Source: Ferrimonas sp.
Lineage (GTDB): Bacteria; Pseudomonadota; Gammaproteobacteria; Enterobacterales; Shewanellaceae
Direction: 5' to 3'
DNA: 64,000 nt
NCBI RefSeq assembly: GCF_048263965.1
Contig: NZ_JBLXDO010000017.1
Location: 7,223 to 71,222 of the forward strand
In this document: piece by piece, positions 1 to 64,000 of the stretch
How positions within the stretch are numbered: the first letter of the stretch is position 1
How the letters are laid out: every line of letters begins with the position of its first letter
Made by a program: the position numbers and the translations under genes
Notes under the pieces: generated by a model
Seen by the model: the letters and a program-made list of their open reading frames with translations, nothing else
What the model was told of the DNA's origin: nothing
Database searches by the model: none

Positions 1-270
1 GTGATGTTGGCGGCCATTGGGCTGTGCCTGATGGCCAGGGTGCCGCTGCTGTGGGCCACCTCCCGTTGGTTCAATCACCCACTCAGCCCGAAGTCTGCCT
101 CCTTGTGGTGGCAACTGCCTGTACATGGGCCCGTCACCCTGGCCCTGGTGCTCTCCATTCCTGTGTCGGTGACCGCCTGGTGGACCATACAGGCTGCCTG
201 TTATGGCGTGATACTGTTTGAGTTATTGATTCAGCGCCCATTGGCGAGCCGCTCTGTGAGCGGATCGTGA
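1..270 (+). CDS. C-terminal fragment of a membrane protein, possibly a CPA1 cation/H+ antiporter (5' partial)
   Basis: Hydrophobic ORF open at the window edge; GPVTLALVLSIP resembles the G-x-V-x-L-A-L-A-L-S-L-P motif near the end of CPA1 antiporters. Confidence 0.4.
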   Translation: MMLAAIGLCLMARVPLLWATSRWFNHPLSPKSASLWWQLPVHGPVTLALVLSIPVSVTAWWTIQAACYGVILFELLIQRPLASRSVSGS

Positions 271-381
271 TTCTGGAAAGGCAGCCCCAAAGGGGTCATA
301 CAGATGTGATGGGAGTCCGGAGAGTTTGATTGACCTTCAGTAAAATAGTCCTTTGGGTTTCTGTTTTATAGGTCAACTGTC

Positions 382-1134
382 ATGCGCTGTCCCCACACCG
401 ATGCCCTCAGGGTGAAATGTCAGGCCGTCCTCGATGTGACTGAAGGGATGATCGATCAGCAGGGGTTGATCTCATTCAAGCTCTCCCAGGTTGCCAAGGA
501 GGCGGAGATTGCCAACTCTACCTTCTATAAGCTGTTTGAGAGCAAAGAGGACCTGCTGGTGTGCTGCTTCATGCGTAACGCCACTTGCAATCACTTCGAT
601 GATTTCGAAGCCCTGCATCCGGGAATGTCTGCCATAGAGCGGGTTCTGTTGCCCATCATCTTTACCTTCGAGGCTACCTACTTCTCTCCCAGTTTCAACC
701 TGGTTCGCCAGGTGGCAGTCAACAGTCGGGTGTGGCGCCTGGCCAGTGCCGACAAGGCCAAGGCGTTTGAGAATCGCATTAACCTCTATTGGGAGAGGAT
801 CACCGGATACCTGAAGCAGGCGGTAACCGAGGGGGAACTGGTGGCGTCTGATGACGAGGTGAGGGAGCTGGCACAGGCGATCACCTTCTACCTGAGCGGT
901 GCCCTGTCCGCCTATGAGTGCCGCCTCATTGGTAAGGAGTTCCTGCAGGAGAAGCGTCAGACTCTGTTCCGGCAGCTGCAGAATGTATTCAAGCCTTACG
1001 GCTGGCGTGAGCCTCTGACCCTGGCACTGTTTGAGCGGGTGGGGGTTAGAGTACATATGTACTACCAGGCCAATCGCCGTGACTTCAACAGCTGTGCCCG
1101 CTGCATGGCGATGCAGGAGAAGCTGGGCGGCTGA
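382..1134 (+). CDS. TetR/AcrR family transcriptional regulator
   Basis: N-terminal HTH (FKLSQVAKEAEIANSTFYKLFESKEDLL); 250 aa; C-terminal CARC. Confidence 0.8.
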   Translation: MRCPHTDALRVKCQAVLDVTEGMIDQQGLISFKLSQVAKEAEIANSTFYKLFESKEDLLVCCFMRNATCNHFDDFEALHPGMSAIERVLLPIIFTFEATYFSPSFNLVRQVAVNSRVWRLASADKAKAFENRINLYWERITGYLKQAVTEGELVASDDEVRELAQAITFYLSGALSAYECRLIGKEFLQEKRQTLFRQLQNVFKPYGWREPLTLALFERVGVRVHMYYQANRRDFNSCARCMAMQEKLGG

Positions 1135-1155
1135 GTTCAGTGGTGCAGATGAGTG

Positions 1156-1218
1156 GGCTCCCCCAGGGGAGCCTTTCCTTTATATAAGGGAAACAAAAAA
1201 GGCTCCCTTGCGGGAGCC
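1156..1218. terminator. Back-to-back intrinsic terminators between convergent genes
   Basis: GGCTCCCC-CA-GGGGAGCC followed by TTT (+ strand); AAAAAA-GGCTCCC-TTGC-GGGAGCC (- strand). Confidence 0.75.
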
Positions 1219-1253
1219 TGGGCGTGTGTCAGGAGTTGAGTGTCACTTCAGCC

Positions 1254-2381
1254 TTAGAAGTAGTAGCCGAAGTTGATGTTGATGCGCTGGTCCCAGCCGT
1301 CGCCCGCTTCCTTCAGGCCAACGTGGTCATCCATCTCGGTGGAGAAGGTCATGTTCTTGCCCATCACGAAATCCGCCATGATGTACAGCGGGCCCGCAGC
1401 GATGGCAGCACCGGTGACGTTCTGGTAGCTGTTATCAAAGCTGTCGTCGTCGGTGTCAGGCGTCATCACACCGAAGTCGTTGTAGATCTTCACGCTGCCC
1501 CAGTCTGTGGGGATGGTCTTGGCGATGTTGAAGTTGTAGGCCTGGCCCTTAGAGGCGATCTCGTACTGCCAGCTCACCACGGAAACGCCGATCTTATTGG
1601 GATCCACCCCCTCCTGATTCTTGGCATCGTACTCATACTGCATCGCTTGCAGTTGGATGTTCCAACCGTTGAAGCTGGAGTCCAGGTGAGCGGCAATGGC
1701 GTAGCGGTCGCCATTGTCTTCGGTCTTGCTGTTGTAGATCTGACCCCACTGAACCGAACCACCGATGGTGGTGCTGCCGCCGTCGTGCTCCACGGTGTAG
1801 GTTTGGCGCAGGTTCAGCTGGTTGGTCTCTTCGTTGTAGTACTCGGTACCGTTGATGGTGCCGGTGTACAGGTCGGTGGCGTAACGCTTGTTTTCAGATG
1901 CGCCGTATTCGGGGTTCTTGTAGAAACCCAGGTCGGTGTGCCACTTGCCGTTGTCGAAAGTGGCCTTGATGCCCACATCATGGTCATCTTCGAAGCCCAG
2001 GTAGTAGGGGATACCAAACCACCAGCTGTTGGAGATGAAATCGCGGTTACCGAAGGGCACCTTGTTGATGCCGAACTGGATCTGCCACTCCGGGGTAGCG
2101 TCGTAGTAGCCGTAGCCGTACTTGATGTAGTGGGTGCCGGAGGTGAAGCGGTACTCGGAGGAGAGGCCCCAGTCGCCGTGCTTGCCGTTGAACTTAATGG
2201 CGGCCATGTCGAAGGTCAGATCGCCAGCCTTGTCTTTGGAGCTGTCGCTGTAGAATTTCAGGCCGTAGTTCACCCGTACGGCACCGCCGACACTGATGCC
2301 GTCTTCCTGGGCCTGGGCCACTGGGTTGAGCAGGGCGAAGATGGCACCTGCCACCAGGGAAAGCTTGGTTGCGTGTTTCAT
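1254..2381 (-). CDS. Outer-membrane beta-barrel / porin-like protein
   Basis: Start reassigned to MKHATKLSLVAGAIFALLNPVAQA (Sec signal); alternating beta-strand pattern rich in Y/F/W/G/D/N; C-terminal BAM-type signature ININFGYYF. Confidence 0.75.
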   Translation of the reverse strand: MKHATKLSLVAGAIFALLNPVAQAQEDGISVGGAVRVNYGLKFYSDSSKDKAGDLTFDMAAIKFNGKHGDWGLSSEYRFTSGTHYIKYGYGYYDATPEWQIQFGINKVPFGNRDFISNSWWFGIPYYLGFEDDHDVGIKATFDNGKWHTDLGFYKNPEYGASENKRYATDLYTGTINGTEYYNEETNQLNLRQTYTVEHDGGSTTIGGSVQWGQIYNSKTEDNGDRYAIAAHLDSSFNGWNIQLQAMQYEYDAKNQEGVDPNKIGVSVVSWQYEIASKGQAYNFNIAKTIPTDWGSVKIYNDFGVMTPDTDDDSFDNSYQNVTGAAIAAGPLYIMADFVMGKNMTFSTEMDDHVGLKEAGDGWDQRININFGYYF

Positions 2382-2440
2382 TGTATTCACTGCCTTAATC
2401 CGAGCCGGCAAGGCCGGCTCAAAAATCTGATACGTCGTTT

Positions 2441-3178
2441 TTATTTTTCGAACTTGTCTTGGTTGGTGCCGTATGGACCCAGGTCCATGGCGGCCTTGCG
2501 CAGGGCGTCAACACGGTCGAACGCCTCTTCCGCTACGCGCAGGTTTTTCACATCCTTACGCCAGTAGTACTTGAAGCCGTCGAAGTGGGCGTTCTTGGGG
2601 TACCAGTACATCACGCCGAAACCCTGCTCATCGGTGATGGGGGTGTTGTGGATGGTGTTGCCGGGGATGTAGAAGTACATGCCCTTCTCCATCCACTTGT
2701 ACTGGCCGTCGGCCAGGGTGCGGGCGCGGCCGGATACGGCGTAGTAGCACTCAGGCTGGCCGTGGAAGTGGGGGGCGTGGTCAGACTTGCCGCCGTTGGT
2801 GATGCCGATAACCACAGGGGCGTCGGACAGCTCTTTCCACAGGTAGCCTACGGGCGCGTTCTCCAGCTTGCAGTCCTTGGCTTCCATGATGTTGCCGTCG
2901 TCATCCATGGTCTTGCAGAAGCGCTGGTCCTTGGCGATGGAGTCGTTGGACTTGATGGTGTTGAAGTCTACACGGCCCGCTTCCCAGTCGGCGATGTACT
3001 GTTCCACCAGAGGGTCGCGGCACTGCTCAGGCATGGTGGCCTGAGGAGAGTAGGGGGTGGAATCATAAGGGATGGCGGTAGCCTGCTGGTAGGGCAGTTG
3101 GGCGTGTTCCAGGTGGGCGTTGGCCATAACGGAACCGGAGCACAGGGCGCCGAGGATCAGTGCGAGTTTCTTCATCAT
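2441..3178 (-). CDS. Secreted cupin-domain protein, candidate DddK/DddW-like DMSP lyase
   Basis: Start MMKKLALILGALCSGSVMANA after RBS AGGAAGAG; cupin motif 1 HFHGQPECYYAVSG, motif 2 GMYFYIPGNTIH; cupin call is firm, lyase call is inference. Confidence 0.7.
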   Translation of the reverse strand: MMKKLALILGALCSGSVMANAHLEHAQLPYQQATAIPYDSTPYSPQATMPEQCRDPLVEQYIADWEAGRVDFNTIKSNDSIAKDQRFCKTMDDDGNIMEAKDCKLENAPVGYLWKELSDAPVVIGITNGGKSDHAPHFHGQPECYYAVSGRARTLADGQYKWMEKGMYFYIPGNTIHNTPITDEQGFGVMYWYPKNAHFDGFKYYWRKDVKNLRVAEEAFDRVDALRKAAMDLGPYGTNQDKFEK

Positions 3179-3243
3179 TCTCTTCCTATATATAGGTGTT
3201 GTTGTGTTTGAGGCGGCAGGCACGGTGCCTGCCGCCAAATGGG

Positions 3244-3609
3244 TTACATCTCGTCGAACCAGGTGCGGTGGCACTCGGAGCAGACCGGAGCCTTGGTCTG
3301 GTGTTCGGCGTGACAGGCCAGGCAGCTGGCGCCCTGGTTGAAATGGATGCTCTTGTGAGGATTGGCCTCCTCGAGCACCAGGTCACGGGTCACCTCGATG
3401 TCGTTGATGTTGCCGTGGCAGTCGATGCAGGCGCTGTCGTCCACATACTTGCGAGCAGAGCCCTCGTGGCAGGTTTTGCAGCCATCTTCATAAATAAACT
3501 GGTGATTGGTGCGGCCCTTTATGGCGCCCTTTACCTTGACCAGATCACCGGCCTGAGCGGTATTGCACAGGGCCAGCATCAGCCCCAGGGAGATCAGTAC
3601 TCGTTTCAT
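3244..3609 (-). CDS. Small periplasmic tetraheme cytochrome c (cytochrome c3 / ArdB-like)
   Basis: Signal peptide and four CxxCH motifs: CKTCH, CIDCH, CLACH, CSECH; RBS AGGAG. Confidence 0.92.
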   Translation of the reverse strand: MKRVLISLGLMLALCNTAQAGDLVKVKGAIKGRTNHQFIYEDGCKTCHEGSARKYVDDSACIDCHGNINDIEVTRDLVLEEANPHKSIHFNQGASCLACHAEHQTKAPVCSECHRTWFDEM

Positions 3610-3619
3610 GGCGTTCTCC

Positions 3620-5128
3620 TCAGGCGTCCGCTTTGATGGTCTTGGGCACGATCATGCCCATGGTCAGGCACTCCAGGCAGGAGGTGGAGCTCAGGCGGGC
3701 GTGGCCATGCACCCCGCCGGTTACCTCGCCAGCACCGTACAGCTTCTTGATGGGCTTCATGGTGCGGCAATCCAGCACCCGGCCACCCATGTCGGTTTTC
3801 AGGCCGCCCATGCAGTAGTGCACCTTGGGCCAGATGCGGCTGACCACGAAGGGTGGCTTGAGCTCGACGGCAGTGTCCATCTTGCGACCGAAGTCGGGAT
3901 CGGTGCGCTTGCTTACCTGGGCGTTCCATTGAGCCAGGGTCTGTTTCAGCTCGGTCAGGGGCAGGTTAAACTTCTCTGCCAGTTGCTCCAGGCTGTCGAC
4001 CTTCCAGGCCATTTCGTCCCGCAGGGCGCGGACCACACGGTCATCATCCGGGTGGTCGTTGTAGTTGAACAGCACCAGAGGGTAGGCGGGAGTACCGTCC
4101 TGATGGCGGTTTTTCATGATGGCGGTGGAGCAGGTCAGGCGGTCGGCGCGCTCGTTCATGTAACGTTTGCCGCTGAGTACGCTGACGGAGATCCCTTCAT
4201 GCCAGCCGATGGAGAGCAGGGCGTTGGACCAGCCAAAGCCGCCTTCGTCCGGAGAGCCCCAGTGGCCGGTCTGGATCATGTTCAGGTGCACGGGCAGGGC
4301 TCCGTGGGCCATGGCGGCCAGCATCACTTCGCCGGTGGCACCCAGGTGGTTGGTGCCGTCCAGGGTGGGATCCAGTGACGGGTCCACGGCGGCGCGCAGG
4401 GCCATGTTACGGGTAAAGCCGCCGGAGGCGCAGATCACCGCCTTGTTGGCCTTGATGCGGATCAGAGAGCCCGTCTTCTGGTCAGGGAAGCGATAGCCGC
4501 GGCGAACCATCACACCTTCGACCTCACCCTGGCTATTGAGGATGAAATCTTCGATGTAGTGTTGCAGGCGATACTCGACCCCCTCTTTTTTGCCGGCTTC
4601 ATACAGCTTGGTGGTGATGTCACCGCCGGTGCCGTGCTTGGTGCGGATGGCGCGGGCCTTATTGTGGCCGCCCACCTGGATGTTGAAGTTCTTGCGGAAC
4701 TCGACGCCAGCATCGACGCACATGTGGTAGGCGCCCAGGGCGTGTTCGGCGATCTGGGTCAGCATCGCCTCATCGGCCATGCCGCGGCCGGAGATCATCT
4801 GGTCCTTCACCAACTCGGCTGGGCTGTCATCGTCGATGCCCTGAGACAGCTGGATGGGGTTCTTGGGCACGGCGAACCAGCCGCCGTTGATGGCGGAGTT
4901 GCCGCCAATCACCTGCATCTTTTCCAGGACCAGGACCTTGCCCAGACCCTGACGTTTGGCATTCAGTGCGCTGGAGAGGCCGGCGAAGCCGGAACCGATC
5001 ACCAGCACATCAACCTCTTCATCCCATTTGGTGGCGGGGGCGGCGGTTGCCACCGCGGGCAATCCTGCTGCCAGGCCACCGGCGGCCAGACCGGCACCGA
5101 GTCGCAGGAATGAACGTCTGTTCGACAT
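3620..5128 (-). CDS. Tat-exported flavocytochrome c flavin subunit (fumarate-reductase superfamily enoate reductase; ArdA / methacrylate reductase-like)
   Basis: Tat motif SNRRSFLRLG; FAD-binding VIGSGFAGL; GGNSAINGG; VHYCMGG; GGVHGHARL; no fused heme domain. Confidence 0.88.
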   Translation of the reverse strand: MSNRRSFLRLGAGLAAGGLAAGLPAVATAAPATKWDEEVDVLVIGSGFAGLSSALNAKRQGLGKVLVLEKMQVIGGNSAINGGWFAVPKNPIQLSQGIDDDSPAELVKDQMISGRGMADEAMLTQIAEHALGAYHMCVDAGVEFRKNFNIQVGGHNKARAIRTKHGTGGDITTKLYEAGKKEGVEYRLQHYIEDFILNSQGEVEGVMVRRGYRFPDQKTGSLIRIKANKAVICASGGFTRNMALRAAVDPSLDPTLDGTNHLGATGEVMLAAMAHGALPVHLNMIQTGHWGSPDEGGFGWSNALLSIGWHEGISVSVLSGKRYMNERADRLTCSTAIMKNRHQDGTPAYPLVLFNYNDHPDDDRVVRALRDEMAWKVDSLEQLAEKFNLPLTELKQTLAQWNAQVSKRTDPDFGRKMDTAVELKPPFVVSRIWPKVHYCMGGLKTDMGGRVLDCRTMKPIKKLYGAGEVTGGVHGHARLSSTSCLECLTMGMIVPKTIKADA

Positions 5129-5353
5129 GATTTCTCCAAAGTCGAGAGTGTGTGTGAGGTGAAGGTTACGGGGATGCCTCTTCCCGTGCCGTGATGGCTT
5201 TATGGAGAAACTGTTCTCATCGGCGGTGGCCAGGGTGAACTATTTTACTGAGATGGCGAATGGAATTAGAGCTGAGTTGAAATGAATCCGAGTCGGCTCT
5301 CAGATTTTGCGTAGAGTGTGGCTTGGATCGCCGAACGGCACCTCTCCTAATCC

Positions 5354-5367
5354 GTGATCTCCTTCAA
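5354..5367. promoter_or_regulatory. Possible FNR/EtrA box upstream of the reductase operon
   Basis: GTGAT-CTCC-TTCAA, 8/10 match to TTGAT-N4-ATCAA, about 230 bp upstream of the flavoprotein start. Confidence 0.3.
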
Positions 5368-5730
5368 AAGAGTTTTTTCACTCCTCTCTGATTAGTAAGA
5401 AAAAAAGGTTGTGGTCTGGCCAGGTTAATGAAATGTTGCAAAGTGTTGGTGTGAAAGGTTTTCTGGCAAATCACACTGGAAATTGAGAGAGGGCTGACGA
5501 AAAAAACTGAAATCGGTGCTGGTTTTGGTTTTTGCTGGAGATTATGCCTTTCAATTTGCTCAAGCGTGGCGAATTGTTCGTTGGAAAAGGCCTGTGATGA
5601 TGCATCGGCCTGAAAACGACAATCATTCGGCCTTTACACACCAGAAATGGCGGCCTAGGTTGCTCTTTGTCACAGTGTGAAGTCGTGGCCTGAAGGAAGT
5701 AATAATCATAACTATCAATGGGTAGAACCT

Positions 5731-7311
5731 ATGACTCTGATAAAGAAAAGTGCCCTGACTGCCACTACGCTAGCGGCTCTTGGCCTGGTGAACCTTGGCC
5801 ATGCGGCTGAGATGGAACGCTATATCGTTAAATTCAAGGCAGGCAAGGGGCAAGGCGTGGCGGCCAGTGTGGCCCAGGGCAATGGCAAGGTCGAGCGTAT
5901 GCTCGCCAATCACAACGCCATGTCAGTCAGTCTGCCGGCACAGGCATTGAAGGGATTACAGAACAATCCCAACGTGGAGTACCTGGAAGCGGATGTTAAG
6001 CGGTACATGATGTCCCAGACCGTCCCTTATGGCATCCCTATGGTGCAGGCGGACATGCTGTCCGACTCTGCCGCCTCCAATACCCTGGTGTGCATCATCG
6101 ACTCCGGTTATGACGGAGGCCATGAAGATCTCAACCATAATGGCGCGGTTCAGGGTACCAATGACCCAGGCACCGGCAGCTGGAACACAGATGAAAACAG
6201 TCATGGCACCCACGTGGCCGGCACCATCGCCGGTGTGGCCAACAGTGTCGGTGTCGTGGGCGTTCTGCCCAACAACAACCTGAACCTGCACATCATCAAG
6301 GTGTTTGGTGCCGATGGCTGGGCCTACTCCTCGGGTCTGGTGGCGGCCCTGGATGCCTGTAAGGCGGCTAAGGCTGACCGTCAGCTGGACCGCATGGTGA
6401 TCAACATGAGCCTGGGTGGCTCACGCTCCAACCGCACCGAGATGCGCGCCTTCGATCAGGCGTTTGCCGAGGGAATTCTGAGCATCGCCGCAGCGGGTAA
6501 TGATGGCAACACCCGTCACTCCTACCCGGCGTCCTATGACTCCGTAGTCTCTGTGGCTGCCATCGATGAGAACAAGGCAGTGGCAGATTTTTCCCAGCAG
6601 ACTAATCAGGTCGAGCTCTCCGGTCCCGGTGTGGGTGTGCTCTCTACCGTGCCCATGAACAGCGCCGGCATATCGGATCTGACCGTCAATGGCAGCGCCA
6701 TCGCTTCTGCCATGATGGATGGCTCGCCTATTCAGTCGGTGTCCGGCGACCTGGTGGACTGTGGTACCGGCGAAGCCAGTTGCGCCGCGTCCGGCAAGAT
6801 CTGTCTGATTGCCAGGGGTAACGTCAGCTTTGCCGACAAGGTGCTCAACTGCGAAAGCAATGGCGGCATTGGTGCGGTGATCTACAACAACGAACCGGGA
6901 ATGCTTTACGGCACCCTTGGCGAGACGGCCACCCAGATTCCATCTGTGGGGATCAGTGACACCGACGGTGCCACGCTGATGGCCAGTCTGGGCACTGCCA
7001 ACCTGGCGGTTTCCACTGACCACTATGCCTACTTCGATGGTACCTCTATGGCCACGCCACACGTTGTGGGGGTCGCGGCTCTGGTATGGAGCAACAACCC
7101 CACCTGCAGCAACGCCGAGCTTCGCTCTGCCCTGACCAGCACCGCAGAAGATCTGGGTGTGGCAGGTCGTGATGATGCCTATGGACACGGACTGGTTCGT
7201 GCCTATGATGCTCATATGGCCCTGTCCAGTTGCAGTGGCGGCTCCGGTGGCGGTGACACCGGTGGTGGTGGCGGTAGCGACAAGCCGGGTAAAGGCAAAA
7301 AGAACCGTTAA
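5731..7311 (+). CDS. Extracellular S8 subtilisin-like serine protease with I9 prodomain and PA domain
   Basis: Signal peptide MTLIKKSALTATTLAALGLVNLGHA; triad IIDSG / HGTHVAG / GTSMATPH; PA insert (ICLIARGNVSFADKV); Gly-rich basic tail. Confidence 0.95.
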   Translation: MTLIKKSALTATTLAALGLVNLGHAAEMERYIVKFKAGKGQGVAASVAQGNGKVERMLANHNAMSVSLPAQALKGLQNNPNVEYLEADVKRYMMSQTVPYGIPMVQADMLSDSAASNTLVCIIDSGYDGGHEDLNHNGAVQGTNDPGTGSWNTDENSHGTHVAGTIAGVANSVGVVGVLPNNNLNLHIIKVFGADGWAYSSGLVAALDACKAAKADRQLDRMVINMSLGGSRSNRTEMRAFDQAFAEGILSIAAAGNDGNTRHSYPASYDSVVSVAAIDENKAVADFSQQTNQVELSGPGVGVLSTVPMNSAGISDLTVNGSAIASAMMDGSPIQSVSGDLVDCGTGEASCAASGKICLIARGNVSFADKVLNCESNGGIGAVIYNNEPGMLYGTLGETATQIPSVGISDTDGATLMASLGTANLAVSTDHYAYFDGTSMATPHVVGVAALVWSNNPTCSNAELRSALTSTAEDLGVAGRDDAYGHGLVRAYDAHMALSSCSGGSGGGDTGGGGGSDKPGKGKKNR

Positions 7312-7322
7312 CCCTTGATCAG

Positions 7323-7347
7323 GGGCCGGCACCGCCGGCCCTTTTTT
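7323..7347 (+). terminator. Intrinsic terminator
   Basis: GGGCCGGC-ACC-GCCGGCCC-TTTTTT just after the protease stop. Confidence 0.85.
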
Positions 7348-7352
7348 GTGGC

Positions 7353-8864
7353 TTACAGCTGGTCCTCGATAGGCAGCCACTGCAGAAACCAGGCGCCGAA
7401 TCGTCGCCAGAATCCCGCATCCGGTTCACTCTCGAGGATGGCCCCCGTTTCCATGTCATGCCATCTGAGCTCGCCCTGCTCCAGTGACAGCTTATAGGCG
7501 ACCTGTCCCAGCGCCTCTCCCAGCCCGTCGTTAACCGCCCCGGCCAGTTCGTCCGAGTGGATAAACACCCCCATCTCGGTGTTGATCTGGGCGGAGCGGG
7601 GATCGAGGTTAAAGGAGCCGACAAACAGGATGTTGCCATCAAACACCATGGTCTTGGCATGCAGGCTGGCTTGAGAGGAGGCGTTCCAGGCACCGGGTTC
7701 CAGGCCTGGCAAGCGCTTGGTTTCCCACAGCTCCACCCCAGCTTCCAGCATCGCCTTACGATACCCCTTATAACCGGAGTGCACCGCGACCACATCGGTG
7801 GCGGCCAGGGAGTTGGTGAGCACCCGGACCCTGACGCCCTGGCTGACCAGTCGGGCCAGACCTTTGACCCCTTCTTCACCGGGGACAAAGTAGGGGGAGA
7901 CCAACAGCAGGTCGTGCTCGGTGGCTTCGAAGTAGCGGGCCAGGGCATCCACCATCAGGGTGGGGATCTGCTCCTGAACTGCAGCCTTCTCCGGAGCGTC
8001 GGCCACCACATGGATCTCTGCCCAGTAGAGGGGCAGAGTCTCATCGGTCAGATGACGCACCAGAGGCGTATCACGCAAGGAGTCAATATAGGCCTGCTGC
8101 CTGGCCTGGTCCCGCTCAATCACTTCGGCAAACTCCCGGGTGATCTGTTCGGTGGAGATCTTCTCCTGCTCAGGAATCAGGTGCTCCACCCCGATGGCGT
8201 AGTCGCTGTTCCAGTAGAGGTCGAACTGGGTGGCGGTCTCGTTGACCGCCGGCCCCAGCAGCATCACGTCGAAATCCCCAAAGCTGACCTGCTGATTGGC
8301 AGCAAAGTACTCATCGCCGATGTTGCGGCCGCCGGTGACGGCCAGGGTGCTGTCTACCACCATGGACTTGTTGTGCATGCGCCGGTTGGTCCGGTCGAAA
8401 CTGCCCAACATCTCCAGTGAGCGCCACCGCCTGTTGGTAAAGGGGTTGAACAGGCGAACCTGAATGTTGGGGTGCTGGTTGAGGCGGGAGAGGGCGTCAT
8501 CCTTGCCACTTTGCATGTCATCCAGCAGCAGCCTCACACGGACGCCGCGCTCCGCCGCCTGCCACAGGCTCCAGAGCAGGGCCCGACCCGTATCATCGCC
8601 TCGATAGATGTAGGTTTGCAGGTCGATACTGCTGACCGCCTGGTTGGCCGCCAGCACCCGGATGATCAGGGCTTCACGGCCATCTGAGATGGGATAAACG
8701 CCGCTGAGTCCTGGTTGTTCATTCACCAAGGGGGCAAAGGTTTGATGCAGGGGGCTGTGGTCCGGTGCCGGCAGGCTGTGACTGGATTGCTGTTCCACCT
8801 GTGGGAGCGAGGTGGCACACCCGCCCAGGAGCAGGCATAAGAGCAACAACGGGGACTTGAGCAT
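7353..8864 (-). CDS. Phospholipase D family protein, cardiolipin synthase ClsC/YmdC-like, with lipoprotein signal
   Basis: Two HKD motifs (HNKSMVVD, HAKTMVFD); lipobox LLGGC; GGRNIGDEYF. Confidence 0.88.
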   Translation of the reverse strand: MLKSPLLLLCLLLGGCATSLPQVEQQSSHSLPAPDHSPLHQTFAPLVNEQPGLSGVYPISDGREALIIRVLAANQAVSSIDLQTYIYRGDDTGRALLWSLWQAAERGVRVRLLLDDMQSGKDDALSRLNQHPNIQVRLFNPFTNRRWRSLEMLGSFDRTNRRMHNKSMVVDSTLAVTGGRNIGDEYFAANQQVSFGDFDVMLLGPAVNETATQFDLYWNSDYAIGVEHLIPEQEKISTEQITREFAEVIERDQARQQAYIDSLRDTPLVRHLTDETLPLYWAEIHVVADAPEKAAVQEQIPTLMVDALARYFEATEHDLLLVSPYFVPGEEGVKGLARLVSQGVRVRVLTNSLAATDVVAVHSGYKGYRKAMLEAGVELWETKRLPGLEPGAWNASSQASLHAKTMVFDGNILFVGSFNLDPRSAQINTEMGVFIHSDELAGAVNDGLGEALGQVAYKLSLEQGELRWHDMETGAILESEPDAGFWRRFGAWFLQWLPIEDQL

Positions 8865-8926
8865 GATGCAGGCTCCCAATTGGAATGAACTCTAAGCCTA
8901 GCAATGGGTTAGCCTGAGTAACAAGC

Positions 8927-8950
8927 AAAAAAATGCGGCCGGGAGGCCGC
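8927..8950 (-). terminator. Intrinsic terminator with no annotated gene upstream
   Basis: On the - strand GCGGCC-TCCC-GGCCGC, then A and a 7-T run. Confidence 0.75.
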
Positions 8951-9345
8951 CAAGACGGTTATCGTGAACAACAGAACATCACCCGCTTATACGCTTGGGC
9001 CTGATTAAGAGATCATCGTTTCTTACTCAACCTGCGTGTTCCCGCCCTCAAAGGCAAACCTTTTGCGACGAGCGTTTGGTTTTGGCGATGCCGCTGAAAG
9101 ATGGAGGAGCAATCCCCGGTCTGTAAAAGGTGTCCCACCTTAGCGTTGTCACTCCTTTCCCCCTTTCGAAAGTCGTACCCAGCCAATTGCTGGAGCCAAT
9201 AACATCTCATTCAGTGGCATTTTTGATGCCGGAGCATCCTGGCCTTGTCCGCAGGGCTGGTCGATCCGTTCTCTCGCGGGGACACGCCCCTGTGAGAGCC
9301 TGACGCGACCGCCACTCCGTTGCCCGAGGTGGGTTTGGATTTTCT
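8927..9345 (-). ncRNA. Candidate structured ~420-nt sRNA; 5' end uncertain
   Basis: Orphan terminator; several short hairpins on the - strand (CTCTC..GGGG/CCCC..GAGAG, GGCAT/ATGCC, CCAGC/GCTGG, CTTTCGAAAG, AAGGTG/CACCTT); GU-rich GTGATGTTCTGTTGTT near the 3' end. Confidence 0.4.
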
Positions 9346-9472
9346 CTTTAGACTCAAATTGTTCTAACTTGCTTATTCATCAAATTGGGCTCAAAGTGGG
9401 AATTAATCCTCTGGTGAATTAATGCCTGAGGCCTAGACTGACGTCATTCACAGATTATGGAGTGACCCACAG

Positions 9473-10423
9473 ATGAGAGCCCTGTTCTCCCTCTTTCTTT
9501 CTCTTCCTCTGCTCGCCGCTTGCAGTGGTGACGGAACCTCAAAGGCACTGGGCACCCTGGAGCGGGATCGGGTGATACTTACCGCCACCGCCAATCAGAT
9601 TGTGCGCAGCACGCCCATCGCCGAAGGCAGCCCGGTGCACCAGGGGGATATCCTGGTGGTATTGGATGACACTCAGCAGAAGGCGATCGTGGCCCGAACC
9701 CGAGCAGAGGTGGCCAAAGCCAACGCCTACCTGCTCAGGCTGACCAATGGTGAGCGCCCCGAGGATATCGCCGCCGCCCAGGCCAATCTGCACCGGGTGG
9801 AAGCCACCCTAGTGGAGGCCCAGGCCAACTATCAGCGTGCCGTCACCCTGGTGGACAGAAAGCTGGCCAGCCAGGCTGAACTGGACAGTGCCCTGGCCAA
9901 CCGGGATGCGGTCATCGCCGAGCGAGAGTCGGCCAGAGAGCAACTGGCCAAGCTGACTCGGGGCAGCCGGGTCGAAGACATCACCCAGGCTCAGGCTTCA
10001 CTGGAGGCGGCCCAGGCGGAACAGGCATTGCAGGAGCAGATCCTGAGTGATCTGACCGTGGTGGCCACCCGGGATGGGATCTTGGACAGCCTGCCCTACA
10101 ACGTCGGCGAGCGGGTGCCCATGAGCGGCATTGTCGCCGCCATTCAGGCGGAGATGGCCCCCTTTGCCCGGGTCTATGTGCCTGAGCCCTACCGGGTTGC
10201 CATGAAGCCTGGGATGACCCTGACCGTGCATGTGGATGGGGTGGAATCCTCCTTTGAAGGCAAGTTGCGTTGGATCGCCACCGAGCCCTCCTTTACCCCC
10301 TATTACGCCCTGAACGAGCAGGACAGGGCTCGCCTGGTCTATCTGGCCGAGGTGTTGCTGCCTGAGTCTGCCATGACACTGCCCTCCGGCGTGCCCGCCC
10401 AGGTGGAGATGCCCCATGAGTAA
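9473..10423 (+). CDS. HlyD-family membrane fusion protein (YbhG-like), lipoprotein signal
   Basis: LLAAC lipobox, biotinyl-like GSPVHQGD segment, coiled-coil hairpin. Confidence 0.9.
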   Translation: MRALFSLFLSLPLLAACSGDGTSKALGTLERDRVILTATANQIVRSTPIAEGSPVHQGDILVVLDDTQQKAIVARTRAEVAKANAYLLRLTNGERPEDIAAAQANLHRVEATLVEAQANYQRAVTLVDRKLASQAELDSALANRDAVIAERESAREQLAKLTRGSRVEDITQAQASLEAAQAEQALQEQILSDLTVVATRDGILDSLPYNVGERVPMSGIVAAIQAEMAPFARVYVPEPYRVAMKPGMTLTVHVDGVESSFEGKLRWIATEPSFTPYYALNEQDRARLVYLAEVLLPESAMTLPSGVPAQVEMPHE

Positions 10424-11342
10424 CTACGCCATTGAAGCCAGCGGCCTGGTGAGGCGGTTTGGTGACTTTAAGGCGGTGGATGGGCTCAACCTCAAGGTGC
10501 CCAAGGGCAGCATCTTCGGTTTTCTTGGACCAAACGGCTGCGGCAAATCCACCACCATTCGCATGTTGACCGGGCTGTTGCAGCCCAGCGAGGGCAGTGT
10601 GTCCGTGCTTGGGCTGGAGATACCCCGCCAGGCAGAGGACCTGCGTCTGCGCATCGGCTACATGACTCAGAAGTTCTCCCTCTACGATGATCTGACGGTG
10701 AAGGAAAACCTGGAATTTATTGGCCAGATTTATGGCATGGGGCGGGCTCAGCTTCAACAGAGGATAGAGGATCAGCTGAAGACCTATGGCCTGACCCGGT
10801 TGATTGATCAGAGGGCTGGCGGCATGAGCGGCGGCCAGAAACAGCGCCTGGGGCTGGCGGCGGCCACCATGCATAAGCCGGATCTGCTGTTTTTGGATGA
10901 GCCGACCTCGGCGGTGGACCCGGAGAACCGCAGGGAGTTCTGGGAGCAGCTGTTCGATCTCTCTGACGCAGGTACCACCATACTGGTGACCACCCACTAT
11001 ATGGATGAAGCAGAACGCTGCCATGCTCTGGCGATCATGGAAGCGGGTGTGGTCCGTGCCGACGGTGCCCCGGAAACTCTGATGCAGCAGATGGGGGTGA
11101 CTGTGGTGGAGGTGGAAGCGCCGGATCTGCGTCGGCTCAAGGAGAAGCTGTTGCCTCTGGATGAGATCCGCTCCGCCGCTCAATTGGGCATTCGCCTGAG
11201 GGTGCTGGTGGACCGCTCCGTCCCTGAGCCTATAAGCTGGCTGCGCCAGCAGTTCCCCGAACTGACCGGGGCCGAGCTGACTCTGGCCAGGCCCAGCCTG
11301 GAAGATGTGTTTGTCACCTGCACCGGGGAGGGACGCCAGTGA
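10416..11342 (+). CDS. ABC transporter ATP-binding protein (YbhF-like)
   Basis: Walker A GPNGCGKST, signature MSGGQKQR, Walker B LFLDEP. Confidence 0.95.
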   Translation: MSNYAIEASGLVRRFGDFKAVDGLNLKVPKGSIFGFLGPNGCGKSTTIRMLTGLLQPSEGSVSVLGLEIPRQAEDLRLRIGYMTQKFSLYDDLTVKENLEFIGQIYGMGRAQLQQRIEDQLKTYGLTRLIDQRAGGMSGGQKQRLGLAAATMHKPDLLFLDEPTSAVDPENRREFWEQLFDLSDAGTTILVTTHYMDEAERCHALAIMEAGVVRADGAPETLMQQMGVTVVEVEAPDLRRLKEKLLPLDEIRSAAQLGIRLRVLVDRSVPEPISWLRQQFPELTGAELTLARPSLEDVFVTCTGEGRQ

Positions 11343-12433
11343 ACAGTGTTAATCGTATTCTGGCCATCGTCTTCAAGGAGTTGCGCCAACTCTCCCGGGA
11401 CCGCATTACCTTTGGCATGGTGGTGATGATCCCGCTGATTCAGCTGCTGCTGTTTGGCTTTGCCATCAACACCGATGTGCGCAATATCCCCGTGGCCGTG
11501 GTGGACCAGAGTCAGGCAACCCTGGGGCGGGTGGTGACCGAGTCGGTGAAGGCCACCCAGGTGGTGGAAGTGACTGAGAAGCTGGCCACTGTGGTGGAGG
11601 CGGAACAGGCAATCGCCGCAGGCCGGGTCCGGGCTGCCCTGGTGCTGCCCTATGACCTGACCCAGAGGGCGGCTCAGGGGCGTACCCTGGGTCAGTGGCT
11701 GGTGGATGGGTCCGACACCATGATCAGCTCTGCTTTGTTGCAGTTGCAGACCATGCCTCTGAGCGACTTGATTGTCTCCAAGCCCAAGCCACCCAATACC
11801 TTTGAGGTGGCGCTGTTCTACAATCCATCACGGCGGTCGGCGGTGAATATTGTCCCCGGGCTGCTGGGGGTGATCCTGACCATGACCATGATCCTCTTTA
11901 CCTCGGCGGCCATCGTCCGCGAGCGGGAACGGGGCAACCTTGAGCTGCTGATCACCACTCCGGTGCACTCTCTGGAGCTGATGGTCGCCAAGATCATCCC
12001 CTATATCTTTATCGGCCTGCTGCAGGTGGCGATCATCCTGGGGCTGGGGGTGTCGGTGTTTGGGGTGCCCATCAACGGTGACCTGTCTCAGCTGCTGTTT
12101 GCCACCCTGCTGTTTATCTCTGCCAGTTTGACCCTGGGGCTGGTGATCTCCACCATCGCCACCAGTCAGTTGCAGGCGATGCAGATGACGGTGTTTGTGC
12201 TGCTGCCCTCCATCCTGCTGTCGGGGTTCATGTTTCCCTACGAAGCGATGCCAAATGCGGCCCAGTGGATAGCCGAGGTGTTGCCGGCGACCCACTTTAT
12301 GCGACTGATTCGCGGAGTGGTACTGCGAGGCTCGGATCTGGGGGCCATGTGGCCGGACTCCCTGTGGCTGGCGGGCTTTACCGTGCTGGGGCTGATGGTG
12401 GCGTCCCTAAGGTTCAAGAAGAGCCTGGATTAG
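11339..12433 (+). CDS. ABC-2 type exporter permease (YbhR/YbhS-like)
   Basis: GTGA overlap with the ATPase stop; IVRERERGNLELL; SGFMFP; six TM segments. Confidence 0.93.
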   Translation: MNSVNRILAIVFKELRQLSRDRITFGMVVMIPLIQLLLFGFAINTDVRNIPVAVVDQSQATLGRVVTESVKATQVVEVTEKLATVVEAEQAIAAGRVRAALVLPYDLTQRAAQGRTLGQWLVDGSDTMISSALLQLQTMPLSDLIVSKPKPPNTFEVALFYNPSRRSAVNIVPGLLGVILTMTMILFTSAAIVRERERGNLELLITTPVHSLELMVAKIIPYIFIGLLQVAIILGLGVSVFGVPINGDLSQLLFATLLFISASLTLGLVISTIATSQLQAMQMTVFVLLPSILLSGFMFPYEAMPNAAQWIAEVLPATHFMRLIRGVVLRGSDLGAMWPDSLWLAGFTVLGLMVASLRFKKSLD

Positions 12434-12447
12434 GCGGTTCTTAAGCG

Positions 12448-12476
12448 CAGGCCCCGCAATGCGGGGCCTGATTTTC
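12448..12476. terminator. Hairpin terminator between convergent genes
   Basis: CAGGCCCCGC-AAT-GCGGGGCCTG-ATTTT. Confidence 0.75.
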
Positions 12477-13199
12477 TTAGGAGGTTTCGCTCATCCCCTC
12501 GGTGATGCAGCGGCTCCAGGGCAGGGCCACCTCATCCAGGGATGTGGGTTTGGGGATCCGGTCAAAGGGGATCCCCAGAGGGTTGGCCAGCAGACGACAG
12601 GCAAGCATCCAGTGCTGAACCCGGGCTTCATTCAGGTCGGTGTCATAGACGTCCATCAGCAGCGGCGCCAGAGTGGCGGGGGCATCGCTGAACATGCAGA
12701 TCAGCCACTTCATCTCCTTGACGTGCATTCCCTGAAGGTAGCCCTGGGCCTGCACCGCCCTCAGCTCCGAGTCCATCAGGTGCTCAATGTCGGCGGGAGC
12801 ATCCTGGAAGTAGTTGAACAGCATCTCGTTGTCCCGGACGGCGTCCACCATCAGCCGCATGGGGCGAGGGTCCTGGAGCTGGGTCGCCAGGAAACGGGAG
12901 ATCAGATGGAAGTAGCGCTCATTGGCGGGGACCTTGGGGTCCAGTTCGGCCAGGATGGTTTTGACCTGCAGGGTGACGTCCTCCAGGACCAGATCGCAAA
13001 TTTGCTCCCAGATCTGCTGCTTGCTGCCGAAATGATGGCGGATCAGGCCATGGGAGACGCCGGCCTTGTCGGCAAGCTCCCGCACTGAGACCCGATCAAA
13101 CCCTTTGTCCACAAAGAGCTCGGCGGCGGCGCATAGGATGACCTTTCGGGTCTGCTGTGCCGAGGTCGCACTCTGTCTTCCGGATCGTTTTGCTGTCAT
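12477..13199 (-). CDS. TetR/AcrR family regulator, divergent from the RND operon
   Basis: HTH GFDRVSVRELADKAGVSHGLIRHHFGSKQQIW. Confidence 0.92.
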   Translation of the reverse strand: MTAKRSGRQSATSAQQTRKVILCAAAELFVDKGFDRVSVRELADKAGVSHGLIRHHFGSKQQIWEQICDLVLEDVTLQVKTILAELDPKVPANERYFHLISRFLATQLQDPRPMRLMVDAVRDNEMLFNYFQDAPADIEHLMDSELRAVQAQGYLQGMHVKEMKWLICMFSDAPATLAPLLMDVYDTDLNEARVQHWMLACRLLANPLGIPFDRIPKPTSLDEVALPWSRCITEGMSETS

Positions 13200-13263
13200 T
13201 GGTCCTCACTCATTAACCACGCCTAAATACGGGCGTTAGCGCAACTTTATTTGCTACACAGGT

Positions 13264-13317
13264 GGATAGCAAGCTTGCTATCCGTACGTGTAGTATATAG
13301 GCTATACGCTCGTATAG
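13264..13317. promoter_or_regulatory. Two palindromes, candidate TetR operators
   Basis: Perfect 20-bp GGATAGCAAG-CTTGCTATCC (13264-13283) and CTATAC-GCTC-GTATAG (13302-13317) in the divergent promoter. Confidence 0.55.
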
Positions 13318-13352
13318 TAAATCCACTCTTATCAGCGTATGCGTGGTTCACC

Positions 13353-14420
13353 ATGTTAAATACTGCAGTTACTTCGACAATTTTCTCTCGTTCGAAGCAA
13401 ATCCTGTTGATGACCATTGTAATGGCATGGAGTGCCGTTGCCCAATCCCAGACGGAGCTGGAGTCGGCACAGCCGGTCAAGGCGATGGTTGTGGGCAACC
13501 AGCAGCAGGTTACTCCCTTTGCGGCGGAGGTCTCCGCCACTCAGCATGCCGCCATGGCGTTTCGCATCTCAGGCGAGCTGCGTGGCCTCTACGTGCGCAT
13601 GGGCCAGTTTGTTCGCCAGGGCCAACTGCTGGCGGAGCTGGACCCCACGGACTATGAGTTGGCGGTACAGGCCAGACAGGCGGAGCTGGATTTGGCAGCC
13701 ATCCGCTCGGAGCGTGATGCCAAATTGTTTGAACGTAAGCTGATCAGTGAGGACCAGTTCGATCGCTCCAAGACCGACCTTCAGGTGGCCAGGGCCCGTC
13801 TGGCCCAGGCTCAGACCGACCTTAACGACACTCGGCTGCGGGCGCCATTCGATGGCTATGTGGCCCTGACCCACGCCCGTGCCGGTGAGGTGATGGCGGC
13901 CAATCAGATGATGATGCAGCTGGAGAATAACGATCAGGTGGACATCAGCTTTAATCTGCCGGTGCAGTATGGCGCCGAGATGCTGGAGGCGGGCACCCTG
14001 GCTGCCGCCGTCAGTTTCACCGGCCGCCCGGGTCGTTACCTGGGCGCCAAGGTGAAGGAGTTTGCCTCCCAGCCCGACCCGGACACCAACAGCTACCGGG
14101 TGACCCTCTCCCTTCCCCGTCCTCCCAAGGTCAATGCCCTGACCGGCATGAATGCCTGGGTGGAGCTGAGCACCCTCAATCAGCAGATGCAGCCTGTCTC
14201 TCTGCCCAAGGGTGCCGTGGTCAAGTACAAGGGGGACAACCCGGTGGTGTGGCGCATCGAGCCGGAGACCCACAGGCTCTCAGAAGTGGAGGTGACCCTG
14301 GACGAGGAGGGCCTGGTGGTGTCCGGTCTGAATCGGGGCGATCGCATAGTGGCCGCCGGTGCCAGCCGCCTGGTCAATGGTCAGAAGGTGCGCGTCTGGG
14401 AGCGGGAGCGAGGAATCTAA
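13353..14420 (+). CDS. RND efflux membrane fusion protein 1
   Basis: AFRISGEL, VRQGQLLAELD, LRAPFDG; start uncertain (13353 or 13410). Confidence 0.88.
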   Translation: MLNTAVTSTIFSRSKQILLMTIVMAWSAVAQSQTELESAQPVKAMVVGNQQQVTPFAAEVSATQHAAMAFRISGELRGLYVRMGQFVRQGQLLAELDPTDYELAVQARQAELDLAAIRSERDAKLFERKLISEDQFDRSKTDLQVARARLAQAQTDLNDTRLRAPFDGYVALTHARAGEVMAANQMMMQLENNDQVDISFNLPVQYGAEMLEAGTLAAAVSFTGRPGRYLGAKVKEFASQPDPDTNSYRVTLSLPRPPKVNALTGMNAWVELSTLNQQMQPVSLPKGAVVKYKGDNPVVWRIEPETHRLSEVEVTLDEEGLVVSGLNRGDRIVAAGASRLVNGQKVRVWERERGI

Positions 14421-14421
14421 G

Positions 14422-15483
14422 ATGAAGAGTTTTAAGAGATTGGCGCTGACCTCTGCGCTGCTGGCCCTGATGTCCGGCTGTTCCCAGGACACCAAGATTG
14501 AACCTGCGGCGGCCCAGAGGGTAGAGGCCCAACTGCTGACTGCACCGGAGCAGGTGTCCGAACGCCTGTTCAACGGTCAGGTCTCCGTGGCGGAGATGAC
14601 CCGCATGGCGTTCCGCATCGAGGGCAAGCTGGAGAGCCTCAATGTCCTGCCGGGTCAGACGGTGAAAAAGGGCCAGATCCTGGCCAGGCTGGATGACGAC
14701 ATTCCTCAGCAGCAGTGGCAGGACGCCAAGGCGCAGAAGGAGTTGCTGCAGCGCCAATGGCAGCGCTCCTCCGTGCTGCTGGATAAGGGGCTGGTGGCCC
14801 AGGCCGAGTTCGACGAATTGACGGCTCAGCTGAGACTGGCCAAGGTCAACCTCAAATCCGCCGAAGCGATGCTCACCTACACCGAATTGCGTGCGCCTTT
14901 CGATGGGGTGGTGGACGCCCTGGATAAGCAGGCCTATGAGACCGCCTCCCCCGGTGAAACCGTGATGACCCTGTATCGCAGTGACCGCACCGACGTTGAG
15001 GTGGATATCCCGGACACCCTGCTTAGTCACGCGGTGAACTTCATCCCCAATGAAGATTATCAGCCCAGAGTGACCGTCCTGGGTCAACAGGGTGAGCTGG
15101 AGATGACCTACCTGGAGCACTCCCTGAAGCTGGATGAACAGCGCGGCAGCTACATCGCCCGTCTGGCGGCCTTCGGTTCGGACCTGGGGTTGTTGCCCGG
15201 CCAGGCGGTGGAGGTGCACCTGGACCTGCGTCAGGCCGGACTGCCCGCCACCAGCGGCTACCGACTGCCCATCACCGCCTTGCAGGCCAGGGGCAGTGAG
15301 CCTGGCTTCCAGGTGTGGCTACTCCAGGGAGACAGTGTGCAACCTGTGCCGGTCGAAGTGGTGCAGATGGGGCTGGAGGGCGCCCTGGTTGTGGGCGGCA
15401 TCGCCAGCGGTGACCGGGTGGTCACCACCGGATTGTCTCGACTGAGACCCAACAAGCGCGTGGTAGTGGTCGAGAAGGACTGA
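14422..15483 (+). CDS. RND efflux membrane fusion protein 2 (lipoprotein)
   Basis: MKSFKRLALTSALLALMSGC lipobox; AFRIEGKL, LRAPFDG. Confidence 0.9.
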   Translation: MKSFKRLALTSALLALMSGCSQDTKIEPAAAQRVEAQLLTAPEQVSERLFNGQVSVAEMTRMAFRIEGKLESLNVLPGQTVKKGQILARLDDDIPQQQWQDAKAQKELLQRQWQRSSVLLDKGLVAQAEFDELTAQLRLAKVNLKSAEAMLTYTELRAPFDGVVDALDKQAYETASPGETVMTLYRSDRTDVEVDIPDTLLSHAVNFIPNEDYQPRVTVLGQQGELEMTYLEHSLKLDEQRGSYIARLAAFGSDLGLLPGQAVEVHLDLRQAGLPATSGYRLPITALQARGSEPGFQVWLLQGDSVQPVPVEVVQMGLEGALVVGGIASGDRVVTTGLSRLRPNKRVVVVEKD

Positions 15484-15491
15484 AACAGATA

Positions 15492-18400
15492 ATGAATATT
15501 GCACAATACACAATCAAACACCGCGTCATCAGCTGGATGTTCCTGATTTTGCTAGCGCTGGGAGGCAGCTCCTCCTTTATGAACCTGGGCCGCCTGGAGG
15601 ACCCCGCCTTTACCATTAAAGAGGCGATGGTGATCTCCATGTACCCAGGTGCCACCGCAGAAGAGGTGGAGGAGGAGCTGACCTATCCCATTGAGAAGGC
15701 GATCCGGCTGCTGCCCTACGTCAAGAAGATCACCTCCACTTCAGCCCCAGGGCTGTCTCAGATCACCGTGGAGATGGAGTCCACCTATGGCCCCGACGAG
15801 CTGCCTCAGATCTGGGATGAGCTGCGTCGCAAGGTCAATGACCTGGGGCCTCAGCTGCCCTCCGGCGCCTATGCGCCCCAGGTGGTGGACGACTTTGGCG
15901 ATGTGTTTGGTGTGCTCTATCTGGTCACCGGCAACAGCTATCAGTACGACGACCTCAAGCAGTACGTGGATATGCTGCGCCGGGAGCTGGAGCTGATCGA
16001 CGGCGTGGGCAAGGTCGACATCTCCGGCGAGCAGCAGGAGCAGGCGTTCATCGAGCTCTCCCTGACCCGTCTGGCGGCCCTGAACCTGGACATGGCCCAG
16101 GTGATCAATCTGCTGACCCAGCAGAATGCCGTGCTGGACGCCGGCAAGATGACCATCAATGGTGAGTCCCTCTATCTGCGCCCCACCGCCCAGGGCTCCA
16201 GTATGGATCCCATCATTCACGGCCGGGATACCGGCCAGCTGGTGCGCCTGAGTGATGTGGCGACCCTGCACCGGGGCTTCCAGGAGGTGCCGAACCATCT
16301 GCTGCGCTTCAACGGTCAGCAGGCCCTGAGCCTGGGCATCGCTTTCTCCGATGGCGTCAACGTGGTCGAGGTGGGCCGGGCCATCGACCAGCGGATGGCG
16401 GAGCTGATGCAGGACAGACCCGTGGGGATTGAGCTGCACTCCCTGTATCACCAGCCCCAGGAGGTGGAGAGTTCGGTCAACGGCTTCCTGATCAGCCTGG
16501 CGCAAGCGGTGGCCATCGTTATCGTGATCCTGCTGTTTACCATGGGGCTGCGCAGTGGCCTGATCATCGGCATCGTGCTGCTGCTGACCATGCTGGGCAC
16601 TTTCATCATGATGGAGTACGACGGCATTGAGCTGCAGCGCATCTCCCTGGGGGCGCTGATCATTGCCCTGGGGATGCTGGTGGACAACGCCATCGTGGTG
16701 GTCGAGGGGATCCTGGTGGGGCTGCAACGGGGCCGCAGTAAACTTGAGGCCTGTAAGGATATCGTCAAGCAGTCCCAGTGGCCTCTGCTGGGGGCCACGG
16801 TGATCGCCATTGTGGCCTTCGCCCCCATCGGCCTCTCCGCCGATGCCACCGGCGAATTTATGAATTCCCTGTTTTATGTCCTGCTGTTCTCGCTTTTCCT
16901 GAGCTGGGTAACCGCCTTGACTTTGACACCTTTCCTGGCGGACTTGATGTTATCCACGCCCAAGGGTGAGCAGAGCAGTGAGGACCCCTATAAGGGCGGC
17001 ATCTTCAAGGTGTTCGGTGCCTTGCTGAACTGGTGCCTCAACTATCGCAAGACCACAGTGGTGGCCATGGTGCTGATGCTGGCGGGGGCCATTGTCGGCT
17101 TTGGCAGCGTCAAGCAGGCGTTCTTCCCGCCCTCCAATACGCCGATGTTCTACCTGGACCTGTGGCTGCCCGAGGGCACCGACATCCGCCGAACCGAGCA
17201 GGTGGTCAAGGAGGTTGAAGCCTATGTGCTGGAGCAGAAGGAGACCGAGTTTGTTGCCGCCACCGTTGGCCAGGGGATGCCCCGCTTCACCCTGACCTAT
17301 GCACCGGAGAACAGCTACGCCTCCTACGCTCAGCTGGCCATTCGCAGCCCGGACCAGGAGAAGATGTTTGCGCTGGCCAACCGCCTGGATCAGGTGATGC
17401 CCGAGCGTTTCCCCCAGGCACAGTTCCAGTTGAAGCTGATGGAGATCGGTCCGTCGCCCAAGTCCAAGATTGAGGCGCGCATCTCAGGTGCCGACCCCCG
17501 TGTGCTGCGCCAGCTGGCGGCGGAGGTGGAGAACATCCTGGCACAGGACCCGGGCTCTCGGGGCATCCGCCACGACTGGCGGGAGCAGACCAAGGAGCTG
17601 GTGCCTGTGATGGACGAATCCCAGGCCCGTCGTCTTGGCATCGGCACCGATGCGGTGGCCCAGACCCTGAAGATGGCCTTCGGCGGCACCGAGGTGGGGA
17701 TGTACCGGGACGGCACCCGGATGCTGCCCATCGTCACCCGCCTGGAGCAGCAGTACCGGGACGATTACGCCACCCTGGATAACCTCAAGTTGTGGAGCCC
17801 GACGCTGCAGAACTATGTGCCCATTCAGCAGGTGGTTCGTGATACCGAACTGGTGTGGACCGAGTCGCTGATCCAGCGTAAGAACCGCAAGCGCACCATC
17901 ACGGTGCTGGCGGATCACAATGTGCTGGGTGAGGAGACCGCTGACGCGCTGTTCCGTCGAATCAAGCCCCAGGTGGAGGCCCTGGAGCTACCCCCCGGGT
18001 ACAGCCTGGAGTGGGGTGGGGAGTATGAGTCTGCCGGTGACGCCCAGTCCATGCTGTTTGGCTCGCTGCCCATGGGTTACCTGTTTATGTTCATCATCAC
18101 CGTGTTCCTGTTCGACTCCTTCAGGAAGCCGGCGGTGATCTGGCTGACCGTGCCGCTGTCGCTGATTGGGGTGACCGTGGGGCTGCTGGTGACCAACCAG
18201 CCCTTCACCTTCACCGCCCTGTTGGGGCTGCTCAGCCTGAGCGGCATGGTACTCAAGAACGGCATCGTGTTGATGGACCAGATCAATCTGGAGATGGCCA
18301 GCGGCAAAGAGCCCTATCAGGCCATTGTCGACAGTGCCATCAGCCGGGTAAGGCCGGTGACCAACGCGGCCATGACCACCATCCTGGGGATGATCCCCCT

Positions 18401-18527
18401 GTTGTTTGATGTGTTCTTCGCCTCATTGGCGGTGACCATCATGTTTGGCCTGGGCTTTGCCACCATTTTGACCCTGGTGGTGGTCCCTGTGCTCTACGCC
18501 ATCTTCTTTAAGGTTAAGACCCCCTGA
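15492..18527 (+). CDS. RND efflux permease (AcrB/AcrD/AcrF family)
   Basis: 1011 aa, 12-TM layout; LGMLVDNAIVV, VLKNGIV, SRVRPV. Confidence 0.96.
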   Translation: MNIAQYTIKHRVISWMFLILLALGGSSSFMNLGRLEDPAFTIKEAMVISMYPGATAEEVEEELTYPIEKAIRLLPYVKKITSTSAPGLSQITVEMESTYGPDELPQIWDELRRKVNDLGPQLPSGAYAPQVVDDFGDVFGVLYLVTGNSYQYDDLKQYVDMLRRELELIDGVGKVDISGEQQEQAFIELSLTRLAALNLDMAQVINLLTQQNAVLDAGKMTINGESLYLRPTAQGSSMDPIIHGRDTGQLVRLSDVATLHRGFQEVPNHLLRFNGQQALSLGIAFSDGVNVVEVGRAIDQRMAELMQDRPVGIELHSLYHQPQEVESSVNGFLISLAQAVAIVIVILLFTMGLRSGLIIGIVLLLTMLGTFIMMEYDGIELQRISLGALIIALGMLVDNAIVVVEGILVGLQRGRSKLEACKDIVKQSQWPLLGATVIAIVAFAPIGLSADATGEFMNSLFYVLLFSLFLSWVTALTLTPFLADLMLSTPKGEQSSEDPYKGGIFKVFGALLNWCLNYRKTTVVAMVLMLAGAIVGFGSVKQAFFPPSNTPMFYLDLWLPEGTDIRRTEQVVKEVEAYVLEQKETEFVAATVGQGMPRFTLTYAPENSYASYAQLAIRSPDQEKMFALANRLDQVMPERFPQAQFQLKLMEIGPSPKSKIEARISGADPRVLRQLAAEVENILAQDPGSRGIRHDWREQTKELVPVMDESQARRLGIGTDAVAQTLKMAFGGTEVGMYRDGTRMLPIVTRLEQQYRDDYATLDNLKLWSPTLQNYVPIQQVVRDTELVWTESLIQRKNRKRTITVLADHNVLGEETADALFRRIKPQVEALELPPGYSLEWGGEYESAGDAQSMLFGSLPMGYLFMFIITVFLFDSFRKPAVIWLTVPLSLIGVTVGLLVTNQPFTFTALLGLLSLSGMVLKNGIVLMDQINLEMASGKEPYQAIVDSAISRVRPVTNAAMTTILGMIPLLFDVFFASLAVTIMFGLGFATILTLVVVPVLYAIFFKVKTP

Positions 18528-18572
18528 TTCAACCCCTGGGTAAGTCGATTCCCTTGCCTTCCAAAGGCGCTT

Positions 18573-18603
18573 GGCCGGTCAGCCCCCTGACCGGCCTTTT
18601 TTT
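18573..18603 (+). terminator. Intrinsic terminator
   Basis: GGCCGGTCAG-CCCC-CTGACCGGCC-TTTTTTT. Confidence 0.88.
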
Positions 18604-18607
18604 AGGT

Positions 18608-19099
18608 TCACTCTTGCTGAAGCGCTCTGGCACGTTCCAGGGCCTGCTCCACCAGGGCTTGGGCCCGTCTTCTGCCAATTAGATCTTTTCGAATCACCAC
18701 TGAGCGGGGCTGATTGTTGGGCATCTTTTCCCGGTTGCTGTAGAGGCGGTATTCCTTGACAAAGTACTGGTGCCAGCCTGGCTGGGGACGGCGGGTCAGA
18801 TCCAGCTCACGGAGCAAAAAGCGGTGTCTCGGTCTGTTGGCCGGGGTGGAATCCGTATCGCCGCTGGGTCCCTCGATGGCGTCGGTGGTCAGGCAGATGG
18901 TGTACTTTTTGGGGTTGCGAACGAGCTTAATGCCACTGATGCCTGTATTGAGCAGAAGAAGAAAAATAAACAACAATACCAATCCGGGGTCGCCGATCCA
19001 CCAGAAGATAACTAGGGTAATGGGCAGCTCATAGGCCTGCCGCCTCAATGTTTCCCTGAGGTAGCTTGCCGGGGTTGGGGTGATCAGTTGCTGACTCAC
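18608..19099 (-). CDS. Hypothetical membrane protein (one copy of a 2-TM plus soluble module)
   Basis: GTGA overlap with the upstream stop; two hydrophobic segments; similar to both halves of the neighbour. Confidence 0.65.
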   Translation of the reverse strand: MSQQLITPTPASYLRETLRRQAYELPITLVIFWWIGDPGLVLLFIFLLLLNTGISGIKLVRNPKKYTICLTTDAIEGPSGDTDSTPANRPRHRFLLRELDLTRRPQPGWHQYFVKEYRLYSNREKMPNNQPRSVVIRKDLIGRRRAQALVEQALERARALQQE

Positions 19100-20076
19100 C
19101 CTTGCTGCTCCCGGAGTTTCATTGCTCTCTGATAATCGGTGATTCGGGCGTGCAACTGGTGAAACACCTCCTTGGCCCCTTGTCGGCCAAAGACCTTGGC
19201 GTCGATGCAGATGCTGTTGCCCTGATTGTCGTGGAGATGGTAGTCGCCATGCAGGCGTTCCAGCTGACCACGGCTCTGGCTCTTCTGCAGGTTGATCTTG
19301 CTCAGCGCCAGGTTCTTAGTTCCCCAGCGACCAAAGGGGTTTGTCTTGTCGTTTTCACCGGCTGGCCCCTTAACCCGATCGCGATACAGATAGATTGCGC
19401 CCTTGTGGCGATCCCAGTTGGGGAACATCAAGGTGAACAGGCCTGCGCCAATGGCGGCGTAACAGCCGGAGCGCAGCGGGTCAGCGTAAGCCGGGTCCAA
19501 AGCGATCAGCCACTGAATCGTCGCCAGCCCAAGCAGGCCGCCGGCGATACCGATTAAGCTGTTGCGCACCGAAGGCTTGGGGGCAAGAAACTCCGTCACC
19601 GGCTGGCCCAGTGTCCTGGAGTGAGCCGATTCGGCGGCGGCCAGAATCTCTCTGTGGATGGCGCCGGACTGACGAAGACCAAAGAAGATCATGGGAATGA
19701 TGATGCTGCGGCCATTGTGGTCATGGATGCGATAGCGAAAGTTGAGCCATTTGCTCCATCTCTGGTTGCGGGAAGCGTTCAGATCTATCTCATTCAGGGG
19801 GAGACAGAGGCGAAAGCGCTCCTCTTCGGCGACCCCGGGTTCGCCGGAAAGTCCGGTGACTCCCTCTTTACCCAGTAGGATGCGCAGGTGATGATGGTTG
19901 CGCATGCGCCAGATGGGAAAGGTCAGGCCAAGCAGCAGGCCCATGCCATTATTGGCTTCTGTGTTACCCGACCAGGTCAGGCCCAGCCAAACCAGCCCAA
20001 TCACGGCCAGGGTGATTAGCAGGGTCTGAGCCATGCCGTTAGGAGTGGGTCGATATTCTGTGGCGGTTCCAGTCAA
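19096..20076 (-). CDS. Hypothetical membrane protein with two internally repeated modules
   Basis: TTG start after GGAG; two halves each with 2 TM segments followed by a shared motif. Confidence 0.7.
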   Translation of the reverse strand: MTGTATEYRPTPNGMAQTLLITLAVIGLVWLGLTWSGNTEANNGMGLLLGLTFPIWRMRNHHHLRILLGKEGVTGLSGEPGVAEEERFRLCLPLNEIDLNASRNQRWSKWLNFRYRIHDHNGRSIIIPMIFFGLRQSGAIHREILAAAESAHSRTLGQPVTEFLAPKPSVRNSLIGIAGGLLGLATIQWLIALDPAYADPLRSGCYAAIGAGLFTLMFPNWDRHKGAIYLYRDRVKGPAGENDKTNPFGRWGTKNLALSKINLQKSQSRGQLERLHGDYHLHDNQGNSICIDAKVFGRQGAKEVFHQLHARITDYQRAMKLREQQG

Positions 20077-20171
20077 GAAAACTCCATGTAAACAACTGAA
20101 AATAAAACAGTAACTTTATTTACATCCGTCAGGGAGTCTAGTGTTTTCTGGAAAAAGTGTGCGTCATATGG

Positions 20172-20197
20172 AAAAGCGCCACCTGGTGGTGGCGCTT
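20172..20197 (-). terminator. Terminator of the heme uptake operon
   Basis: AAGCGCCACC-TGGT-GGTGGCGCTT with A-run on the left. Confidence 0.7.
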
Positions 20198-20208
20198 GGG
20201 AACCCAGA

Positions 20209-20979
20209 TCAGAGCACCACAGGGGTCCCCAGCTTGGGGTCGGTGACTATGGTGGGGCGGTAGTGCCACACCCGGGCGACCCGCTCTCCGGTGAGCACCT
20301 CCTGTGGCGGCCCCTGATAGCGCACCTCGCCCTGGTCCAGCACCACCAGGTGGTCGGCGTAGCGAGCCGCCTGGTTAAGATCATGGAGGACGGCGATGAC
20401 GCCCACCCCCTGTTCGTGAGCCAGGGCCCGGGCCAGCTCCAGTACCCTGTGCTGCTGGGCCAGATCCAGTGCTGATGTAGGCTCATCCAGCAGCAGCAGG
20501 GGCGCCTGCTCCGCCTGGGACAACTGGGTCAGGACCCTGGCCAGCTGTACCCGCTGTTTCTCCCCTCCGGAAAGGGTAGGGTAGCGGCGGCCACCGAGGT
20601 GGGCGACGTCCACCTGTTCCTGGGCGTGATCCACCAGGTGCTTGGCCAGAGTGCGATCCGCCGTCAGGGGAAATAGGCCCATCTCCACCACGTCACGGAC
20701 GGTGAAGGGAAAGGTGAGACTGTTGTGTTGAGGCAGCACGCCGAGGTGACGGGCCAGTTTGATGCGCGGCCACTCCTCCATGGGGCGGCCATGGAAACTG
20801 ACCATGCCGGTGTCCGGTGTCATGTCGCCGCATATCCCTTTCAGCAGGGTACTCTTGCCGGCGCCATTGGGCCCCAGCAGGGCGGTGACCCTGCCAGGTT
20901 GGATTGCCAGCTCTATCTGCTTCAGCAAGGGCTGCCCGCCGATGCCCAGACTCAGGGATTGGATGGTTAGAAAGCTCAT
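20209..20979 (-). CDS. hmuV: Heme ABC transporter ATP-binding protein (HmuV/HutD)
   Basis: GPNGAGKST, LSGGEKQRVQLARVL, LDEPTSALD; operon context. Confidence 0.93.
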   Translation of the reverse strand: MSFLTIQSLSLGIGGQPLLKQIELAIQPGRVTALLGPNGAGKSTLLKGICGDMTPDTGMVSFHGRPMEEWPRIKLARHLGVLPQHNSLTFPFTVRDVVEMGLFPLTADRTLAKHLVDHAQEQVDVAHLGGRRYPTLSGGEKQRVQLARVLTQLSQAEQAPLLLLDEPTSALDLAQQHRVLELARALAHEQGVGVIAVLHDLNQAARYADHLVVLDQGEVRYQGPPQEVLTGERVARVWHYRPTIVTDPKLGTPVVL

Positions 20980-20981
20980 GA

Positions 20982-22001
20982 TTACCCCAGTCGGTGTCTT
21001 TGATTGATCAGCAGGGCCAGAAAGAAGGGGGCGCCCAGTAGGGCGGTGACCAGACCCACGGGCATCTCGGCCGGGGCCATCCAGGTTCTCGCCCCCAGAT
21101 CCGCCACCAGCAAAATGGCGGCACCCAGTCCGGCGGACAGGGGCAGCAGGGTGCGATGATCCGGGCCGACCATCATACGAATCAGGTGGGGCACCACCAA
21201 GCCAATAAAGCCGATCATCCCGGCGGCGGCCACGGTGACCCCCACGCCCAGCGCAGTAAGCAGGACCAGGCGAATCTTCAGTTTTTCCACCTCGATACCC
21301 AGGTGGCGGGCTTCTGCCTCGCCCAGCAGCAAGGCATTGAGGGAACCGGCCTGGCGCTGAAACTGCCAGGCCAGCAGCACAAAGACCGCACTACAGATGG
21401 CGATGCTGTGCCACTGGGCCGACGCCAAAGAGCCCATCTGCCACAGGGTCAGGTCCCTCAGGGCGGTCTCGTTGGCGATGAAGGTGAGAAAACCTATGCC
21501 TGAGCCGGTCAGGGCGCCGATGGCCACGCCGGAGAGCAGCAGCAGTACCACCGAGGTGCCGGTGCGGCTGTGAGCCAGACGGTAGACCGCCAAGGTGGTG
21601 GCCAGGCCACCGAGGAAGGCGGCCACCGGTGTGGTGTAGGCGCCGGCCTCGGGATAGATCACTATGGCGATGGCGGCGCCCAGGGCGGCGCCTGAGGCCA
21701 CGCCGATGATGCCGGGATCCGCCAGGGGGTTGCGGAACAGCCCCTGCATCACCGCACCGCACTGGGCCAGCAGGGCGCCGATCACCAGAGCCAGTAGGGT
21801 ACGGGGCAGGCGGACATTGGAGATCACCAGCTGTTCATGGGGTTGCAGGCTGGTGACCTGGGTCTGTGTCAGTGTGGCCCACAGGGCCCGCAGGCTGTCC
21901 CAGGCGTCTATGGCCAGGGGGCCCGTAGTCACCGACAACACACTGGCGATCAACAGGGAGGCTGCCAGGGGCAGCCACAGCAGGCGGGCCTCGGCCATCA
22001 T
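20982..22001 (-). CDS. hmuU: Heme ABC transporter permease (HmuU/HutC, FecCD family)
   Basis: VRLPR, QGLFRNPLADPG, LLLGEAEARHLG, EMPVG. Confidence 0.93.
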   Translation of the reverse strand: MMAEARLLWLPLAASLLIASVLSVTTGPLAIDAWDSLRALWATLTQTQVTSLQPHEQLVISNVRLPRTLLALVIGALLAQCGAVMQGLFRNPLADPGIIGVASGAALGAAIAIVIYPEAGAYTTPVAAFLGGLATTLAVYRLAHSRTGTSVVLLLLSGVAIGALTGSGIGFLTFIANETALRDLTLWQMGSLASAQWHSIAICSAVFVLLAWQFQRQAGSLNALLLGEAEARHLGIEVEKLKIRLVLLTALGVGVTVAAAGMIGFIGLVVPHLIRMMVGPDHRTLLPLSAGLGAAILLVADLGARTWMAPAEMPVGLVTALLGAPFFLALLINQRHRLG

Positions 22002-22846
22002 TGAATCTCCGACAACTTCTGGGCCAGGTCCTCGGCCGCATCCAGAGCGCTGGGGCCCAGGCCGCCCAGCAGTGCCTTGGCGGGCAGGTCATAGATTTGA
22101 CCATTTTTTCCCGCCGGGGTGTGGGCCAGCAGAGGCAGGGACTCGATCAGTTCCCCGGCGGCGTTGTCCGTGTCCATGGCGGGTTTGGTGACCAGGATCA
22201 GGTCAGGTTGCAGTGACAGCAGCGTCTCCTCGGAGGCGCTCTTATAGCCGTCGAAGCCGGCGATGTTCTCGCCGCCGGCCAGGGTGATCAGCAGGTCCGC
22301 CGGGGTGTGGCCGCCCCCCATGCGCGGTCCCCGATCGCCCCGCAGCAGGACAAAGACCACCTTGGGCGCCCGTTTGAGGTTGGCTCTGGCCTGGTTGATC
22401 CTCTCCACCTGGGACTGAATGGTGGCCTTCAACGCGGGAGCTGCGTCCTCTTCGGAGAGCAGGGTTGCCAGGGTATCGATGTTGGCCATCAGTTGCTGCG
22501 GAGTTTGTGCTGCGGGCAGGGTGGCCACCTGAACCTTGGCCTGGCGGACGATATCCAGGGCGGATCTGGGCCCCATCTCGTCGCTGCCTACCACCAGATC
22601 CGGGTTGAGGGAGAGCAGGCCTTCCGCCGACAGGGTGCGGTGGTAGCCAAGCTGAGGCAGTTCCATCCCTTCAGGAACCTGGCTGGTGACATCCACCGCC
22701 ACCAGCTTGTTGGCGCCCTCCAGGGCCATCACCAGTTCGGTCACGGCGGCACCGGCACTGATCACCCGCTCGGCGGCCATCGCCGGTAGTGAGAGGGTGG
22801 CGCCCAGAAGCATGGGCAGCAAGGTTTTGCTGAAGTTGGGTGTCAT
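21998..22846 (-). CDS. hmuT: Periplasmic heme-binding protein (HmuT/HutB)
   Basis: Signal peptide; VAVDVTS, LGYHRTLSAEG with the heme-ligand Tyr. Confidence 0.9.
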   Translation of the reverse strand: MTPNFSKTLLPMLLGATLSLPAMAAERVISAGAAVTELVMALEGANKLVAVDVTSQVPEGMELPQLGYHRTLSAEGLLSLNPDLVVGSDEMGPRSALDIVRQAKVQVATLPAAQTPQQLMANIDTLATLLSEEDAAPALKATIQSQVERINQARANLKRAPKVVFVLLRGDRGPRMGGGHTPADLLITLAGGENIAGFDGYKSASEETLLSLQPDLILVTKPAMDTDNAAGELIESLPLLAHTPAGKNGQIYDLPAKALLGGLGPSALDAAEDLAQKLSEIQ

Positions 22847-23265
22847 GGGGTCTCCTCCATTAGAATCTGAGTCTTGTCTATCTGCCTGGCCTGAAGCAGG
22901 GCCAGCAGTTGCATTAGGGGTTGAACTGGGGCGGCCTTATCGGCGGCCACCACCACCTGGTAGTTCGGGTTGGCTTTATGTGCTTGCAAAAAGGCGTGCT
23001 TAAACTCCGGCCAGGAGTCATAGGTGATCTGATCCAGGGCGAAGTGGGGCGCATCGGCCAGTACATTGACCGCCAGGGTTTTGTCCTCTTCAGGGGAGCT
23101 GAGGGCCGTCTCCTGCTGCTGGGGCACATCCACCGGCAAGGCCAGCAGCCTGGTGTTGGCGGTGAGCAGCAGAAACACCAGCACGATAAAGATGATGTCG
23201 ATCAGCGGGGTCAGGTCCACCGAGGGCGCGCTGCTGTCGACGGCACTGCTGTGTAGCCGAATCAC
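22843..23265 (-). CDS. exbD: Biopolymer transport protein ExbD
   Basis: GTG start after AGGAG overlapping the exbB stop; DLTPLIDIIFIVLVFLLL; ADK motif. The longer track ORF is a spurious extension. Confidence 0.9.
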   Translation of the reverse strand: MIRLHSSAVDSSAPSVDLTPLIDIIFIVLVFLLLTANTRLLALPVDVPQQQETALSSPEEDKTLAVNVLADAPHFALDQITYDSWPEFKHAFLQAHKANPNYQVVVAADKAAPVQPLMQLLALLQARQIDKTQILMEETP

Positions 23266-23903
23266 GGCTTCATCTCCTGGGCGGACGCGACATGAATCCC
23301 GGCGAGCCACAGGTTGATTCGATTGAGTACGTGTTCCGTCTTGCCCAGTTGCCGATCGGCCCACAGGGTTAGCAGGTGTGCGCCACCCACGGCGGGCAGA
23401 GCGATGATCAGTCCGGCGGCGGTGGTGTACATAGCCAGCCCCAGGCCATCTGCCAACTGGGCTGGTGTCACAGGCCCGGCTGAGGCGCCGATCTCCTGGA
23501 ACATGCCGATGAGGCCGAGGATGGTACCCAGCAGTCCCATCATGGGACTGATGATGCCTATCACCATCAATACCCTGAGTCCGGCATTGAGCTGCCGTTT
23601 CTGCTTGAGCAGCCAGAGCCCGGCAATCTCCTCCCGCAGACACTTCGCCTGACCGGCGTGACCTAAAAGCATCAGGGTGCCCCGGGCCAGCAGGCTGCGC
23701 CTGCCGGTTAACAGGTCAGTCAGCGCCTGACTGTCCAGTGGCTGGGACCAGTTCATCTGTTGCACCCAGCTGTCACGCCAGGGGGCGTTGATCAGCAGGT
23801 TGGCCAGGCGTTCCAGCAAGATGATCAGGGTCAGGGTCAGGCAGGCCATCAGGGGCCAGGCCATTACGCCCAGTTGATTAAGCGTGTGATCAAGCAGCGC
23901 CAT
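23262..23903 (-). CDS. exbB: ExbB (MotA/TolQ/ExbB proton channel)
   Basis: SPMMGLLGTILGLI, GLGLAMYTTAAGLIIALP. Confidence 0.92.
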   Translation of the reverse strand: MALLDHTLNQLGVMAWPLMACLTLTLIILLERLANLLINAPWRDSWVQQMNWSQPLDSQALTDLLTGRRSLLARGTLMLLGHAGQAKCLREEIAGLWLLKQKRQLNAGLRVLMVIGIISPMMGLLGTILGLIGMFQEIGASAGPVTPAQLADGLGLAMYTTAAGLIIALPAVGGAHLLTLWADRQLGKTEHVLNRINLWLAGIHVASAQEMKP

Positions 23904-23930
23904 AAGGCGAATATCTCCTGTTAGGTCGAG

Positions 23931-24617
23931 TTAGTTCAGGGCAAAACGGACCGGAATACGGACGCGGGACGATTGCCCCTGGCTGCCTTGGGTCAGGGGG
24001 GCGAACTCCCAGCTTTTCACCGCCGCCAGTGCTGCCCGGTCCAGACTGGAGTGACCGCTGCTCTCCAGAAGCTCCAGTTTTATCTGGTCGCCCAACTCGT
24101 TGAGCCACACCTCAACCAGAGCCACGCCCTGCTGGCCGCGCCTCTTGGCCATTTTGGGGTAGCGCGGTGGGTTCGGCGGGGTGCGAAACGCCGGTTGAGT
24201 CACCAGTTCCGGCAGTTGCTTGGCTCCCTGGCGGGCGGCAACGGGCTGGGCGGCTTCACTGGGGGCCTTGTTCATCGGCTTGGGTTCAGCCTTGGGCTCG
24301 GCTTGGGGTTCGGGTTTTGTCTGTGGCTTTGGATCGGGTCTGGGGGCCAACTCAGGCATAGGCTTCTGTATGGGTTGAGGCTTGGGTTTTGGCTTCGGCT
24401 CCGGCTTGGGTTTAGGTTCGGGCTTCTCCTCTTTTTGTGGCTCGGGCTTGGACTGTGCCGGTGCCGCATTGACCGCGGTGGCCAGGGAGAGGCTGACCGC
24501 CGTAGTGACCTGGCCGGACTGCAGCAGAGGCTGGGGTTCCTGAGCCATGGCGCCCAGGAATGAGCCCTGTATCAGCAGTGCGGCGGCGGTGGCCACCAGG
24601 TAGCGGTTCGGTGTCAC
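23931..24617 (-). CDS. tonB: Energy transducer TonB
   Basis: GTG start after AGGA; N-terminal anchor, EPKP/KPKP repeats, C-terminal PRYPKMAKRRGQQG...VKSWEF. Confidence 0.92.
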   Translation of the reverse strand: MTPNRYLVATAAALLIQGSFLGAMAQEPQPLLQSGQVTTAVSLSLATAVNAAPAQSKPEPQKEEKPEPKPKPEPKPKPKPQPIQKPMPELAPRPDPKPQTKPEPQAEPKAEPKPMNKAPSEAAQPVAARQGAKQLPELVTQPAFRTPPNPPRYPKMAKRRGQQGVALVEVWLNELGDQIKLELLESSGHSSLDRAALAAVKSWEFAPLTQGSQGQSSRVRIPVRFALN

Positions 24618-24677
24618 TGGGTTAGTCCTGGGATCTGTGGTTGATGCCAAGATGATAGAACGCCAGTTACTGAAAGT

Positions 24678-24701
24678 GCAAATAAAAATGATTCGCATTT
24701 G
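24678..24701. promoter_or_regulatory. Fur box in the divergent tonB/hutW promoter
   Basis: GCAAATAAAAATGATTCGCATTTG (reverse complement contains AAATGCGAATCATTT), Fur-like, between iron genes. Confidence 0.75.
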
Positions 24702-24824
24702 ATCTTGGTTTGGGTTTGGGATAAAGTGCCTGGACAATGAATCACCCGGCCTTACAAAAGTTAATTAACACAAGTGGTTAGTTAACTTTTTGGCCGTGCG
24801 ACCGTCTGGATATCGACTCCGGGA

Positions 24825-26177
24825 GTGAAGATGACCCATACCCCGACCATGGACGACCAGATGACCGGCAAGGACACGCCGGACCCCCTGAAGTTTGCCT
24901 TTGAGCAGAAACGCGGTGCCCATGCCGGGGGCGGCGGCCGGCCACCTGTGGCTGCGGACCAGGTGCAAGCCACACTGAACAGACTGTTGGCCCAGGAAGC
25001 CACTCCAGGCAAGCGGCGCTTGCTCTACCTCCACGTCCCCTTCTGTCGGGTACGTTGCACTTTTTGCAGCTTCTTTCAGTATGCCGCCAGCAGAAAGCTG
25101 GTGGATGAGTATTTTGGTCACCTGCTGGCCGAGATTCGGCGCAAGGGTGAGACCCCTTATGCCCAGAGCGCCCCCTTCCACGCGGTCTACATCGGCGGCG
25201 GAACCCCGACGGACCTGTCTGGCGATCAGATTCATGAACTGGGGCAGGCTCTGAGAGAGAGTTTTCCCCTGACACCGGATTGTGAGCTGACCCTTGAAGG
25301 GCGCATAAACCGATTCGATGACGCCAAGTTCCAGGGCGCCCTGGATGGGGGATTCAACCGGTTCTCCTTTGGCGTGCAGAGTTTCAATACCCAGGTACGA
25401 CGTGCCGCCAAGCGTCTCGATGACCGGGATCAGGTGATGGGGCGCCTGAAAGAGCTGGTCGCCGCGGACCAAGCCCCTGTGGTCATTGACCTGTTGTTTG
25501 GCCTGCCTTATCAGACTCCGTCAATCTGGCAGCAGGATCTGGAGGATATGCTGGAGTGCGGGGTCAGCGGCGTTGACCTCTACCAGCTTATCGATCTCAG
25601 CGGTACCTCCATGTTGGAGCAGTGTGAAAAGGGCACCGCTCCGCCGCCGGCGGACACTCCCACCAAGGCGATGATGTACCGGATGGGAGATGAGTTTATG
25701 GATCGCCACCAGCTGCGTCGGCTCAGTTGCTGCCACTGGTCCTCGGATAACCGGGAGCGCAGTCTCTACAACTCCATGGTCAAGTCCGGTGCGGAGATTC
25801 TGCCTCTGGGAGCCGGGGCCGGCGGTAACCTCGGGGGCTATGCCCTGATGCAGCCCAGAGACCTCGAGGCCTATCAGAGGGCCATTACAGACAAGGAATG
25901 GCCGGTGATGATGCTGTTGCCCAAAGGCGAGGAGGGCGTCAAGGCGGCCCTGGTGGGTGCCTGCGATAAGGGCTTCATCCACCGAAGCCTGTTGGGAGAA
26001 CCGCTGTATCAACACGCCATGCCCCTGTTCAAAGCCTGGGAGAAGCGCGGCCTGGCCAAGGTCAGCTCCGATGCGGTGACCTTTACCCTGGCGGGACGGT
26101 TCTGGCAGGTCAACCTGTGCAACGGCCTGCTCAGCTATATGAATTCCAACCCTATGACAATGGAGAAGATTGCATGA
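24825..26177 (+). CDS. hutW: Anaerobic heme-degrading radical SAM methyltransferase HutW/ChuW
   Basis: LYLHVPFCRVRCTFC (CxxxCxxC), YIGGGTP, RFSFGVQSF; followed by hutX and hutZ. Confidence 0.92.
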   Translation: MKMTHTPTMDDQMTGKDTPDPLKFAFEQKRGAHAGGGGRPPVAADQVQATLNRLLAQEATPGKRRLLYLHVPFCRVRCTFCSFFQYAASRKLVDEYFGHLLAEIRRKGETPYAQSAPFHAVYIGGGTPTDLSGDQIHELGQALRESFPLTPDCELTLEGRINRFDDAKFQGALDGGFNRFSFGVQSFNTQVRRAAKRLDDRDQVMGRLKELVAADQAPVVIDLLFGLPYQTPSIWQQDLEDMLECGVSGVDLYQLIDLSGTSMLEQCEKGTAPPPADTPTKAMMYRMGDEFMDRHQLRRLSCCHWSSDNRERSLYNSMVKSGAEILPLGAGAGGNLGGYALMQPRDLEAYQRAITDKEWPVMMLLPKGEEGVKAALVGACDKGFIHRSLLGEPLYQHAMPLFKAWEKRGLAKVSSDAVTFTLAGRFWQVNLCNGLLSYMNSNPMTMEKIA

Positions 26178-26677
26178 ATGATATCGCCCAGGCGGTTGCC
26201 CGCAAGATTGAGGAAAACCCCAGCCTGATGCCCGGTCAGATCGCCTCCGAGCTGGAAGTCAGTGAGTTTGAGGTGGTGGCCGCACTGCCGGAGCCCATGA
26301 GTGCTCTGCTGCCGGTGGAGCACCTCGCCACCCTGATGGAGTCATTGCCAAACTGGGGCCCCATGACCACCATCGTCAGTGTGGCCGGGTCCATCTTTGA
26401 ATTTAAGGGGGCCTTTCCCAGGGGTAAGCCGGGCCATGGCTACTTCAATCTGATCACCAAGGGGGAGGGGCTGCATGGCCACCTGAAACTGGATGCGGTT
26501 CAGCATATCGCCCTGGTGAGCAAGCCCTTCATGGGCAGTGAGAGTCACAGCATTCAGTTTTTTGATGCCCAGGGGGCCATCATCTTCAAGATTTACCTCG
26601 GCCGGGACAGTAAGCGGGTGCTGCTGGCCGACCAGGTGGAGCGGTTCAGCGAACTGCGTCGTACTCTGGCTAGCTGA
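26174..26677 (+). CDS. hutX: Heme utilization carrier protein HutX/ChuX
   Basis: ATGA overlap; GSIFEFKG, GYFNL, LHGHL, FKIYLGRD. Confidence 0.92.
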   Translation: MNDIAQAVARKIEENPSLMPGQIASELEVSEFEVVAALPEPMSALLPVEHLATLMESLPNWGPMTTIVSVAGSIFEFKGAFPRGKPGHGYFNLITKGEGLHGHLKLDAVQHIALVSKPFMGSESHSIQFFDAQGAIIFKIYLGRDSKRVLLADQVERFSELRRTLAS

Positions 26678-26715
26678 GCCAGCAACACAAAGACAAATAA
26701 GGGAAGAACAAACAG

Positions 26716-27252
26716 ATGGACAACCAGAAAGATCAGAGACTGAGAGAGCGCTTGCTCCCCGAGATTGAGGAGTTCAAGACCAAGGCCCAGACCCTGATGC
26801 TGGCGACCCTGGACAGGGAGGGGGTGCCCAATGTCAGCTACGCCCCCTTCGCTCAGGGGGCTGAGGGGTTCTATATCCTGATCAGCGATATGGCCCGTCA
26901 TGGCATGAACCTCAAGGTGAACAAGGCCCTGTCGGTGATGCTGGTTCAGGATGAGTCTGAAGCCAAGACGGTATTCGCCCGCAAGCGGTTGACCTTCGAT
27001 GTTCAGGCGCAGCATGTTGCCCGGGAGAGCGAGGGCTTTGCGGCGGGCATTGCCGCCCTGGAATCCCGCTTCGGGGACATGGCCGAGAACCTTTCCAAGC
27101 TGGCAGATTTCAACCTCTACTGCTTACGGCCAAGCAAGGGGTTGTTTGTCAAAGGCTTTGGCCAGGCGTTCGCCATCGGTGGCGATGACCTGAATCAGGT
27201 GAGCTGGATGATCGGCGACGGCAAGGGACACGGCCACGCCAGAACGGCCTAA
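26716..27252 (+). CDS. hutZ: Heme utilization protein HutZ (split-barrel)
   Basis: PNVSYAPF, ISDMARHG, FARKRLTF, FVKGFGQAF. Confidence 0.92.
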   Translation: MDNQKDQRLRERLLPEIEEFKTKAQTLMLATLDREGVPNVSYAPFAQGAEGFYILISDMARHGMNLKVNKALSVMLVQDESEAKTVFARKRLTFDVQAQHVARESEGFAAGIAALESRFGDMAENLSKLADFNLYCLRPSKGLFVKGFGQAFAIGGDDLNQVSWMIGDGKGHGHARTA

Positions 27253-27300
27253 CAACCTGATTTATTGAGATCCCCTTTCGGGACCGTTTTTGTTTATGAT

Positions 27301-27330
27301 GGGTGACACTCTGTGTCACCCGATTTTTTT
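27301..27330 (+). terminator. Terminator after hutZ
   Basis: GGGTGACAC-TCT-GTGTCACCC-GA-TTTTTTT. Confidence 0.75.
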
Positions 27331-27346
27331 GGAGACTCACCCGTCG

Positions 27347-29095
27347 ATGAAGCGCGCCCCCCTCACCTCAGTCGTACCCTGGATCTTGTCACTGCTTAAA
27401 CCCTATCGGGGGCGGGTGATTGCCGCCTGTGTGGCGCTCGCGGTGGGCTCCCTCAGCTGGCTGGCTTTGGGGCAGGGGGTGAAGATGCTGGTGGATGAGG
27501 GGTTCCTGTCGGACAACAGCCAACGTCTCAATCAGATTATGCTGGTGGTGCTGGGGATCAATCTGCTGGGGGCCCTAGCGGCGTTTTGTCGCTTCTACCT
27601 GATGTCCTGGCTGGGGGAGCGGGTCAGCGCCGATATCCGCCGCACTGTCTACAACCACCTGTTGACCCTCTCTCCAGGTTTCTATGAGTCCACCCGCACC
27701 GGGGAGGTGATCTCCCGCTTTACCAGTGACACCACGGTGATTCAGACCGTGGTGGGGATGAGCCTTTCCATGGCGCTGCGCTCCAGCGTCACCCTGGTGG
27801 GGGGCCTGCTGATGATGCTGGTGACCAGCCCGATGATGACCCTGTACACCGCGGTGGCCGTGCCCCTGGTGCTGGTGCCCATTCGGGTACTGGGCGCCAA
27901 GGTGAGAATATACGCCAAGGCGAGCCAGGACAGGGTGGCGGACATCGGCGCCTACGTGGATGAAACCCTCCATGAGATCCATACGGTGCAATCCTATACC
28001 CACGAGGCGGTGGACAGGGGCAACTTCAACGAGCGAGTGGAAGCGGTGATCGAGGCCGCCGCCAATCGCATCCGTCACCGTGGCCTGTTGATCGCCCTGG
28101 TGATGGGACTCAGTGTCGGCGCCATCACCCTGGTCGCCTGGCTGGGGGCCCTGGAGGTGCTCGGTGGCGGCATGAGTGCCGGTGAACTGACCGCCTTCCT
28201 GTTCTATGCGGTGATGGTGGCCGGTGCGGTGGCCACGGTGTCTGAAGTGATCGGTGAGGTGCAGCGCGCCGCGGGGGCGACAGAACGACTGCTGGAGCTG
28301 CTCAGCACCCAGCCAGAGATCCGGGCTCCGGAATCACCTCTGGCCTTGCCTTCGCCTGTGCGTGGCGAGCTGATCCTGGAGAATCTTTTCTTTGCCTACC
28401 CCAGTGCCCCGGACAAAGCGGTCCTCGAAGAGCTGAATCTGACCCTTAATCCCGGTGAACGGGTGGCCCTGGTGGGCCCCAGTGGCGCCGGCAAGTCCAC
28501 CCTGTTTCAGCTGTTGCAACAGTTCTATCTGCCACAGCAGGGTAGGGTACTGCTTGATGGGACAGACCTGACTTCACTGGACCCTCTGGAGATTCGCCGT
28601 CAGTTCGCCCTGGTGCCCCAGGAGTCGGTGATCTTTGCCAGCAGCGCGCTGGAAAATGTGCGCTACGGTCGACCCGGTGCCTCCCTGGAGGAGGTGAAGC
28701 AGGCCTGCCGTGCGGCCCGGGCCCATGAGTTTATCGAGGCTCTGCCTCAGGGGTATGACACCAACCTGGGGGAGCGCGGGGTGCGTCTCTCCGGCGGTCA
28801 GAAGCAGCGCATCGCCATTGCCCGGGCCCTGTTGGCGGACCGGCCGGTACTGCTGCTGGATGAGGCCACCAGTGCCCTGGATGCCGCCAGTGAACAGCAG
28901 GTGAAGCTGGCCCTGGACGAGCTGATGCGGGGCAAGACCACGGTGATCATCGCTCACCGCCTGGCCACCGTGGTCAATGCGGACCGGATTGTGGTGATGG
29001 AGCAGGGGAGAATCATCGCCATGGGTACCCACAGCGAGCTGGTGGCCAGAAACGCCCTCTACAAGGAGTTGGCGGACCTGCAACTGGTGAGTTGA
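27347..29095 (+). CDS. Fused permease/ATPase ABC exporter (MsbA-like), substrate unknown
   Basis: Six-TM domain plus GPSGAGKST, LSGGQKQR, LLLDEATSALD. Confidence 0.92.
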   Translation: MKRAPLTSVVPWILSLLKPYRGRVIAACVALAVGSLSWLALGQGVKMLVDEGFLSDNSQRLNQIMLVVLGINLLGALAAFCRFYLMSWLGERVSADIRRTVYNHLLTLSPGFYESTRTGEVISRFTSDTTVIQTVVGMSLSMALRSSVTLVGGLLMMLVTSPMMTLYTAVAVPLVLVPIRVLGAKVRIYAKASQDRVADIGAYVDETLHEIHTVQSYTHEAVDRGNFNERVEAVIEAAANRIRHRGLLIALVMGLSVGAITLVAWLGALEVLGGGMSAGELTAFLFYAVMVAGAVATVSEVIGEVQRAAGATERLLELLSTQPEIRAPESPLALPSPVRGELILENLFFAYPSAPDKAVLEELNLTLNPGERVALVGPSGAGKSTLFQLLQQFYLPQQGRVLLDGTDLTSLDPLEIRRQFALVPQESVIFASSALENVRYGRPGASLEEVKQACRAARAHEFIEALPQGYDTNLGERGVRLSGGQKQRIAIARALLADRPVLLLDEATSALDAASEQQVKLALDELMRGKTTVIIAHRLATVVNADRIVVMEQGRIIAMGTHSELVARNALYKELADLQLVS

Positions 29096-29209
29096 GGCTG
29101 TATCTGACCCAGATTGCCCGAGATTTTGTTGGCAGCTTGATCCACCGCACCGTCAGCTACCGTCCCGGCGCGGCATAATGGTTCCTTTTGAATGCTACTG
29201 AGAGCCACC

Positions 29210-30427
29210 ATGGACAAGCTGCTAGATCGCTTTCTTCACTACGTAACCTTTGATACCCAGGCGGACGCCGAGTCCAGCACCCTGCCCAGCACTCCGGGAC
29301 AGCTGGTGCTGGCTCGTGCCCTGTTTGATGAACTCACCAACCTGGGGTTTGCGGACGTCTCTCTGGATGACAACGGCTATGTGATGGCCACCCTGCCTGC
29401 CAACAGCCAGCGTGAGCTGCCGACCATCGGCTTTATCGCTCACATGGATACCGCCCCGGATGCGTCAGGTAAGGATGTACGGCCGCAGATCATCCGTGAT
29501 TACGATGGTGGTGTGGTGGCCCTGGGCGACAAGGGGGAGAAGCTGGATCCGGCCCAGTATCCGGCGCTGAACAGCCTGAAGGGTAAAACCCTGATCACCA
29601 CCGACGGTTCCACCCTGCTGGGGGCGGACAACAAGGCGGGCATTGCCGAGATCATCACCGCCATGATGGTGCTCAAGGCCAACCCGCAGATTGAGCACGG
29701 ACCCATACGCATCGGCTTTACCCCGGATGAGGAGATTGGTCTGGGGGCCAGTGAGTTCGATGTGGCCAAGTTTGGTGCCCAGTGGGCCTATACCATAGAT
29801 GGCGGTCCTGTGGGTGAGCTGGAGTATGAGAACTTCAATGCCGCCAGCGCCACCCTGGTGTTCAGCGGCAACTCGGTGCATCCCGGCAGTGCCAAAAACA
29901 AACTGGTCAACGCCCTGTCCCTGGCCACCGGGTTCCATCAGCAGATGCCCAGCAGTGAGACGCCGGAGCATACCGAAGGCTATGAGGGGTTCTACCACCT
30001 GGTGGGGATCAAGGGGGGCACCGCCGAGGCCAGCCTGCACTACATCGTCCGTGATTTCTGCCTCGACTCCCTGGCCCGTCGCCGTGTCTATCTGCAGGCT
30101 CAGGCCGATGCCTTCACCCGGTCGGGCAAGCCCTGCGAGCTGCAGTGGACCGATGGCTATCGCAACATGAGGGAGCAGGTGGAGCCTCATCCGCACATCA
30201 TTGAGCTGGCCAGGGAGGCGATGCTGGAGTGCGGTGTTGAGCCGGACATCAAGCCTATTCGCGGCGGAACCGATGGGGCGGTACTTTCCTATAAAGGACT
30301 GCCTTGTCCTAATATCTTTACTGGGGGCTACAACTTCCACGGAAAGCATGAGTTCATCACCCTGGAGGGGATGGAGCAGGCAGTGGCGGTGATCGTCAAG
30401 CTGTGTCAGCTGACGGCGGCCCGCTGA
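29210..30427 (+). CDS. pepT: Peptidase T (M20B tripeptidase)
   Basis: [37 protein letters not shown]. Confidence 0.96.
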
Positions 30428-30462
30428 TCGAGAGCGGGGCCGGGCCCTGCCATGGAGCATCT

Positions 30463-30801
30463 ATGATTGCGGTGATACTGGAGATCTACCCCACACAATC
30501 CGGCAAGGAGGCGTTTACGGCCCTGGCGGAGCGGTTGCTGGTGATGATCAGTGGTCACCGGGGGCTGGTGTCCATCGAGCGGTTTCAAAGCCTGATGGAT
30601 GAGCACAAGCTGCTCAGCCTCTCTTTCTGGCTGACCCGTGAAGATGTCCAGCAGTGGCATCGTCATCTGCAACAGGAGTTGTCACAGGATCCCGCAGCCA
30701 AGGCCCTGATTCGCCACTATCGAGTGCGCACCGCTCTGGTGGAGCGGGATCATGCCGGTGACCACCGCCATATAGATGCCTACTTTGACCATCTGGCCTG
30801 A
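30463..30801 (+). CDS. Antibiotic biosynthesis monooxygenase (ABM) family protein
   Basis: MIAVILE...GLVSIERFQS...KLLSLSFW...YRVR pattern. Confidence 0.8.
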   Translation: MIAVILEIYPTQSGKEAFTALAERLLVMISGHRGLVSIERFQSLMDEHKLLSLSFWLTREDVQQWHRHLQQELSQDPAAKALIRHYRVRTALVERDHAGDHRHIDAYFDHLA

Positions 30802-30882
30802 AATCAGGTCGCTTTAAGCCCTCCCGGTTTGCTTCAGGCCAGATCAGCCGTTAGCTTGAGGCCAGAATCTGAGGAGGGCAGC

Positions 30883-31554
30883 ATGTCGCAACAGGGGTTT
30901 CAACAAGAGTATCGCCGGGGGATAGCGCCCGGCTATTCCGGCTACCTTCACGCCACTGCCGTGCTGGCCATTGGGGCTGCTGTCCTGGGATACAGCGCCG
31001 TGCAGCTCCAATCTCCCTCTTCCTGGCAGTGGCTGACCGTGTTGGCGGCATTGCTCATCGGCAACCTGCTCGAGTATGTGGCTCATCGCTGGCTGGGGCA
31101 TCGCCGAACCCGGCTGTTGCCCCTGTTCTACCAGCGTCACAGCGGTGATCATCACAGGTTTTTCACCCATCTGGATATGCTCTGGCAAAGCCACCGTGAC
31201 TGGCGGGTGGTGCTGTTTCCCCTTTATCTCATCCTGTTGGTGATTGTGGCCAACGCTGCTCTGGGGTGGGGCCTGGCTCAGCTGTTTGGGGAGAACCTGG
31301 GCTGGTTGTGGTTGATGGGCACGGTATCGGCCTATCTGCTCTACGAAATCTGTCACTTCACCTGGCACCTTCCGGCCAATCACCCGCTGTTTCGAATCCG
31401 AGCGCTGGATGCCATGAGGGAGAGGCACAGGCTGCACCATCACCCCAAATGGATGAACCGCATCAACTTTAACATCACCTGGCCGCTGACTGACTGGCTG
31501 CTGGGAACAGACTCTCCCCGCGAGCCCGGGGGGCCATCGTCACCAATAGAGTAA
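30883..31554 (+). CDS. Sterol desaturase / fatty acid hydroxylase family membrane di-iron enzyme
   Basis: His boxes HRWLGH, RHSGDHH, CHFTWH, RHRLHHH; NFNIT...DWLLGT. Confidence 0.85.
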   Translation: MSQQGFQQEYRRGIAPGYSGYLHATAVLAIGAAVLGYSAVQLQSPSSWQWLTVLAALLIGNLLEYVAHRWLGHRRTRLLPLFYQRHSGDHHRFFTHLDMLWQSHRDWRVVLFPLYLILLVIVANAALGWGLAQLFGENLGWLWLMGTVSAYLLYEICHFTWHLPANHPLFRIRALDAMRERHRLHHHPKWMNRINFNITWPLTDWLLGTDSPREPGGPSSPIE

Positions 31555-31563
31555 GGAGTACTC

Positions 31564-31923
31564 ATGTCTGAAACGGACCTGCACGCCCAGGGCGGCTTCA
31601 CTGAAAAAGAGGACAGTGCCAAGACCCATGGGCTGATCGCCTATGGATTGATGCTGGCGGGCGCCTTTACCGGGATTCTGTGGTTGGTGGGGGCCATCTG
31701 GGCCATGCTCAAGCGGGCAGACGCCCGGGGCACCCGCTTCGAGGATCACTACCAGAATATGGTGACCACCTTCTGGTGGGGGTTGGGGCTGGCCCTGTTG
31801 GGGGTGGCGTTGATCCCCTTTGGGCTGGGGTTGCTGGTGCTCTTTGCCATGGGCCTCTGGACCCTGTACCGATTGATAAAGGGGCTGATTCGCCTGATGG
31901 ACAATCGCAGCTTCCAGAACTAG
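31564..31923 (+). CDS. DUF4870-like small membrane protein
   Basis: Three TM segments; HYQNMVTTFWW; LYRLIKG. Confidence 0.75.
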   Translation: MSETDLHAQGGFTEKEDSAKTHGLIAYGLMLAGAFTGILWLVGAIWAMLKRADARGTRFEDHYQNMVTTFWWGLGLALLGVALIPFGLGLLVLFAMGLWTLYRLIKGLIRLMDNRSFQN

Positions 31924-31973
31924 GTCAACAGGTCGTTAGGACAGGAGGGAAGCTTAAAGCTGGTGCCGCCAGC

Positions 31974-34457
31974 TCAGGGCGTCATTTTTTTGAGCAGCAG
32001 CTCGGTGAGCCTGTCCGCGGTCAGGGGGCGGCTGAACAGGAAACCCTGTGCCAGGCGGCAGCCGCTGTCACACAGGAAGCCTGCCTGGCCCTGGTTCTCC
32101 ACCCCTTCGGCGATCACCGTCAGGGAGAGAGAGTGGCCCATGGAGATGATCGCTTCTACGATGCCCCGGCTGTCCTGATCGCCAGGGACACCACTGACGA
32201 AGCTGCGGTCAATCTTCAGGGTGTTGAGGGGTAGCCGTTTCAGGTAGCTCAGGGAGGAGTAGCCTGTGCCAAAGTCATCGATGGAGATGTGGATCCCCAT
32301 GCTCCTCAGTTGACCCAGACGGCGGATCGACTCCTCCGGATTCTGAATCATAAAACTCTCTGTCACCTCCAGCTCCAGTGCCGAAGCGGGCATGCCGCTC
32401 TCCATCAGCACCTGGCTTACCTCACTGACAAAGTTGTCTTTCAGCAGCTGGGGGCCGGCGATGTTGACGGCGATGCGGCCAAAGTTCAGGCTCTGGTCAA
32501 GCCAGTTGGCGCCCTGGTGACAGGCCTGCTTCAGTACCCACAGACCGATTTCGTCGATGAGGCCTATACGCTCGGCAGCAGGAATGAACCTCGACGGGGA
32601 AACCTGTCCAAGCTCTTCAGACTGCCACCGAAGCAGGGCTTCCAGACCCACCAGTTGACCGCTGTTGAGATCCACCTGGGGCTGATAGACCAGATAAAAC
32701 TCCTCTCGCTCCAGGGCGGAGTGCAAGGCGCTTTGCACCTTGAGGTGCTCCATGGACTCTTCGGTCAGGGTATGGGTATAGAAGGCGAAGCTGTTGCGAC
32801 CCTGCTGTTTGGCCCGGTACATGGCGGTATCGGCGTTGCGAAGCAGGGTGTCCCTGCTGCTGCCATCCTGAGGGTAAAGGGCGATGCCCATGCTGCCGGT
32901 GAGTTTCAGCTGCTCCCCTGTGCTGAGAGCCACAGGTTGCTGGAACAGGCTCATCAGGCCGCTGGCAACATTGGTGGCCGCAGGAGCCCCGCCCACTTCA
33001 GGAAGCAGAATCACAAACTCATCTCCGCCAATCCGTGCGACGGTATCCGAGCTTCGCAGCTGGTTCTTGAGGCGCTGGGCTATTTCACACAGCACCTCGT
33101 CGCCCACCAGATGGCCGCGACTGTCATTGATCAGCTTGAAGTGGTCCACATCGATAAACACCACCGCCAGTTCACTCTGGTTCCTGGTGGCACGGGCGAT
33201 CTCCTGGTCCAACTGGCTGTGGATGCGCACCCGGTTCGGCAAACCGGTGAGAGGATCATGGTAGGCCATGTGGGCCAGGCGCTCTTCGGTCTGTTTCTGC
33301 AGTGAGATGTCGGAGAAGAGGGCGACCAGGTAGCGGATGCCGCCATCATCATCGTATACCGCCGAGTGAGTGGCCATCTGTGGGTAGAGGGTGCCGTCCT
33401 TACGCCGATTCCACACCTCGCCGTGCCAGTGCCCCTGAGCCAGCATGCTTCGCCACATCGACTCGTAGAATGTCTGGTCATGGCGGCCCGACTTGAGGAT
33501 CCTGGGGTTGTTGGTCAGGGCCTCCTCTCGGCTGTATCCGGTGATGCGGCAAAAGGCGTCATTGACCTCGATGATGGTGCCGCGATGATCGGTGATCATC
33601 ACCCCTTCCGCAGAGTTGGCAAACACCGTGGCGGCCAGGGTCAGCTGCTCCTGGAATACCCGACGCTGGGTGACGTTTCGAGTCATGCCGATGACCCCCA
33701 GCAGCTCTCCCTGCTTGTCGATAATGGGGCTCTTGATGGTTTCCAGCCAGGTCTGCTGCTCCGGATCGCCGGGGTCGGCGCACTCCTCCACCACCATCTG
33801 TCGACACTGACGAATTGCCTGGTTGTCGGCGGCTTCAAACACGGCGGCCCGCTCAGGCCCAAACAGCTGGGTGTCGTTTCGCCCAAGGGGAGAGCATTGC
33901 CAGTCGCGGACCACACTCTGGTTGGCTGCAACGTAGATGCCTTTGGCATCCTTAATCCAGACATGATCCTCAATGCTGTTGATGAAATCATTGAGGGTGA
34001 TGCCTCTCAGGGCGGCGTCCTCGCCAGCCTGAGCATCCGTGTGGTGTTTCAGATGCCTGGCCAGATCGTTTTCCATTCGTCCACAGAGGTTGTCCTTGAG
34101 CAGCTTGGCATCGTCACTCAGCGCTGTCGGTCCATAGAGGCAGATGAGGCCGAAGAGCACGCCGTTGGGCCAGAACACCTCGTGGAGATGCAGCCTGGGA
34201 TCCCTGGTTTTTTTGTCCGACGTATAGTTCAGGGTGGCACGAAGTTGCTCGGCCACTGGGGTGAGGATCAGCTTCAGTTGTTCGGGTGAGCAGTCGTTGG
34301 CGTCACAGAGCAAAATGGGCTCTGCGCCCTGATCCACGTGAAGGATGACGCCTTTGGCGTCAGCGGCGTTGGCCAGCAGCCTCATGGAGGGGCGCCAGTC
34401 CTGGCCCAGATCTGCAAAGACGCTTGTGTCCAGCCACTCTGGATTCAGTACTGCCAC
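31974..34457 (-). CDS. PAS-PAS-GGDEF-EAL c-di-GMP enzyme
   Basis: Two PAS/PAC domains, intact GGDEF with RSSD I-site, EALLRW and DDFGTGYSS. Confidence 0.95.
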   Translation of the reverse strand: MAVLNPEWLDTSVFADLGQDWRPSMRLLANAADAKGVILHVDQGAEPILLCDANDCSPEQLKLILTPVAEQLRATLNYTSDKKTRDPRLHLHEVFWPNGVLFGLICLYGPTALSDDAKLLKDNLCGRMENDLARHLKHHTDAQAGEDAALRGITLNDFINSIEDHVWIKDAKGIYVAANQSVVRDWQCSPLGRNDTQLFGPERAAVFEAADNQAIRQCRQMVVEECADPGDPEQQTWLETIKSPIIDKQGELLGVIGMTRNVTQRRVFQEQLTLAATVFANSAEGVMITDHRGTIIEVNDAFCRITGYSREEALTNNPRILKSGRHDQTFYESMWRSMLAQGHWHGEVWNRRKDGTLYPQMATHSAVYDDDGGIRYLVALFSDISLQKQTEERLAHMAYHDPLTGLPNRVRIHSQLDQEIARATRNQSELAVVFIDVDHFKLINDSRGHLVGDEVLCEIAQRLKNQLRSSDTVARIGGDEFVILLPEVGGAPAATNVASGLMSLFQQPVALSTGEQLKLTGSMGIALYPQDGSSRDTLLRNADTAMYRAKQQGRNSFAFYTHTLTEESMEHLKVQSALHSALEREEFYLVYQPQVDLNSGQLVGLEALLRWQSEELGQVSPSRFIPAAERIGLIDEIGLWVLKQACHQGANWLDQSLNFGRIAVNIAGPQLLKDNFVSEVSQVLMESGMPASALELEVTESFMIQNPEESIRRLGQLRSMGIHISIDDFGTGYSSLSYLKRLPLNTLKIDRSFVSGVPGDQDSRGIVEAIISMGHSLSLTVIAEGVENQGQAGFLCDSGCRLAQGFLFSRPLTADRLTELLLKKMTP

Positions 34458-34666
34458 TCAGATGCTCCCCTAGGCTCAAACAGGCTACAATAAATAATGC
34501 CAACAATAATAAAGACTTGCCTAACGCTTTGGGGCGTCAGGCTGATTTTTATGCTGGGATTATCTCATTTCGCCGGACTATTGGGAACCAAGGCTTGTTC
34601 CGGGAGAGAAGCTGTACAAGGGCGGGGCCCCGGTTTAGGGGCAGGCGCAACGGCGGTGAGCGGCGA

Positions 34667-35092
34667 TCAGCTCAGCTCCTTTTTCAGAAAGAAGCTGACG
34701 TAGCCGGGGGGCATATCCTCCAGCTTGGCAAACACTTCATAGCTGTGCTGCTGATAGAACTCCAGAGCAAGGTAGTTGGTGGTCTTGATGAAGATGCCGT
34801 GAGCCCCCTTGGCATGGGCGTAGCCCTCCAGTTGGTTCAGCATACGCGTGCCGGCACCGCAGCGTCGCTTGTCCTCTTCCACCCAGATGCCATCCACATG
34901 GAGCCAGCCCAGTTTCACCTCTCCGGCGATACCACCGACGATTCTACCCGTTTCATCTTTAATGAAGCAGGCAACGGTTTCATGTTGCATGGAGCCAGCA
35001 ACGGCGTCGTTGAAGCCAATCAGCCCCTGCTTCAGGGCCTGAACTTCGCTCTGGTCCGGCGGGGATACCGGCGTCAGCTGTAAACTGTCCAT
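34667..35092 (-). CDS. GNAT family N-acetyltransferase
   Basis: LHVDGIWVEEDKRRCGAG, ALEFYQQHSY. Confidence 0.88.
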   Translation of the reverse strand: MDSLQLTPVSPPDQSEVQALKQGLIGFNDAVAGSMQHETVACFIKDETGRIVGGIAGEVKLGWLHVDGIWVEEDKRRCGAGTRMLNQLEGYAHAKGAHGIFIKTTNYLALEFYQQHSYEVFAKLEDMPPGYVSFFLKKELS

Positions 35093-35172
35093 GTCATTGA
35101 TCTCTTGGGCTGGGTAACGGGATTAAGTTACTGTCCACCTGGAGTAGTTGCAAGTTCCGCCGAAATCAGACC

Positions 35173-35544
35173 CTAGAACTGCTCGGAAAATTCGAGTTTC
35201 ATTGAAGCCAACTTCCAGTGGCCATCCCCTTGTCGGCACCACTGCTCCATGAGGATCTTTCCTCGGCCGATGTTCATCTGCCATTGACCACACAACTGGA
35301 CCTCATCATCGCTGATAAGGGTGACCTGAGTGTTCTTGTAAACCAGATCACTGGCTCCGGATTGCAGCATCCCCTGCCAGAAAGTGTGAATCTGCTCCTG
35401 GCCGGTGAACTGCCCCATGGGCTTAACGTCAAGAGACGCGCCATCGGCGAAACTGGCGACACAATAGTCGAGATTGCCGTGATTAAACTGATTGATCCAG
35501 TTCTGGCTGGCCTTGAGGGCGTTAATCAGGGTGTGATGATGCAT
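35173..35544 (-). CDS. SnoaL/NTF2-like small protein
   Basis: WINQFNHGNL...GQEQIHTFW...ILMEQWCRQGDGHWKL alpha/beta-roll pattern. Confidence 0.7.
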   Translation of the reverse strand: MHHHTLINALKASQNWINQFNHGNLDYCVASFADGASLDVKPMGQFTGQEQIHTFWQGMLQSGASDLVYKNTQVTLISDDEVQLCGQWQMNIGRGKILMEQWCRQGDGHWKLASMKLEFSEQF

Positions 35545-35628
35545 AAGCGCCTCCGGATAGTCAGGCCTGATGACAAAAGCATAACACCACCAAGTAATAT
35601 ATGCTGCAAACTACCCTTATCTCGCTCT

Positions 35629-36564
35629 TCAGTTGATCGAGGTGGTGTCCAGTATGTTTTTGATGGCTTCTTGGAAGTTGTTTTTAAGTAGTTCTTCCAG
35701 GGTTTTCATGGCTGGGTGCTGATACCAGGAGCGGTTGCATATGAAGCCATACTGAAAATCGATCGGGCTTCCCTCACAGGTGACCGGTCGCCAAACCAGA
35801 TTATGTTGGCTGTGTTCTGGGTAGGCGTTGCTTGAAAAGACAGAATAATCCAATTGTTCAGCGCAACGCAGTGCCGCCTGCATTGAAGCGACGGTTATGT
35901 TCGAACTCAGCTTAATGCCGTGCTCTTCAAGAATCACTTTTTCTAGATGCGGAACTTTGGCTCCGGAGTCAAGACTAACAAAGTTCATTTTTTGCAGATC
36001 ATTTATCTCAATCGCCTTGTTGACTGATAGTGGGTTATCGGCACGAAGGTAGACGCCGAGGTGAATGCTTCCGAGTCGCCTCTGAATGAATCGACTATCA
36101 ATGTCGAAAGGGAAAAAGTTAATTCCGACAGCAAAATCGCTAGGGTTTAGATCTGGCAGGCTGTCTGTTGGCCAGGCATGGAAGCTGAAACCAAGATTAC
36201 ATTGATGTTGTTTTAGCTCTTTCATCAATCCAATCATAATATGCTCGGTAAGGTAGAGTGGCGCGTAAACTTTAAGGCAGCCCTCCATTCTTTCTATGGA
36301 ACTCTCCGCCGATTGTTTTATGCAATCATCTAAACTTTTGACAAGTGGAGAGATTGCCTGAATAAGGTTTACGGCAAATGCTGTTGGCATATATTGTCCA
36401 TTGGACGTGATAAATAGTTCATTACCAAAATGGCCACGTAGTTGTGCCAGGCTACGATTAAGCGTTGAACGGCTCACACTAAGGTGCCTGATAATGGCGT
36501 GTGTCGTCCGATACTCGTTTACAGCCAATAGATACCTTACTAAGTTTAAGTCGAGCTTCGTCAT
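35629..36564 (-). CDS. LysR family regulator, divergent from the oxidoreductase operon
   Basis: LDLNL...VSRSTLNRSLAQLRGHFGNELF; AT-richer codon usage. Confidence 0.88.
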   Translation of the reverse strand: MTKLDLNLVRYLLAVNEYRTTHAIIRHLSVSRSTLNRSLAQLRGHFGNELFITSNGQYMPTAFAVNLIQAISPLVKSLDDCIKQSAESSIERMEGCLKVYAPLYLTEHIMIGLMKELKQHQCNLGFSFHAWPTDSLPDLNPSDFAVGINFFPFDIDSRFIQRRLGSIHLGVYLRADNPLSVNKAIEINDLQKMNFVSLDSGAKVPHLEKVILEEHGIKLSSNITVASMQAALRCAEQLDYSVFSSNAYPEHSQHNLVWRPVTCEGSPIDFQYGFICNRSWYQHPAMKTLEELLKNNFQEAIKNILDTTSIN

Positions 36565-37013
36565 TTCTTGTTCTCGTTGTAATTGAAGCACTCAGGCCGC
36601 CTGCTTCACAGGAGGCTATCTTACGCTCACCTTTGCGATATTGACCCAGGTCACAAAAAGGGCTGGTTGGATCGAGAAGGTTGACGACTACACCCGGGTA
36701 AAAGTCAATGCTCGGCATGGTTCAGAGACCATTTATCCATTAGAGCACGATATTAGAACTGATTGAATTGTTACGAGGTGGGTAAATATGTCCGCATTTT
36801 TGTTTGTTGAGCAAATCTGATGTTGTTTCTGGTTTGTCGGAGTTGCTATTTTCTATTGCTTCGGAGGGTTGCTCGTACGCTTAGTGAACGGGTTCATATT
36901 TGAACTTCCGTTGATTCAGATTTGATTCTGCTTCTAAGAAATACTTCGGCACATCGGCATTACGTATTTCAGAAGTCGATAGTTAATTAAATTGAATTCA
37001 TTGTGGAGCCAAT

Positions 37014-37898
37014 ATGAATATGGAACCAAAAAACCTTTTTGGGTGGTTACTGGCGGGGGGGATTGTACTGTTACTGTGCGCCATTGCCGTTGCAGTGTCC
37101 TCCTACGGAGGCAGTCAGGGAAGTGATGCTCCCCTGTTTTTTGACAGCCTGTCGTACTTTTTGCTGTTTGTAGTCGCCTGTGCCCTAATCTGCTCGGCAA
37201 AGTTGTCCAGGCCAGGTGATCGTATTAAGGGGAACCGAGTGCTTCGGCACGATGGTGTTGCCCGTCTGACTCATTGGACCACAGCCATGGGGTGTTTGAT
37301 TCTGCTTGCTACTGGTGTCGGCCTGGGCTTTCTTGAGTTTCCCCGTCTGGTGGTGAGTGCTGATGACACGGCTTTGATGTTTAACCTCCATTATATCGGT
37401 GCCCTGTATTTCCTGTTCGGATGTAGCCTGTGGGCCGCCAACCAACTGGTTGACCCAGACCGTCTGCGCAGTCACCTTCCGGACGAGCCGCTGTGGGTTG
37501 AGATTAAGAAATCGGTGCTTCACTACGCCCACATGATGGGGTTAACGCCAACTGCGGTTCCCGCCCCCAAGTACCACCACTCGGGGCGCTTGGCGGGTCT
37601 GGTGATTATCGGGGCTTCCTTTGTGGTTATTGTCTCCGGGGGCGGCAAAATCGTTGCCCGGGGTTTGGAGTTAGACCTTCTGATTATCAAGGTGGTCAAC
37701 CTCGGCCATGATTGGGCGGCTCTGCTCTTGCTCCTGCTTATTCCGATACACGCTTTCCTGGGGGGTATTGCCCCCTGGGCCTGGAACACCCTGTCGGGGA
37801 TGGTTACCGGATATGTGAGTGCGGATTACGCCAGGCATCACCATGGCCTTTGGTTTCGGCAACTGGAGCAGAAACAGCAAAGGGAGAGACAACAATGA
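37014..37898 (+). CDS. Di-heme cytochrome b membrane anchor (FdnI/YdhU-like)
   Basis: RLTHW, NLHY, NLGHD, IPIHA His ligands; KYHHSGR; two extra N-terminal TM segments. Confidence 0.8.
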   Translation: MNMEPKNLFGWLLAGGIVLLLCAIAVAVSSYGGSQGSDAPLFFDSLSYFLLFVVACALICSAKLSRPGDRIKGNRVLRHDGVARLTHWTTAMGCLILLATGVGLGFLEFPRLVVSADDTALMFNLHYIGALYFLFGCSLWAANQLVDPDRLRSHLPDEPLWVEIKKSVLHYAHMMGLTPTAVPAPKYHHSGRLAGLVIIGASFVVIVSGGGKIVARGLELDLLIIKVVNLGHDWAALLLLLLIPIHAFLGGIAPWAWNTLSGMVTGYVSADYARHHHGLWFRQLEQKQQRERQQ

Positions 37899-38584
37899 CA
37901 GCTAGGGACACGACTTCCGGGATGGACAGCGGCCGGCGCCATTTCCTCACTGCCTTGGGCAGTGTTGGTATGCTGATTGGACTCAGCGGCAACGCCTATG
38001 TATTGCGTGATGAAAAGATCTATATAAAGAGCGCCGGCGGTGCCTTGGTGGTCGATTTGAAGAAATGCATGGGGTGCGGCACCTGCATGACCACCTGCTC
38101 ACTGACCCATCATGGCAAGGCCTCAATGTCGCTGGCCAGGATTCAGATTCAACAAGATTCGTTCACCCCCTTCCCAGATGATATCCAGATGGCTACCTGT
38201 CATCAGTGTGAGGATGCCCCCTGTGTCGGCGCCTGCCCGGTCAACGCCAACACGGCCAATGAGGAGTTCGGGTTTGTGCGAGACATCGATCCGAACCGGT
38301 GCATCGGTTGTATGCAGTGCATCGAGGCCTGCCCCTATACCCCTAAGCGCGTGCAGTGGAACGCGGAAACCCGAAGTGCCCAAAAATGCGATCTCTGCGT
38401 TAACACCCCCTTTATGAGCGAGGAGGGTGGGCCTGAGGGGGTTCGTGCTTGTCAACGGGTGTGCCCGGTGGCGGCCATTGACTTTGTCACCGAGCTGCCG
38501 CCGGCCAGTGCTCCCGATGACGCCTATGTCGTCAATCTACGTAATGAAAGCTGGGCTCTCACCGGCAAGACCATCGAGGATTAA
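37895..38584 (+). CDS. Tat-signal 4x[4Fe-4S] electron-transfer subunit (DmsB/NrfC/YdhY-like)
   Basis: ATGA overlap; SGRRHFL; CMGCGTCMTTC, CHQCEDAPCVGAC, CIGCMQCIEAC, CDLC...CQRVC. Confidence 0.9.
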   Translation: MTARDTTSGMDSGRRHFLTALGSVGMLIGLSGNAYVLRDEKIYIKSAGGALVVDLKKCMGCGTCMTTCSLTHHGKASMSLARIQIQQDSFTPFPDDIQMATCHQCEDAPCVGACPVNANTANEEFGFVRDIDPNRCIGCMQCIEACPYTPKRVQWNAETRSAQKCDLCVNTPFMSEEGGPEGVRACQRVCPVAAIDFVTELPPASAPDDAYVVNLRNESWALTGKTIED

Positions 38585-38589
38585 GCGCA

Positions 38590-40788
38590 ATGAAGATGAA
38601 AGGCTTTGCTGGAAAGATTCTGCATGTCGATTTGAACAATCTGACCACTTCGGTTATCCCGACCGCCAAGTATCAACGCTGGGGCGGTGGTCATGGCTTA
38701 GGGGCCGCGCTGTTTTGGGATCTGTGCCAGGAGGTGGAGTCGATCTCCGATGGGCGAGACCCGCGTAATGTGGTGACACTGGCCGCATCACCCTTCTCCG
38801 GAACTAATGTGCCCTCTGCCGGAGGGCGCTGCGAAGTGACCGGCATAGGCACCGGCCTGAAACCCAAGAACTGGTTTACCCGCTCAAACTTCGGCGGCCA
38901 GTTCAGCGCCATGCTGAAACACGCCGGCTGGGATGCGGTGACGGTGACCGGTGCGGCTCCCTATCCGGTGTATCTGGATATCCGCAATGACAAGGTGGTT
39001 ATCCGCGATGCCGCCGGGGTGTGGGGAAAGGACACCTACGACACCCAGAGGATCATCCAGCAGGAGGTGGCCAATGTCGAGGCCACCGCTGGCTGGAATG
39101 CGCAGCTCGATAACAACGAGATCGGCCGAACCACTCAGAAGGCGGCCGTCGTCTCCATTGGCCCGGCGGGAGAGAACCAATCGGTGTTGGCTTCCCTGGT
39201 TCACGGCGCTGGCCACGGTTCCGGGCAGTGTGGTTTTGGTGCGGTATTGGGCTCAAAGAACCTTAAGGCGATCAGTGTCATTGGCACCGGAAGCGTCGAT
39301 ATTGCCGACCCCTTGGCATTGGTCAATGCCCGTTTCAAGACCCGGGAACTCTATGCCAACGACGCGGATAATGTCACCGTCCTTGGGACGCCCAGCAATC
39401 CCGATGCGGCCAATGTCCATCTCAATACAGAGGTGGGGGCCCACGCTTTGGGCAGCGCCTCGCGAGCGCTCCTGTTTGCTCCAATAAACAGCAACCACCG
39501 CAGCATCGGCTGTCACGGCTGCATCAATGGGTGTAAGCAGCGTCGAGATGGCTATGGCAACGAGTCCCACTGCCAGACGACGGTGTGGTACTTGGCGCCC
39601 GCGCTCCTGGCTGCTCGTGGCGAGGCGGCACTGAAGATGACCCTGTTCGATGACCGTAAAGATATCACCGAGACCATGATGTATGCGGCGGAAACCATTC
39701 AGCGGCTGGGCATCAACTCCTACCCGCTGACGGACGGGTGTCTATGGTTGGGAACTCTGGCCCAGTACGGGGTGATCGGTCCCGACAAGCCGATCAACTC
39801 CAATTTGCCCTGGCACAAGTTTGGCACCATGGAGTTCTGCAGGGCGTTTTGCGAAGCCATCGCCTTCAAGACCGATATTGGGGAGCTGCTGGCTGAGGGG
39901 TTTGTCGAGGCCGCCAGGGCCGTTGGACGGGAGCAGGACCTGAAAGAGGGAAAGATTCTGCAATACCCCTACTGGGGCATTCCCGAGCATGGTTATGACC
40001 CGCGGGCGGAGTTGACCTGGGGTTACGCCACCCTGATGGACAGCCGCGACATCAACGACCACGGCTATAACTGGATCTTCTGGAACGTCAATTATGAGAT
40101 CGCCGCGGGCATCGAGCATCCGGTCGATGCGGAAACCATGGCCAGGTGCTACACCGAGAAGATGATTCCCTATGCCCATGATCTGCCCCTGGCACTGGAT
40201 TTTTCAGAGAAGAATATGTACTCGGAGAATATTGCCAGGGCGGTGCAGTGGCAGATGCACTACAACCGCTTTTACAAGAACTCGTTGTTGATGTGTGATT
40301 TCCGCTGGCCTGACTGCTGCAACCTGAATCGTCCCGATTTCAGGGGGGCGACTGCCGATTCCGAAGTGGGTGAGCAGGTGTACTGGAGGGCTGTTACCGG
40401 TGAGGCGATTACCTTCGAGGAGGGAATTCGCCGAGGGCGTCAGGTTTACAACCTCGACAACGCCATATGGACCCTGCAGGGGCGGCATCGCGACCTGGTG
40501 AAATTCGAAGACTACATCTACGACAAGAAATATGATCACTCTAAGCTTGGCAGTTACTGCTGGCCGTCAACCAATGACGATGGTCAGTGGGCTTTCAGAG
40601 ACACGGTAGGACGCCAATTGGATCGCCAGGGGGTGGAGCATTGGAAGGATCATTATTATCGGCTTGAGGGTTGGGATCTGAATACCGGCTGGCCGACCCG
40701 GGCGACGCTGGAGCAGCTGGATATGGGGTTTGTGGCGGACCGCCTCGCCCAGGCTGGCAAGCTGGGTCGGGAGGGAGGTGTTCAATGA
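38590..40788 (+). CDS. Aldehyde:ferredoxin oxidoreductase family (W/Mo bis-pterin) enzyme, YdhV-like
   Basis: GFAGKILHVDL, IGPAGEN, GAVLGSKNLKAI, CHGCINGC plus LMCDF, YYRLEGWD...GWPTRATL. Confidence 0.92.
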   Translation: MKMKGFAGKILHVDLNNLTTSVIPTAKYQRWGGGHGLGAALFWDLCQEVESISDGRDPRNVVTLAASPFSGTNVPSAGGRCEVTGIGTGLKPKNWFTRSNFGGQFSAMLKHAGWDAVTVTGAAPYPVYLDIRNDKVVIRDAAGVWGKDTYDTQRIIQQEVANVEATAGWNAQLDNNEIGRTTQKAAVVSIGPAGENQSVLASLVHGAGHGSGQCGFGAVLGSKNLKAISVIGTGSVDIADPLALVNARFKTRELYANDADNVTVLGTPSNPDAANVHLNTEVGAHALGSASRALLFAPINSNHRSIGCHGCINGCKQRRDGYGNESHCQTTVWYLAPALLAARGEAALKMTLFDDRKDITETMMYAAETIQRLGINSYPLTDGCLWLGTLAQYGVIGPDKPINSNLPWHKFGTMEFCRAFCEAIAFKTDIGELLAEGFVEAARAVGREQDLKEGKILQYPYWGIPEHGYDPRAELTWGYATLMDSRDINDHGYNWIFWNVNYEIAAGIEHPVDAETMARCYTEKMIPYAHDLPLALDFSEKNMYSENIARAVQWQMHYNRFYKNSLLMCDFRWPDCCNLNRPDFRGATADSEVGEQVYWRAVTGEAITFEEGIRRGRQVYNLDNAIWTLQGRHRDLVKFEDYIYDKKYDHSKLGSYCWPSTNDDGQWAFRDTVGRQLDRQGVEHWKDHYYRLEGWDLNTGWPTRATLEQLDMGFVADRLAQAGKLGREGGVQ

Positions 40789-41201
40789 ACCCTGTTACAG
40801 GAGCCCAGGCTAAACATTATTTGCGTCAAGTTAAGTTTGAAGAGGCGATGATGGCCGCCATTATAGTTCGCCCAAGGGGGATGGCCCCGATGATAGTGAA
40901 TTCAGTCGAATCGTTGTACATCTTGTTTGAACCAAATAGTAAATCGGTTCCCGGGGTGGATTTTAATGAGCTTGAGCGATGGCTGTCGGATATCGTAGGA
41001 GATACAGAATTGGCTGATGCAGTTCACTATGATTCTGACAAGGGCACGTTTTTTGAACATTGTGTAAAAGTGTATCGCAAATTGGATATAAGGCTTCGCC
41101 AATATGCCTCTGCCATGAATATCCCCGTGCCTGAGAAAGAATCCAGGCAGGTGGTTAACCCAACTTTCACCCTGTATAAAAACTACGCAAATCATATCTG
41201 A
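40785..41201 (+). CDS. Hypothetical 138-aa protein translationally coupled to the AOR gene
   Basis: ATGA overlap after RBS GGAGG; soluble; AT-richer. Confidence 0.7.
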   Translation: MNPVTGAQAKHYLRQVKFEEAMMAAIIVRPRGMAPMIVNSVESLYILFEPNSKSVPGVDFNELERWLSDIVGDTELADAVHYDSDKGTFFEHCVKVYRKLDIRLRQYASAMNIPVPEKESRQVVNPTFTLYKNYANHI

Positions 41202-41213
41202 TAGATATTAATT

Positions 41214-41245
41214 GGTAAGTAACCCTGACTTCAGGGTTACTTACC
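41214..41245. repeat. 15-bp perfect inverted repeat
   Basis: GGTAAGTAACCCTGA-CT-TCAGGGTTACTTACC; no U-tract. Confidence 0.85.
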
Positions 41246-41276
41246 CATCTGTGGATGAAACTAGAGATTAGTCAAA

Positions 41277-42017
41277 ATGTATAAAATAATTAATATTGCC
41301 TTGATATTTATTTTCTTTGTTTCTACTGGGGTTTCTTCAAAAGAACTTCACAGCAAGGATCCGCGCAACTCGACCTCCAAGGTGGGGGCTGAGGTTGATG
41401 AGAAGGGAGAGTTGAAATTCCTTTTGGGAGGGGGCAGTATCAACTGGTACGAGGGAAGCGACAATCAGTTCGTCTTCCTGGCAGAGTACAAGATAGACTC
41501 GAGCGACGGCCGCTTCCGTTTTGCCAACTTCGACAGCCGCTTTGGTGGCTTGTACGGCGATTTCATCTATACCGATGATACCTCTTTGATGAGTACTGTC
41601 GGCTATATACTTCCCATTGATGCCAATAATGATAAAACACAATTCTTCCCAAGCCTGAACTACAGCTATCTTGATTTTAACAAAAGCAACCCAATTCGCT
41701 CTTTAGTGCCGGACGAGTTTGGTGGAGGTAATCATAGTCAGCTTTATAGTTTAAATCTGTATATTCTCCATCCTTGGAATGAAACCCACTTTACCTTTAT
41801 TGAGATGTTCGGTGGTCGATCATTTTCTGGGGTGGAGATCGAGATGTATGATGTGTGTTGGACCCAGGGAATGAATAGCAGCATCTTAGGCAAGCCCGCA
41901 TTCGTATATTTCAAGGGGCAGTATTCACGCACCGAGGTGTTTGGAAGTTTTGCTCCTTCCGGATCCGATAATAACGATGATGCGAAATTCAGTTTTGGGG
42001 TGGAGTTAAAGTTTTAG
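41277..42017 (+). CDS. Putative outer-membrane beta-barrel protein
   Basis: Signal peptide, aromatic/Gly-rich strands, C-terminal FSFGVELKF. Confidence 0.7.
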   Translation: MYKIINIALIFIFFVSTGVSSKELHSKDPRNSTSKVGAEVDEKGELKFLLGGGSINWYEGSDNQFVFLAEYKIDSSDGRFRFANFDSRFGGLYGDFIYTDDTSLMSTVGYILPIDANNDKTQFFPSLNYSYLDFNKSNPIRSLVPDEFGGGNHSQLYSLNLYILHPWNETHFTFIEMFGGRSFSGVEIEMYDVCWTQGMNSSILGKPAFVYFKGQYSRTEVFGSFAPSGSDNNDDAKFSFGVELKF

Positions 42018-42078
42018 TCCTAGCCTGAGTGGTAACCCCCCCTGCGACGAAGAGGGGTATCAATAAATCATTTAATCC

Positions 42079-42111
42079 TCGGCTGTGGAAATTAAAGGCT
42101 TCCACAGCCGA
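42079..42111. terminator. 12-bp hairpin between convergent genes
   Basis: TCGGCTGTGGAA-N9-TTCCACAGCCGA. Confidence 0.6.
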
Positions 42112-42124
42112 AGGGGAGCCGTGG

Positions 42125-42388
42125 TTAAGCGTACAGGCCCAGGTTTTCCTTGGCGAAGGCTTCGAACTCGGTGCAGCCGCCCACGTGTTCCTGATCGATG
42201 AAGATTTGAGGGACGGTTGCAACGGGGGCGCCCACGGTCTTTTCCAGATCCTGCTTGCTGATCCCTTCGGCATGCATATCCACGTAGCGGAACTTAAAGT
42301 CCTCACGGGATTCGGTCAGGGTCTCGGCGATCTGCTTGGCGCGAACACAGTATGGGCAGCCGGGACGGCCAAAGATAACTACAAACAT
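42125..42388 (-). CDS. grxA: Glutaredoxin 1
   Basis: MFVVIFGRPGCPYCVRAK, TVPQIF, GGCTEF. Confidence 0.96.
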   Translation of the reverse strand: MFVVIFGRPGCPYCVRAKQIAETLTESREDFKFRYVDMHAEGISKQDLEKTVGAPVATVPQIFIDQEHVGGCTEFEAFAKENLGLYA

Positions 42389-42516
42389 GGGACTCTCCTT
42401 TAAAACGATGGAGTATTTATACCACAGACGTCGGATTCTTCTAAATGGGGCAGGATCTCAGCCTAAGGATATTTTTCTTTATATTATAAGTGTTTATATT
42501 ATGTTAATCGGTATGC

Positions 42517-44232
42517 CTAATAGGCACTATCGGCTTTTCTGTATCGCCCCTGGTAATCAAACAGGGTTTCGATCACCTTCCAGCCATACTTCTCTTTGCG
42601 GGCAATGACGAAATCCGGGTGGCGGAACAGGGGGGCGGCGGCGACGACGGCTTCGGCATCAGGCAGCCGCAAAGGGGTGCCTGGGGACTTTAGGTGCATT
42701 CGGGCGAAGTGATGGTAGAAAGCGCCTTTCTGACCCGCGGTGGTAAAGCCAAAGATCTGATGCACCTCCACACCATCTTCGTCATGCCAGGTGATTTTGA
42801 TGCCCGCCTGGCCGGATTTCAGGGTGTGGGGGGTCAGGGAGAGGCCTGCGCAGCGCAGCACCAGGTAATCCTTGAGTTTAAGCACCTCTTTAAGGCGTTT
42901 GTCCGGGTCCACCAGGGCCTTGTCACAGGCCTGGCAGTGGCGGGCAGCGATGTCGTTCTCTGCCATGCAGTCGGGACACTCCTTGAAGCGGAACCGAAAA
43001 TCACACTGCTGCTGTTCCTCATCCAGCCCTTGGCACCGGCGCCCGTAATGCTCCAATAGCAGGCCATTTTCATCGTGTTTGCCCCAGAAGTGGTTTTTGT
43101 GGCCGCACTTGGGGCAGGGCACTATGGCCACCTGGGCATCGGCTTTTGGCTTGGGCTCGCCCACTTCAGGGGAGAACAGCGAGTAGCCATTGCCGGCGAA
43201 GTCCAGTACCAGGCACTCCTCCTTGCCCTCGGCGAGACGCAGACCCCGCCCCACCATCTGCTGATAGAGGGCCACGGAGTCGGTACGGCGCAAGATGGCG
43301 ATGAGATCGATATGGGGGGCATCAAATCCTGTGGTCAGCACAGACACATTCACCAGATACTTGAGCTTTCGGGCCTTGAAAGCCTGAATGATGGTCTCCC
43401 GCTGAGACGCCGGCGTCTCCCCGGTGATCAGGGCTGATTCTCCTTGGGGCAGTTTCGATACCACCTCCTGGCCATGACGCACCGTGGCGGCAAACACCAG
43501 CACCCCCTGGTGGTGTTTCCCCAGCTTACTGAGCTGGTCGCAGATCAACGAGGTGGCGCGCCCCTGGTTGATCAGCATGGTGTCTGCCTGTGCGTCGTCG
43601 GCAGGCAGTAACAGGGACGCCACGGCGCCGTCGATGACCCGGGCGGGCGTCAGGTAGCCCTGCTTGATCAATTGGCCGATGGGCAGCTCGAACACACAGG
43701 TTTCGAAAGGCTTGGGCTCTGTGCTTCTCAGGGTGCCATTGATGTGCTTCTGATAGACCCAGCCGCCGTCGAGCCGATAGGGGGTCGCGGTCAGCCCAAG
43801 GAGTTTTACCTTCGGGTTGGCCTTCTGCAGAGCCTGAATCACCCGGCTGTACTGGCTTTCTCCCTTGAGGCTGACCCGGTGACACTCGTCGATGATCGCC
43901 ATGGAGAAGGATTGGTCCATCGCCTGATCTGAAGCGGCCAGGGACTGGATGGAGGCGAACACCACCTTGCCGCTGGCCTGCTTCTGGCCCAGACCGGCGG
44001 AGTAGATGTCTGCCTGATGTCCCATGGCGGCGAGCTTACTGTGGTTCTGTTCCACCAGTTCCTGAACATGGGTGAGCACCAGCACTCTTCCTTTGGCCAG
44101 TCGGGCCAGTTCGGCGATGATGACGCTTTTTCCCGCGCCAGTGGGCAGAGCCAGCAGGGCAGGGGATGGGTGTTGCCTGAAGTGTTGGACGACGGCCTTG
44201 ACCGCATCCTGTTGATAGGGACGAAGCTGCAT
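42517..44232 (-). CDS. radD: DEAD/DEAH-box helicase RadD (YejH)
   Basis: MQLRPYQ, PTGAGKS, DECH, TATP, QMVGRGLR; Zn cysteines CPKC/CPDC/CQAC. Confidence 0.92.
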   Translation of the reverse strand: MQLRPYQQDAVKAVVQHFRQHPSPALLALPTGAGKSVIIAELARLAKGRVLVLTHVQELVEQNHSKLAAMGHQADIYSAGLGQKQASGKVVFASIQSLAASDQAMDQSFSMAIIDECHRVSLKGESQYSRVIQALQKANPKVKLLGLTATPYRLDGGWVYQKHINGTLRSTEPKPFETCVFELPIGQLIKQGYLTPARVIDGAVASLLLPADDAQADTMLINQGRATSLICDQLSKLGKHHQGVLVFAATVRHGQEVVSKLPQGESALITGETPASQRETIIQAFKARKLKYLVNVSVLTTGFDAPHIDLIAILRRTDSVALYQQMVGRGLRLAEGKEECLVLDFAGNGYSLFSPEVGEPKPKADAQVAIVPCPKCGHKNHFWGKHDENGLLLEHYGRRCQGLDEEQQQCDFRFRFKECPDCMAENDIAARHCQACDKALVDPDKRLKEVLKLKDYLVLRCAGLSLTPHTLKSGQAGIKITWHDEDGVEVHQIFGFTTAGQKGAFYHHFARMHLKSPGTPLRLPDAEAVVAAAPLFRHPDFVIARKEKYGWKVIETLFDYQGRYRKADSAY

Positions 44233-44598
44233 GGGGATAGTAATGGCTGAGAGTATGGGCATCCTAGCCCGGTGACGGCCTGTGCTCAAGCCGACTTCTG
44301 GATGGGGGATCCGTAAATTGACCCACTTATGGGTTAACTGGAGTGAGATCGCACTTTTAGTGAGTTGCGTTCGAAAGTGGTTCGCTCACGGTTTTGGTTG
44401 CCCTATGATGCTATGGCTCTCAAAATGTGACCGCATTGGTCAAATGCCGGCCAAGGGAAGTGGGATAATTACATTAATTTGAGGGCTGGCTTACATTGTT
44501 TGTTGTGGGCTTGTGTGGTGCCCCGGACTTTTTGCTTGGTGGATCACGATTTTTCATTAGCATGGGGTAAGCGATTTTATTCCGGGGGGGCGGCATCT

Positions 44599-46515
44599 GT
44601 GCAAAAGTTTCAATGGCTGAACCGCTGGTTGGGTGCAGACTCACTGACAAAGCGGCACAGCTACCTGCTGTTATCCGCCTGCTTTATTCTCTTCGGGGCT
44701 GCGGTCGCCCTGCTCTCCTCCTTTATCCATTATCGCATGCAGTCCACCAGCATCGAGGCCTCCATTCACCAGAGGTACAATCAGCTTAGGGAACAGAAGC
44801 TGGAGATGCTGCAGGGGCGTGTTCAGGAGCTGAACGGACTGGTTCTTGCCCTGGCTGAAAACCCGTTGATGACCGAGTATCTGGTGGCCCCTACACCGGA
44901 ACGCCTGGAGGCGTTGCAGTACCTGTTCAGCCTGGTGGCTCGTTCTCACGGGGAGCTGATGCAGGTGCGTTACCTCGATCGTTCCGGCATGGAGCGGGTG
45001 CGGGTGGACCGGGCCCGGGGGGGCGGTGAGCCTCAGGTGGTGACTGACGCCCTACTGCAGGACAAAAGCCACAGATACTACTTTAAAGAGACTCAGGATC
45101 TGGCTGCCCAGCAGTTCTGGCACTCCCGGCTGGATCTGAATCGTGAGCGTGGACAGCTTGAGCGCCCCATCCGCCCGACCCTGAGGGTGGCCACACCGGT
45201 CTACCTGGGCAATTACTTTGCTGGCATCGTCATTCTCAATACCGAGGCTCAGGCGACCCTGGACTCCCTGAGCCGGGCTCCGGAGTTTGATCTGTACCTG
45301 GTGGATGGGGATGGTGAGGTGCTGGTCAACCCCAACCCCAAGCTCTCCTGGAGCCGGTACCTGGACAACAGGCCCTCCATCAGGGAGCTGCTCCCGGAAC
45401 GCTGGGAGAGCGCCGAAGGGCTGTACCGGTTCAGCATCAATTCTCTGATTCAGAACGGGGAGTCACTGGAGCTGGTGGTGGTCCCCAGAGAGGACGCCCT
45501 CAGCGAGCTGATGCACGCCAATACCCTGGCGGCAATGCTGATCGCAGCCAGCGTGATTCTTCTCTCATTCCCCCTGGCCTGGCTGGCGGCGGTGATTCCG
45601 GCGGGGTTGCAGCAGCGGCTGCAGGATGCCCTGGCAAAACTGCGCAGCAGCAGAGAAACCCTGGATACCCACGTGATCTCCAGCAGTACAGACCACGAGG
45701 GGCGCATTACCCATGTGAGCGGAGCCCTGTGCCAGGTCTCCGGCTACAAACCCTGGGAGCTGCTTGGGCGAACCCATGAACGGCTTCGCCACCCTGACGC
45801 CCCCCAGAGCCTGTATGACGAGATCCACTCTGTGGTCAGCCGGGGTAGCAGCTGGCGCGGTGAACTGATGCAGCTCAGCCGACAGGGAGAGACCTACTGG
45901 GTTAATACGGTGATCACCCCGGATCTGGATAAGGAGGGGGAGGTGGCCGGTTACACCGAGGTGTCTGTGGATGTGACCGATCGCAAGGCCCTGGAGAAGA
46001 TGTCGGTCACCGATGACCTCACCAATGTGGCCAACCGTCGTCGCCTGGATCAACTGCTGGAGGAGGAGATGGAGCGTTACCTGAGGTATCGTCAGTTCTT
46101 CTCGGTGATCCTGCTGGATCTGGACAGGTTTAAGGCGATCAACGACACCGAGGGGCACCAGGCAGGCGATGCGGTACTGTCTCAGGTGGCCCAGTGCCTT
46201 AAGGATAATCTGCGTAAGGTGGATCATCTGGGGCGCTGGGGCGGCGAGGAGTTTCTGGTGATCTGCTCTGGCACCGAGGAGTCTGGAGCGGCTCAGCTGG
46301 CCGAAAAACTCAGGGTTAAGGTTGCCGAGCTTCCCCAGCCCGTAGGGCGTAGCGTGACCGTGAGTCTGGGCGTCGCCCAGGCGAGGCCGGGAGAGAAACT
46401 CAATCAGCTGATCAGCCGCGTGGATGCGGCGCTTTACCGCTCCAAGCACGGAGGGCGCAACAGGGTGACCCGTTCCCAGGGACAGTTTGAAGAGGATTCT
46501 CAGACTCTGGGATAA
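44599..46515 (+). CDS. Membrane sensor diguanylate cyclase (periplasmic Cache-like, PAS, GGDEF)
   Basis: Two TM segments around a sensor domain, PAS/PAC, GRWGGEEF with RKVD I-site; GTG start inferred. Confidence 0.9.
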   Translation: MQKFQWLNRWLGADSLTKRHSYLLLSACFILFGAAVALLSSFIHYRMQSTSIEASIHQRYNQLREQKLEMLQGRVQELNGLVLALAENPLMTEYLVAPTPERLEALQYLFSLVARSHGELMQVRYLDRSGMERVRVDRARGGGEPQVVTDALLQDKSHRYYFKETQDLAAQQFWHSRLDLNRERGQLERPIRPTLRVATPVYLGNYFAGIVILNTEAQATLDSLSRAPEFDLYLVDGDGEVLVNPNPKLSWSRYLDNRPSIRELLPERWESAEGLYRFSINSLIQNGESLELVVVPREDALSELMHANTLAAMLIAASVILLSFPLAWLAAVIPAGLQQRLQDALAKLRSSRETLDTHVISSSTDHEGRITHVSGALCQVSGYKPWELLGRTHERLRHPDAPQSLYDEIHSVVSRGSSWRGELMQLSRQGETYWVNTVITPDLDKEGEVAGYTEVSVDVTDRKALEKMSVTDDLTNVANRRRLDQLLEEEMERYLRYRQFFSVILLDLDRFKAINDTEGHQAGDAVLSQVAQCLKDNLRKVDHLGRWGGEEFLVICSGTEESGAAQLAEKLRVKVAELPQPVGRSVTVSLGVAQARPGEKLNQLISRVDAALYRSKHGGRNRVTRSQGQFEEDSQTLG

Positions 46516-46584
46516 GTGTCCTATCTCACAGACTTCCTGGGACTAAACCGCTAAGGTGAAGCGGTTTTTTCTCGGGAGGCAGAT

Positions 46585-46797
46585 GTGACCAATCTGATTA
46601 TCGGCATCGTCGCTGTGGCGGCGTTGGTGATCCTATTTTTAAAGTTCAGGCCCAAACCCCAGCCGACCCCTGTGGTGGTAGTGCCTGACAAGGCGAGCAA
46701 GCGGGACAGGCCTTGCCCCAGGTGTCAGTACACCCTGGGCTATAAGCCTGCGCCCTGCAGAAAGTGCCGCATCTACCCCCAGCCCGATCAGGCCTGA
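46585..46797 (+). CDS. Small membrane-anchored protein with two CxxC pairs
   Basis: RBS GGGAGG, GTG start, N-terminal TM, CPRC...CRKC. Confidence 0.55.
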   Translation: MTNLIIGIVAVAALVILFLKFRPKPQPTPVVVVPDKASKRDRPCPRCQYTLGYKPAPCRKCRIYPQPDQA

Positions 46798-47407
46798 TCA
46801 GCTCAGCGCCCCTGTCAGGCCCACCAGGGCAAACCCGGCCACCAGGGCAACCACTGCACAGTCATGGGCCCGGGACGGATGTCGCTGCCGGGGGTGATCA
46901 GTCGCCCTATGAGTGCGGCGACCAGCAGCAGCCCTATCTGGGTGATCAGCGAGGGAAACAGCAGCAGGGTACTGGCGCTGAGGATGCAGAGCCAGCGGTG
47001 CAATGCCCCCCGGCAGAAGCTGGTAAACATCCCCAGTACCGCGTCGGCCACCACCACCACTGCCAGCAGTTTGAGCCCGTGGATGATCCCCTGAGCCCAC
47101 GCCTGATGGAGGTAACTGAGGCTGAACGAGGCCAGAAGTATCATCAGGATCACCGAGGGCAGGGTAAAGCCGATGAAGGCGGCAATGGCGCCGCCGAGGC
47201 CGCCACGTTTGTGCCCCAGGGCAAAACCCAACTGGCTGGAGCCTGAGCCTGGCAGGAACTGGGTGAGGGCGATAAGCCGGGCAAACTCCTCGTCGCTTAC
47301 CCAGCCTCTCTGCTGTACCAAGGCGCGGCGAAAGTAACCAATGTGGGCCGCAGGGCCGCCAAAGCTGACGCATCCCAGCATCAAAAATGTTTTAAAATAT
47401 CGAACAT
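46798..47407 (-). pseudogene. chrA: Chromate transporter chrA, frameshifted and internally truncated
   Basis: FGGPAAHIG and QFLPGSGSSQ of domain 1; ATG at 47407 out of frame by 1 nt in a T-run; second CHR domain absent. Confidence 0.7.
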
Positions 47408-47499
47408 AGTGATTTCAGCTTGGAAAGGCTGGTCTGTTGTTACGCCATCTCTGTGACACTTCGGTGACAATGTGCAGAGTTTTACTTATTTCCCAGGAT

Positions 47500-47524
47500 A
47501 AAAAAGACCCCGCCAGGCGGGGTC
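47500..47524 (-). terminator. acs terminator
   Basis: AAAAAA-GACCCCGC-CAG-GCGGGGTC. Confidence 0.85.
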
Positions 47525-47555
47525 GGAAGGTCACAAAACAGAGAGTGTAACGGGC

Positions 47556-49511
47556 TTAGCCCTCGCTGCGGTTGAGACGGGTCTCGATCAGGTCGTCGAT
47601 CACCGTTGGATCCGCCAGGGTGGAGGCATCACCCAGGGCACCCACCTCATTGGCGGCGATTTTGCGCAGGAAGCGGCGCATGATCTTGCCGGAGCGGGTT
47701 TTTGGCAGGCCGGGAGCCCATTGAATCAGGTCCGGGGTGGCCAGGGCACCAATCTCTGAACGAACCCACTGACGTAGAGTTTGTCGCAGGGCTTCGGTCT
47801 CCTCGGTACCCTTGGTCAGGGTGACGTAGGCGTAGATCCCCTGGCCCTTGATGTCGTGGGGATAACCCACCACCGCGGCTTCAGCCACCTCAGGGTGTGC
47901 CACCAGGGCACTTTCAATCTCGGCGGTACCCAATCGGTGACCGGACACATTAATCACGTCGTCCACACGGCCGGTGATCCAGTAGTAGCCATCCTCGTCG
48001 CGACGGGCACCGTCACCGGTGAAGTACATGCCACGGAAGGTCTTGAAGTAGGTGAGCACAAAGCGGTCGTGATCACCGTAGACGCTGCGCATCTGACCAG
48101 GCCAGGAGTCCAGCAGCACCAGGTTGCCTTCGCCGGGGCCGTCGATCAGGTTGCCCATGTTGTCCACCAGGGCAGGTTGCACACCGAAGAAGGGGCGGGT
48201 GGCACTGCCGGGCTTCAGATCCGTGGCGCCGGGCAGCGGGGTAATCAGAATGCCGCCGGTTTCGGTCTGCCACCAGGTGTCGACAATGGGGTTGCGCTCT
48301 TTGCCGATGACGTCGTAGTACCAGCGCCAGGCTTCCGGATTGATGGGCTCGCCCACAGAACCAAGGATGCGCAGGCTGCTGCCGTCGAAATCGCTGAAGT
48401 GCTCCTCTCCCTCGGCCATCAGGGCCCGGATCAGGGTGGGGGCGGTATAGCAGATGTTCACCTTGTGACGATCGATGATCTCCCCCATCCGTTTGGGCGT
48501 GGGCCAGTTGGGCACCCCTTCGTGCATCAGCAGGGTGGCGCCATTGGCCAGGGGACCGTAGACCATGTAGGAGTGGCCGGTGATCCAGCCCACGTCGGCG
48601 GTACACCAGTAGATCTCGCCGTCACGGTAGTCGAAGACATACTCGTGGGTCATGGAGGCGTACACCATGTAGCCACCCGTGGTGTGCAGCACCCCTTTGG
48701 GGGTGCCGGTGGAGCCGGAGGTGTAGAGGATAAACAGGGGATCCTCGGCATTCATCTCCGCGGCTTCGCAGTAGGGGGAACTGACGGACATCAGGTCGTG
48801 CCACCAGATGTCGCGGTTCTCCTGCCACTGAATCTCGCCACCGGTGCGCTGCAGGACGATAACCCGCTCAACCGTGGTGACGTCCGGATTTTCCAGGGCG
48901 GCGTCGACATTGCCCTTCAGGGGAATGATGCGGCCGCCACGGACGCCCTGGTCGGCGGTGATCACCACCTTGGACTTGCCGTCGATGATGCGGCTGGCGA
49001 TGGAGTCGGGTGAAAAGCCCCCGAAGATCACCGAGTGGATGGCGCCGATGCGGGCACAGGCCAGCATGGCTACCGCGGCTTCGGGCACCATGGGCATGTA
49101 GATGGTCACCACATCGCCTCGCTGGACGCCCTGACCGCGCAGGGCATTGGCAAAGGCACACACCTTCTCATGCAGTTGGCGGTAGGTGAGCGTCAACTGG
49201 TCCTTGTCGTCGTCCCCCTCCCAGATGATGGCGGGCTGGTCGCCGCGGGTTTCCAGGTGGCGGTCCAAGCAGTTGTAGGAAGCGTTCAGGGTGCCGTCAT
49301 AGAACCACTTGATGTAGAGGTTGTGGTCATCGAAGGAGACCTTGCGGATCTTGGTGTAGTCCTTGAACCAGGTAATGCGCTGGCCATGCTCTCGCCAGAA
49401 CCCTTCAGGGTTTACCACGGACTCCTGGTACATGCGACGATACTGTTCGTCATTGAGTTTCGCCGAGGCGGCGAGTTCGGCATTCACCGGATAGAGAGAC
49501 TGCGTGCTCAT
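47556..49511 (-). CDS. acs: Acetyl-CoA synthetase
   Basis: [47 protein letters not shown]. Confidence 0.97.
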
Positions 49512-49584
49512 CGAGGAATCCTTCTCTTTATTCAAAATGATGTCTACCCGATAGAGTCTTGCAACTCACCACGGGAGCAACCAT

Positions 49585-49598
49585 TAGACATTGGTCTA
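49585..49598. promoter_or_regulatory. CrbR-type palindrome upstream of acs
   Basis: Perfect TAGAC-ATTG-GTCTA, about 75 bp upstream of the acs ATG. Confidence 0.65.
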
Positions 49599-49947
49599 GC
49601 GTGCTTTTAACCATAGCAGTGGCTGGCCGGCGCCGGGGTGAGCCACTGGTGTCAATAAGCGTCTTCACCCTAGATGTCCAAATAAAAACTTAAATAAATA
49701 CAGTGGTTTAATTGGTGTTGGCTCGGTTGGCTCATCAATGACGAATCCGGTGGCTGTTTGGGGCCAATCAGGACCGACCACTTCGGTGGTGCTGTGGTGC
49801 CGGTGTCGGCAGGCCCTCCGGTGTTCCGGGGATCTTCATCAGGGTTCTGTTTCAGGGGAAATGGTTTGAGTCCCATGGCAAGGGAAAATTGTGATTTCAT
49901 CTGGGTTGCTGGCATCATAAGGGCATAATTACTAAACAGTTACGCCT

Positions 49948-52900
49948 ATGTCACCCACGCTGCTTATCGGGGTTGCCGCCCTCTGTTACCTGAGTCTGCT
50001 TTTCCTGATCGCCTGGGCAGGGGATCGCTACATTCGTCAGATCCCCAGTCGGGTGAAGCGCTGGGTCTATGGCCTCTCCCTGGCGGTCTACTGTTCCAGC
50101 TGGAGCTTCCTGGGCACCGTGGGTCAGGCCACCACGGATCCCTGGGGTTTTATTCCCATCTATATCGGCCCCATCCTGCTGTTTACCGTGGGCTTTGGGG
50201 TGATACGCAAGCTGGTGACCGTCTCCAAGCAGCAGAACATCACCTCGGTGGCGGATTTTATCGCTGCCCGCTACGGCAAATCCCAGTTGCTGGCAGCTCT
50301 GGTGACCCTGATTGCGGTGTTTGGCGCCATGCCCTACATCGCCCTGCAACTCAAGGCCATGGTGATCAGCTTCAGCCTGTTTCAGCCCAGGACCACCGCC
50401 CTGGAGGGGGACATTCTGGCACTGCTGATCTCCGCCTGTCTGGCGGTGTTTTCCATCCTGTTTGGCACCAGGAAACTGGATGCCACCGAGCACAATCCGG
50501 GCCTGATGCTGGCCATCGCCTTCGAATCCCTGGTGAAGCTGGCGGCCTTTGTCGGTGTGGGGCTGCTGGTGGTGTTTGGCCTGTTTGACGGCCTCGGTGA
50601 CCTTATCGCCCAGTCCAGGGCACAAGGGGTGATCAGCGGCGACAGCCATGCGTTGCAGTTGGAGAAGCTGATGCCGGAAACCCTGCTCTCCATGGCGGCG
50701 TTTCTCTGTTTGCCGAGGATGTTTCATGTGATGGTGGTGGAGTGCGACCACCCCAGGGCAGTGGAGAAGACCCGCTGGCTCTTCCCTCTCTACCTGTTGG
50801 TGTTTGGCATCTTTGTGGTGCCTCTGGCCCTGGCGGGGACCCTGCTGCTGCCCGCCAGTGTGGCACCGGACACCATGGTGATCAGCCTGCCCCTGGCCAC
50901 CGGCCACTTCTGGACCTCGGTGATCGCCCTGCTGGGCACCATCTCTGCCGCCACCGGCATGGTGATCGTGGCGGTGGTGACCATCTCCATCATGGTGTCC
51001 AACGAGTGGTTGGTGCCCCTGTTGTTGCGTTCCGGCAAGATCCGCAGCCAGAACTTTTCCCAGTTCTCCAGCCTGCTGCTCAATGCCCGCCGCATCACCA
51101 TTATCCTGCTGGTGCTGGCGGGACTGGTGGCCTATCAGACCATCACCTCCCAGGAGTCCCTGGCCAGACTGGGAATGCTGGCTTTCGGTGCCTTTGCCCA
51201 GCTGGCGCCCGGCCTCATTGGCGGCCTCTATTGGAAGGGAGGAAACCGCAGTGGTGTGCTCAGCGGCCTGGCTGTGGGCTTTATCCTGTGGTTCTCCGTG
51301 GTGCTGCAGCCTGAACTGGCCCACCAATCCAGCCTGTTCGGGGTGAATCAGGGGGTGGTGGATCTCTTCCTGGCTCTGTTGGCCAACGCCCTGTTCTATG
51401 TTGTCGGCTCCCTGGTGTTCCGTGCCGGGGTGGCGGAGCGGATTCAGACCAGTGCCTTTGTGCAGCTGCCGGAGGAGCGCCGGGTCAGCACTAAGCTGCT
51501 GGGAGTGGTTACCCAGCATGACCTTCTGCTGCTGGCCTCCCGCTTTGTCGGTCCTACCCGGGCCTATCAGAGTTTTTCTGAATTCAGCCCCGGATCGGTG
51601 GACTCCCGCTCCTGGGGTCGCAGTGCCCCGGTGGAGTTGATTGCCCATACCGAGCGTCTGCTTTCCAGTGTATTGGGGGCATCCTCTGCGGACCTGGTGA
51701 TGGACTCGGTGCTGCGGGGGCGGGATCTGGCACTGGACGAGGTGTTCTCCCTGATGGATGAGGCCTCCGCTAAGATTTTGCTGTCACAGGATATGCTTCG
51801 GGGGGCCATCGAGCATGCCTACGAGGGGATGAGTGTGGTGGATCAGGAGCTTAAGCTGGTGGCCTGGAACAACCGCTATCAGGAGTTGTACCACTACCCC
51901 GATGGTTTCCTGCAACTGGGAATGCCGGTGGAGCAGATCATCCGCTTCAATGCCGAGCGCGGTTACTGCGGACCGGGAGAGATTGAGGACCATGTGGCCC
52001 GGCGGGTCTACTTTATGCGTCAGGGCAGCGCCCACAGCTCCGAGCGGCGCCGGGAGGATGGTCGGGTGATCAGCGTCCGCGGTAACCCCATGCCTGGAGG
52101 CGGTTTTGTGATGACCTTTACCGACATCACCGAGTTCCGTCAGCAGGAGACGATGCTGCAGAACATCAACGCCACCCTGGAAGCCAGGGTGGAGGAGCGC
52201 ACCCGAGAACTGGAAGCTCTGAACCAGAAGCTGGTGGTGGCCAAAGAGGCGGAGGAGGAAGCCAACCAGAGTAAGAGCCGATTCCTGGCGGCCATCGGTC
52301 ATGACCTGATGCAGCCTCTGAATGCCGCCAGACTGTTCACCGCGGCACTGGCCCAGCATCAGAAGCTGGATAAGGAGCTGACCGCCACGGTGGAGAACAT
52401 CACCGGTTCTCTGCATACCGCCGGGGATCTGTTGGCGGATCTGCTGGACATCTCCAAGCTGGAGTCCGGTACCATGGAGGTCAACCGTGCCGACGTCAAT
52501 GTGATGGATATCCTCGAGCCCCTGGTGACCGAGTTTTCCGTCCTGGCTCAGAGCAATGGTCAGCGCTTCAGTGCCCATCTGCGTTCGGCCACCATCAACA
52601 CCGATCCCAACCTGATGCGCCGTATTGTCCAGAACTTCCTGACCAACGCCCTGAAATACGCGCCACGGGGGCGGGTGGTGATGGGAACCCGAATCCACAG
52701 CGGCCGCCTGGAGATCCAGGTGTGGGACAACGGTTGCGGCATTGCCGAAGACAAGTTGGATGAGATCTTCTATGAGTTCAAACAGCTGAATCTCCACGCC
52801 AGGGTCGGAGGCATCGGCCTGGGACTGGCCATTGTGGATCGCATCAGCAAGGTGCTGGGCCACCAGCTGCACCTGCGCTCCTCGCTGGGGGAGGGGTCCA

Positions 52901-53373
52901 TGTTCTCGGTGTCTCTGCCCATTAGCGCCTCTCCCGTGCCGGCCAGGCCCAAACCCAAGGCCTTGCCTCAGTCTCCCTTGAAAGGGATCAAGGTGCTCTG
53001 CATCGATAACGAGGCCACCATCCTGGCGGGCCTGGCGACTCTGCTGCAGCGTTGGCAGTGTGATGTGGCTCTGGCAGAGAGCCTGGAGGATGCCCTGATA
53101 GAGATGGGGCTTCAGGGATTCAAGCCGGACGTGATGCTGGCGGATTACCATCTGGACGACAACCGAAATGGCCTGGATGCCATGGATGAGATTCGTCGGC
53201 GCTACGGTGAGCAGGTGCCCGGGGTGCTGATCACCGCCGATACCCGGGAAGAGCTTAAGCAGGAGGTGGCCCAACGAGGCTACAACTACATGGCCAAGAT
53301 GGTGAAGCCCGCCGCCTTAAGGGCCATGGTCTCTTCACTGATTGCGAAAAAGGCGGGTGCAGACCATGATTAG
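49948..53373 (+). CDS. crbS: CrbS-type hybrid histidine kinase (SLC5 symporter, STAC, PAS, HisKA, HATPase, REC)
   Basis: SLAVYCSSWSF and IAARYGKS of SLC5; GHDLMQPLNAA H-box; DNGCG and GLGL; REC CIDNE...LADYHL; divergent from acs. Confidence 0.9.
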   Translation: MSPTLLIGVAALCYLSLLFLIAWAGDRYIRQIPSRVKRWVYGLSLAVYCSSWSFLGTVGQATTDPWGFIPIYIGPILLFTVGFGVIRKLVTVSKQQNITSVADFIAARYGKSQLLAALVTLIAVFGAMPYIALQLKAMVISFSLFQPRTTALEGDILALLISACLAVFSILFGTRKLDATEHNPGLMLAIAFESLVKLAAFVGVGLLVVFGLFDGLGDLIAQSRAQGVISGDSHALQLEKLMPETLLSMAAFLCLPRMFHVMVVECDHPRAVEKTRWLFPLYLLVFGIFVVPLALAGTLLLPASVAPDTMVISLPLATGHFWTSVIALLGTISAATGMVIVAVVTISIMVSNEWLVPLLLRSGKIRSQNFSQFSSLLLNARRITIILLVLAGLVAYQTITSQESLARLGMLAFGAFAQLAPGLIGGLYWKGGNRSGVLSGLAVGFILWFSVVLQPELAHQSSLFGVNQGVVDLFLALLANALFYVVGSLVFRAGVAERIQTSAFVQLPEERRVSTKLLGVVTQHDLLLLASRFVGPTRAYQSFSEFSPGSVDSRSWGRSAPVELIAHTERLLSSVLGASSADLVMDSVLRGRDLALDEVFSLMDEASAKILLSQDMLRGAIEHAYEGMSVVDQELKLVAWNNRYQELYHYPDGFLQLGMPVEQIIRFNAERGYCGPGEIEDHVARRVYFMRQGSAHSSERRREDGRVISVRGNPMPGGGFVMTFTDITEFRQQETMLQNINATLEARVEERTRELEALNQKLVVAKEAEEEANQSKSRFLAAIGHDLMQPLNAARLFTAALAQHQKLDKELTATVENITGSLHTAGDLLADLLDISKLESGTMEVNRADVNVMDILEPLVTEFSVLAQSNGQRFSAHLRSATINTDPNLMRRIVQNFLTNALKYAPRGRVVMGTRIHSGRLEIQVWDNGCGIAEDKLDEIFYEFKQLNLHARVGGIGLGLAIVDRISKVLGHQLHLRSSLGEGSMFSVSLPISASPVPARPKPKALPQSPLKGIKVLCIDNEATILAGLATLLQRWQCDVALAESLEDALIEMGLQGFKPDVMLADYHLDDNRNGLDAMDEIRRRYGEQVPGVLITADTREELKQEVAQRGYNYMAKMVKPAALRAMVSSLIAKKAGADHD

Positions 53374-53399
53374 AATTGTTCAGGCTGGGGTTCAACCCA

Positions 53400-54092
53400 A
53401 TGAGTAAGATGGAAAACTTTGAGACGATCTGGCAACGGGCCGCCGAGCGCAAGGGCGGCGATGACGCCTTGAGGGCCCTGTTGCCTGCACCGGAAGCAAC
53501 GACCTTACCCAGCGATGACAGGCTGCTGTCTGCCATGAGTGCCCAGATCTTCAAGTCGGGCTTTGTCTGGCGGGTGGTAGAGAACAAGTGGCCCGCCTTC
53601 GAGGAGGCGTTCTGGGGGTTTGCGCCCCTTAAACTGGTACTGATGTCGCCGGATCAACTGGACCAGCGAATGCAGAATCCGGCTCTGATCCGTCACGGTA
53701 AGAAGATGCAGGCGGTGCTGGACAACGCCCGCATGGTGGCTGAACTCGCCGAGGAGCATGGCAGTTTTGGTCAATGGCTCAGTCAGTGGCAGAGCCGGGA
53801 AGTGGTGACTCTCTGGGCTGAGCTGAAGAAGCGCGGTGCCCGCCTGGGAGGCAATACCGGCCCCTATTTCCTGAGGGCGGTGGGCATAGACACCTTCCTG
53901 ATGACCGGGGATGTCACCTCCTATCTGCAGGCGCATCAGCTGATCGAGGGCGCTCCCACCAGTAAGCGGGCGCTCACTCAGGCCCAGGCCTGTTTTGACC
54001 AGTGGCAGCAGCAGAGTGGTCTGCCCCTGGCCAGCATCTCCCGGGTGATCTCCTGCTCTGTGGGGGACAACCGCCTGGGGGTGAGCCACTGA
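53400..54092 (+). CDS. DNA-3-methyladenine glycosylase I-like (Tag family) protein
   Basis: IFKSGFVWRVVENKWPAFEEAF, LIRHGKK, ARLGG. Confidence 0.8.
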   Translation: MSKMENFETIWQRAAERKGGDDALRALLPAPEATTLPSDDRLLSAMSAQIFKSGFVWRVVENKWPAFEEAFWGFAPLKLVLMSPDQLDQRMQNPALIRHGKKMQAVLDNARMVAELAEEHGSFGQWLSQWQSREVVTLWAELKKRGARLGGNTGPYFLRAVGIDTFLMTGDVTSYLQAHQLIEGAPTSKRALTQAQACFDQWQQQSGLPLASISRVISCSVGDNRLGVSH

Positions 54093-54135
54093 CGATGGCC
54101 ATTTGGTCTCGATCACGCCACTGAAGGAGAACGCT

Positions 54136-54564
54136 ATGGAGTCTAAAACACCCTGGTATTTCTGGCTGGTGGCGGCTCTGGCGTTGCTGTGGAATGCGGG
54201 CGGTGCCCTGGATTACGTGATGACCCAGACCCGCAACGAGGAGTATATGGCTCAGTTCTCCGAGGCGCAGTTGGCGTTCTTCTACGGATTGCCGGCCTGG
54301 GTGGTGGCCTGCTGGGCGACGGCGGTGTGGGGGGGCGTGCTTGGTGCCCTGCTGCTGCTGTTGCGCCGTGAGGTGGCGGTGCAGGTCTTCCTGGTCTCCT
54401 TTATCGCCATGGTGGCCTCCATGGGACACAACTTTTTGCTGAGCAATGGCCTGGAGGTGATGGGCGCCCCCTTCTCCCTGGTATTCAGCGGAGCGATATT
54501 TGTTATCTCGCTGGGCCTGTATCTGTTTGCGCGCAGGATGACCCGAGCGGGCCTCCTGCGCTAG
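54136..54564 (+). CDS. Hypothetical 4-TM membrane protein
   Basis: RBS AAGGAG; PWYFWLVAALALLWN; hydrophobic. Confidence 0.75.
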   Translation: MESKTPWYFWLVAALALLWNAGGALDYVMTQTRNEEYMAQFSEAQLAFFYGLPAWVVACWATAVWGGVLGALLLLLRREVAVQVFLVSFIAMVASMGHNFLLSNGLEVMGAPFSLVFSGAIFVISLGLYLFARRMTRAGLLR

Positions 54565-54570
54565 CCTGAG

Positions 54571-55401
54571 TTACCTTGTCGGTGTAACCAGTTCCCGAAT
54601 CTGATCGGTGAGGGCATACATGTCAAAGTGCTTCCTGAACTGGTTGGAGGCGCGCAGGAAGAAGCCCAGGGGGTAGGCTTCCAGGGCGCGTTGCTCCACC
54701 TCTTGTGGCAGGCTCCAGGTGGGCAGTACCACAGCCTGTCCCGAGGCTTGAGGCACATCGCCAAGCAGGCTGGCGGATTCACTCTGCAGCCACTGACTCT
54801 CTTCATCGCTCTCCAGGCCACTCTCTTCGATGATTCTTCGGGCCAGACTCTGTTCAAGCATGGTGCTGAACACCACCTTGGAGATGGCGGTGTCATCTTC
54901 TGGGCATACCAGGCTCATCGGGTGCTCTACCAGGATGTCCCTTGCCATGGCTTTCTCCTCGGGCCAGGCAAACCCCAGGGTGAGATCAGACTCGTCGATG
55001 ATAGCGGGCGTCATTACTGAGAAGCGTGAAATGGAGAGGTTGAGGCTGGCGGATTCGGAAATCACCCCGGCTATGGCACTGACCAGATCGTTACGAATGC
55101 CGTCACTGATGGCGATCTTCAAAAACTGCTGCTGATCCAACTTGGCAAACTCGCTCATCATCTCGTCCTGCAGGCGAATCGCCCTCTGGCTGTAGTGAAA
55201 CACCAGTTGCCCCTCGCGGGTCAGTTTCAGCCCAGAGCTCTTCTCCAGCAGCCGTTTGCCGAAGTGTTCCTCGACCTTGCGTACATGTTGAGAGACCGCA
55301 GGTTGGGTCATAAACAGCGAGGCGGCAGCATCGCTGTAGCTGCCTTTGTCAGCGACACAGGCAAAGGTTTTCAGAAACTTGATATCGATAGAGCGATTCA
55401 T
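54571..55401 (-). CDS. LysR family regulator
   Basis: DIKFLKTF...SYSDAAASLFMTQPAVSQHVRKVE...LTREG. Confidence 0.88.
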   Translation of the reverse strand: MNRSIDIKFLKTFACVADKGSYSDAAASLFMTQPAVSQHVRKVEEHFGKRLLEKSSGLKLTREGQLVFHYSQRAIRLQDEMMSEFAKLDQQQFLKIAISDGIRNDLVSAIAGVISESASLNLSISRFSVMTPAIIDESDLTLGFAWPEEKAMARDILVEHPMSLVCPEDDTAISKVVFSTMLEQSLARRIIEESGLESDEESQWLQSESASLLGDVPQASGQAVVLPTWSLPQEVEQRALEAYPLGFFLRASNQFRKHFDMYALTDQIRELVTPTR

Positions 55402-55543
55402 CACAATCCCCAGTCAATGCATCCATTCTTATTCTAAGTAATTGATATATTTTATTATCTTGTCCTTGGGCCTCTCCCGTGCCCACAGGCCAAAAAATTT
55501 ATCTTCTATTTTAGGTTCTTTTCATTTCGGTCGCCTTGTCCCA

Positions 55544-55966
55544 TTACTGACCGAGATTGCTGAGTACTACGCCCAGACAACCGCCGATGGTGATGGCCGG
55601 CCCATAGGGCACACCTCTTTCCCTGGCCTTGGCGCGATTGGTGATCAGCATGGCGATGGCGATGGTCGCCCCCACCAGGGTGATCACCAACAGCACCCCG
55701 GGAAACAGCTCAGGATTGATTCCCAGGGAGTAAGCCGCCAGCAGCTTGGTGTCGCCGGCGCCTAAAATATTAAGCATCATTAACGCCATGCCGACAGCAA
55801 CGATAATAATGGGCAGCAGTAACTGAATCCGTTCCCCGGGGCCTGTAAGAGCAATAATTGCGGTGAGCACCCCGGTAAAAACCACTGTTATATTTGAAAT
55901 TTTTCTGTGTCTGATGTCGCTGTATATGACCACCAGACTCACTAGTGCAAGAATAATCAACAGCAC
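55544..55966 (-). CDS. tadV: Flp prepilin peptidase (A24, TadV/CpaA)
   Basis: YSDIRHRKISN and GAGDTKL aspartates; GVPYGPAI. Confidence 0.88.
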   Translation of the reverse strand: MLLIILALVSLVVIYSDIRHRKISNITVVFTGVLTAIIALTGPGERIQLLLPIIIVAVGMALMMLNILGAGDTKLLAAYSLGINPELFPGVLLVITLVGATIAIAMLITNRAKARERGVPYGPAITIGGCLGVVLSNLGQ

Positions 55967-56163
55967 TGGTCACCCCGCAGTTTTACCGTTTTATCTGTAT
56001 GTTAACCGGAGTCGTTTCGACTGTATCAGACTTTATCATTTTTTTCTTATAAAAATATAAGGAGAAAAGGCTAGTGGCCCAATTCGGATCGCACATAGTA
56101 TTGGTTCTGCAAAGCAATCAAGGCAATTGACGCCAAACAAATTATTCCTGGGGGAATCTTCAT

Positions 56164-56376
56164 ATGTTCGATTACATCAAGTCCAAATTCTACCTCTCTT
56201 TCGGTCAGTACATTAAAGATGAGCGTGGTGTAACCGCCGTAGAATACGCCATCATCGCTGTAGCAATGTCTGCCATCATCCTGGTCGTATTCAACGATGG
56301 CTCCCTGAAGACCGCCCTGACCAACGCTGTAGGCTCCATTCAGACCAACATGACTTCTGCGACTACTGCCAACTAA
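56164..56376 (+). CDS. flp: Flp family type IVb pilin
   Basis: DERG/VTAVEYAIIA cleavage site and Flp motif; RBS GGGGGA. Confidence 0.95.
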   Translation: MFDYIKSKFYLSFGQYIKDERGVTAVEYAIIAVAMSAIILVVFNDGSLKTALTNAVGSIQTNMTSATTAN

Positions 56377-56471
56377 TTGTCAGTCGCCAATTAATTGTCC
56401 ACGGTGGAGTTTGTTATCGACGTCAATTAATTGCCAGTCGCCAAGGATTTGTCGGCGCCTAATTGCCCCGA
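56359..56471 (+). repeat. Cluster of TAATTG-containing direct repeats and hairpins after flp
   Basis: 21-nt repeat, 19/21 identical (56370-56390 and 56424-56444); TAATTG four times. Confidence 0.6.
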
Positions 56472-56571
56472 CAGTCTAAATCGATAATTAATCTTTTTAG
56501 TCTGTCGGCGGCCAGACTCAATACCGAATAAGAGCAAAAAGGAGGCTTGCCCTCCTTTTTTTATAGATGCT

Positions 56572-57345
56572 ATGAGTAGATTATTCATTTTCGTCATTAT
56601 CTTCGGCATCGTGCTGTTTTCTATCTTTTCTTTAGAAGAATTCCTGATTGCGCCACAGCCCGAAGTCGCAGCCGTAGAGAATAAGGTCAGAGAGGTCGAA
56701 GTGGCACGTCTTGTTCGGGACGTAAGTCGCTCTGAGTCCGTAGATAAAACCTCTCTGGAATTTATCTCCCTGAATGAAACTGCAGTAGTGAGCCAGAACA
56801 TTACCCCTGCCAGAGAACTTAAACTCACCAAGGGAAGTGTTTTCGGCGGCGATTACAAGGCAGGAAGCTTTTTATTATCTGACATGGTGTCAAACCCTGG
56901 CGATACAGGGTATTTGATGCTGTCCATCGGCGACAAATATGTCCCCTATTTTTATTCTTCAGACGACAACCAGGCCATCGACACCATTCCAATTGCGGTA
57001 GGTGACCGGGTGAGTTTCGTGGCCACCACCGCCGCCACTCACAATATCAAAGAGGCAGGCTACGCCGAAATCACCGACATCACCAGCCGGGTGATTGTCG
57101 AGGATGCCAAGGTGATTCAGGTGCTCAGTGCGCCCCAGAACCAGCAGGACCAGGAGGAGACCGACAGCAGTCTGCTGATCGCCCTGACCGTGGAGCAGGT
57201 GCTGCAGCTGGAGATGGCCAGAAAGCTGGGGGACATCACCCTGGTACCTTCTCGTCTGACTGGCAACACCTTGTCGGTGAAGAGCAGTGACGTCATTGAG
57301 CGTCTCAGCGGTGTTCGGGAGCTTCGTGCCGGGGAGGCCCAATGA
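56572..57345 (+). CDS. cpaB: Flp pilus assembly protein CpaB/RcpC
   Basis: N-terminal anchor, SAF-like domain, VGDRVS, LTVEQVLQLEMA; position in locus. Confidence 0.8.
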   Translation: MSRLFIFVIIFGIVLFSIFSLEEFLIAPQPEVAAVENKVREVEVARLVRDVSRSESVDKTSLEFISLNETAVVSQNITPARELKLTKGSVFGGDYKAGSFLLSDMVSNPGDTGYLMLSIGDKYVPYFYSSDDNQAIDTIPIAVGDRVSFVATTAATHNIKEAGYAEITDITSRVIVEDAKVIQVLSAPQNQQDQEETDSSLLIALTVEQVLQLEMARKLGDITLVPSRLTGNTLSVKSSDVIERLSGVRELRAGEAQ

Positions 57346-58679
57346 TGATTATGCGAGTGACAGCCTGGCTGGTCGCCCTGCTGGTGACTGTGGTGATGAC
57401 CCTGGTTCCCGCCACCGCCGCCACCTATAACCTGGATGAGGGCGGCGCTAAAACCCTGAGATCCAATAAGCCCATCGATACCGTGTTTATCTCCAATGCC
57501 AAGGTGGCGGATTACAAGGTGGTGGACAACCACAAGGTGGTGGTGTTTGGAGTCTCCCCTGGCCTCTCTACGGTGATTCTCTACGATCAGGAGGGCGGGG
57601 AGCTGGCCAACCACACCCTGGTGGTCAACCTCAATCCCAGAGTGCTGGAGCAACTGGTGGCAGCCCATTACCCCGATGAGAAGATCACCATCCGCAATGT
57701 GCTGGAGCAGGTGGTGCTGGAAGGCACGGTTTCCAGTGAGGCGGTGAAGCAATCGGTCTACGAGCTGGTAGGCGAGATGCTGACCAAGGAGGTTCAGGTC
57801 AATGAGATCGTGTTGAACGACACCAACGGCTATGAACTGGCGAACCTCGAATATGGCCGCACCAGCCTCTACCGTGGCGTCATCAACAACCTCAAGGTAC
57901 TGACCACAGAGCAGATCAACGTCAAACTGACGGTGGCTGAAGTCTCCAGCGGCCTGCTGAGCCAGCTGGGTGTTCAGTACGGGTCCGAGGGCGCCGAAGC
58001 GGGGCAGTTCGTGGATTACCTGCTGGACTTCTCTGCCGAAGACATCATCTCCGTCATCTCTGCCAAGAAGGATGAAACCCTGGGGCAGGTGCTGGCCGAG
58101 CCCAACCTGTCGGTGATCTCCGGCGAGACCGCCAGCTTCCTGGTGGGCGGGGAGATCCCCATCGCCGTGCGCACCGATGACACCGTCTCCGTGACCTACA
58201 AGGAGTACGGCATCAAGCTCAACCTGGTGGCCAAGGTGATGGACAGCGACAACATCCGCCTCTCCCTGATGCCGGAAGTGAGCTCTATCGATGCTCAGAA
58301 CACCTACGACAGCACCATTGCCAACATCCCGGCGCTGCGCACCCGTCGTGCTCACACCACAGTCCAACTGAAAGATGGCCAGAGCTTTGTACTGGCGGGT
58401 CTGCTCACCTCAGAGGAGCGGGAGCTGCTGTCACGGGTGCCACTGTTGGGCGACATTCCGGTGCTGGGCAGCCTGTTCAGTCATACCGAGTCTGATTACA
58501 CCAAGACCGAGCTGATTATTGTGGCCACGGTCAACCTGGTGCAGCCCACCTCTCCTGAGCGAGTGCGGCTGCCAGTGATGCAACGGACCAGCGACCTGGA
58601 GCGGCTGCTGGGGATCGAGTTCAGCAACCCTCAGCAACCCGAACTGCAAGAGGTTCTGACCCAGGGAGGTTTCCGATGA
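57342..58679 (+). CDS. rcpA: Tad secretin RcpA/CpaC
   Basis: QINVKLTVAEV, LAEPNLSVISGETASFLVGGEIP, LGDIPVLGSLF, TELII. Confidence 0.93.
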   Translation: MMIMRVTAWLVALLVTVVMTLVPATAATYNLDEGGAKTLRSNKPIDTVFISNAKVADYKVVDNHKVVVFGVSPGLSTVILYDQEGGELANHTLVVNLNPRVLEQLVAAHYPDEKITIRNVLEQVVLEGTVSSEAVKQSVYELVGEMLTKEVQVNEIVLNDTNGYELANLEYGRTSLYRGVINNLKVLTTEQINVKLTVAEVSSGLLSQLGVQYGSEGAEAGQFVDYLLDFSAEDIISVISAKKDETLGQVLAEPNLSVISGETASFLVGGEIPIAVRTDDTVSVTYKEYGIKLNLVAKVMDSDNIRLSLMPEVSSIDAQNTYDSTIANIPALRTRRAHTTVQLKDGQSFVLAGLLTSEERELLSRVPLLGDIPVLGSLFSHTESDYTKTELIIVATVNLVQPTSPERVRLPVMQRTSDLERLLGIEFSNPQQPELQEVLTQGGFR

Positions 58680-59143
58680 AACAGCTTGTTTTCCTATTGG
58701 CAGTGGCGCTGTGTGGCTGCAGCGCCACCCAGGCCCCGGAACCCGCCAAAGTCATGGTTCGTCAGATGGAGACGCGGCTTGAGCTGGCGTCTGTCCGGTT
58801 GCCTGATGCAAATCGGCGCACTCAGGCGTTCATCAATGAGCTGAGTGAGCACTCTGACCACCTGAGCCTGCGCATTCAATATGGTCCAGGAGCCAAAGAG
58901 ATGGCTAATGCACTGAAACTGACCGCCTATGGGTACGGCGTGTCGCCGGTTCGGGTCAATCTGGTGGCCCTTCCCGGCAATGCCAGGGACAAGCTGACCC
59001 TGGATGCCCGTTATCTGCTGATTCAGAACGACGATTGTGGTCGCCTCTCCATGGCCAACCGCGAGCAGTACAGCTTCGGCTGCACCCTGGAGTACAACCG
59101 CACTCTGACCCTGACCAACCCGCTGCCTGGAGGTGTTGAATGA
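58676..59143 (+). CDS. Tad lipoprotein RcpB/CpaD-like
   Basis: Lipobox LCGC; C-terminal CG...FGCTLEYN; follows the secretin. Confidence 0.7.
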   Translation: MKQLVFLLAVALCGCSATQAPEPAKVMVRQMETRLELASVRLPDANRRTQAFINELSEHSDHLSLRIQYGPGAKEMANALKLTAYGYGVSPVRVNLVALPGNARDKLTLDARYLLIQNDDCGRLSMANREQYSFGCTLEYNRTLTLTNPLPGGVE

Positions 59144-60345
59144 ACCTGAGCAGTATCTTTAAGAGCGGCGGTGCGGAGAAGAAGGAAGCCAGCCAGTGCC
59201 TGGATCTGGTGGTATCGCCAGATTCCGAATTGCGTGACCGTGTCATGGAGGGCTACGCCATCGAGGGCTTTGGTCAGCCCAAGGTGGAAAGCAGCCTGGA
59301 AGCCGTGCGTGACTGGGCCGAGAGCGAATATGGTGCCCGCACTCTGATCCTGGATCTGCGCTACGCCGACCCCGAGCAACTCAAAGGAGTTGTTGAGGCT
59401 CAAACCACCCAGCTGGATGTTCAGATCAGTGTGATCATCCTGGGAGAGTCCGATTCCATCAAGTTGAAAAACTGGGTAGAGGCTCAGGGGGCCCGTTATG
59501 TCCTCTGGGAGGGCAACGTCAACGCCCTGATTCACAACGTCGGCGACCTGCGTCGTCCCGGTCCCGCCACCGGCAGCTACAAAGCCAGAACCGCCAAGCG
59601 GATTCTGGTATTGGGCAGCAAAGGGGGCGTGGGCGTCAGCTGCGTCAGCAGTGCCCTGGTGCACCTGTTCTCCGCCAAGGCCGGCCTGCCCACCCTGCTG
59701 GTGGATCATGATAACGGCGCGGTGAGCAGTGATCTCTATCTTGGCATTGAGGGGTTGAAGATCCGCCAGAACAGTTCGGATCTGAGCCATAAGGAGATCG
59801 ATGCCTCCATCGCCCGGACCTACCTCAACCGGGTCAATGACAGGGCGGACTGCCTGATGCTGGAGAGCGTCAACAACTGTGTTGGCTTCCACGCCCCCAA
59901 TCTGCTGGAGCTCTCCCGCCAGTTGGCCCAAGACTACAACTTTATTATCGACTCGGTGCCCTCCACCCTGTTCGACGAGGTCAATGACCCGGGGTTTGCA
60001 GAGCGCTACCACCGCATCTACGTGGTGCTCGACCCGTCGGTCAGCTCGTTGCGTGCCTACAACCAGTTGAAGAGCAAGCTGGATAAGATCCCACATCGGG
60101 TGGTCATCAACCAGTCGCGCCCCAACGGCGACTACGCCCTCACCATGGCAGATGCCCTGGATAAGCTGAAGATGGAGTCCGCCATCTCCCTCGGTTACGA
60201 GGCGGGCCTGGAGAAGGGACTGATTCAGAAAGGGCACTCCTTCATAGAATCCAAGAAGCTGTTGCGCGGCCTGGCCACCATTGTGGATGAGCTGGCCGGT
60301 AAGCGCATCTATGGCGGCGGTCGACTGAGGTGGTTGTCCCGATGA
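59140..60345 (+). CDS. tadZ: TadZ/CpaE (receiver-like domain plus MinD/ParA-like domain)
   Basis: Degenerate Walker A GSKGGVGVS; locus position. Confidence 0.85.
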   Translation: MNLSSIFKSGGAEKKEASQCLDLVVSPDSELRDRVMEGYAIEGFGQPKVESSLEAVRDWAESEYGARTLILDLRYADPEQLKGVVEAQTTQLDVQISVIILGESDSIKLKNWVEAQGARYVLWEGNVNALIHNVGDLRRPGPATGSYKARTAKRILVLGSKGGVGVSCVSSALVHLFSAKAGLPTLLVDHDNGAVSSDLYLGIEGLKIRQNSSDLSHKEIDASIARTYLNRVNDRADCLMLESVNNCVGFHAPNLLELSRQLAQDYNFIIDSVPSTLFDEVNDPGFAERYHRIYVVLDPSVSSLRAYNQLKSKLDKIPHRVVINQSRPNGDYALTMADALDKLKMESAISLGYEAGLEKGLIQKGHSFIESKKLLRGLATIVDELAGKRIYGGGRLRWLSR

Positions 60346-61610
60346 GCATACTGAAGAAGATCTACATCGATCTCAGGGATGAGATCTTCGATGCCATTGA
60401 CGCCGCCAGTATCGGCGATGTCAGCAAGGAGGAGCTGCAGGAGCAGTTGCGTCTTTCCGTGGATCTGCTGGTGGATCAGCGTCAGCTGCAGGTCACCAGC
60501 ATCCAGCGTATGGAGTTGGTGCGTGCCCTGTTCGCCGAGCTCAAGGGGCTGGGACCTCTGCAGGCGCTGCTGGAAAACGACGACATCTCCGACATCATGA
60601 TCAACGGCCCCAATGACATCTTTATCGAGATTGGCGGCAAGGTTGAGCGCTCCGAGATCCAGTTCGTCAACGAGAAGCAGCTGAACACCATTGCCAAGCG
60701 CATCGCCTCCAACGTAGGACGGCGCATCGATGAGGCCAAGCCTCTGTGTGACGCCCGCCTCGAAGATGGCAGCCGGGTCAACATCGTCATTCCGCCGCTG
60801 GCCATCGACGGCACCTCCATCTCCATCCGTAAGTTCAAACAGCAGAAGATCCAGATGGAGAACCTGGTGGAGTTTGGCGCCCTCTCCATGGAGATGGCCA
60901 AGCTGCTGACCATCGCGTCCCACTGTAAGTGCAATGTCCTGATCTCCGGCGGTACGGGGTCGGGAAAAACCACCTTGCTCAACGCCCTGTCTGCCTTTAT
61001 TGGCGAGACCGAACGTATCGTCACCATCGAGGATGCGGCGGAGCTGCAGCTGCAGCAGCCCCATATTGTTCGCCTGGAAACCCGCCAGGCCAGTGTCGAG
61101 GGCACCGGCGCCGTGGATGCCCGGGAACTGGTGATCAACGCCCTGCGGATGCGTCCGGACAGGATCATCGTCGGTGAGTGTCGGGGCGGCGAGGCGTTTG
61201 AGATGCTGCAGGCGATGAACACAGGCCACGATGGATCCATGTCCACCCTGCACGCCAACAGTCCCAGAGACGCCATTGCCCGTGTGGAGAGCATGGTGAT
61301 GATGGCCACCGCCAGCCTGCCCCTGGCGGCGATTCGCCGCGCCATTGTCAGCGCCGTGGACCTCATCGTTCAGGTGAAGCGTCTGCACGATGGCAGCCGA
61401 AAGGTGATGTACATCTCCGAGGTGGTGGGCCTGGAGGGAGACAACGTGGTGCTGGAGGACATCTTCCGCTTCGAGACCGGCATCGATGGCTTCTCCGGTA
61501 ACCGCATCCGCGGCGACTTCCGCACCCCGGGCCTGTCCACCCGTTCGGTGATCTACGAGCGCGCACGTTTCTTCGGTCTGGAGCAGGAGCTTAAGGAGAT
61601 CTTCTCATGA
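60342..61610 (+). CDS. tadA: TadA/CpaF secretion ATPase
   Basis: GGTGSGKTT, IEDAAEL, ALRMRPDRIIVGECRG, MNTGHDGS. Confidence 0.96.
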   Translation: MSILKKIYIDLRDEIFDAIDAASIGDVSKEELQEQLRLSVDLLVDQRQLQVTSIQRMELVRALFAELKGLGPLQALLENDDISDIMINGPNDIFIEIGGKVERSEIQFVNEKQLNTIAKRIASNVGRRIDEAKPLCDARLEDGSRVNIVIPPLAIDGTSISIRKFKQQKIQMENLVEFGALSMEMAKLLTIASHCKCNVLISGGTGSGKTTLLNALSAFIGETERIVTIEDAAELQLQQPHIVRLETRQASVEGTGAVDARELVINALRMRPDRIIVGECRGGEAFEMLQAMNTGHDGSMSTLHANSPRDAIARVESMVMMATASLPLAAIRRAIVSAVDLIVQVKRLHDGSRKVMYISEVVGLEGDNVVLEDIFRFETGIDGFSGNRIRGDFRTPGLSTRSVIYERARFFGLEQELKEIFS

Positions 61611-62524
61611 TTCGCCTGGCCTTCCTCCTGGTGCTGTTCGGCCTGCTGTTCATCTGGTGGCGGGACAGAAAGCGCCACAACAAGATGGACAAGCTGATCG
61701 GCATGGAGCGGGAGCTGGAGGCCCAGGAGGTGGCGCGGATGGTGATTGACGCCAGCCGCTTTGATGCCAGCTTCAAAACCCGCATGAGGGCACACTGGAA
61801 AAGTCTGATCAAGCTGATGTCCCCCAAGCCCCAGGTAAAGTTGGCGCTCTATTTCTGCGCCTCCACCACCGGGCTCTATCTGCTCAACGAGATGCTGCTG
61901 CACCTGAGCCTGCCCATGCTGCTGGGGTGGGGATACCCCATCACCTTCGTGCTCTTTGTTCTGCAACTGCAGAGGATGCGTGAGCAGAGGTTTCAGGATG
62001 ACTTTCCCGATGCCCTCAACATCCTGGCCGGGGCGCTGTCCGCGGGTCAGAGTGTGGTGCACGCCTTCGAGTATGTGGGGGAGCAGCTGGATAACGATGT
62101 GGGTCGGGAGTTCAAGCTGATGTCTGAGCGTCTGCTTATCGGAGAGGACCCTGATGATGTGCTTCAACGCAGCGGCACCACCTTCCCCTATGTGGAGTAC
62201 TTCTTCTTTGTCTCCACCATCCGACTCAATCTGAGCCGGGGTGGTCAGCTCAAGGATGTGATCAACCGCATCAACCGGCTGATGTTTGATGCCCGGGCCC
62301 TTGACAAGAAAAAGAGCGCCCTGACCTCGGAGGCGCGGGCGTCGGCCAAGATCGTGGCGGCACTGCCTTTCATCTTCCTGTTGATCCTGAAGTACACCAG
62401 CCCGGAGAACTACAACTTCGTGATGTTTGAGGAGGGGGGCAAGCCCATCTTCTACTACGTGCTGATCAGTGAGTGCATCGGCTTCGCCTGCATCGCCTGG
62501 ATTCTGCGGGGGGTGGACTCATGA
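61607..62524 (+). CDS. tadB: TadB (T2SS F-family inner-membrane protein)
   Basis: FPDALNILAGALSAG, LTSEARASA. Confidence 0.9.
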   Translation: MIRLAFLLVLFGLLFIWWRDRKRHNKMDKLIGMERELEAQEVARMVIDASRFDASFKTRMRAHWKSLIKLMSPKPQVKLALYFCASTTGLYLLNEMLLHLSLPMLLGWGYPITFVLFVLQLQRMREQRFQDDFPDALNILAGALSAGQSVVHAFEYVGEQLDNDVGREFKLMSERLLIGEDPDDVLQRSGTTFPYVEYFFFVSTIRLNLSRGGQLKDVINRINRLMFDARALDKKKSALTSEARASAKIVAALPFIFLLILKYTSPENYNFVMFEEGGKPIFYYVLISECIGFACIAWILRGVDS

Positions 62525-63390
62525 CCTACGTGCCTCCCTATGTATTTTACCTGGTGGCCCTGGTGTCCGCCTTGCTGCTGGCCTGGGTGGGTTCCCGAAT
62601 CTGGGATCGTTTCGCCACCCGCTGGAATGTGAATGCCTTGCTGGGCACCGGCCAGGGAGAGAAGCCCCAGGGGCAGTGGGTGGATAAGGTAGTCAGCCCC
62701 TTCAGCTTTAACCAGAAGGAGATGGAGAAGAAGCTGGCCAGCGCCGGCATCTATCTGGAGTGGGTGGCACAGAGCTACTACTTCCTGAAGTTCATCCCCT
62801 TTGTGGTGGTGCTGGCGGTGGGGATCTTCCTGCTGATGCGCGGCTACGTGGACTCCACCAAGTTCATCCTGATGGTCAGTCTGAGTGCCGTGGCGTTTCT
62901 GGTGGTGCCGGACATCTACCTGGACATGAGGGCGAAGAAGCTGATCCGCAAGATCAGTGGCCGCCTGCCCTTCCTGCTGGATCTGATGAACGTCTGTGTG
63001 CATACCGGGATGACGGTGGAAGCGGCCCTGGATCATCTGGCCGGGGAACTGGTGATGGTGGATAAGCACCTGGCCCGGGTGGTTCGCATCACCGTGGAGC
63101 GTTCCAAGGTGGTGGGGATCGAAAAGGCGATCCATGAATTTTATGAACTGGTGCCTACCAGCGAGGCCCAGAGTTTTGTGATGACCATTGTCCAGAGTCT
63201 GCAGTACGGCTCCTCTGTGGGCCCCGTGCTCTCTGGTCTGGCATCGGATATTCGGGAGATCAACATGATGAACCTGGAGGAGAAGATCGGCAAGTTGGGG
63301 GCCAAGATGTCCATCCCGCTGATCCTCTTCATCATGGTGCCCATCGTGGTGTTGATTGCTGCTCCCGGCATTATGCGGATGTTGAGTTAG
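62521..63390 (+). CDS. tadC: TadC
   Basis: LPFLLDLMNVCVHTG, EEKIGKLGAKMSIPL; ATGA overlap. Confidence 0.9.
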   Translation: MTYVPPYVFYLVALVSALLLAWVGSRIWDRFATRWNVNALLGTGQGEKPQGQWVDKVVSPFSFNQKEMEKKLASAGIYLEWVAQSYYFLKFIPFVVVLAVGIFLLMRGYVDSTKFILMVSLSAVAFLVVPDIYLDMRAKKLIRKISGRLPFLLDLMNVCVHTGMTVEAALDHLAGELVMVDKHLARVVRITVERSKVVGIEKAIHEFYELVPTSEAQSFVMTIVQSLQYGSSVGPVLSGLASDIREINMMNLEEKIGKLGAKMSIPLILFIMVPIVVLIAAPGIMRMLS

Positions 63391-63398
63391 AGAGGATA

Positions 63399-64000
63399 AT
63401 GACCATGACTAGAACCCTGAGCGCCACCCTGTTGGCAATGAGTCTGGTCGGGTGTGCCAGCCAGCCGGTTGATGATCCACTGGATACTCGCGAAACCCTG
63501 CTTCAGGCCGCCAACAACCAGCCTGGCCTGGTGGCCCACTACAAGGCCAACCTGCAGCAGAAGCCCGAATACAAGCTGGCCCTGATCAACGTCTATCTGG
63601 ATCAGGGAGACATCCGTTCCGCCGAGCTGTACACCAGCCTGCTCTCGGAACAGGAGCGCAAACAGGCCCAGGTGAAACTGGCCCTGGCACGAATCGAGTG
63701 TCAGCAGCAGAACTGGCAGACCTGCGAACAAAAGTTGGAAGCGTACCGTCAGGCCGGTGGTGATACGGTGCAGTATCTGTTGAACCTGGGCCGGGCCAGT
63801 GCGGGCCAGGGGCGCTTTGACCAGGCCTTCGCCCAGTTTGAGGAAGCCCGTCGCCTGGGGGCTGAGGACCTGCTGGTGCAGAACAATCAGGCGGTGGTGC
63901 GGATGATGCAACAGCGCTACACCGATGCCATGGCGCTGCTCTATCCCCTCTATCTGAGTCACCCATCCGATGGCGGCATTCAGGCCAACCTGATTCTGGC
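63399..64000 (+). CDS. tadD: TadD TPR lipoprotein (3' partial; not in the ORF track)
   Basis: RBS AGAGGA; MTMTRTLSATLLAMSLVGC lipobox; TPR-like helices; NNQAVV; open to the window end. Confidence 0.85.
   Translation, partial: MTMTRTLSATLLAMSLVGCASQPVDDPLDTRETLLQAANNQPGLVAHYKANLQQKPEYKLALINVYLDQGDIRSAELYTSLLSEQERKQAQVKLALARIECQQQNWQTCEQKLEAYRQAGGDTVQYLLNLGRASAGQGRFDQAFAQFEEARRLGAEDLLVQNNQAVVRMMQQRYTDAMALLYPLYLSHPSDGGIQANLIL

Follow-up and report, generated by a model that had tools for sequence, protein, structure and literature searches.

Few small organic solutes in the sea are as abundant as DMSP, glycine betaine, choline and carnitine, which drive the release of DMS and trimethylamine. 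The inner-membrane importers of such onium solutes (BCCT, OpuA/ProU) and the lyases acting on them are well studied. To our knowledge, the passage of these solutes across the outer membrane has simply been assumed to occur via general porins. Here we describe a porin family, represented by the Ferrimonas protein P0001, that provides a concrete and clonable candidate for this outer-membrane step. In many marine bacteria, genes of this family are found next to those for transporters or enzymes of betaine, carnitine and DMSP.

A described counterpart of the operon that encodes P0001 is the ArdAB-DddY system of S. woodyi. Both comprise a Tat flavoprotein, a Sec-exported tetraheme cytochrome and a periplasmic cupin lyase that yields, in our operon by prediction, an enoate from an onium precursor, and in both cases a TetR-type regulator lies nearby. 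They differ in the cupin, which in our operon is a DddK-like protein of 245 aa and not the 400-aa DddY, and in the flavoprotein, which is about 43% identical to the DddY-linked ones and carries Gly/Trp where these carry Gly/Tyr. No porin is mentioned in the paper on S. woodyi ArdAB-DddY (bioRxiv 10.1101/2024.02.11.579808), in the DddY superfamily preprint or in the methacrylate reductase paper. The DMSP literature that we searched, which included few subscription papers, describes neither an outer-membrane DMSP channel nor this porin family, and in the literature searched we also found no description of an onium-specific porin of any kind. This agrees with an earlier reading of the locus from its DNA alone (hereafter the sequence-only reading), which knew of no characterized DMSP-specific outer-membrane channel.

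Several known porins resemble P0001 in fold or in gene setting. OprP and OprO of Pseudomonas aeruginosa are phosphate- and pyrophosphate-specific porins. They share the 16-stranded fold, but the partners of the P0001 family are onium transporters and lyase-reductase modules, and not phosphate uptake genes. The general trimeric porins OmpF, OmpC and OmpK36 have in common with P0001 the barrel size, a long loop L3 with a PFG-type motif, an acidic patch in L3 and predicted basic residues in the barrel wall. They are, however, housekeeping genes that lie outside catabolic or respiratory operons, whereas the P0001 family is tied to specific systems. In gene setting P0001 is like LamB/ScrY, ChiP and DcaP, channels that are encoded beside the system using their solute. 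DcaP (PDB 6EUS) also matches P0001 in structure (Z 24.4) with no relation in sequence, and a DcaP-like barrel encoded beside the Shewanella porins is different from the P0001 family. OmpS38/Omp35 of Shewanella oneidensis is a porin of similar size that, unlike P0001, is a housekeeping and highly abundant protein; loss of OmpS38 slows the respiration of soluble periplasmic acceptors (PMC4585640). OmpS38 (SO_3896) appears to belong to a different family, since the one detectable member of the P0001 family in two genomes of the MR-1 group lies inside a reductase cluster.

The porin gene and its operon

The window, a stretch of 64,000 nucleotides of Ferrimonas DNA, carries the following features at the P0001 locus, which is 99% identical to that of F. 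futtsuensis:

382..1134, plus strand: TetR-family regulator (TetR_N match), convergent with the operon
1200..1219, minus strand: intrinsic terminator closing the operon, an 8-bp GC-rich stem and a T run, 34 nt past the porin stop
1254..2381, minus strand: porin coding sequence (P0001), 375 aa, with the ATG at 2381 and the stop within the coordinates; last cistron
1983..2060, minus strand: loop L3 of the porin (residues 108-133), candidate eyelet, a 26-residue non-strand segment between model strands 5 and 6
2310..2381, minus strand: Sec signal peptide of the porin, residues 1-24, cleavage after AQA, from direct reading of the sequence
about 2402..2420, minus strand: intercistronic GC-rich hairpin between the cupin stop and the porin ribosome-binding site, with no U tract
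2441..3178, minus strand: periplasmic DddK-like cupin, 245 aa from an MMKK start, with a Sec signal (Cupin_2 match)
3244..3609, minus strand: tetraheme cytochrome c, 121 aa, with a Sec signal and four CxxCH motifs (Cytochrom_c3_2 match)
3620..5128, minus strand: Tat-exported FAD flavoprotein of the flavocytochrome c (fumarate/urocanate/acrylate reductase) family (TIGR01813, 522 bits)

The four operon genes are thus read in the order Tat flavoprotein, tetraheme cytochrome c, periplasmic DddK-like cupin and porin. Between them lie 10, 65 and 59 nt, the last of these gaps extending from the cupin stop at 2441 to the porin ATG at 2381. A terminator scan found none between the flavoprotein and the porin. 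The sequence-only reading had described the porin as the last cistron of a reductase operon, starting 60 bp past the cupin stop with no terminator in between, and this layout was confirmed, the terminator following 34 nt downstream of the porin. From this arrangement we infer that the porin is co-transcribed with the flavoprotein, cytochrome and cupin genes. The hairpin between cupin and porin has a stem of 8-11 bp and an RNA fold of -19.3 kcal/mol (z -2.7), and the scan did not count it as a terminator. Six Ferrimonas species share it, with differences in both arms of the stem. The hairpin is not a terminator of the canonical kind and may serve in transcript processing or stability. Upstream of the operon, a search for a CRP-type site or an operator palindrome gave nothing above chance.

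Homologs of the operon cupin measure 243-248 aa. Compared with the PDB, the profile of the cupin family found DddK as its top match (E 1.5e-9) and did not match DddY, and the family is invariant at the residues aligned to the DddK motifs (a Trp, HxHxxxExY, a His and a Tyr). W26, H56, H58, E62, Y64, H96 and Y122, which we take to be the active-site positions of DddK, each align with such an invariant residue. An assignment of the cupin as DddY was therefore rejected, on the top PDB match and on the length of 245 aa compared to about 400 aa.

The flavoprotein has the Tat motif RRSFLR. It keeps the counterparts of Fcc3 R402, the proton-donor Arg, and of H504 and R545, the carboxylate-binding His and Arg, and has Gly in place of H365. 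Its signature reads IQTGHW/GFGW (Gly, Trp), compared to IQSGPW/GFGY (Gly, Tyr) in the DddY-linked ArdA-type and the module-2 flavoproteins. In the ArdA signature, Gly and Tyr replace the His and Thr that are ligands of the fumarate C1-carboxylate (bioRxiv 10.1101/2024.02.11.579808). On this active-site signature the operon flavoprotein was rejected as an ArdA ortholog, and a comparison with the residues of the Geobacter methacrylate reductase gave no match. As judged from the sequences, the operon module resembles the DMSP/acrylate system and yet is different from it, since it has a DddK-like cupin instead of DddY and a flavoprotein signature unlike that of ArdA. The cupin may act on DMSP, on DMSOP or on a different onium-propionate.

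Composition, predicted fold and candidate pore residues of P0001

P0001 carries a Sec-type signal peptide with AQA followed by QEDG at the cleavage site, and its C-terminus is YYF, an aromatic end as in outer-membrane barrels (BAM signal). A word-indexed search returned 319 homologs at E<=1e-3, the best of them 90% identical. The mature protein has a pI of 4.5, a net charge of -22 and 16% F/W/Y; it is as acidic and aromatic-rich as had been noted from the sequence, where these residues were taken as a reason to expect a cationic substrate. That reasoning found no support. The medians of the porin family are pI 4.9 and 15% aromatic residues (90 members), so that the composition of P0001, being typical of its family, is weakly informative. 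Since its acidity is also typical of porins, composition was rejected as a sign of cation selectivity, and a conserved Arg/Lys cluster is predicted in the lumen.

P0001 matched no Pfam family at E<=0.01 and no NCBIfam model; in particular, the Pfam search gave no match to PF19577 (DcaP), and none to PF07396 (OprO/OprP) at E<=0.01. PF07396 is matched weakly by 14 of 90 members of the porin family (best E 4e-7), and some close homologs of P0001 are annotated as OprO/OprP family. No PDB porin was found at E<=1, either by phmmer with P0001 or by hmmsearch with the 90-sequence family profile, and an ESM Atlas search with the porin matched only clusters named 'outer membrane beta barrel protein'. 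The family is, at best, a distant relative of OprO/OprP.

An AlphaFold2 model of P0001 based on the 90-sequence alignment reached a pLDDT of 94 and a pTM of 0.88, and replaced a prediction from the single sequence with a pLDDT of 34. The model contains about 16 barrel strands (of the 19 segments of at least three residues listed, some are parts of a single strand), and residues 1-23 lie outside the barrel at low confidence. VIA-align matched it to many solved porins with Z of about 25 over 280-306 residues. The values for OprP/OprO (PF07396; PDB 2O4V, 4RJW; Z 25.2-25.4, 304 residues, 15-16% identity) and for OmpF/OmpC/OmpK36 (Z 24.5-25.1, rmsd 2.7-3.3 Å, 9-12% identity) amount to a tie. On the model and these Z values, and with no sequence relative in the PDB, P0001 is predicted to be a classical 16-stranded porin whose family is without a solved member, in keeping with its earlier description as a beta-barrel.

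Loop L3 of P0001 is aromatic-rich and has an EDD acidic patch at its end. By analogy with the porin fold, L3 would lie inside the barrel as an eyelet, the model itself being that of a monomer. The L3 motif, composed of VPFG, an aromatic run, YY and G-[LF]-EDD-YD, is kept from BCCT-linked to reductase-linked members of the family. Strand phase, a rough proxy, predicts 14 acidic and 10 basic lumen-facing residues, a mixed lumen charge. Among the predicted lumen-facing basic residues, Arg36, Arg78, Arg192 and Arg366 are invariant, and with K87 and K139 they make up a conserved Arg/Lys cluster (R36, R78, R192, R366, K87, K139) that faces the lumen by the same estimate. R36, R78, R166, R192, R366, H232, D132, D302 and D337 are conserved across all gene contexts of the family. 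The aromatic L3, the EDD patch and the Arg cluster would together form an eyelet suiting onium-carboxylates.

Gene contexts of the porin family

The Ferrimonas genome encodes eight paralogues of the family, and all eight adjoin a periplasmic reductase module or a BCCT transporter:

Paralogue 1 (P0001): beside the flavoprotein, the cytochrome and the DddK-like cupin
Paralogue 2: flavoprotein2-cytochrome2-cupin2-DUF3299-porin, with TetR
Paralogue 3, at the end of contig C2: cytochrome, 419-aa DddY, then a porin 61% identical to P0001
Paralogue 4: porin, sigma-54 activator, signal-peptide-bearing aromatic amino-acid ammonia-lyase, flavoprotein, cytochrome
Paralogue 5: Tat molybdopterin oxidoreductase, Fe-S protein, chaperone, cytochrome b561, then porin
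Paralogue 6: cytochrome c3, Tat-signal OYE-family flavoprotein, then porin
Paralogue 7: porin directly upstream of a CaiT equivalog (NF002887, 890 bits, cut-off 541)
Paralogue 8: porin abutting a BCCT transporter gene

The 419-aa protein before paralogue 3 matches solved DddY (5XKX, 5Y4K) at E 3e-72, and the flavoprotein of this cluster presumably lies beyond the end of the contig. The gene order given for paralogue 4 is that of the orthologous F. kyonanensis locus L041, the copy in the genome itself having been found by tblastn (lyase 91% identical). Four of the eight paralogues are held by lyase-flavocytochrome modules, one of them directly after a bona fide DddY, and two of the four BCCT genes of the genome are immediate neighbors of a porin paralogue. 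Periplasmic modules of lyase plus enoate reductase thus appear to run in parallel in a single Ferrimonas genome, in at least four versions that each have a pore of their own.

Close relatives were collected by a scan of species-representative genomes, which returned 44 loci. Ferrimonas loci keep the order flavoprotein-cytochrome-cupin-porin. Shewanella loci consist of TetR, then flavoprotein-cytochrome-porin-(DcaP-like barrel)-cupin, and this cluster often stands in tandem with a second module (TetR, flavoprotein2-cytochrome2-cupin2-DUF3299-porin2). In nearly every locus of either genus a TetR homolog adjoins the module. A quick IQ-TREE version of the porin tree united 56 Ferrimonas/Shewanella porins in one clade (SH-aLRT 99), and 53 of them adjoin a split flavoprotein and cytochrome module. 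Within the clade, porins are not sorted by lyase or module type, and a genome's module-1 and module-2 porins frequently pair as sisters in the tree. A fairly unselective pore fits this pattern as well as a shared substrate class does. Near-identical porins are found also in modules with an exported aromatic amino-acid ammonia-lyase, which speaks against a strict tuning of the pore to its substrate.

The dddY gene of the Ferrimonas genome, used as a query, was found in 12 of 401 genomes of the order. Among seven dddY-bearing Shewanella genomes sampled, six have the arrangement flavoprotein-cytochrome-DddY-porin. Of these six DddY-linked porins, one shares 76% identity with P0001 and two share 64-67%; the three others are 55-59% identical to the CaiT-linked paralogue. 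Hence, two porin subtypes are attached to the DMSP-lyase/acrylate-reductase cluster, and the porin may represent an overlooked fourth component of ArdAB-DddY acrylate respiration. In two Shewanella genomes of the MR-1 group the family has just one member at E<=1e-10, located inside the reductase module, and the family is therefore not the housekeeping porin of these genomes.

Beyond these genera, a search of 1.8 billion proteins assigned 443 cluster representatives to the family at E<=1e-3. It is present in 10 of the 75 genera sampled in the order and, Ferrimonas included, in 23 of the 321 sampled in the class. At 14 loci of the order with 28-37% identical porins, no flavocytochrome was found nearby; at six of these, which represent three families, a co-directional BCCT gene follows the porin directly. 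A sample of 20 loci from the class had a BCCT gene within 3 kb in nine cases (adjacent in seven), an OpuAC betaine-binding gene beside the porin in one and a PF13416 binding protein as immediate neighbor in three, counts that are not independent because the loci were collected by query similarity and many come from one genus. Chance adjacency of porin and BCCT genes should be well below 1%, a rough estimate from about four BCCT genes per 4-Mb genome and not a formal control. The neighborhood of the homologs, which the sequence-only reading had named as the place to look for onium genes, thus contains BCCT transporters, a CaiT equivalog, OpuAC and a bona fide DddY. The check proposed there hence came out positive, and its refuting condition, homologs unconnected with onium metabolism, did not apply.

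Possible substrates of the channel

We favor the reading that P0001 is a channel through which an onium-carboxylate precursor resembling DMSP crosses the outer membrane to reach the lyase-reductase module, and give this reading a probability of roughly 0.55. The pore would carry the substrate of the module next to which it is encoded. A small onium-carboxylate, either DMSP or a sulfonium or ammonium propionate resembling it, would enter the periplasm through P0001 and be cleaved there by the exported DddK-like cupin. The enoate released in this step would be reduced by the Tat flavoprotein as terminal electron acceptor. P0001 could also admit exogenous enoate and let the reduced acid out. The sequence-only reading had proposed a channel for DMSP or onium compounds. 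Its onium part is supported at the level of the family, but a DMSP specificity of P0001 was not upheld: the operon has a DddK-like cupin, and because the true DddY cluster has its own paralogue, we hold back from naming DMSP as the substrate of P0001.

Considering gene neighborhood, conservation and predicted fold over all contexts, the simplest reading is that small onium or onium-carboxylate solutes pass the outer membrane through porins of this family. In Shewanella and Ferrimonas, copies of the porin would have been placed in operons in which lyases strip off the onium group and reductases respire the enoate. A bolder version, which we put forward tentatively and at somewhat less than even odds, sees here a new gammaproteobacterial family of onium-selective channels. 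L3, the EDD patch and the Arg cluster might then recognize trimethylammonium and dimethylsulfonium carboxylates, and the channels might have been recruited repeatedly to cleave-and-respire modules in Shewanella and Ferrimonas. Such channels would close the gap at the outer membrane in the uptake of DMSP, glycine betaine, choline and carnitine.

The main rival of the onium-carboxylate channel, which we consider unlikely, is an unselective general-diffusion porin that was duplicated into induced respiratory and uptake operons for permeability and has no onium preference. Such a porin is not expected to be found next to BCCT, CaiT, OpuAC and DddY over and over again in many gammaproteobacterial families, and the retention of eight paralogues in one genome likewise argues against it. 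It would fit the fold, which is tied between the OmpF/OmpC type and OprO/OprP, the near-constant eyelet residues across lyase types, the interleaving of porins from different modules in the tree and the paralogues beside a molybdoenzyme and an OYE reductase. OmpS38 of S. oneidensis offers a parallel, as it affects the respiration of several soluble acceptors generally (PMC4585640). The two genomes of the MR-1 group, however, keep one member of the P0001 family, and keep it in the module, so that it is not the housekeeping porin there.

A lesser rival, and an improbable one, would have P0001 conduct the anionic enoate or the acid made from it (acrylate-type in, propionate-type out) rather than the onium precursor. 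The conserved Arg/Lys cluster predicted to face the lumen, where basic residues are about as many as acidic ones, is compatible with it, and so is the carboxylate-bearing acceptor common to all module types. The ard genes of S. woodyi are, furthermore, induced by acrylate and methacrylate, and exogenous acrylate is reduced (bioRxiv 10.1101/2024.02.11.579808). The anion-specific OprO/OprP are among the closest folds by Z, level with OmpF/OmpC, but the family profile does not find OprP/OprO by sequence. The distant homologs, moreover, pair with BCCT, CaiT and OpuAC, importers of cationic or zwitterionic onium solutes, and not with carboxylate transporters, and in the Shewanella module-1 clusters the second, DcaP-like barrel could serve the acid. 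A non-transport role (docking of periplasmic enzymes at the outer membrane) or a passenger gene is very improbable and has no direct support: the 16-strand barrel is smaller than the MtrB-type sheaths of 26 strands, which enclose a cytochrome, the eyelet-type loop and the charged lumen residues are conserved, and the linkage to the module survives the change in gene order between Ferrimonas, where the porin follows the cupin, and Shewanella, where it follows the cytochrome.

Flavoprotein classes and their possible enoate substrates

Comparison of the flavoprotein of the window (3620-5128) with those of loci L074 and L080-L086 revealed that the active-site signatures sort into classes:

IQSGPW/GFGY: flavoproteins of the ArdA type (acrylate respiration) and of module 2 (flavoprotein, cytochrome, cupin, DUF3299 protein, porin)
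IQTGHW/GFGW: flavoprotein of module 1, the window type (3620-5128)
IQLGPW/GFGT: flavoprotein of the ammonia-lyase module

The division into classes suggests that these flavoproteins act on different enoate substrates.

In F. kyonanensis (L041:13297-17303), the genes of a Tat flavoprotein and of a tetrahaem cytochrome are immediately preceded by that of an aromatic amino-acid ammonia-lyase (PF00221), which bears a signal peptide at its N-terminus. A porin paralogue and a gene for a sigma-54 activator lie with them. The module is also found in the genome that contains the window:

G000:C1:205000-222000 (L075): ammonia-lyase module

The locus looks like a periplasmic module in which an amino acid would be deaminated and the enoate product respired.

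A bona fide DddY (matching PDB 5XKX at E 3e-72) and a tetrahaem cytochrome are located at the extreme end of contig C2 (G000:C2:279204-280970, L073:11202-12971). The ArdA-type flavoprotein expected with this DddY is absent from the own-genome assembly, presumably owing to the contig break.

Slightly beyond the window we observed the gene order cytochrome c3, OYE-family flavoprotein, porin paralogue and LysR (G000:C17:81391-84224, L077:8389-11224). The OYE-family flavoprotein carries a Tat-type signal (RR motif). An OYE ene-reductase residing in the periplasm and fed by a cytochrome would be unusual.

The cupin-porin intercistronic hairpin

The gap between the cupin and the porin contains a GC hairpin:

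2402-2420, minus strand: GC hairpin without a U tract

It is kept in six Ferrimonas species, among which both strands of the stem show differences. Possibly it is an element for mRNA processing, stability or attenuation.

Gene neighbourhoods of the porin family

A BCCT transporter and a porin form a conserved gene pair across many unrelated gammaproteobacterial families (L053-L058, L094, L095, L098, L105, L106, L108, L109). In L053-L058 the BCCT gene lies directly downstream of the porin and co-directional with it, with gaps of roughly 10-55 nt; order and orientation of the pair vary among the class-level loci.

In most Shewanella module-1 loci, a second outer-membrane barrel with weak DcaP/Porin_2 matches sits between porin and cupin (L013:11298-12362, L020:11240-12322); Ferrimonas module-1 operons lack it. 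In module 2, a DUF3299 protein is encoded between the cupin and its porin (L013:5203-5658, L074:9016-9492), and another, adjoining a MacB-type ABC permease, lies near the BCCT-linked porin paralogue (L079:9868-10368).

Shewanella cutis (L023:5125-8426) carries a near-identical relative of the module-1 porins at a site that lacks the flavocytochrome genes. On one side it is flanked by a multihaem cytochrome and molybdoenzyme genes, on the other by a phage-type integrase, which suggests that the cluster was rearranged here.

Follow-up and report, generated by a model that had tools for sequence, protein, structure and literature searches.

A predicted exported cupin with a DddK-like active site, distinct from DddY and encoded beside a flavocytochrome c in Ferrimonas

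Among cupin DMSP lyases, DddY alone has been described as periplasmic. Since a gene in a 64,000-nucleotide stretch of a Ferrimonas sp. genome (hereafter the window) appeared to encode a cupin with both a signal peptide and active-site motifs of the DddK type, we asked whether this protein belongs with DddK, with DddY or with neither, and what its neighbours indicate about its function.

The cupin gene and its operon

The cupin gene, its motifs and its neighbours were located in the window as follows.

382..1134, plus strand: TetR-family regulator (Pfam TetR_N) transcribed convergently to the operon, orthologue of SO_1415, putatively repressing the cluster
1200..1219, minus strand: terminator-like hairpin and T-run, end of the four-gene operon
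1254..2381, minus strand: outer-membrane porin-like beta-barrel (ORF) with signal peptide, ending in ...NFGYYF, the final gene of the operon
2441..3178, minus strand: predicted exported cupin CDS, 245 aa, stop codon included in the coordinates (translation), SO_1410 orthologue
2567..2608, minus strand: C-terminal active-site stretch Y191-W192-Y-P194...F199...Y204, aligned to DddK Y109-W110-x-F-P113...F117...Y122
2648..2671, minus strand: cupin motif 2, Y170-I-P-G-N-T-I-H177, with the invariant H177 as fourth metal ligand aligned to DddK His96
2744..2770, minus strand: cupin motif 1, H137-F-H139-G-Q-P-E143-C144-Y145, metal ligands and putative catalytic base Tyr (family alignment and DddK alignment)
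3116..3178, minus strand: Sec-type signal peptide, residues 1-21, putative cleavage after A-N-A (read by eye)
3244..3609, minus strand: tetrahaem cytochrome c, 121 aa, four CxxCH, electron-input subunit, SO_1413 orthologue (Pfam Cytochrom_c3_2, E 1.4e-12)
3620..5128, minus strand: Tat-exported FAD flavoprotein of flavocytochrome c, 502 aa, with twin-arginine motif NRRSFLRLG, orthologue of SO_1414, putatively a 2-enoate reductase (TIGR01813 flavo_cyto_c, 521.7 bits)

The cupin frame reads from 3178 to 2441 and its ATG lies 7-8 nt downstream of the Shine-Dalgarno sequence AGGAAG. A longer frame starting with GTG at 3274 was rejected because all homologues begin at the MMKK/MK position. The N-terminus is MMKKLALILGALCSGSVMANA followed by H and, inspected by eye, resembles a Sec signal with an A-N-A end. 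Alignment of 24 homologues showed that their N-termini are hydrophobic and variable at this position, and in the AF2 model, with a pLDDT of 88.6, residues 1-30 fell below 55. On its N-terminus, the cupin is a predicted Sec-exported protein.

Analysis of the mature chain confirmed the four Cys reported in the first-pass annotation (C53, C88, C103 and C144), a fifth being located within the signal peptide; C53-C144 or C88-C103 may form disulfides. The N-terminal extension, put at about 120 aa in that annotation, measures about 87 aa (residues 22-108) in the AF2 model and consists of one helix and a hairpin, while a C-terminal helical extension of about 40 aa (residues 207-245) had been overlooked. 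The only annotation carried by all 54 homologues of the cupin is 'cupin domain-containing protein'. The MR-1 gene at L067:6547-7290 is 70% identical to the Ferrimonas cupin, which is by sequence comparison the orthologue of Shewanella oneidensis SO_1410. A functional assignment was found in the literature neither for SO_1410 to SO_1414, nor for a cupin with a flavocytochrome, nor for the Sutterella flavin reductases.

The operon is arranged in the order flavoprotein, tetrahaem cytochrome, cupin and porin and ends at the one terminator, no terminator-like site being found between the four genes. It combines a predicted exported, lyase-type enzyme with a Tat flavoprotein and a multihaem cytochrome c. 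The tetrahaem cytochrome is conserved beside the flavoprotein in 40+ loci and the TetR gene next to the cluster in 50+ loci; SO1415 has been listed with SO1410-SO1415 as its targets (PMC3424579). The porin-like gene, which gave no Pfam or NCBIfam match, is kept in the cluster of both Ferrimonas and Shewanella, with 70-99% identity, and is probably the SO_1412 orthologue. SO_1413/1414 were still counted in 2026 among the uncharacterised flavocytochrome c sets of MR-1.

Relation of the cupin to DddK and DddY

All motifs quoted in the first-pass annotation were recovered in the translation: HFHGQPECY provides H137, H139, E143 and Y145, which align to DddK His56, His58, Glu62 and Tyr64, YIPGNTIH corresponds to residues 170-177, and YWYPKNAHFDGFKY to residues 191-204. 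The DddK residues named there (His56, His58, Glu62, Tyr64 and W-x-F-P...F-x4-Y) agree with the PDB alignment and with PMC10686828. Eleven residues, H137, H139, E143, Y145, H177, W114, Y191, W192, P194, F202 and Y204, were invariant across the 24 homologues, down to 37% identity, so that the motif is more than chance. In DddK, W110 and F117 belong to the aromatic box that accommodates the sulfonium, and the carboxylate is hydrogen-bonded by Y122 (PMC10686828). Nine of the eleven functionally assigned DddK residues (H56, H58, E62, H96, Y64, Y122, W26, W110 and F117) were identical and invariant, and these nine are kept in all four cupin subfamilies. The invariant H177 and W192 are the counterparts of DddK H96 and W110, and the contacts matched in the cupin are Y204 (Tyr122), W114, W192 and F199. 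Three of the five aromatic-box residues are therefore kept; the position of DddK Phe108 is occupied by Met, Phe, Leu or Ile, and that of Tyr21 is unalignable or unconserved.

A search of the PDB with the 24-homologue profile (hmmsearch) placed DddK first (6a53, E 4.6e-9, DddK residues 21-123 covered). Foldseek searches with the AF2 model likewise returned DddK as the top six matches, with an rmsd of 1.6-1.7 A over 102 columns, 24% identity and a target-normalised TM of 0.64-0.70. The profile and fold matches support the first-pass reading of a DddK-type site on an exported cupin. At similar E-values Foldseek also returned phosphoglucose isomerases, quercetinases and KdgF; the match to the quercetinase YxaG was confined to the metal motif.

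With its DddK-like catalytic core, the cupin belongs to the superfamily of DMSP lyases and lyase-like proteins (cupin-DLL), all six active-site residues by which Lei, Alcolombri and Tawfik defined that superfamily being found, including H-x-H-x3-E-x-Y. Nevertheless, it escapes PF16867 (Pfam DMSP_lyase, DddL/Q/W type), the model that defines the superfamily, which gave no match at E <= 0.1. NCBIfam was also empty and Cupin_2 was the sole Pfam match (28.7 bits); that standard models would miss this protein had been anticipated, and the family escapes the current ddd HMMs. The paralogue cupin_p scored 21.1 bits against PF16867, for which the cut-off is 27. As PF16867 failed to retrieve it, the cupin probably belongs to a clade other than the eight described. 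Lei et al. caution that DMSP lyase is not the native activity of most cupin-DLL proteins and that the functions of most members are unknown.

DddK, the Pelagibacter DMSP/DMSOP lyase (PDB 5TFZ, 6A53), and the cupin have in common a single barrel, the ligands H, H, E and H, a catalytic Tyr two residues past the Glu, a carboxylate-binding Tyr and the Trp/Trp/Phe residues of the aromatic box. They differ in that DddK is a cytoplasmic protein of about 130 aa while the cupin has 245 aa with a predicted signal peptide, the N-terminal extension of 87 aa and the C-terminal helix of 40 aa. The cupin therefore departs from the small (about 130-150 aa), cytoplasmic, single-domain form of the DddK/DddW clade. 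Identity to DddK is only 24% over about 100 residues, the cupin has four conserved Cys that distinguish it from DddK, one of them (C144) inside motif 1, and its context is respiratory where that of DddK is SAR11-like. Its placement in the small-cupin lyase lineage, as originally proposed, is upheld by the DddK profile and fold; DMSP, proposed at the same time as the native substrate, is one candidate only.

The S. woodyi DddY with ArdAB is likewise a periplasmic cupin-motif enzyme adjoining a Tat flavoprotein and a tetrahaem cytochrome c, and the logic of the dddY-ardAB operon, in which the lyase makes an acceptor that the flavocytochrome reduces, is the one that we propose for the cupin operon. 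The shared H-x-H-x3-E-x-Y motif, predicted location and type of neighbours raised the question of whether the cupin is simply a divergent or truncated DddY. The tests run refuted this reading, in agreement with the first-pass annotation. BLASTP against S. woodyi DddY gave E 0.44 and aligned the motif residues only, hhalign of the two family profiles gave a probability of 6%, and the cupin family profile had no match to the DddY structures 5xkx and 5y4k, both of which a true DddY matches at E 4e-64. DddY was missing among the top 50 Foldseek matches listed for the cupin model. DddY, a protein of about 414 aa, has a large cap domain, whereas the helix and hairpin of the cupin extension do not form a helical cap; beyond the metal motif homology was undetectable. 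The regulators also differ, LysR in the dddY cluster and TetR in the cupin cluster.

The Ferrimonas genome itself also carries a DddY adjoining an ArdB-like cytochrome, together with a second cupin-reductase cluster. Both cupin and DddY were present in 49 of the 179 genomes of the family, while 21 had the cupin without DddY; the positive association (odds ratio 7.4, uncorrected for phylogeny) suggests a shared niche. Non-orthologous replacement of DddY by the cupin, with a complementary distribution, was rejected on the 49 genomes that hold both. No DddY was found within 10 kb of any of 60 cupin loci. In S. hanedai and S. woodyi the cupin or DddY occupies the same slot after the cytochrome gene, and the flanking reductases are different paralogues.

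Partner reductase and distribution of the module

An orthologue of the flavoprotein was present in 68 of the 70 cupin-bearing genomes (among 179 of the family), and in 63 genomes the two genes lay at most 12 kb apart, at a median distance of 3.8 kb. Seven genomes carried the reductase cluster without the cupin, and up to four lyase-reductase modules were found within one genome. Orthologues of the cupin with 60-70% identity were found in Shewanella from freshwater and sludge and in MAGs of gut Sutterella. In Sutterella the link between cupin, flavoprotein and cytochrome recurs, there with a NapC/NirT quinol dehydrogenase; the cupin is 61-68% identical, and its partner flavoprotein shares about 38% identity with that of Shewanella. 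Beyond Shewanellaceae and Sutterella (Marinomonas, Neptunomonas, Falsirhodobacter, Sneathiella, Granulosicoccaceae and Myxococcales) the cupin stands alone and its contexts gave no consistent clue.

The best PDB matches of the flavoprotein were urocanate reductase and FccA; FccA His365 aligns to Gly while the proton-donor Arg402 is retained. The flavoprotein is about 44% identical to the acrylate reductase ArdA of S. woodyi. In 43 of 43 orthologues its pocket has the sequence IQTGHW...GGFGWSN, whereas that of ArdA reads IQSGPW...GGFGY, so that the Pro and Tyr of ArdA are replaced by His and Trp. Orthology to ArdA was rejected for the window's flavoprotein, ArdA being nearest to the paralogous cluster of contig C1 (about 59-62%). 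ArdA-like reductases, which share 57-59% identity and the IQSGPW...GGFGY pocket with the proven acrylate reductase, adjoin the cupins of two paralogous subfamilies (49% and 35% identical). A mirror-tree argument was discarded, as cupin and reductase identities do not co-vary: the c3 cupin is 49% identical to cupin_w, yet it is paired with an ArdA-like reductase. Strain MR-1 has an intact SO_1410-1415 cluster and no DddY; none of the growth conditions tried, growth with acrylate included, gave periplasmic acrylate reductase activity in it.

Proposed function and competing explanations

The near-constant pairing with a putative enoate reductase, together with the DddK-like site, suggests that the cupin makes the electron acceptor of that reductase. 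We therefore infer its export, its lyase chemistry, its substrate class and its respiratory coupling, and favour, with a probability of about 0.6, a periplasmic beta-elimination lyase that would form a 2-enoate for the neighbouring reductase. The seven genomes with the reductase cluster but no cupin, and the solitary cupins beyond Shewanellaceae and Sutterella, speak against it. An onium-carboxylate substrate would enter through the outer membrane via the porin(s) of the operon. Its carboxylate would bind the metal held by His137, His139, Glu143 and His177 and accept a hydrogen bond from Tyr204, while the cationic head would sit in the aromatic box formed by Trp114, Trp192 and Phe199. Tyr145 would then take the C-alpha proton, and beta-elimination would free the leaving group and the 2-enoate. 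The latter would be reduced by the presumably co-transcribed periplasmic flavocytochrome c (SO_1414/SO_1413 type) with electrons from the quinol pool. With lyase and enoate reductase in one operon, the operon would supply its own respiratory electron acceptor. Analogous systems are dddY-ardAB with DMSP and SO_3057-SO_3056/58 with ergothioneine (bioRxiv 10.64898/2026.04.22.720169). The trimethylammonia-lyases SO_3057 and SO_3299, with the flavocytochromes SO_3056/58 and SO_3300/01, are alike in that an exported lyase makes the 2-enoate of its partner from an onium compound; they differ in that they are aromatic amino-acid ammonia-lyases (HAL/PAL family) rather than cupins, and act on histidine-betaine derivatives (bioRxiv 10.64898/2026.04.22.720169).

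Among candidate substrates DMSP and DMSOP come first, although we give them together rather less than an even chance of including the native one. Equally tentative is the fuller version of this explanation, in which a periplasmic lyase dedicated to DMSP and/or DMSOP would release acrylate for the flavocytochrome as a second acrylate reductase isoenzyme, the whole forming a DddY-independent module of DMSP respiration. DddK is the closest structure and its substrate contacts are kept, all known cupin DMSP lyases cleave DMSOP as well (PMC10686828), and the reductases beside the two closest paralogues of the cupin have the ArdA pocket. The association with DddY, uncorrected for phylogeny, and the 21 genomes with the cupin but lacking DddY point in the same direction. 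The native-DMSP reading is weakened, however, by the strictly conserved IQTGHW/GGFGW pocket, unlike the IQSGPW/GGFGY of ArdA, by the lack of periplasmic acrylate reductase activity in MR-1 and by the orthologues from non-marine Shewanella and gut Sutterella, DMSP being scarce in freshwater, sludge and gut habitats. An extra DMSP lyase would moreover be redundant in a Ferrimonas genome that already has DddY, with ArdB, and the second cupin cluster, and the Pfam DMSP_lyase model did not match. Those same observations on pocket, habitat and MR-1 favour a lyase or dehydratase for another beta-substituted or onium carboxylate of animal, plant or algal origin (e.g. a quaternary-ammonium betaine or a hydroxy-acid derivative), its product being an enoate other than acrylate for which the GHW/GW-pocket flavocytochrome would be specialised. 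The coexistence of up to four modules argues for different substrates, and a precedent of 2026 exists in the MR-1 flavocytochrome operons with betaine lyases for ergothioneine and N-methyl-hercynine (bioRxiv 10.64898/2026.04.22.720169). We nevertheless regard this explanation as the less probable of the two, as no gene of the cluster points to a candidate substrate, the site is near-identical to that of DddK, which acts on 3-sulfonio-propionates, and the partner flavoprotein in Sutterella is so divergent that a common product does not follow.

It appears improbable to us that the cupin is no lyase and only accompanies the operon, acting in the periplasm for instance as an isomerase or oxygenase, as an accessory protein that binds a metal or ligand, or in detoxification. 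Cupins are functionally very diverse, the fold search returned isomerases, quercetinases and KdgF beside DddK, most cupin-DLL functions are unknown (Lei et al.) and the cupin occurs alone in several lineages. On the other hand, the lyase site of the DddK type is distinguished by the Tyr of E-x-Y, the Tyr for the carboxylate and the aromatic box, all of them invariant, the YxaG match is limited to the metal motif, the linkage to the enoate reductase is very tight and an O2-dependent role would be ill-suited to an anaerobic respiration regulon (PMC3424579).

As for the wider implications of a periplasmic lyase feeding the reductase, it is conceivable, though doubtful, that the SO_1410-type cupin is the founder of a new periplasmic onium-carboxylate lyase family with an abundant betaine or sulfonium metabolite other than DMSP as native substrate. 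Only as a speculation would we add that, with SO_1414/1413, it may serve a new organic electron-acceptor respiration common to marine Ferrimonas and Shewanella, freshwater S. oneidensis and gut Sutterella. Where one genome holds three or four paralogous modules of cupin and reductase, each might serve a different onium compound, which we likewise hold to be rather unlikely. If true, the lyase reading would provide a second exported family with a DddK-type site, unrelated to DddY, and would widen the gene set used for estimates of microbial DMS, DMSO and acrylate, with the greatest relevance for anoxic sediments and animal guts, the habitats of Shewanella-like respirers. Whatever the substrate, a testable function is obtained for SO_1410 and for SO_1413/1414, and a general design is suggested in which paralogous modules of an exported cupin, an enoate reductase and a porin would serve the respiration of onium compounds.

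The cupin gene and its operon

The cupin is encoded by the third gene of a four-gene operon on the minus strand.

Features of the cupin operon, in order of transcription, and the facing regulator
3620-5128, minus: Tat-signal FAD flavoprotein (TIGR01813 flavocytochrome c, 522 bits)
3244-3609, minus: tetrahaem cytochrome c, 10 nt downstream of the flavoprotein gene
2441-3178, minus: cupin, ORF P0002 (translation of 245 aa)
1254-2381, minus: porin-like barrel, after a 59-nt spacer following the cupin
1200-1219: terminator-like hairpin, one for the operon
382-1134: TetR gene, convergent with the operon

The ATG start at 3178 is shared by all homologues, which do not use the upstream GTG proposed by the ORF finder, and is preceded by the ribosome-binding site AGGAAG at a distance of 7-8 nt. 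The 65-nt spacer between the cytochrome and cupin genes contains a perfect GC-rich hairpin without a T-run (GGCGGCAGGCA-ccg-TGCCTGCCGCC, 3212-3236, minus strand), which may act in mRNA processing or stability, or as an attenuator setting the cupin:reductase ratio. The operon is adjoined by a gene for an exported subtilisin-like serine protease of 544 aa (5677-7311, plus strand), and near it lies that of a lipoprotein-like 508-aa protein with two phospholipase-D/cardiolipin-synthase-like halves (7353-8879, minus strand), both as judged from their translations.

The motifs quoted in the first-pass annotation, which had proposed a periplasmic DMSP lyase with a DddK/DddW-type site, were all found in the protein: HFHGQPECY provides H137, H139, E143 and Y145, YIPGNTIH corresponds to residues 170-177, and the C-terminal stretch YWYPKNAHFDGFKY to residues 191-204. 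The Sec signal is likewise predicted, the N-terminus MMKKLALILGALCSGSVMANA showing by eye an n/h/c layout that ends in A-x-A, and the four Cys reported for the mature chain are C53, C88, C103 and C144. The N-terminal extension had been overestimated at ~120 aa; the AlphaFold2 model (mean pLDDT 88.6, pTM 0.82) gives ~87 aa for the mature protein and also has a C-terminal helical extension of roughly 40 aa, absent from the earlier description. Alignment of 24 homologues (at least 37% identity) revealed that H137, H139, E143, Y145, H177, W114, Y191, W192, P194, F202 and Y204 are invariant, and the motif is therefore conserved rather than coincidental. In this alignment the four Cys are almost invariant; C53 and C144 are kept in all four cupin subfamilies, the DddK position matching C144 being Ile, and C88 and C103 flank a beta-hairpin predicted in the model, which suggests that C53/C144 and C88/C103 are putative disulfides that would fit export.

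Relationship of the cupin to DddK and DddY

Cupin_2 was the sole Pfam match (28.7 bits, cut-off 27.2), neither the Pfam DMSP_lyase model nor NCBIfam matched the window's cupin, and 54 of its 54 database relatives are named only 'cupin domain-containing protein'. Searching solved structures with the family profile identified DddK as the best match (6a53/5tfz, E 4.6e-9 to 5.8e-9) over DddK residues 21-123, almost the whole enzyme; matches to quercetinase and phosphoglucose-isomerase cupins were confined to the surroundings of the metal motif, DddQ gave E values of 0.4-2.4, and DddY structures were not matched. Comparison of the predicted structure with DddK, a check suggested along with the original proposal, agreed: the top six Foldseek PDB matches were DddK, with an rmsd of 1.7 Å over 102 columns, 24% identity and a target-normalised TM of 0.64-0.70.

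DddK binds its metal through His56, His58, Glu62 and His96, uses Tyr64 as catalytic base, hydrogen-bonds the carboxylate through Tyr122 and holds the sulfonium in a cation-pi box of Tyr21, Trp26, Phe108, Trp110 and Phe117 (PMC10686828). The metal ligands align with H137, H139, E143 and H177 of the cupin, Tyr64 with Y145, Tyr122 with Y204, and Trp26, Phe108, Trp110 and Phe117 with W114, M190, W192 and F199, the Tyr21 position being unalignable. Thus nine of the 11 functionally assigned residues are identical, and each of the four cupin subfamilies retains these nine. All six residues that define the superfamily of DMSP lyase and lyase-like cupins (cupin-DLL; Lei et al.) are present, within which the window's cupin would form an exported, extended clade; DddY is the sole periplasmic cupin DMSP lyase in reviews to date.

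The S. woodyi DddY locus has the order AcuI, a 665-aa protein, LysR, ArdA, ArdB and DddY in genome G172, which we take to be strain ATCC 51908, the order matching the published locus. This DddY (414 aa) matched the Acinetobacter DddY structure with E 4e-64. The window's cupin matched it by BLASTP with E 0.44, at motif residues only, and hhalign of the cupin and DddY family profiles gave a probability of 6%; a divergent or truncated DddY is ruled out by these values, and the first-pass view that the protein is not DddY was borne out.

Distribution and gene neighbourhoods

A census of 179 genomes of the family (cupin orthologues at ≥64% identity; flavoprotein orthologues at ≥62%, next best paralogue ≤46%) revealed the cupin in 70 and the flavoprotein in 75 genomes, both in 68, and in 63 the two lie no more than 12 kb apart on a single contig (median distance 3.8 kb). 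In the other five genomes that have the pair the two genes lack this proximity, and at least three of these (G125, G142 and G158) are fragmented assemblies; the two genomes with the cupin but without the flavoprotein are one with a truncated cupin copy (G101) and a fragmented assembly (G157). DddY was present in 75 genomes, 49 with the cupin and 26 without it, and 21 genomes, MR-1 included, had the cupin without DddY, these being raw genome counts that ignore kinship. The cupin is thus tightly tied to the SO_1414-type reductase (68/70), and with both genes in 49 of the 179 genomes it is ruled out as an alternative to DddY.

Decay is seen in some lineages: the G101 cupin orthologue (C1:337245-337721) is cut down to residues 85-243 in a genome without a reductase orthologue, and the G116 flavoprotein orthologue (C1:204128-205627) has an in-frame TAG. 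Seven Shewanella genomes (loci L075-L079; G054, G029, G126, G100 and G063 among them) keep the SO_1414/1413-type reductase, TetR and porin, and tblastn found neither a cupin nor a cupin remnant in them. Evidently, the reductase can be of use without the cupin.

Scanning one genome per species yielded 60 cupin loci, none of which had DddY within 10 kb of the cupin. The arrangement is conserved in Ferrimonas and Shewanella, in two orders, TetR, flavoprotein-cytochrome-porin-(second, DcaP-like porin)-cupin and flavoprotein-cytochrome-cupin-porin. Both cupin-reductase clusters are adjacent in many Shewanella (L012, L013, L019, L020 and others), with the TetR gene alone between them, as an ~11-kb island holding two to three porin genes. 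Locus L007 (JAHVJZ010000007.1, labelled Marinobacter nauticus DP3N21-5) has a gene order like that of Ferrimonas balearica, and its proteins are 77-81% identical to those of the window, which points to mislabelling or contamination of the assembly, or to recent transfer.

The family is small: a search of 1.84 billion representative proteins gave only 28 clusters (50% identity) with E ≤ 1e-30. Orthologues 54-74% identical to the window's cupin were found in Marinomonas, Neptunomonas, Falsirhodobacter, Sneathiella, a Granulosicoccaceae strain and a Myxococcales MAG, with no reductase or informative neighbours near the cupin in these. Sutterella gut MAGs have orthologues too, and at least one of these MAGs (L056) has a complete module of Tat flavoprotein (~38% identical), c3-type cytochrome, cupin and NapC/NirT quinol dehydrogenase.

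The window's genome, 99% identical to Ferrimonas futtsuensis at the cupin gene, carries DddY plus two cupin-reductase clusters. Its DddY (C2:279204-280457; L068:7202-8461, minus strand) has the motif HNHAISEIY, is 63% identical to that of S. woodyi and lies at the contig end, directly beside a tetrahaem cytochrome of ArdB type. The second cluster, on contig C1 (cupin at C1:93664-94302; L002, L069:5819-11185), comprises TetR, flavoprotein, tetrahaem cytochrome, exported cupin, exported DUF3299 protein and porin; its flavoprotein is 59% identical to S. woodyi ArdA, and its cupin is 35-37% identical to the window's and scores a sub-threshold 21.1 bits on Pfam DMSP_lyase. Some Ferrimonas have a third cluster, with a cupin 49% identical to the window's, and Shewanella G057 holds the DddY cluster and both cupin clusters.

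The partner reductase and the proposed function

Aligned to FccA, the window's flavoprotein retains the Arg402 position of the proton donor and carries Gly where FccA has His365, as does ArdA according to the ArdAB authors. It is ~44% identical to S. woodyi ArdA, with the pocket IQTGHW...GGFGWSN (invariant in 43/43 orthologues), and is ruled out as the ArdA orthologue by the C1-cluster and third-cluster paralogues, which are 57-59% identical to ArdA and share its pocket, IQSGPW...GGFGY (ArdA to itself, 100%).

Genome G098, which we take to be S. oneidensis MR-1, has the matching gene order: SO_1410 cupin, SO_1411/1412 porins, SO_1413 cytochrome, SO_1414 flavoprotein and SO_1415 TetR, with the cluster intact. 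PMC3424579 assigns to the regulator SO1415 the targets SO1410-SO1415 and no others, in its 'anaerobic respiration' category, and only two MR-1 flavocytochromes, SO_1413/1414 not among them, are characterised according to a 2026 preprint of the ArdAB group. In a second MR-1 cluster (L071:7632-10406, C1 ~3.78 Mb), the ArdA-like flavoprotein, apparently SO_3624, has an aberrant N-terminus without a Tat signal and abuts a 404-aa transposase-like ORF, which is consistent with the preprint's view that it is possibly a pseudogene; the cupin, cytochrome and DUF3299 genes beside it look intact.

The cupin is proposed to act in the periplasm as a metal-dependent beta-elimination lyase whose active site is of DddK type; the co-encoded flavocytochrome c would reduce its 2-enoate product. 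That an exported cupin lyase supplies a 2-enoate to the flavocytochrome c is the best-supported reading (probability about 0.6). Such lyase-then-reductase logic was shown by experiment for DddY-ArdAB (ArdAB study) and for the betaine lyases SO_3057 and SO_3299 with their flavocytochromes; the proposed module would follow it with a cupin, whereas SO_3057 and SO_3299 are HAL-type. The literature search found neither a functional assignment for SO_1410 nor a cupin-flavocytochrome link. That the protein is not a lyase is improbable.

DMSP and/or DMSOP as native substrate is a tentative proposal, and a native substrate from among the other onium or beta-substituted carboxylates, with another enoate as product, is rather unlikely; both are sub-cases of the lyase reading, and the readings overlap and do not sum to one. 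Because two sister cupin subfamilies pair with acrylate-reductase-like flavoproteins, acrylate-forming (3-onium-propionate) lyase chemistry is supported for the family as a whole, and by reductase similarity the C1-cluster cupin is possibly the stronger candidate for forming acrylate. The window's subfamily pairs with a reductase whose pocket is remodelled, and the pocket evidence cuts both ways. The ArdAB study reported that MR-1 lacked periplasmic acrylate reductase activity, both with and without oxygen and whether or not acrylate was supplied; SO_1414/1413 therefore either has no activity on acrylate or is not induced by it. A role confined to marine DMSP is made less likely by the presence of the cupin in gut Sutterella and in Shewanella from freshwater and sludge; DddY, though, is likewise found in non-marine Alcaligenes and Acinetobacter.

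The cupin is best classed as an exported, extended cupin-DLL clade that would serve in a respiratory module of an established kind, lyase plus flavocytochrome. MR-1 offers a direct test of it, and the cupin clusters hint that several paralogous modules for respiring onium compounds may exist.

Follow-up and report, generated by a model that had tools for sequence, protein, structure and literature searches.

The 64,000-nt window analysed here, which derives from the genome of a Ferrimonas species (G000), contains a spacer of 593 nt (8880-9472) that separates two divergent genes. On the minus strand, a gene encoding a PLD-family lipoprotein begins with an ATG at 8864 and runs to 7353, and on the plus strand a HlyD-like gene (9473-10423) is followed by genes for an ABC ATPase and an ABC-2 permease. 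Within the spacer lies an intrinsic terminator on the minus strand (8927-8950), which consists of the stem GCGGCC/GGCCGC with the loop UCCC (8950-8935) followed by A+U7 (8934-8927), and the PLD start codon is located 63 nt downstream of it on the same strand. As the genes bordering the spacer are divergent, no co-directional gene feeds this terminator, and no conserved gene was found upstream of it. The starting point of the initial annotation, a strong minus-strand terminator without a credible upstream gene, was thereby borne out.

To follow the spacer through related bacteria, a comparison was made that covered 40 relatives and 19 Ferrimonas genomes. Matches to the spacer were found in four of the 40 relatives (G016, G013, G017, and G002), all belonging to the same genus. 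The matches in G016 and G013 comprise the HlyD-proximal 136 nt (93-94% identity) and the 3' 245-270 nt (72-77% identity), those in G017 the HlyD-proximal block and the PLD-proximal stretch on either side of an unrelated filler, and that in G002 only 42 nt upstream of the PLD gene. The element itself, that is, the terminator with its conserved upstream sequence, is present as a single copy in three of the 19 Ferrimonas genomes (G000, G016, and G013). The coding flanks of these three species are 83-89% identical, and codon third positions, which served as a proxy for neutral change, are 72-75% identical between G000 and G016 and 63-69% identical in the pairs with G013. Beyond this sample, an exact-pattern scan of GTDB genomes yielded only F. 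futtsuensis DSM 18154 besides chance matches, and two metagenome scans gave either no matches or chance matches only. When the 74-nt 3' module was turned into a covariance model and run against 121 genomes of the family, only the three training loci were recovered, and a weak match of 27.9 bits in G000 is the ordinary terminator of a dehydrogenase gene. A literature search returned no paper on small RNAs of Ferrimonas and nothing of use about GcvB among Shewanella relatives.

Both ends of the spacer are well conserved. The HlyD-proximal block (9363-9472, with no strand assigned) is 94-97% identical among the three species and 84-85% identical to G017, a conservation near that of codon positions 1 and 2 (97-98%) and far above that of third positions (63-75%). 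It contains ATTAATTC twice, 8 nt apart, as well as the palindrome TGACGTCA within a TGTGA-N6-TCAGT motif, and is probably a densely packed operator and promoter region controlling the HlyD/ABC-2 exporter operon; possibly, it is also where a minus-strand transcript originates. No regulator gene adjoins the block. At the opposite end, the minus-strand stretch between the terminator and the PLD start codon (GCTTGTTACTCAGGCTAACCCATTGCTAGGCTTA...GGGAG, 8865-8926) shows 78-89% pairwise identity in the three species. About 60 nt upstream of the PLD gene (TCAGGCTAACCCATTGCTAGGCTTA...GGGAG) are kept in five Ferrimonas genomes including G002, the matching stretch upstream of PLD in locus L012 being located at 1163-1219, and this region probably represents the promoter and 5' UTR of the PLD gene itself. 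In G002, where the PLD-proximal 42 nt are kept, a LysR-type gene and an ORF of 112 aa take the place of HlyD upstream.

The sequence between these two regions shows a different pattern. The part of the candidate transcript that is shared by the three species upstream of the 3' module (8983-9166, minus strand) has pairwise identities of 68, 57, and 60% plus indels, which is no better than the 63-75% of codon third positions. By this comparison the shared body is unconstrained, with a conservation at or below that of synonymous sites, apart from a minor better-kept island, UACAGACCGGGGAU..CUUUCA, at about 9125-9095. Farther upstream, the alignment shows a GC-rich segment of about 135 nt with several hairpins (9167-9301, minus strand) that occurs only in G000 and is absent in G016, G013, and G017. 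Since G013, the most divergent of the three species, also lacks the segment, its gain by insertion in the lineage of G000 is the more parsimonious reading. The segment has no second copy in the genome and no BLASTN match in plasmids or phages, and an origin as a repeat or MITE was rejected because no other genomic copy exists. In G017 (locus L011, 1172-1316), an unrelated, very GC-rich, palindromic, REP-like filler occupies the place between the two conserved control regions, indicating that this site of the spacer is a hotspot for replacement or insertion. Judged from the alignments, the constrained parts of the spacer are only the control regions next to the two genes and a short terminator module, plus the minor island.

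The initial annotation had described a structured transcript of about 420 nt reaching from 9345 to the terminator, with a run of short hairpins and an embedded ORF that might make it a dual-function RNA. The 5' end at 9345, and with it the length of about 420 nt, turned out to be a guess, as a search of the spacer in G000, G016, and G013 revealed no sigma-70-like promoter. Folding of 441 nt gave a minimum free energy of -148.1 kcal/mol, compared with -147.2 +/- 5.5 kcal/mol for shuffled sequences (z = -0.17), and the 3' 114 nt gave z-scores of -0.8 to -1.7, with predicted folds that differ among the three species apart from the terminator. In the 246-column alignment of the three sequences, the covariation term of RNAalifold was -0.98 kcal/mol and a pair-counting shuffle control gave 337/500 (three sequences only), so that neither method revealed usable covariation in this three-species alignment. 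With about 135 nt specific to one genome, a drifting body, and no covariation, the idea of a long structured RNA does not hold. The hairpins that had been listed (CTTTCGAAAG and one with a GGA loop) are short, unconserved in the relatives, and mostly located in or beside the G000-only segment, to which most of the run belongs. A CsrB/Rsm-like GGA decoy was also considered and rejected; about 9 GGA per about 300 nt were counted by eye versus about 5 expected, and these are unconserved and give no Rfam match.

The embedded ORF of 65 codons (9013-9210, minus strand, MRCYWLQQ...) exists as described, with a start that falls within the G000-only segment and, in G016, a frame broken by indels of 4, 2, and 2 nt. 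With its start in an insert specific to one genome and its frame broken in the relatives, the ORF was judged to be non-coding, and the idea of a dual-function RNA falls with it.

What remains of the candidate transcript is its 3' end. The terminator hairpin is found in the same form in G016 and G013, the U tail has 7 residues in G000, 10 in G016, and 9 in G013, and the closing pair of the stem is G-C, G-U, or A-U across the three species. Because G-U pairs work only in the RNA made from the minus strand, this pattern fits a real terminator acting at the RNA level. Rho-independent terminators with about 6-7 or more U are a mark of the Hfq-dependent sRNA class, and the U tail found here has at least 7 residues. 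The module from the seed to the terminator (58 columns) shows pairwise identities of 93, 77, and 82% versus 63-75% at third positions, and within the candidate transcript only this 3' module of about 58 nt looks constrained. The three species are so close, with coding sequences 83-89% identical, that conservation over 58 nt is weak evidence. The module includes CUGUUGUU in its seed stretch, a 13-nt run, CTGTTGTTCACGA, that is invariant across the three species, and the 17-mer CUGUUGUUCACGAYAAC (8974-8958, minus strand), which is kept in all of them. The conserved core can fold into a weak hairpin, GUUGU-UCACG-AYAAC (8972-8958), in which the 3' half of the presumed seed is paired and in which G000 has G-U at pair 32-40 where the other two species have G-C; the core of 13-17 nt is also partly paired in the predicted folds.

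The feature that had drawn attention to the locus is a G/U-rich 16-mer, GUGAUGUUCUGUUGUU, on the minus strand (8982-8967). It reads GTGATGTTCTGTTGTT, ends 16 nt upstream of the terminator stem, and is followed in G000 by CACGAUAACC. The sequence of gcvB from E. coli MG1655, which was fetched and checked, contains GTGATGTTGTGTTGTT, and the claim of a single mismatch to the R1 seed of GcvB is therefore correct. The 16-mer is the sole match with at most one mismatch in the 4.2-Mb genome, where about 0.1 would be expected by chance. It is identical in G016, and in G013 it reads AUGAUCACCUGUUGUU, with four changes that all fall in its 5' half.

GcvB is an Hfq-dependent sRNA of Enterobacteriaceae, Vibrionaceae, and Pasteurellaceae. 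The candidate resembles it in having a G/U-rich 16-mer one base off R1, an intrinsic terminator, and a long U tail, and its organism possesses hfq and gcvA. In GcvB, however, the seed lies between SL1 and SL2, whereas here it lies 16 nt upstream of the terminator stem; GcvB is encoded divergently from gcvA, whereas the candidate, on contig C17, is located on a different contig from gcvA, beside the HlyD-like and PLD genes. Moreover, the R1 core GUUGUGUUUGCAAUU, the part of R1 that is most widely kept and is present in E. coli gcvB and in the match of G032, is absent at the candidate. The Rfam model of GcvB (RF00022, gathering score 42 bits) gave no match above the cut-off in the 19 Ferrimonas genomes; among the 40 relatives scanned, it scores 47-110 bits in four other families of the same order. 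Its two best matches in G000, both at 21.7 bits, fall on the terminator-bearing 3' ends of coding genes. From these scans, Ferrimonas seems to have no recognisable gcvB. A gcvA orthologue with 70% identity to that of E. coli is encoded on contig C8 (40357-41241). Opposite gcvA (C8, 39960-40360), a short ORF and a terminator are found and no G/U-rich sRNA. A relationship of the candidate to GcvB is not supported, as RF00022 gives no match, gcvA is not adjacent, and the 16-mer carries four changes in G013. Other known families fared no better. The whole window gave no Rfam match at the gathering threshold, and the region 8700-9600 gave none on either strand even at E<=10, riboswitch families included, in agreement with the earlier suggestion of an undescribed family.

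On this basis, we tentatively favour, with less than even confidence, a clade-restricted candidate for an Hfq-type sRNA in which the functional part would be the short 3' end. Transcription of the minus strand would start in the conserved HlyD-proximal block or just downstream of it, cross a fast-evolving and dispensable 5' portion that is about 135 nt longer in G000, and stop at 8927. The part that functions would be the 3' end, which may be cut free by processing in the manner of ArcZ or RprA and would base-pair through its G/U-rich stretch with target mRNAs at CA-rich sites (complement AACAACAG). The last 55-60 nt, comprising the core CUGUUGUUCACGAYAAC and the terminator with at least 7 U, are arranged like the 3' module by which trans-acting sRNAs bind Hfq. 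Transcription, Hfq binding, processing, and targets of the module are inferred. An hfq gene is present in G000 (tblastn, contig C1, 516142-516342, 98.5% identity over 67 aa), and an orphan terminator, a conserved G/U-rich stretch, and the presence of hfq together fit the 3' end of an Hfq-type sRNA; of the original proposal these parts stand, and the structured form of about 420 nt does not.

Enterobacterial sRNAs of the ArcZ/RprA type have a conserved 3' end, composed of seed and terminator, that is cut from a longer and variable primary transcript. The candidate is like them in that conservation lies in the last 60 nt or so and the 5' part drifts and varies in length, and it is unlike them in showing no similarity to RF00081 or RF00034 and in occurring in three species, not in a whole family. 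It also corresponds to the orphan-terminator candidates collected by SIPHT or sRNAPredict, which are chosen by the same features (an intergenic terminator, no upstream gene, and local conservation) and have a substantial false-positive rate; here, in addition, no sigma-70-like promoter was found.

The preference for an sRNA draws on the orphan terminator, which every one of the three species with this locus has and whose closing pair varies between G-C, G-U, and A-U, on the 93, 77, and 82% identity from seed to terminator versus 57-68% in the body, and on the invariant CTGTTGTTCACGA, the U tail of 7-10 residues, the presence of hfq, the absence of an Rfam family, and the unconserved ORF. Set against it are the failure to find a promoter in three genomes, the restriction to three of 19 Ferrimonas genomes, the loss of the 5' half of the seed in G013, and folds that pair part of the seed and differ by species. 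Targets were searched with RNAduplex from -80 to +40 around the starts of about 3,570 genes predicted by a crude gene caller. The top energy for the real seed was -27.7 kcal/mol and ten shuffled seeds gave -26.5 to -30.9 kcal/mol, so that over these roughly 3,570 start regions the duplexes of the real seed were no better than those of shuffled ones; from so crude a scan, this outcome says little for or against targets. A scan of the start regions for contiguous complements, using the same kind of crude gene calls, showed no obvious enrichment for transporters or any other function.

Nearly as likely as an sRNA is a purely insulating role, with no function for the RNA itself. Minus-strand transcripts leaving the HlyD control region, whether divergent or spurious, would be halted by the terminator before they run into the PLD promoter, and the conserved bases next to the terminator would be DNA-level elements of that promoter, namely an UP-like T tract and an operator GTTGT-N5-ACAAC, a near-palindrome located about 80 bp upstream of the putative PLD -10 element. 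An insulator would account for the neutral drift of the body and its tolerance of a roughly 135-nt insertion, for the narrow distribution, for the lack of excess predicted targets, and for G017, which has swapped the whole filler and lost the terminator; in that genome the gene order is equal, the motif is absent, and no proper terminator is found. The conserved 15-mer is an inverted repeat at the DNA level in G016 and G013, and the conserved stretch upstream of PLD starts right after the T tract. In G000, however, the repeat has ATAAC as its right arm, which spoils the DNA palindrome and keeps a G-U pair in the RNA, and no further intergenic copy of an operator-like motif with this loop was found in the genome. 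G002, in turn, has retained the PLD-proximal 42 nt but neither motif nor terminator, so that expression of PLD does not depend on them.

The same genome bears on whether the terminator might instead belong to a cis-acting leader or attenuator, where PLD would be transcribed from far upstream and the terminator would be a regulated stop, be it through a riboswitch or through antitermination by a protein or an sRNA. The position of the terminator 63 nt upstream of the PLD start on the same strand, with a conserved stretch between them, would suit such a leader. We nevertheless consider it unlikely: there is no conserved or stable upstream structure, no antiterminator common to the three species, and no match to a riboswitch family, and an aptamer would not tolerate an insertion of 135 nt together with neutral drift. 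The PLD orthologues of G002, G009, and G017 are without the terminator, those of G002 and G009 having other neighbours, and because the conserved stretch belonging to PLD persists upstream of it in G002 in the absence of the element, PLD can do without the terminator as a leader. A further alternative would be a functional analogue of GcvB that acquired an R1-like seed independently and represses the mRNAs of amino-acid and peptide transporters through CA-rich enhancers in a genus without gcvB. The one-mismatch 16-mer, unique in the genome and placed beside a terminator, speaks for it, as do the lack of RF00022 matches in 19 Ferrimonas genomes and a gcvA gene without an upstream sRNA-like sequence. 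It is nonetheless very unlikely in our estimation, because the 16-mer is broken in G013, GUUGUGUUUGCAAUU is absent, the target scan, admittedly crude, gave no signal, and a single 16-mer likeness chosen in hindsight among all known seeds carries little weight; an element found in three of 19 species can also not be a genus-wide replacement of GcvB. We give just as little credence to the corresponding evolutionary scenario, in which a young, lineage-specific, Hfq-dependent sRNA with an independently gained R1-like seed would have been born de novo from a variable spacer and converged on the CA-rich enhancers of transporter genes.

If the 3' module were expressed and bound by Hfq, it would represent a very young sRNA, restricted to three species and with a fast-changing 5' part. 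It would further place a GcvB-like seed in a genus apparently without gcvB, and as such a case it would have some value for work on the origin of sRNAs. As the evidence stands, the locus is an ordinary orphan-terminator sRNA candidate among many, and the main value of the analysis is negative: a striking likeness to a 16-mer of GcvB is unconserved and does not reflect membership of that family.

The genome-wide scan for the putative DNA operator elsewhere found only an unrelated palindrome at the end of an insertion sequence. As a separate observation on the assembly of G000, at least seven contig ends (the starts of C15, C25, and C35 and the ends of C19, C28, C34, and C38), as well as C10 at 99660-99700, share about 77 nt with the palindrome GCCAGTTGTCACTGACAACTGGC, and this shared sequence probably marks one end of an insertion sequence that occurs in multiple copies and breaks the assembly.

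What the first reader, a model, noticed from the sequence alone, without database searches (positions are those of the whole stretch)
35629..42017. Membrane-anchored, probably periplasm-facing AOR-family respiratory module with its own LysR and outer-membrane barrel
Seen: cytochrome b > Tat-signal 4x[4Fe-4S] subunit > AOR-family enzyme with no signal peptide > unknown protein > beta-barrel, mostly translationally coupled, with a divergent LysR and AT-richer flanks. No Moco/Wco or tungstate-uptake genes are in the block. Known: classical AORs are soluble cytoplasmic tungstoenzymes using ferredoxin; E. coli ydhYVWXUT has similar parts (YdhV binds bis-Mo-MPT) and no established physiological substrate; Tat hitch-hiking via a small Fe-S subunit is known for hydrogenases. 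Inference: an aldehyde (or other) dehydrogenase exported piggyback, feeding the quinone pool, with a channel for an external substrate.
Basis: partly seen in the sequence, partly recalled or inferred. Interest (0 to 1): 0.68.

Follow-up and report, generated by a model that had tools for sequence, protein, structure and literature searches.

The report
Periplasm-facing YdhV-like pterin oxidoreductase island
A 6.5-kb gene block in a Ferrimonas genome encodes a membrane-anchored, outward-facing molybdenum/tungsten enzyme complex with its own regulator and outer-membrane pore. It fits an enzyme class described in 2026 whose substrate is still unknown, and it lies in a large unstudied sister branch of E. 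coli YdhV.

Summary
Window 35589-42123 holds six genes:
- a divergent LysR regulator;
- a di-haem cytochrome b;
- a Tat-signal 4x[4Fe-4S] protein;
- a 732-aa AOR/WOR-family subunit with no signal peptide;
- a 138-aa unknown protein;
- a 12-stranded outer-membrane barrel.

The block is a clean indel. The two nearest Ferrimonas relatives join the flanks directly.

Putumbaka et al. 2026 (PMC13328260) defined "Class V" tungsten-containing oxidoreductases: the WorS subunit carries a Tat signal, the enzyme is membrane-associated, and no substrate is known.

This enzyme meets the gene-level criteria of that class, but it is not a YdhV orthologue. It shares 25% identity with YdhV and scores 212 bits against a cut-off of 868. 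It belongs to a sister lineage found in more than 540 species genomes. The conserved core of that lineage is Tat-FeS, the large subunit and a small protein with no Pfam family or PDB fold match. The partner is either cytochrome b or an octahaem cytochrome c.

The barrel and LysR are confined to Ferrimonas and Shewanella. Substrate, metal and direction of electron flow remain inferred. The classical AOR active-site residues appear remodelled, so an aldehyde substrate is doubtful.

The parts
35589..42123 (.). Whole 6.5-kb module. It is an insertion/deletion relative to the two closest Ferrimonas genomes.
   Evidence: blastn of window 30000-46000 against G013 and G016: 34673-35588 is followed after 47-62 bp by 42124-44359. 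F. sediminum carries the module at the same locus.
35629..36591 (-). Divergent LysR-type regulator. The likely start is the ATG at 36564, giving 311 aa.
   Evidence: Pfam HTH_1 (26.2 bits, just under its 26.6 gathering score) plus LysR_substrate. No NCBIfam equivalog is reached; the best hit is YidZ at 41 bits. A syntenic orthologue is present in F. sediminum, S. abyssi, S. canadensis and S. pealeana.
36893..36945 (+). Conserved promoter/operator footprint: TTCATATTTGAA (36893-36904), TTCAGATTTGAT (36915-36926) and AAGAAATACT (36936-36945).
   Evidence: This is the only block conserved in the alignment of five LysR-operon intergenic regions from Ferrimonas and Shewanella. That LysR binds it is inferred.
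37014..37898 (+). Membrane anchor: a di-haem cytochrome b with two extra N-terminal helices. It is the presumed quinone-reactive subunit.
   Evidence: PF01292, 68.7 bits. FdoI/FdnI are the best NCBIfam hits. His87, His126, His232 and His246 are conserved in 93-97% of 29 homologues, and the 232/246 spacing of 14 matches FdnI His155/His169 (the FdnI numbering is from memory).
37895..38584 (+). Tat-signal 4x[4Fe-4S] electron-transfer subunit (WorS-like; resembles NrfC and YdhX).
   Evidence: SGRRHFL, then a hydrophobic region, then GNA; four Cys motifs. NrfC is the best NCBIfam hit at 95.8 bits. 33% identity to E. coli YdhX. ATGA overlap with cyt b.
38590..40788 (+). Catalytic Mo/W-bis-pyranopterin subunit (WorL) of the AOR/WOR superfamily, without a signal peptide.
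   Evidence: AFOR_N 163 bits and AFOR_C 91 bits. The cluster ligands C308/C311/C315 align with PfAOR C288/C291/C295, and C569 is invariant. 25% identity to YdhV over the full length. Tree placement.
40785..41201 (+). Small conserved companion protein of unknown function. It is either a private maturation/export chaperone or a third subunit.
   Evidence: ATGA overlap with L. Homologues lie directly after L in 49 of 72 loci across phyla. The family has 301 cluster representatives and no Pfam family. AlphaFold2 pLDDT is 86, and no PDB fold match reaches E<=1. No similarity to YdhW or YdhT.
41214..41245 (+). Perfect 14-bp stem-loop between the small gene and the barrel gene, with no U tract after it.
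   Evidence: RNA fold -30.2 kcal/mol, z = -5.3. Its role (attenuation or mRNA stability) is inferred.
41277..42017 (+). 12-stranded outer-membrane channel of the KdgM/NanC size class. It is the presumed substrate entry pore.
   Evidence: Sec leader and terminal Phe. AlphaFold2 gives 12 strands, pLDDT 76. Foldseek: NanC TM 0.55/0.65, KdgM E=1e-4. 59-90% identical orthologues sit in the same position in Ferrimonas and Shewanella.
42077..42114 (.). Hairpin between the barrel gene and the convergent grxA gene. It is the likely end of the transcription unit.
   Evidence: 12-bp stem CGGCUGUGGAAA/UUCCACAGCCGA in the fold of 42015-42125.

Best explanation
The block encodes an extracytoplasmic, quinone-linked Mo- or W-bis-pyranopterin oxidoreductase of the AOR/WOR superfamily. 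It is a Class V-type WOR from a lineage sister to E. coli YdhV.

Proposed mechanism:
1. The large subunit receives its pterin cofactor and [4Fe-4S] cluster in the cytoplasm. The 138-aa companion may help at this step.
2. The large subunit binds the four-cluster Fe-S subunit. The pair is exported folded through Tat on the Fe-S subunit's twin-arginine signal (hitch-hiking).
3. On the periplasmic face the pair docks on the FdnI-like di-haem cytochrome b. This wires the catalytic site to the quinone pool across the membrane.
4. A small solute crosses the outer membrane through the dedicated 12-stranded channel.
5. The solute, or its product, is sensed by the divergent LysR regulator, which acts on the conserved TTCA-N4-TGAA-type boxes.

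The more likely direction is substrate oxidation with quinone reduction, a formate-dehydrogenase-N-like redox loop. The substrate is unknown and need not be an aldehyde.

Shown here: gene content, motifs, synteny, indel borders and phylogenetic position. Inferred: export, complex formation, quinone coupling, direction of flow, channel role and LysR target.
For: - Domains and motifs.
- The Tat-FeS plus leaderless L pairing is conserved. FeS is adjacent in 68 of 69 loci and 62 of those 68 FeS proteins keep an RR motif. More than 100 of 120 L homologues start within 8 residues of the conserved N-terminus.
- A cytochrome b gene lies upstream in 26 of 63 loci, with four His conserved at 93-97%. In Malonomonas the partner is instead a Sec-exported octahaem cytochrome c. 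This places the enzyme outside the cytoplasm.
- Outer-membrane barrels recur in Gram-negative loci: KdgM/NanC-like in 4 and Alginate_exp-like in 4. The Gram-positive loci examined have cyt b-FeS-L or cyt b-FeS-L-small and no barrel.
- TatC, ModA, a TupA-like gene, two MoeA genes, MoaA and MobA are all in the genome.
- In the tree, {this family + YdhV} splits from AOR/FOR/WOR5 with aLRT 91.5 and UFBoot 95.
- The published Class V definition and genus list include Shewanella and Ferrimonas.
- FdoI/FdnI are the best family hits for the cytochrome b, which favours the dehydrogenase direction.
Against: - There are no experimental data for any member of this lineage.
- 28 of 55 loci with both flanks have no detectable cytochrome partner nearby. 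Membrane anchoring is therefore not universal in the family.
- The direction is not fixed by the architecture. From memory, PhsC-type cytochromes b drive low-potential reductions at the expense of proton motive force.
- Active-site positions differ from classical AORs: Thr330 for Glu313, Asn376 for Asp343 and an invariant extra Cys328. CsWOR41 oxidised none of 46 aldehydes.
- The hairpin before the barrel gene could uncouple its expression from the enzyme genes.
- No FNR-type box lies in the promoter region at up to 2 mismatches.
Confidence: 0.72

Rival explanations
1. Same complex and location, but it works as a terminal reductase. Quinol electrons, possibly pushed by proton motive force through the di-haem cytochrome b as in PhsABC thiosulfate reductase, reduce an external organic or inorganic acceptor at a remodelled, possibly Cys-ligated Mo/W site.
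For: - The invariant Cys328 lies close to the position of the AOR catalytic Glu, and YdhV has a Cys in the same short segment.
- BamB, an AOR-family reductase, uses a Cys ligand (from memory; not testable here).
- CsWOR41 has no aldehyde oxidase activity.
- The host genera are versatile anaerobic respirers.
- Multiple paralogues occur in one genome: two L genes in S. abyssi and tandem sets in a Bacilli MAG, locus L048. This pattern is typical of respiratory reductase families.
Against: - The cytochrome b scores best against the cytochromes b of formate dehydrogenase. These work in the quinone-reducing direction.
- No FNR-like box is found.
- Neighbours in other lineages (SDR, aldo-keto reductase, esterase, acyl-CoA ligase) suggest organic catabolism rather than respiration of an acceptor.
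Confidence: 0.25
2. It is a periplasmic aldehyde (or carboxylate-forming) dehydrogenase in the strict sense. It detoxifies or harvests electrons from external aldehydes.
For: - It belongs to the AOR superfamily.
- Glu325 is invariant, and a His (H491) and an RD motif are conserved.
- Most of the family keeps Glu at the position aligned with PfAOR Glu313.
- SDR, aldo-keto reductase and esterase genes sit next to family members in some Desulfobacterota.
Against: - In the Ferrimonas/Shewanella clade the Glu313-aligned residue is Thr.
- The pterin-binding Asp343 is Asn throughout the family.
- The region 430-650 does not align with any solved AOR.
- The one Class V enzyme assayed was inactive on 46 aldehydes.
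Confidence: 0.3
3. The twin-arginine motif is vestigial or serves only as a membrane anchor. The catalytic dimer then faces the cytoplasm, and the barrel and LysR are unrelated neighbours.
For: - Export was not tested.
- From earlier scan notes, not checked here: E. coli YdhY shows a degenerate RR motif.
- Barrel-plus-LysR pairs exist without the enzyme in Vibrio and Psychromonas.
Against: - The RR motif is kept in 62 of 68 homologues from many phyla.
- The alternative partner is a Sec-exported octahaem cytochrome c.
- The six genes travel together as one indel and are syntenic in four genomes with different flanks.
Confidence: 0.05

Closest known systems
Class V tungsten-containing oxidoreductases (clade 41) as defined by Putumbaka et al., Front Microbiol 2026 (PMC13328260)
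   Same: - A WorL large subunit plus a four-cluster WorS with a Tat signal.
- Extra membrane or cytochrome subunits.
- Predicted periplasmic orientation and a respiratory role.
- Occurs in facultatively anaerobic Gammaproteobacteria, including Shewanella and Ferrimonas.
- Substrate unknown, and the metal may be Mo or W.
   Different: - The paper does not describe this sub-lineage, its small companion protein, its outer-membrane channel or its LysR.
- The S. pealeana orthologue (A8GZ52) is in their tree but was dropped as an 'unmatched/obsolete' node.
- Whether the lineage falls inside clade 41 or beside it could not be settled.
E. coli ydhYVWXUT (YdhV, a bis-Mo-MPT enzyme; Reschke et al. 2019, cited in PMC13328260)
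   Same: - An AOR-family subunit of about 700 aa that aligns end to end.
- A Tat-signal ferredoxin; YdhX is 33% identical.
- A PF01292 cytochrome b.
- No known substrate.
   Different: - Only 25% identity. The score against the YdhV equivalog model is 212 bits, against a cut-off of 868.
- There are no YdhY, YdhW or YdhT homologues.
- Gene order differs.
- The cytochrome b is barely similar to YdhU.
- It has its own barrel and LysR.
- True YdhV equivalogs exist in other Ferrimonas species as a separate locus.
Formate dehydrogenase-N (FdnGHI) and thiosulfate reductase (PhsABC) of enterobacteria
   Same: A three-part design: a periplasmic pterin catalytic subunit, a four-cluster Fe-S subunit, and a di-haem cytochrome b with His ligands spaced as in FdnI.
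   Different: - The catalytic subunit belongs to the AOR/WOR superfamily, not the bis-MGD DMSO-reductase family.
- The Tat signal sits on the Fe-S subunit, not the catalytic subunit.
- The Fe-S subunit has no C-terminal membrane helix.
Classical cytoplasmic AOR/FOR/WOR5 of Pyrococcus and AOR of Aromatoleum (PDB 1AOR, 1B25, 6X1O, 8C0Z)
   Same: - The N-terminal domain and the CxxCxxxC cluster motif.
- The C-terminal GWD...G.PT motif.
   Different: - About 100 residues longer.
- The region 430-650 cannot be aligned.
- Exported with a Tat partner rather than using soluble ferredoxin.
- Residues at the Glu313 and Asp343 positions differ.
KdgM/NanC family of small monomeric outer-membrane channels
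   Same: A 12-stranded barrel of about 220 mature residues. It is encoded next to the genes that use the imported solute.
   Different: - No sequence-family match in Pfam or NCBIfam.
- TM-scores are only 0.41-0.65.
- The substrate is unknown.

Membership tests
AOR/WOR superfamily (large subunit) | AFOR_N and AFOR_C domains above Pfam gathering scores | tested here: met
   163.4 bits against a cut-off of 29.8, and 90.9 bits against 27.
AOR/WOR superfamily (large subunit) | [4Fe-4S] ligands CxxCxxxC plus a distal Cys | tested here: met
   C308/C311/C315 align with PfAOR C288/C291/C295. C569 is invariant in the family. Its equivalence to PfAOR C494 is by motif only.
AOR/WOR superfamily (large subunit) | Binds a bis-pyranopterin Mo or W cofactor | not testable with these tools
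   Cofactor synthesis and both transporter types are encoded in the genome. The metal content is unknown.
Class V WOR (Putumbaka et al. 2026) | WorS with four [4Fe-4S] motifs and a Tat signal and/or transmembrane domain | tested here: met
   SGRRHFL, a hydrophobic region, and 16 Cys in four motifs. The definition is quoted.
Class V WOR (Putumbaka et al. 2026) | At least one further subunit linking the enzyme to the membrane or respiratory chain | tested here: met
   A PF01292 cytochrome b is translationally coupled upstream. This is met at gene level only.
Class V WOR (Putumbaka et al. 2026) | WorL falls in phylogenetic clade 41 | tested here: inconclusive
   The family is sister to YdhV with aLRT 91.5 and UFBoot 95, but on a long branch and with few outgroups. 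The profile scores YdhV (194/178 bits) about the same as the three PDB AORs (181-186; FOR and WOR5 lower at 155-163). A8GZ52 lies beside clade-41 taxa in the published node list but has no clade label.
YdhV equivalog (NCBIfam NF007354 / PRK09849) and the ydhYVWXUT system | Score above the curated cut-off of the YdhV model | tested here: not met
   211.7 bits against 868. A true equivalog in another Ferrimonas species scores 989.5.
YdhV equivalog (NCBIfam NF007354 / PRK09849) and the ydhYVWXUT system | Presence of YdhW, YdhT and YdhY partners | tested here: not met
   No similarity between the small protein and YdhW or YdhT by BLASTP or hhalign. There is only one Fe-S gene, and it is closer to YdhX than to YdhY.
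FdnI/PhsC-type di-haem cytochrome b (PF01292) | Four conserved haem-ligand histidines on the transmembrane helices | tested here: met
   H87, H126, H232 and H246 are 93-97% conserved in 29 homologues. Their assignment as ligands is by analogy with FdnI.
KdgM/NanC-like outer-membrane channel | 12-stranded beta-barrel with a signal peptide and a C-terminal aromatic residue | tested here: met
   The AlphaFold2 model has 12 strands. The top Foldseek hits are KdgM, OmpG and NanC. The protein has a leader and a terminal Phe.
KdgM/NanC-like outer-membrane channel | Sequence membership of the KdgM family | tested here: not met
   No Pfam or NCBIfam hit. The resemblance is of fold and size only.

The most novel reading that the evidence does not exclude
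This lineage is not an aldehyde oxidoreductase. Its core is Tat-FeS, a large subunit with an invariant extra Cys and an Asn in place of the pterin-binding Asp, and a private small protein with no solved-structure match. It would be a separate extracytoplasmic Mo/W enzyme family that acts on a still unrecognised small anionic metabolite or inorganic species in anoxic sediments. In Ferrimonas and Shewanella the family has been packaged with a dedicated channel and sensor into a mobile 6.5-kb respiratory cassette. The small protein would be a new type of Tat-proofreading or cofactor-insertion chaperone.
Probability: 0.2. Interest if true: 0.8.

Novelty: new variant of a known kind. Interest (0 to 1): 0.5.

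Why it matters
Class V WORs make up about a tenth of the AOR/WOR superfamily and are prominent in gut bacteria. No member has a known substrate, and YdhV has been an orphan enzyme for many years.

This module offers a practical route to the answer. It is a compact, self-contained cassette with its own sensor (LysR) and its own entry pore. It occurs in Shewanella and Ferrimonas, relatives of organisms that can be manipulated genetically. It is also a natural presence/absence polymorphism between closely related species.

A LysR-promoter reporter screen could reveal the inducer, and with it probably the substrate. The conserved small companion protein is an uncharacterised family that may bear on how exported pterin enzymes are matured.

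Tried and rejected
- FNR/CRP-type box search in the promoter region: nothing at up to 2 mismatches.
- Small protein as a YdhW or YdhT homologue: rejected by BLASTP and hhalign.
- Small protein fold search against the PDB: no match with E<=1. No function could be assigned, and it shows no similarity to a TorD/NapD-type chaperone.
- Aligning the catalytic half (residues 430-732, and separately about 217-446) with solved AORs, to check the His448/Glu313 equivalents and a BamB-like Cys. Only the extreme C-terminus and the GSKNLKA segment align. Active-site statements therefore rest on a MAFFT alignment and on motif reading.
- Deciding clade-41 membership from the paper's supplements. The S. pealeana orthologue is listed only among unmatched nodes without a clade label, and the main table is truncated in the held copy.
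- GC dips as island borders: rejected. The low-GC genes are inside the island, and the same mosaic occurs in Shewanella.
- No direct repeats or integrase were seen at the indel junctions.
- Earlier scan notes held no look-alike of the large subunit by sequence.
- The ORF-based context survey mis-calls some starts and overlapping ORFs. The counts are therefore approximate lower bounds.

Full report
**Observation.** ORF listing and profile searches confirm six genes:
- LysR, 35629-36591 (-).
- A PF01292 cytochrome b, 37014-37898 (+).
- A four-cluster Fe-S protein, 37895-38584 (+). It has the twin-arginine leader MTARDTTSGMDSGRRHFLTALGSVGMLIGLSGNA and 16 Cys in four motifs.
- A 732-aa AOR-family protein, 38590-40788 (+). 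It starts directly at the conserved GFAGKIL.
- A 138-aa protein with no family match, 40785-41201 (+).
- A 246-aa protein with a Sec leader and a terminal Phe, 41277-42017 (+).

The cyt b/FeS and L/small junctions are ATGA overlaps, and 5 bp separate FeS from L. AlphaFold2 folds the last protein as a 12-stranded barrel at pLDDT 76. Its best structural neighbours are the small channels KdgM, OmpG and NanC. The description is therefore accurate.

**Limits of the module.** The two closest Ferrimonas genomes have flanks 85-88% identical in DNA. In both, window position 35588 is joined to 42124 through a spacer of only 47-62 bp. The 6.5-kb LysR-to-barrel block is therefore a clean presence/absence polymorphism whose borders match the finding.
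- F. sediminum carries the block at the same locus.
- Only 2 of 19 genomes of the genus have it.
- S. abyssi and S. pealeana carry the same six genes in the same order within unrelated flanks; S. canadensis has the same six genes.
- LysR and the barrel therefore belong to the module.
The cyt b-FeS-L core has 55-58%.
- The same mosaic is seen in the Shewanella copies, so it travels with the module.

**What is already known.** Putumbaka et al. (Front Microbiol, June 2026, PMC13328260) divide the tungsten-containing oxidoreductase (WOR/AOR) family into five classes.
- Class V is defined by a WorS subunit with a Tat signal and/or transmembrane domain plus further subunits. It is predicted to be periplasm-facing and respiratory.
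- It is found in Escherichia (YdhV), Shewanella and other genera. Ferrimonas appears in their genus table.
- No Class V enzyme has a known activity.
- E. coli YdhV prefers Mo. The Cetobacterium enzyme CsWOR41 prefers W and oxidised none of 46 aldehydes.

**Relation to YdhV.** The window's enzyme is not a YdhV orthologue.
- It is 25% identical to YdhV, although alignable end to end.
- It scores 211.7 bits on the YdhV equivalog model, whose cut-off is 868.
- Other Ferrimonas species carry a genuine YdhV (989.5 bits, 40% identical to E. coli YdhV) with YdhY-like and YdhW-like partners at a different locus. That locus is probably what the paper's genus list reflects.
- A profile of the window's family scores YdhV (194/178 bits) about the same as the three solved AORs (181-186 bits; FOR and WOR5 score 155-163).
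- A maximum-likelihood tree was built on 429 columns with five solved AOR/FOR/WOR5 sequences, four YdhV-type sequences and 22 family members. It recovers the split {family + YdhV} against the classical enzymes with aLRT 91.5 and UFBoot 95.
- The S. pealeana orthologue (A8GZ52) is a node of the published tree. It is listed beside clade-41 taxa but was left unclassified as an obsolete entry.
- I conclude that the lineage is sister to, or basal within, clade 41. It meets the gene-level definition of Class V.

**The family and its conserved core.** A scan of species-representative genomes found at least 542 genomes encoding a relative. The 77 best loci are 41-90% identical to the window's enzyme. 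They come from Desulfobacterota, Thermoanaerobaculia, Campylobacterota, Coriobacteriia, Bacilli, Anaerolineae, Aminicenantes, Nitrospirota and others. ORF-level context analysis gave these counts:
- An adjacent four-cluster Fe-S gene in 68 of 69 loci, with an RR motif in 62 of those 68.
- The small protein directly after L in 49 of 72 loci. This is a lower bound, because divergent copies are missed.
- A cytochrome b gene upstream in 26 of 63 loci.
- An octahaem cytochrome c downstream in at least 5 loci.
- Neither partner nearby in 28 of 55 loci.

The Malonomonas octahaem protein has a Sec signal peptide. More than 100 of 120 large-subunit homologues begin within 8 residues of the conserved N-terminus. 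All of this points to an extracytoplasmic enzyme exported by hitch-hiking.

Outer-membrane barrel genes recur in Gram-negative loci. The 12-stranded type is found only in Ferrimonas and Shewanella. An Alginate_exp-type barrel is found in Malonomonas, Desulfosarcina, Thermoanaerobaculia and Thioalkalivibrio. The Gram-positive loci examined have none.

**The small protein.**
- It has no Pfam or NCBIfam family.
- It has 301 cluster representatives among 1.84 billion proteins.
- It folds confidently (pLDDT 86), but no PDB fold match reaches E<=1.
- It has no detectable relation to YdhW or YdhT.
- It has no signal peptide.
- It is either a private cytoplasmic maturation or Tat-proofreading factor, or a third hitch-hiking subunit. 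I cannot tell which.

**Mechanistic reading.** The cytochrome b keeps four histidines (H87, H126, H232, H246) in 93-97% of homologues. The last two are 14 residues apart, as in FdnI. Its best family hits are the cytochromes b of formate dehydrogenase. This favours a formate-dehydrogenase-N-like redox loop: periplasmic oxidation and quinone reduction near the cytoplasmic face. A PhsABC-like reverse mode is not excluded.

The genome supplies all of the following:
- TatC.
- ModA beside one MoeA gene.
- A TupA-like binding protein beside MobA, MobB-MoeA and MoaA. It has a TTTS motif and scores 220 bits on the TupA model, below that model's cut-off.

Either metal is therefore possible.

In a MAFFT alignment the cluster cysteines match PfAOR C288/C291/C295. 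Other active-site positions differ:
- PfAOR Glu313 aligns with Thr330 in the Ferrimonas/Shewanella clade, but with Glu in most of the family.
- Asp343 of the pterin motif is an invariant Asn.
- An invariant Cys328 sits two residues upstream of Thr330. YdhV has a Cys in the same segment.
- Residues 430-650 do not align with any solved AOR.

An aldehyde substrate is therefore possible but far from assured. Neighbouring SDR, aldo-keto reductase, esterase and acyl-CoA ligase genes in some lineages hint at organic substrates.

**Regulation.** The five Ferrimonas and Shewanella intergenic regions share one footprint. It comprises two boxes, TTCATATTTGAA and TTCAGATTTGAT, 22 bp apart, followed by AAGAAATACT. 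It lies about 70-120 bp upstream of the first structural gene. This is a plausible LysR operator. A perfect 14-bp hairpin without a U tract separates the small gene from the barrel gene (z = -5.3). A second hairpin follows the barrel gene.

**Verdict.**
- New here: the lineage is separate from YdhV; the core is Tat-FeS-L-small; the membrane or periplasmic cytochrome partners are interchangeable; and the Ferrimonas/Shewanella version is a mobile six-gene cassette with its own pore and sensor.
- Still inferred: function, metal and direction of electron flow.

Noticed in passing
L002 5804-7987 (Shewanella abyssi): A second large-subunit paralogue, 72% identical to the window's enzyme, sits alone between LysR and the cytochrome b gene. 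Two catalytic subunits may share one Fe-S/cytochrome b module.
   Followed up: partly
L016 7622-11005 (another Ferrimonas genome, G001): A genuine YdhV equivalog (989 bits) with YdhY-like and YdhW-like genes, preceded by an FtrA/AraC-type regulator and followed about 1.4 kb downstream by an Omp85-family gene. No YdhX or YdhU was seen in the ORFs examined. G014, G018 and G034 (the last from another genus of the family) also gave matches that look YdhV-type.
   Followed up: partly
genome contig C1:60006-69258 (outside the window): A cluster of moaA, mobB-moeA, mobA and a TupA-like binding protein (TTTS motif), beside a sigma-54-type response regulator and a sensor kinase. A second moeA (C1:155.5 kb) lies near modA (C1:160.6 kb). 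The arrangement suggests separate W and Mo cofactor routes.
   Followed up: partly
L097 7001-8865 (Vibrio splendidus) and L098 5849-7639 (Psychromonas MAG): Homologues of the barrel (36-38% identical) lie directly upstream of a LysR gene, with no AOR-family enzyme nearby. The Vibrio locus also has a DUF1254/DUF1214 protein, a family that also neighbours the enzyme in Desulfocapsa and Desulfobulbus loci (L024, L026, L029).
   Followed up: partly
L005 10504-11505 (Malonomonas) and L024-L029: By BLAST clustering, the octahaem cytochromes that replace the cytochrome b group with the 165-214-aa ORFs found downstream of the small gene in Desulfocapsa/Desulfobulbus loci. The shared part is probably their N-terminal non-haem domain of about 170 aa. 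No Pfam match.
   Followed up: no
L048 (uncultured Bacilli MAG): Two tandem FeS-L-small sets, the first preceded by a cyt b gene, followed by a further cyt b-FeS pair, all within 18 kb. This suggests paralogue expansion for several substrates.
   Followed up: no
window 41214-41245: A perfect 14-bp inverted repeat (GGTAAGTAACCCTGA / TCAGGGTTACTTACC) lies between the small gene and the barrel gene. Whether it is conserved in the Shewanella copies was not checked.
   Followed up: partly
window 34667-35544 and 42125-42388: The island is flanked by a GNAT acetyltransferase and a SnoaL-like gene on the left, and by glutaredoxin and a DEAD-box-type helicase on the right. In the island-free relatives a GC-rich hairpin occupies the empty site.
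   Followed up: yes
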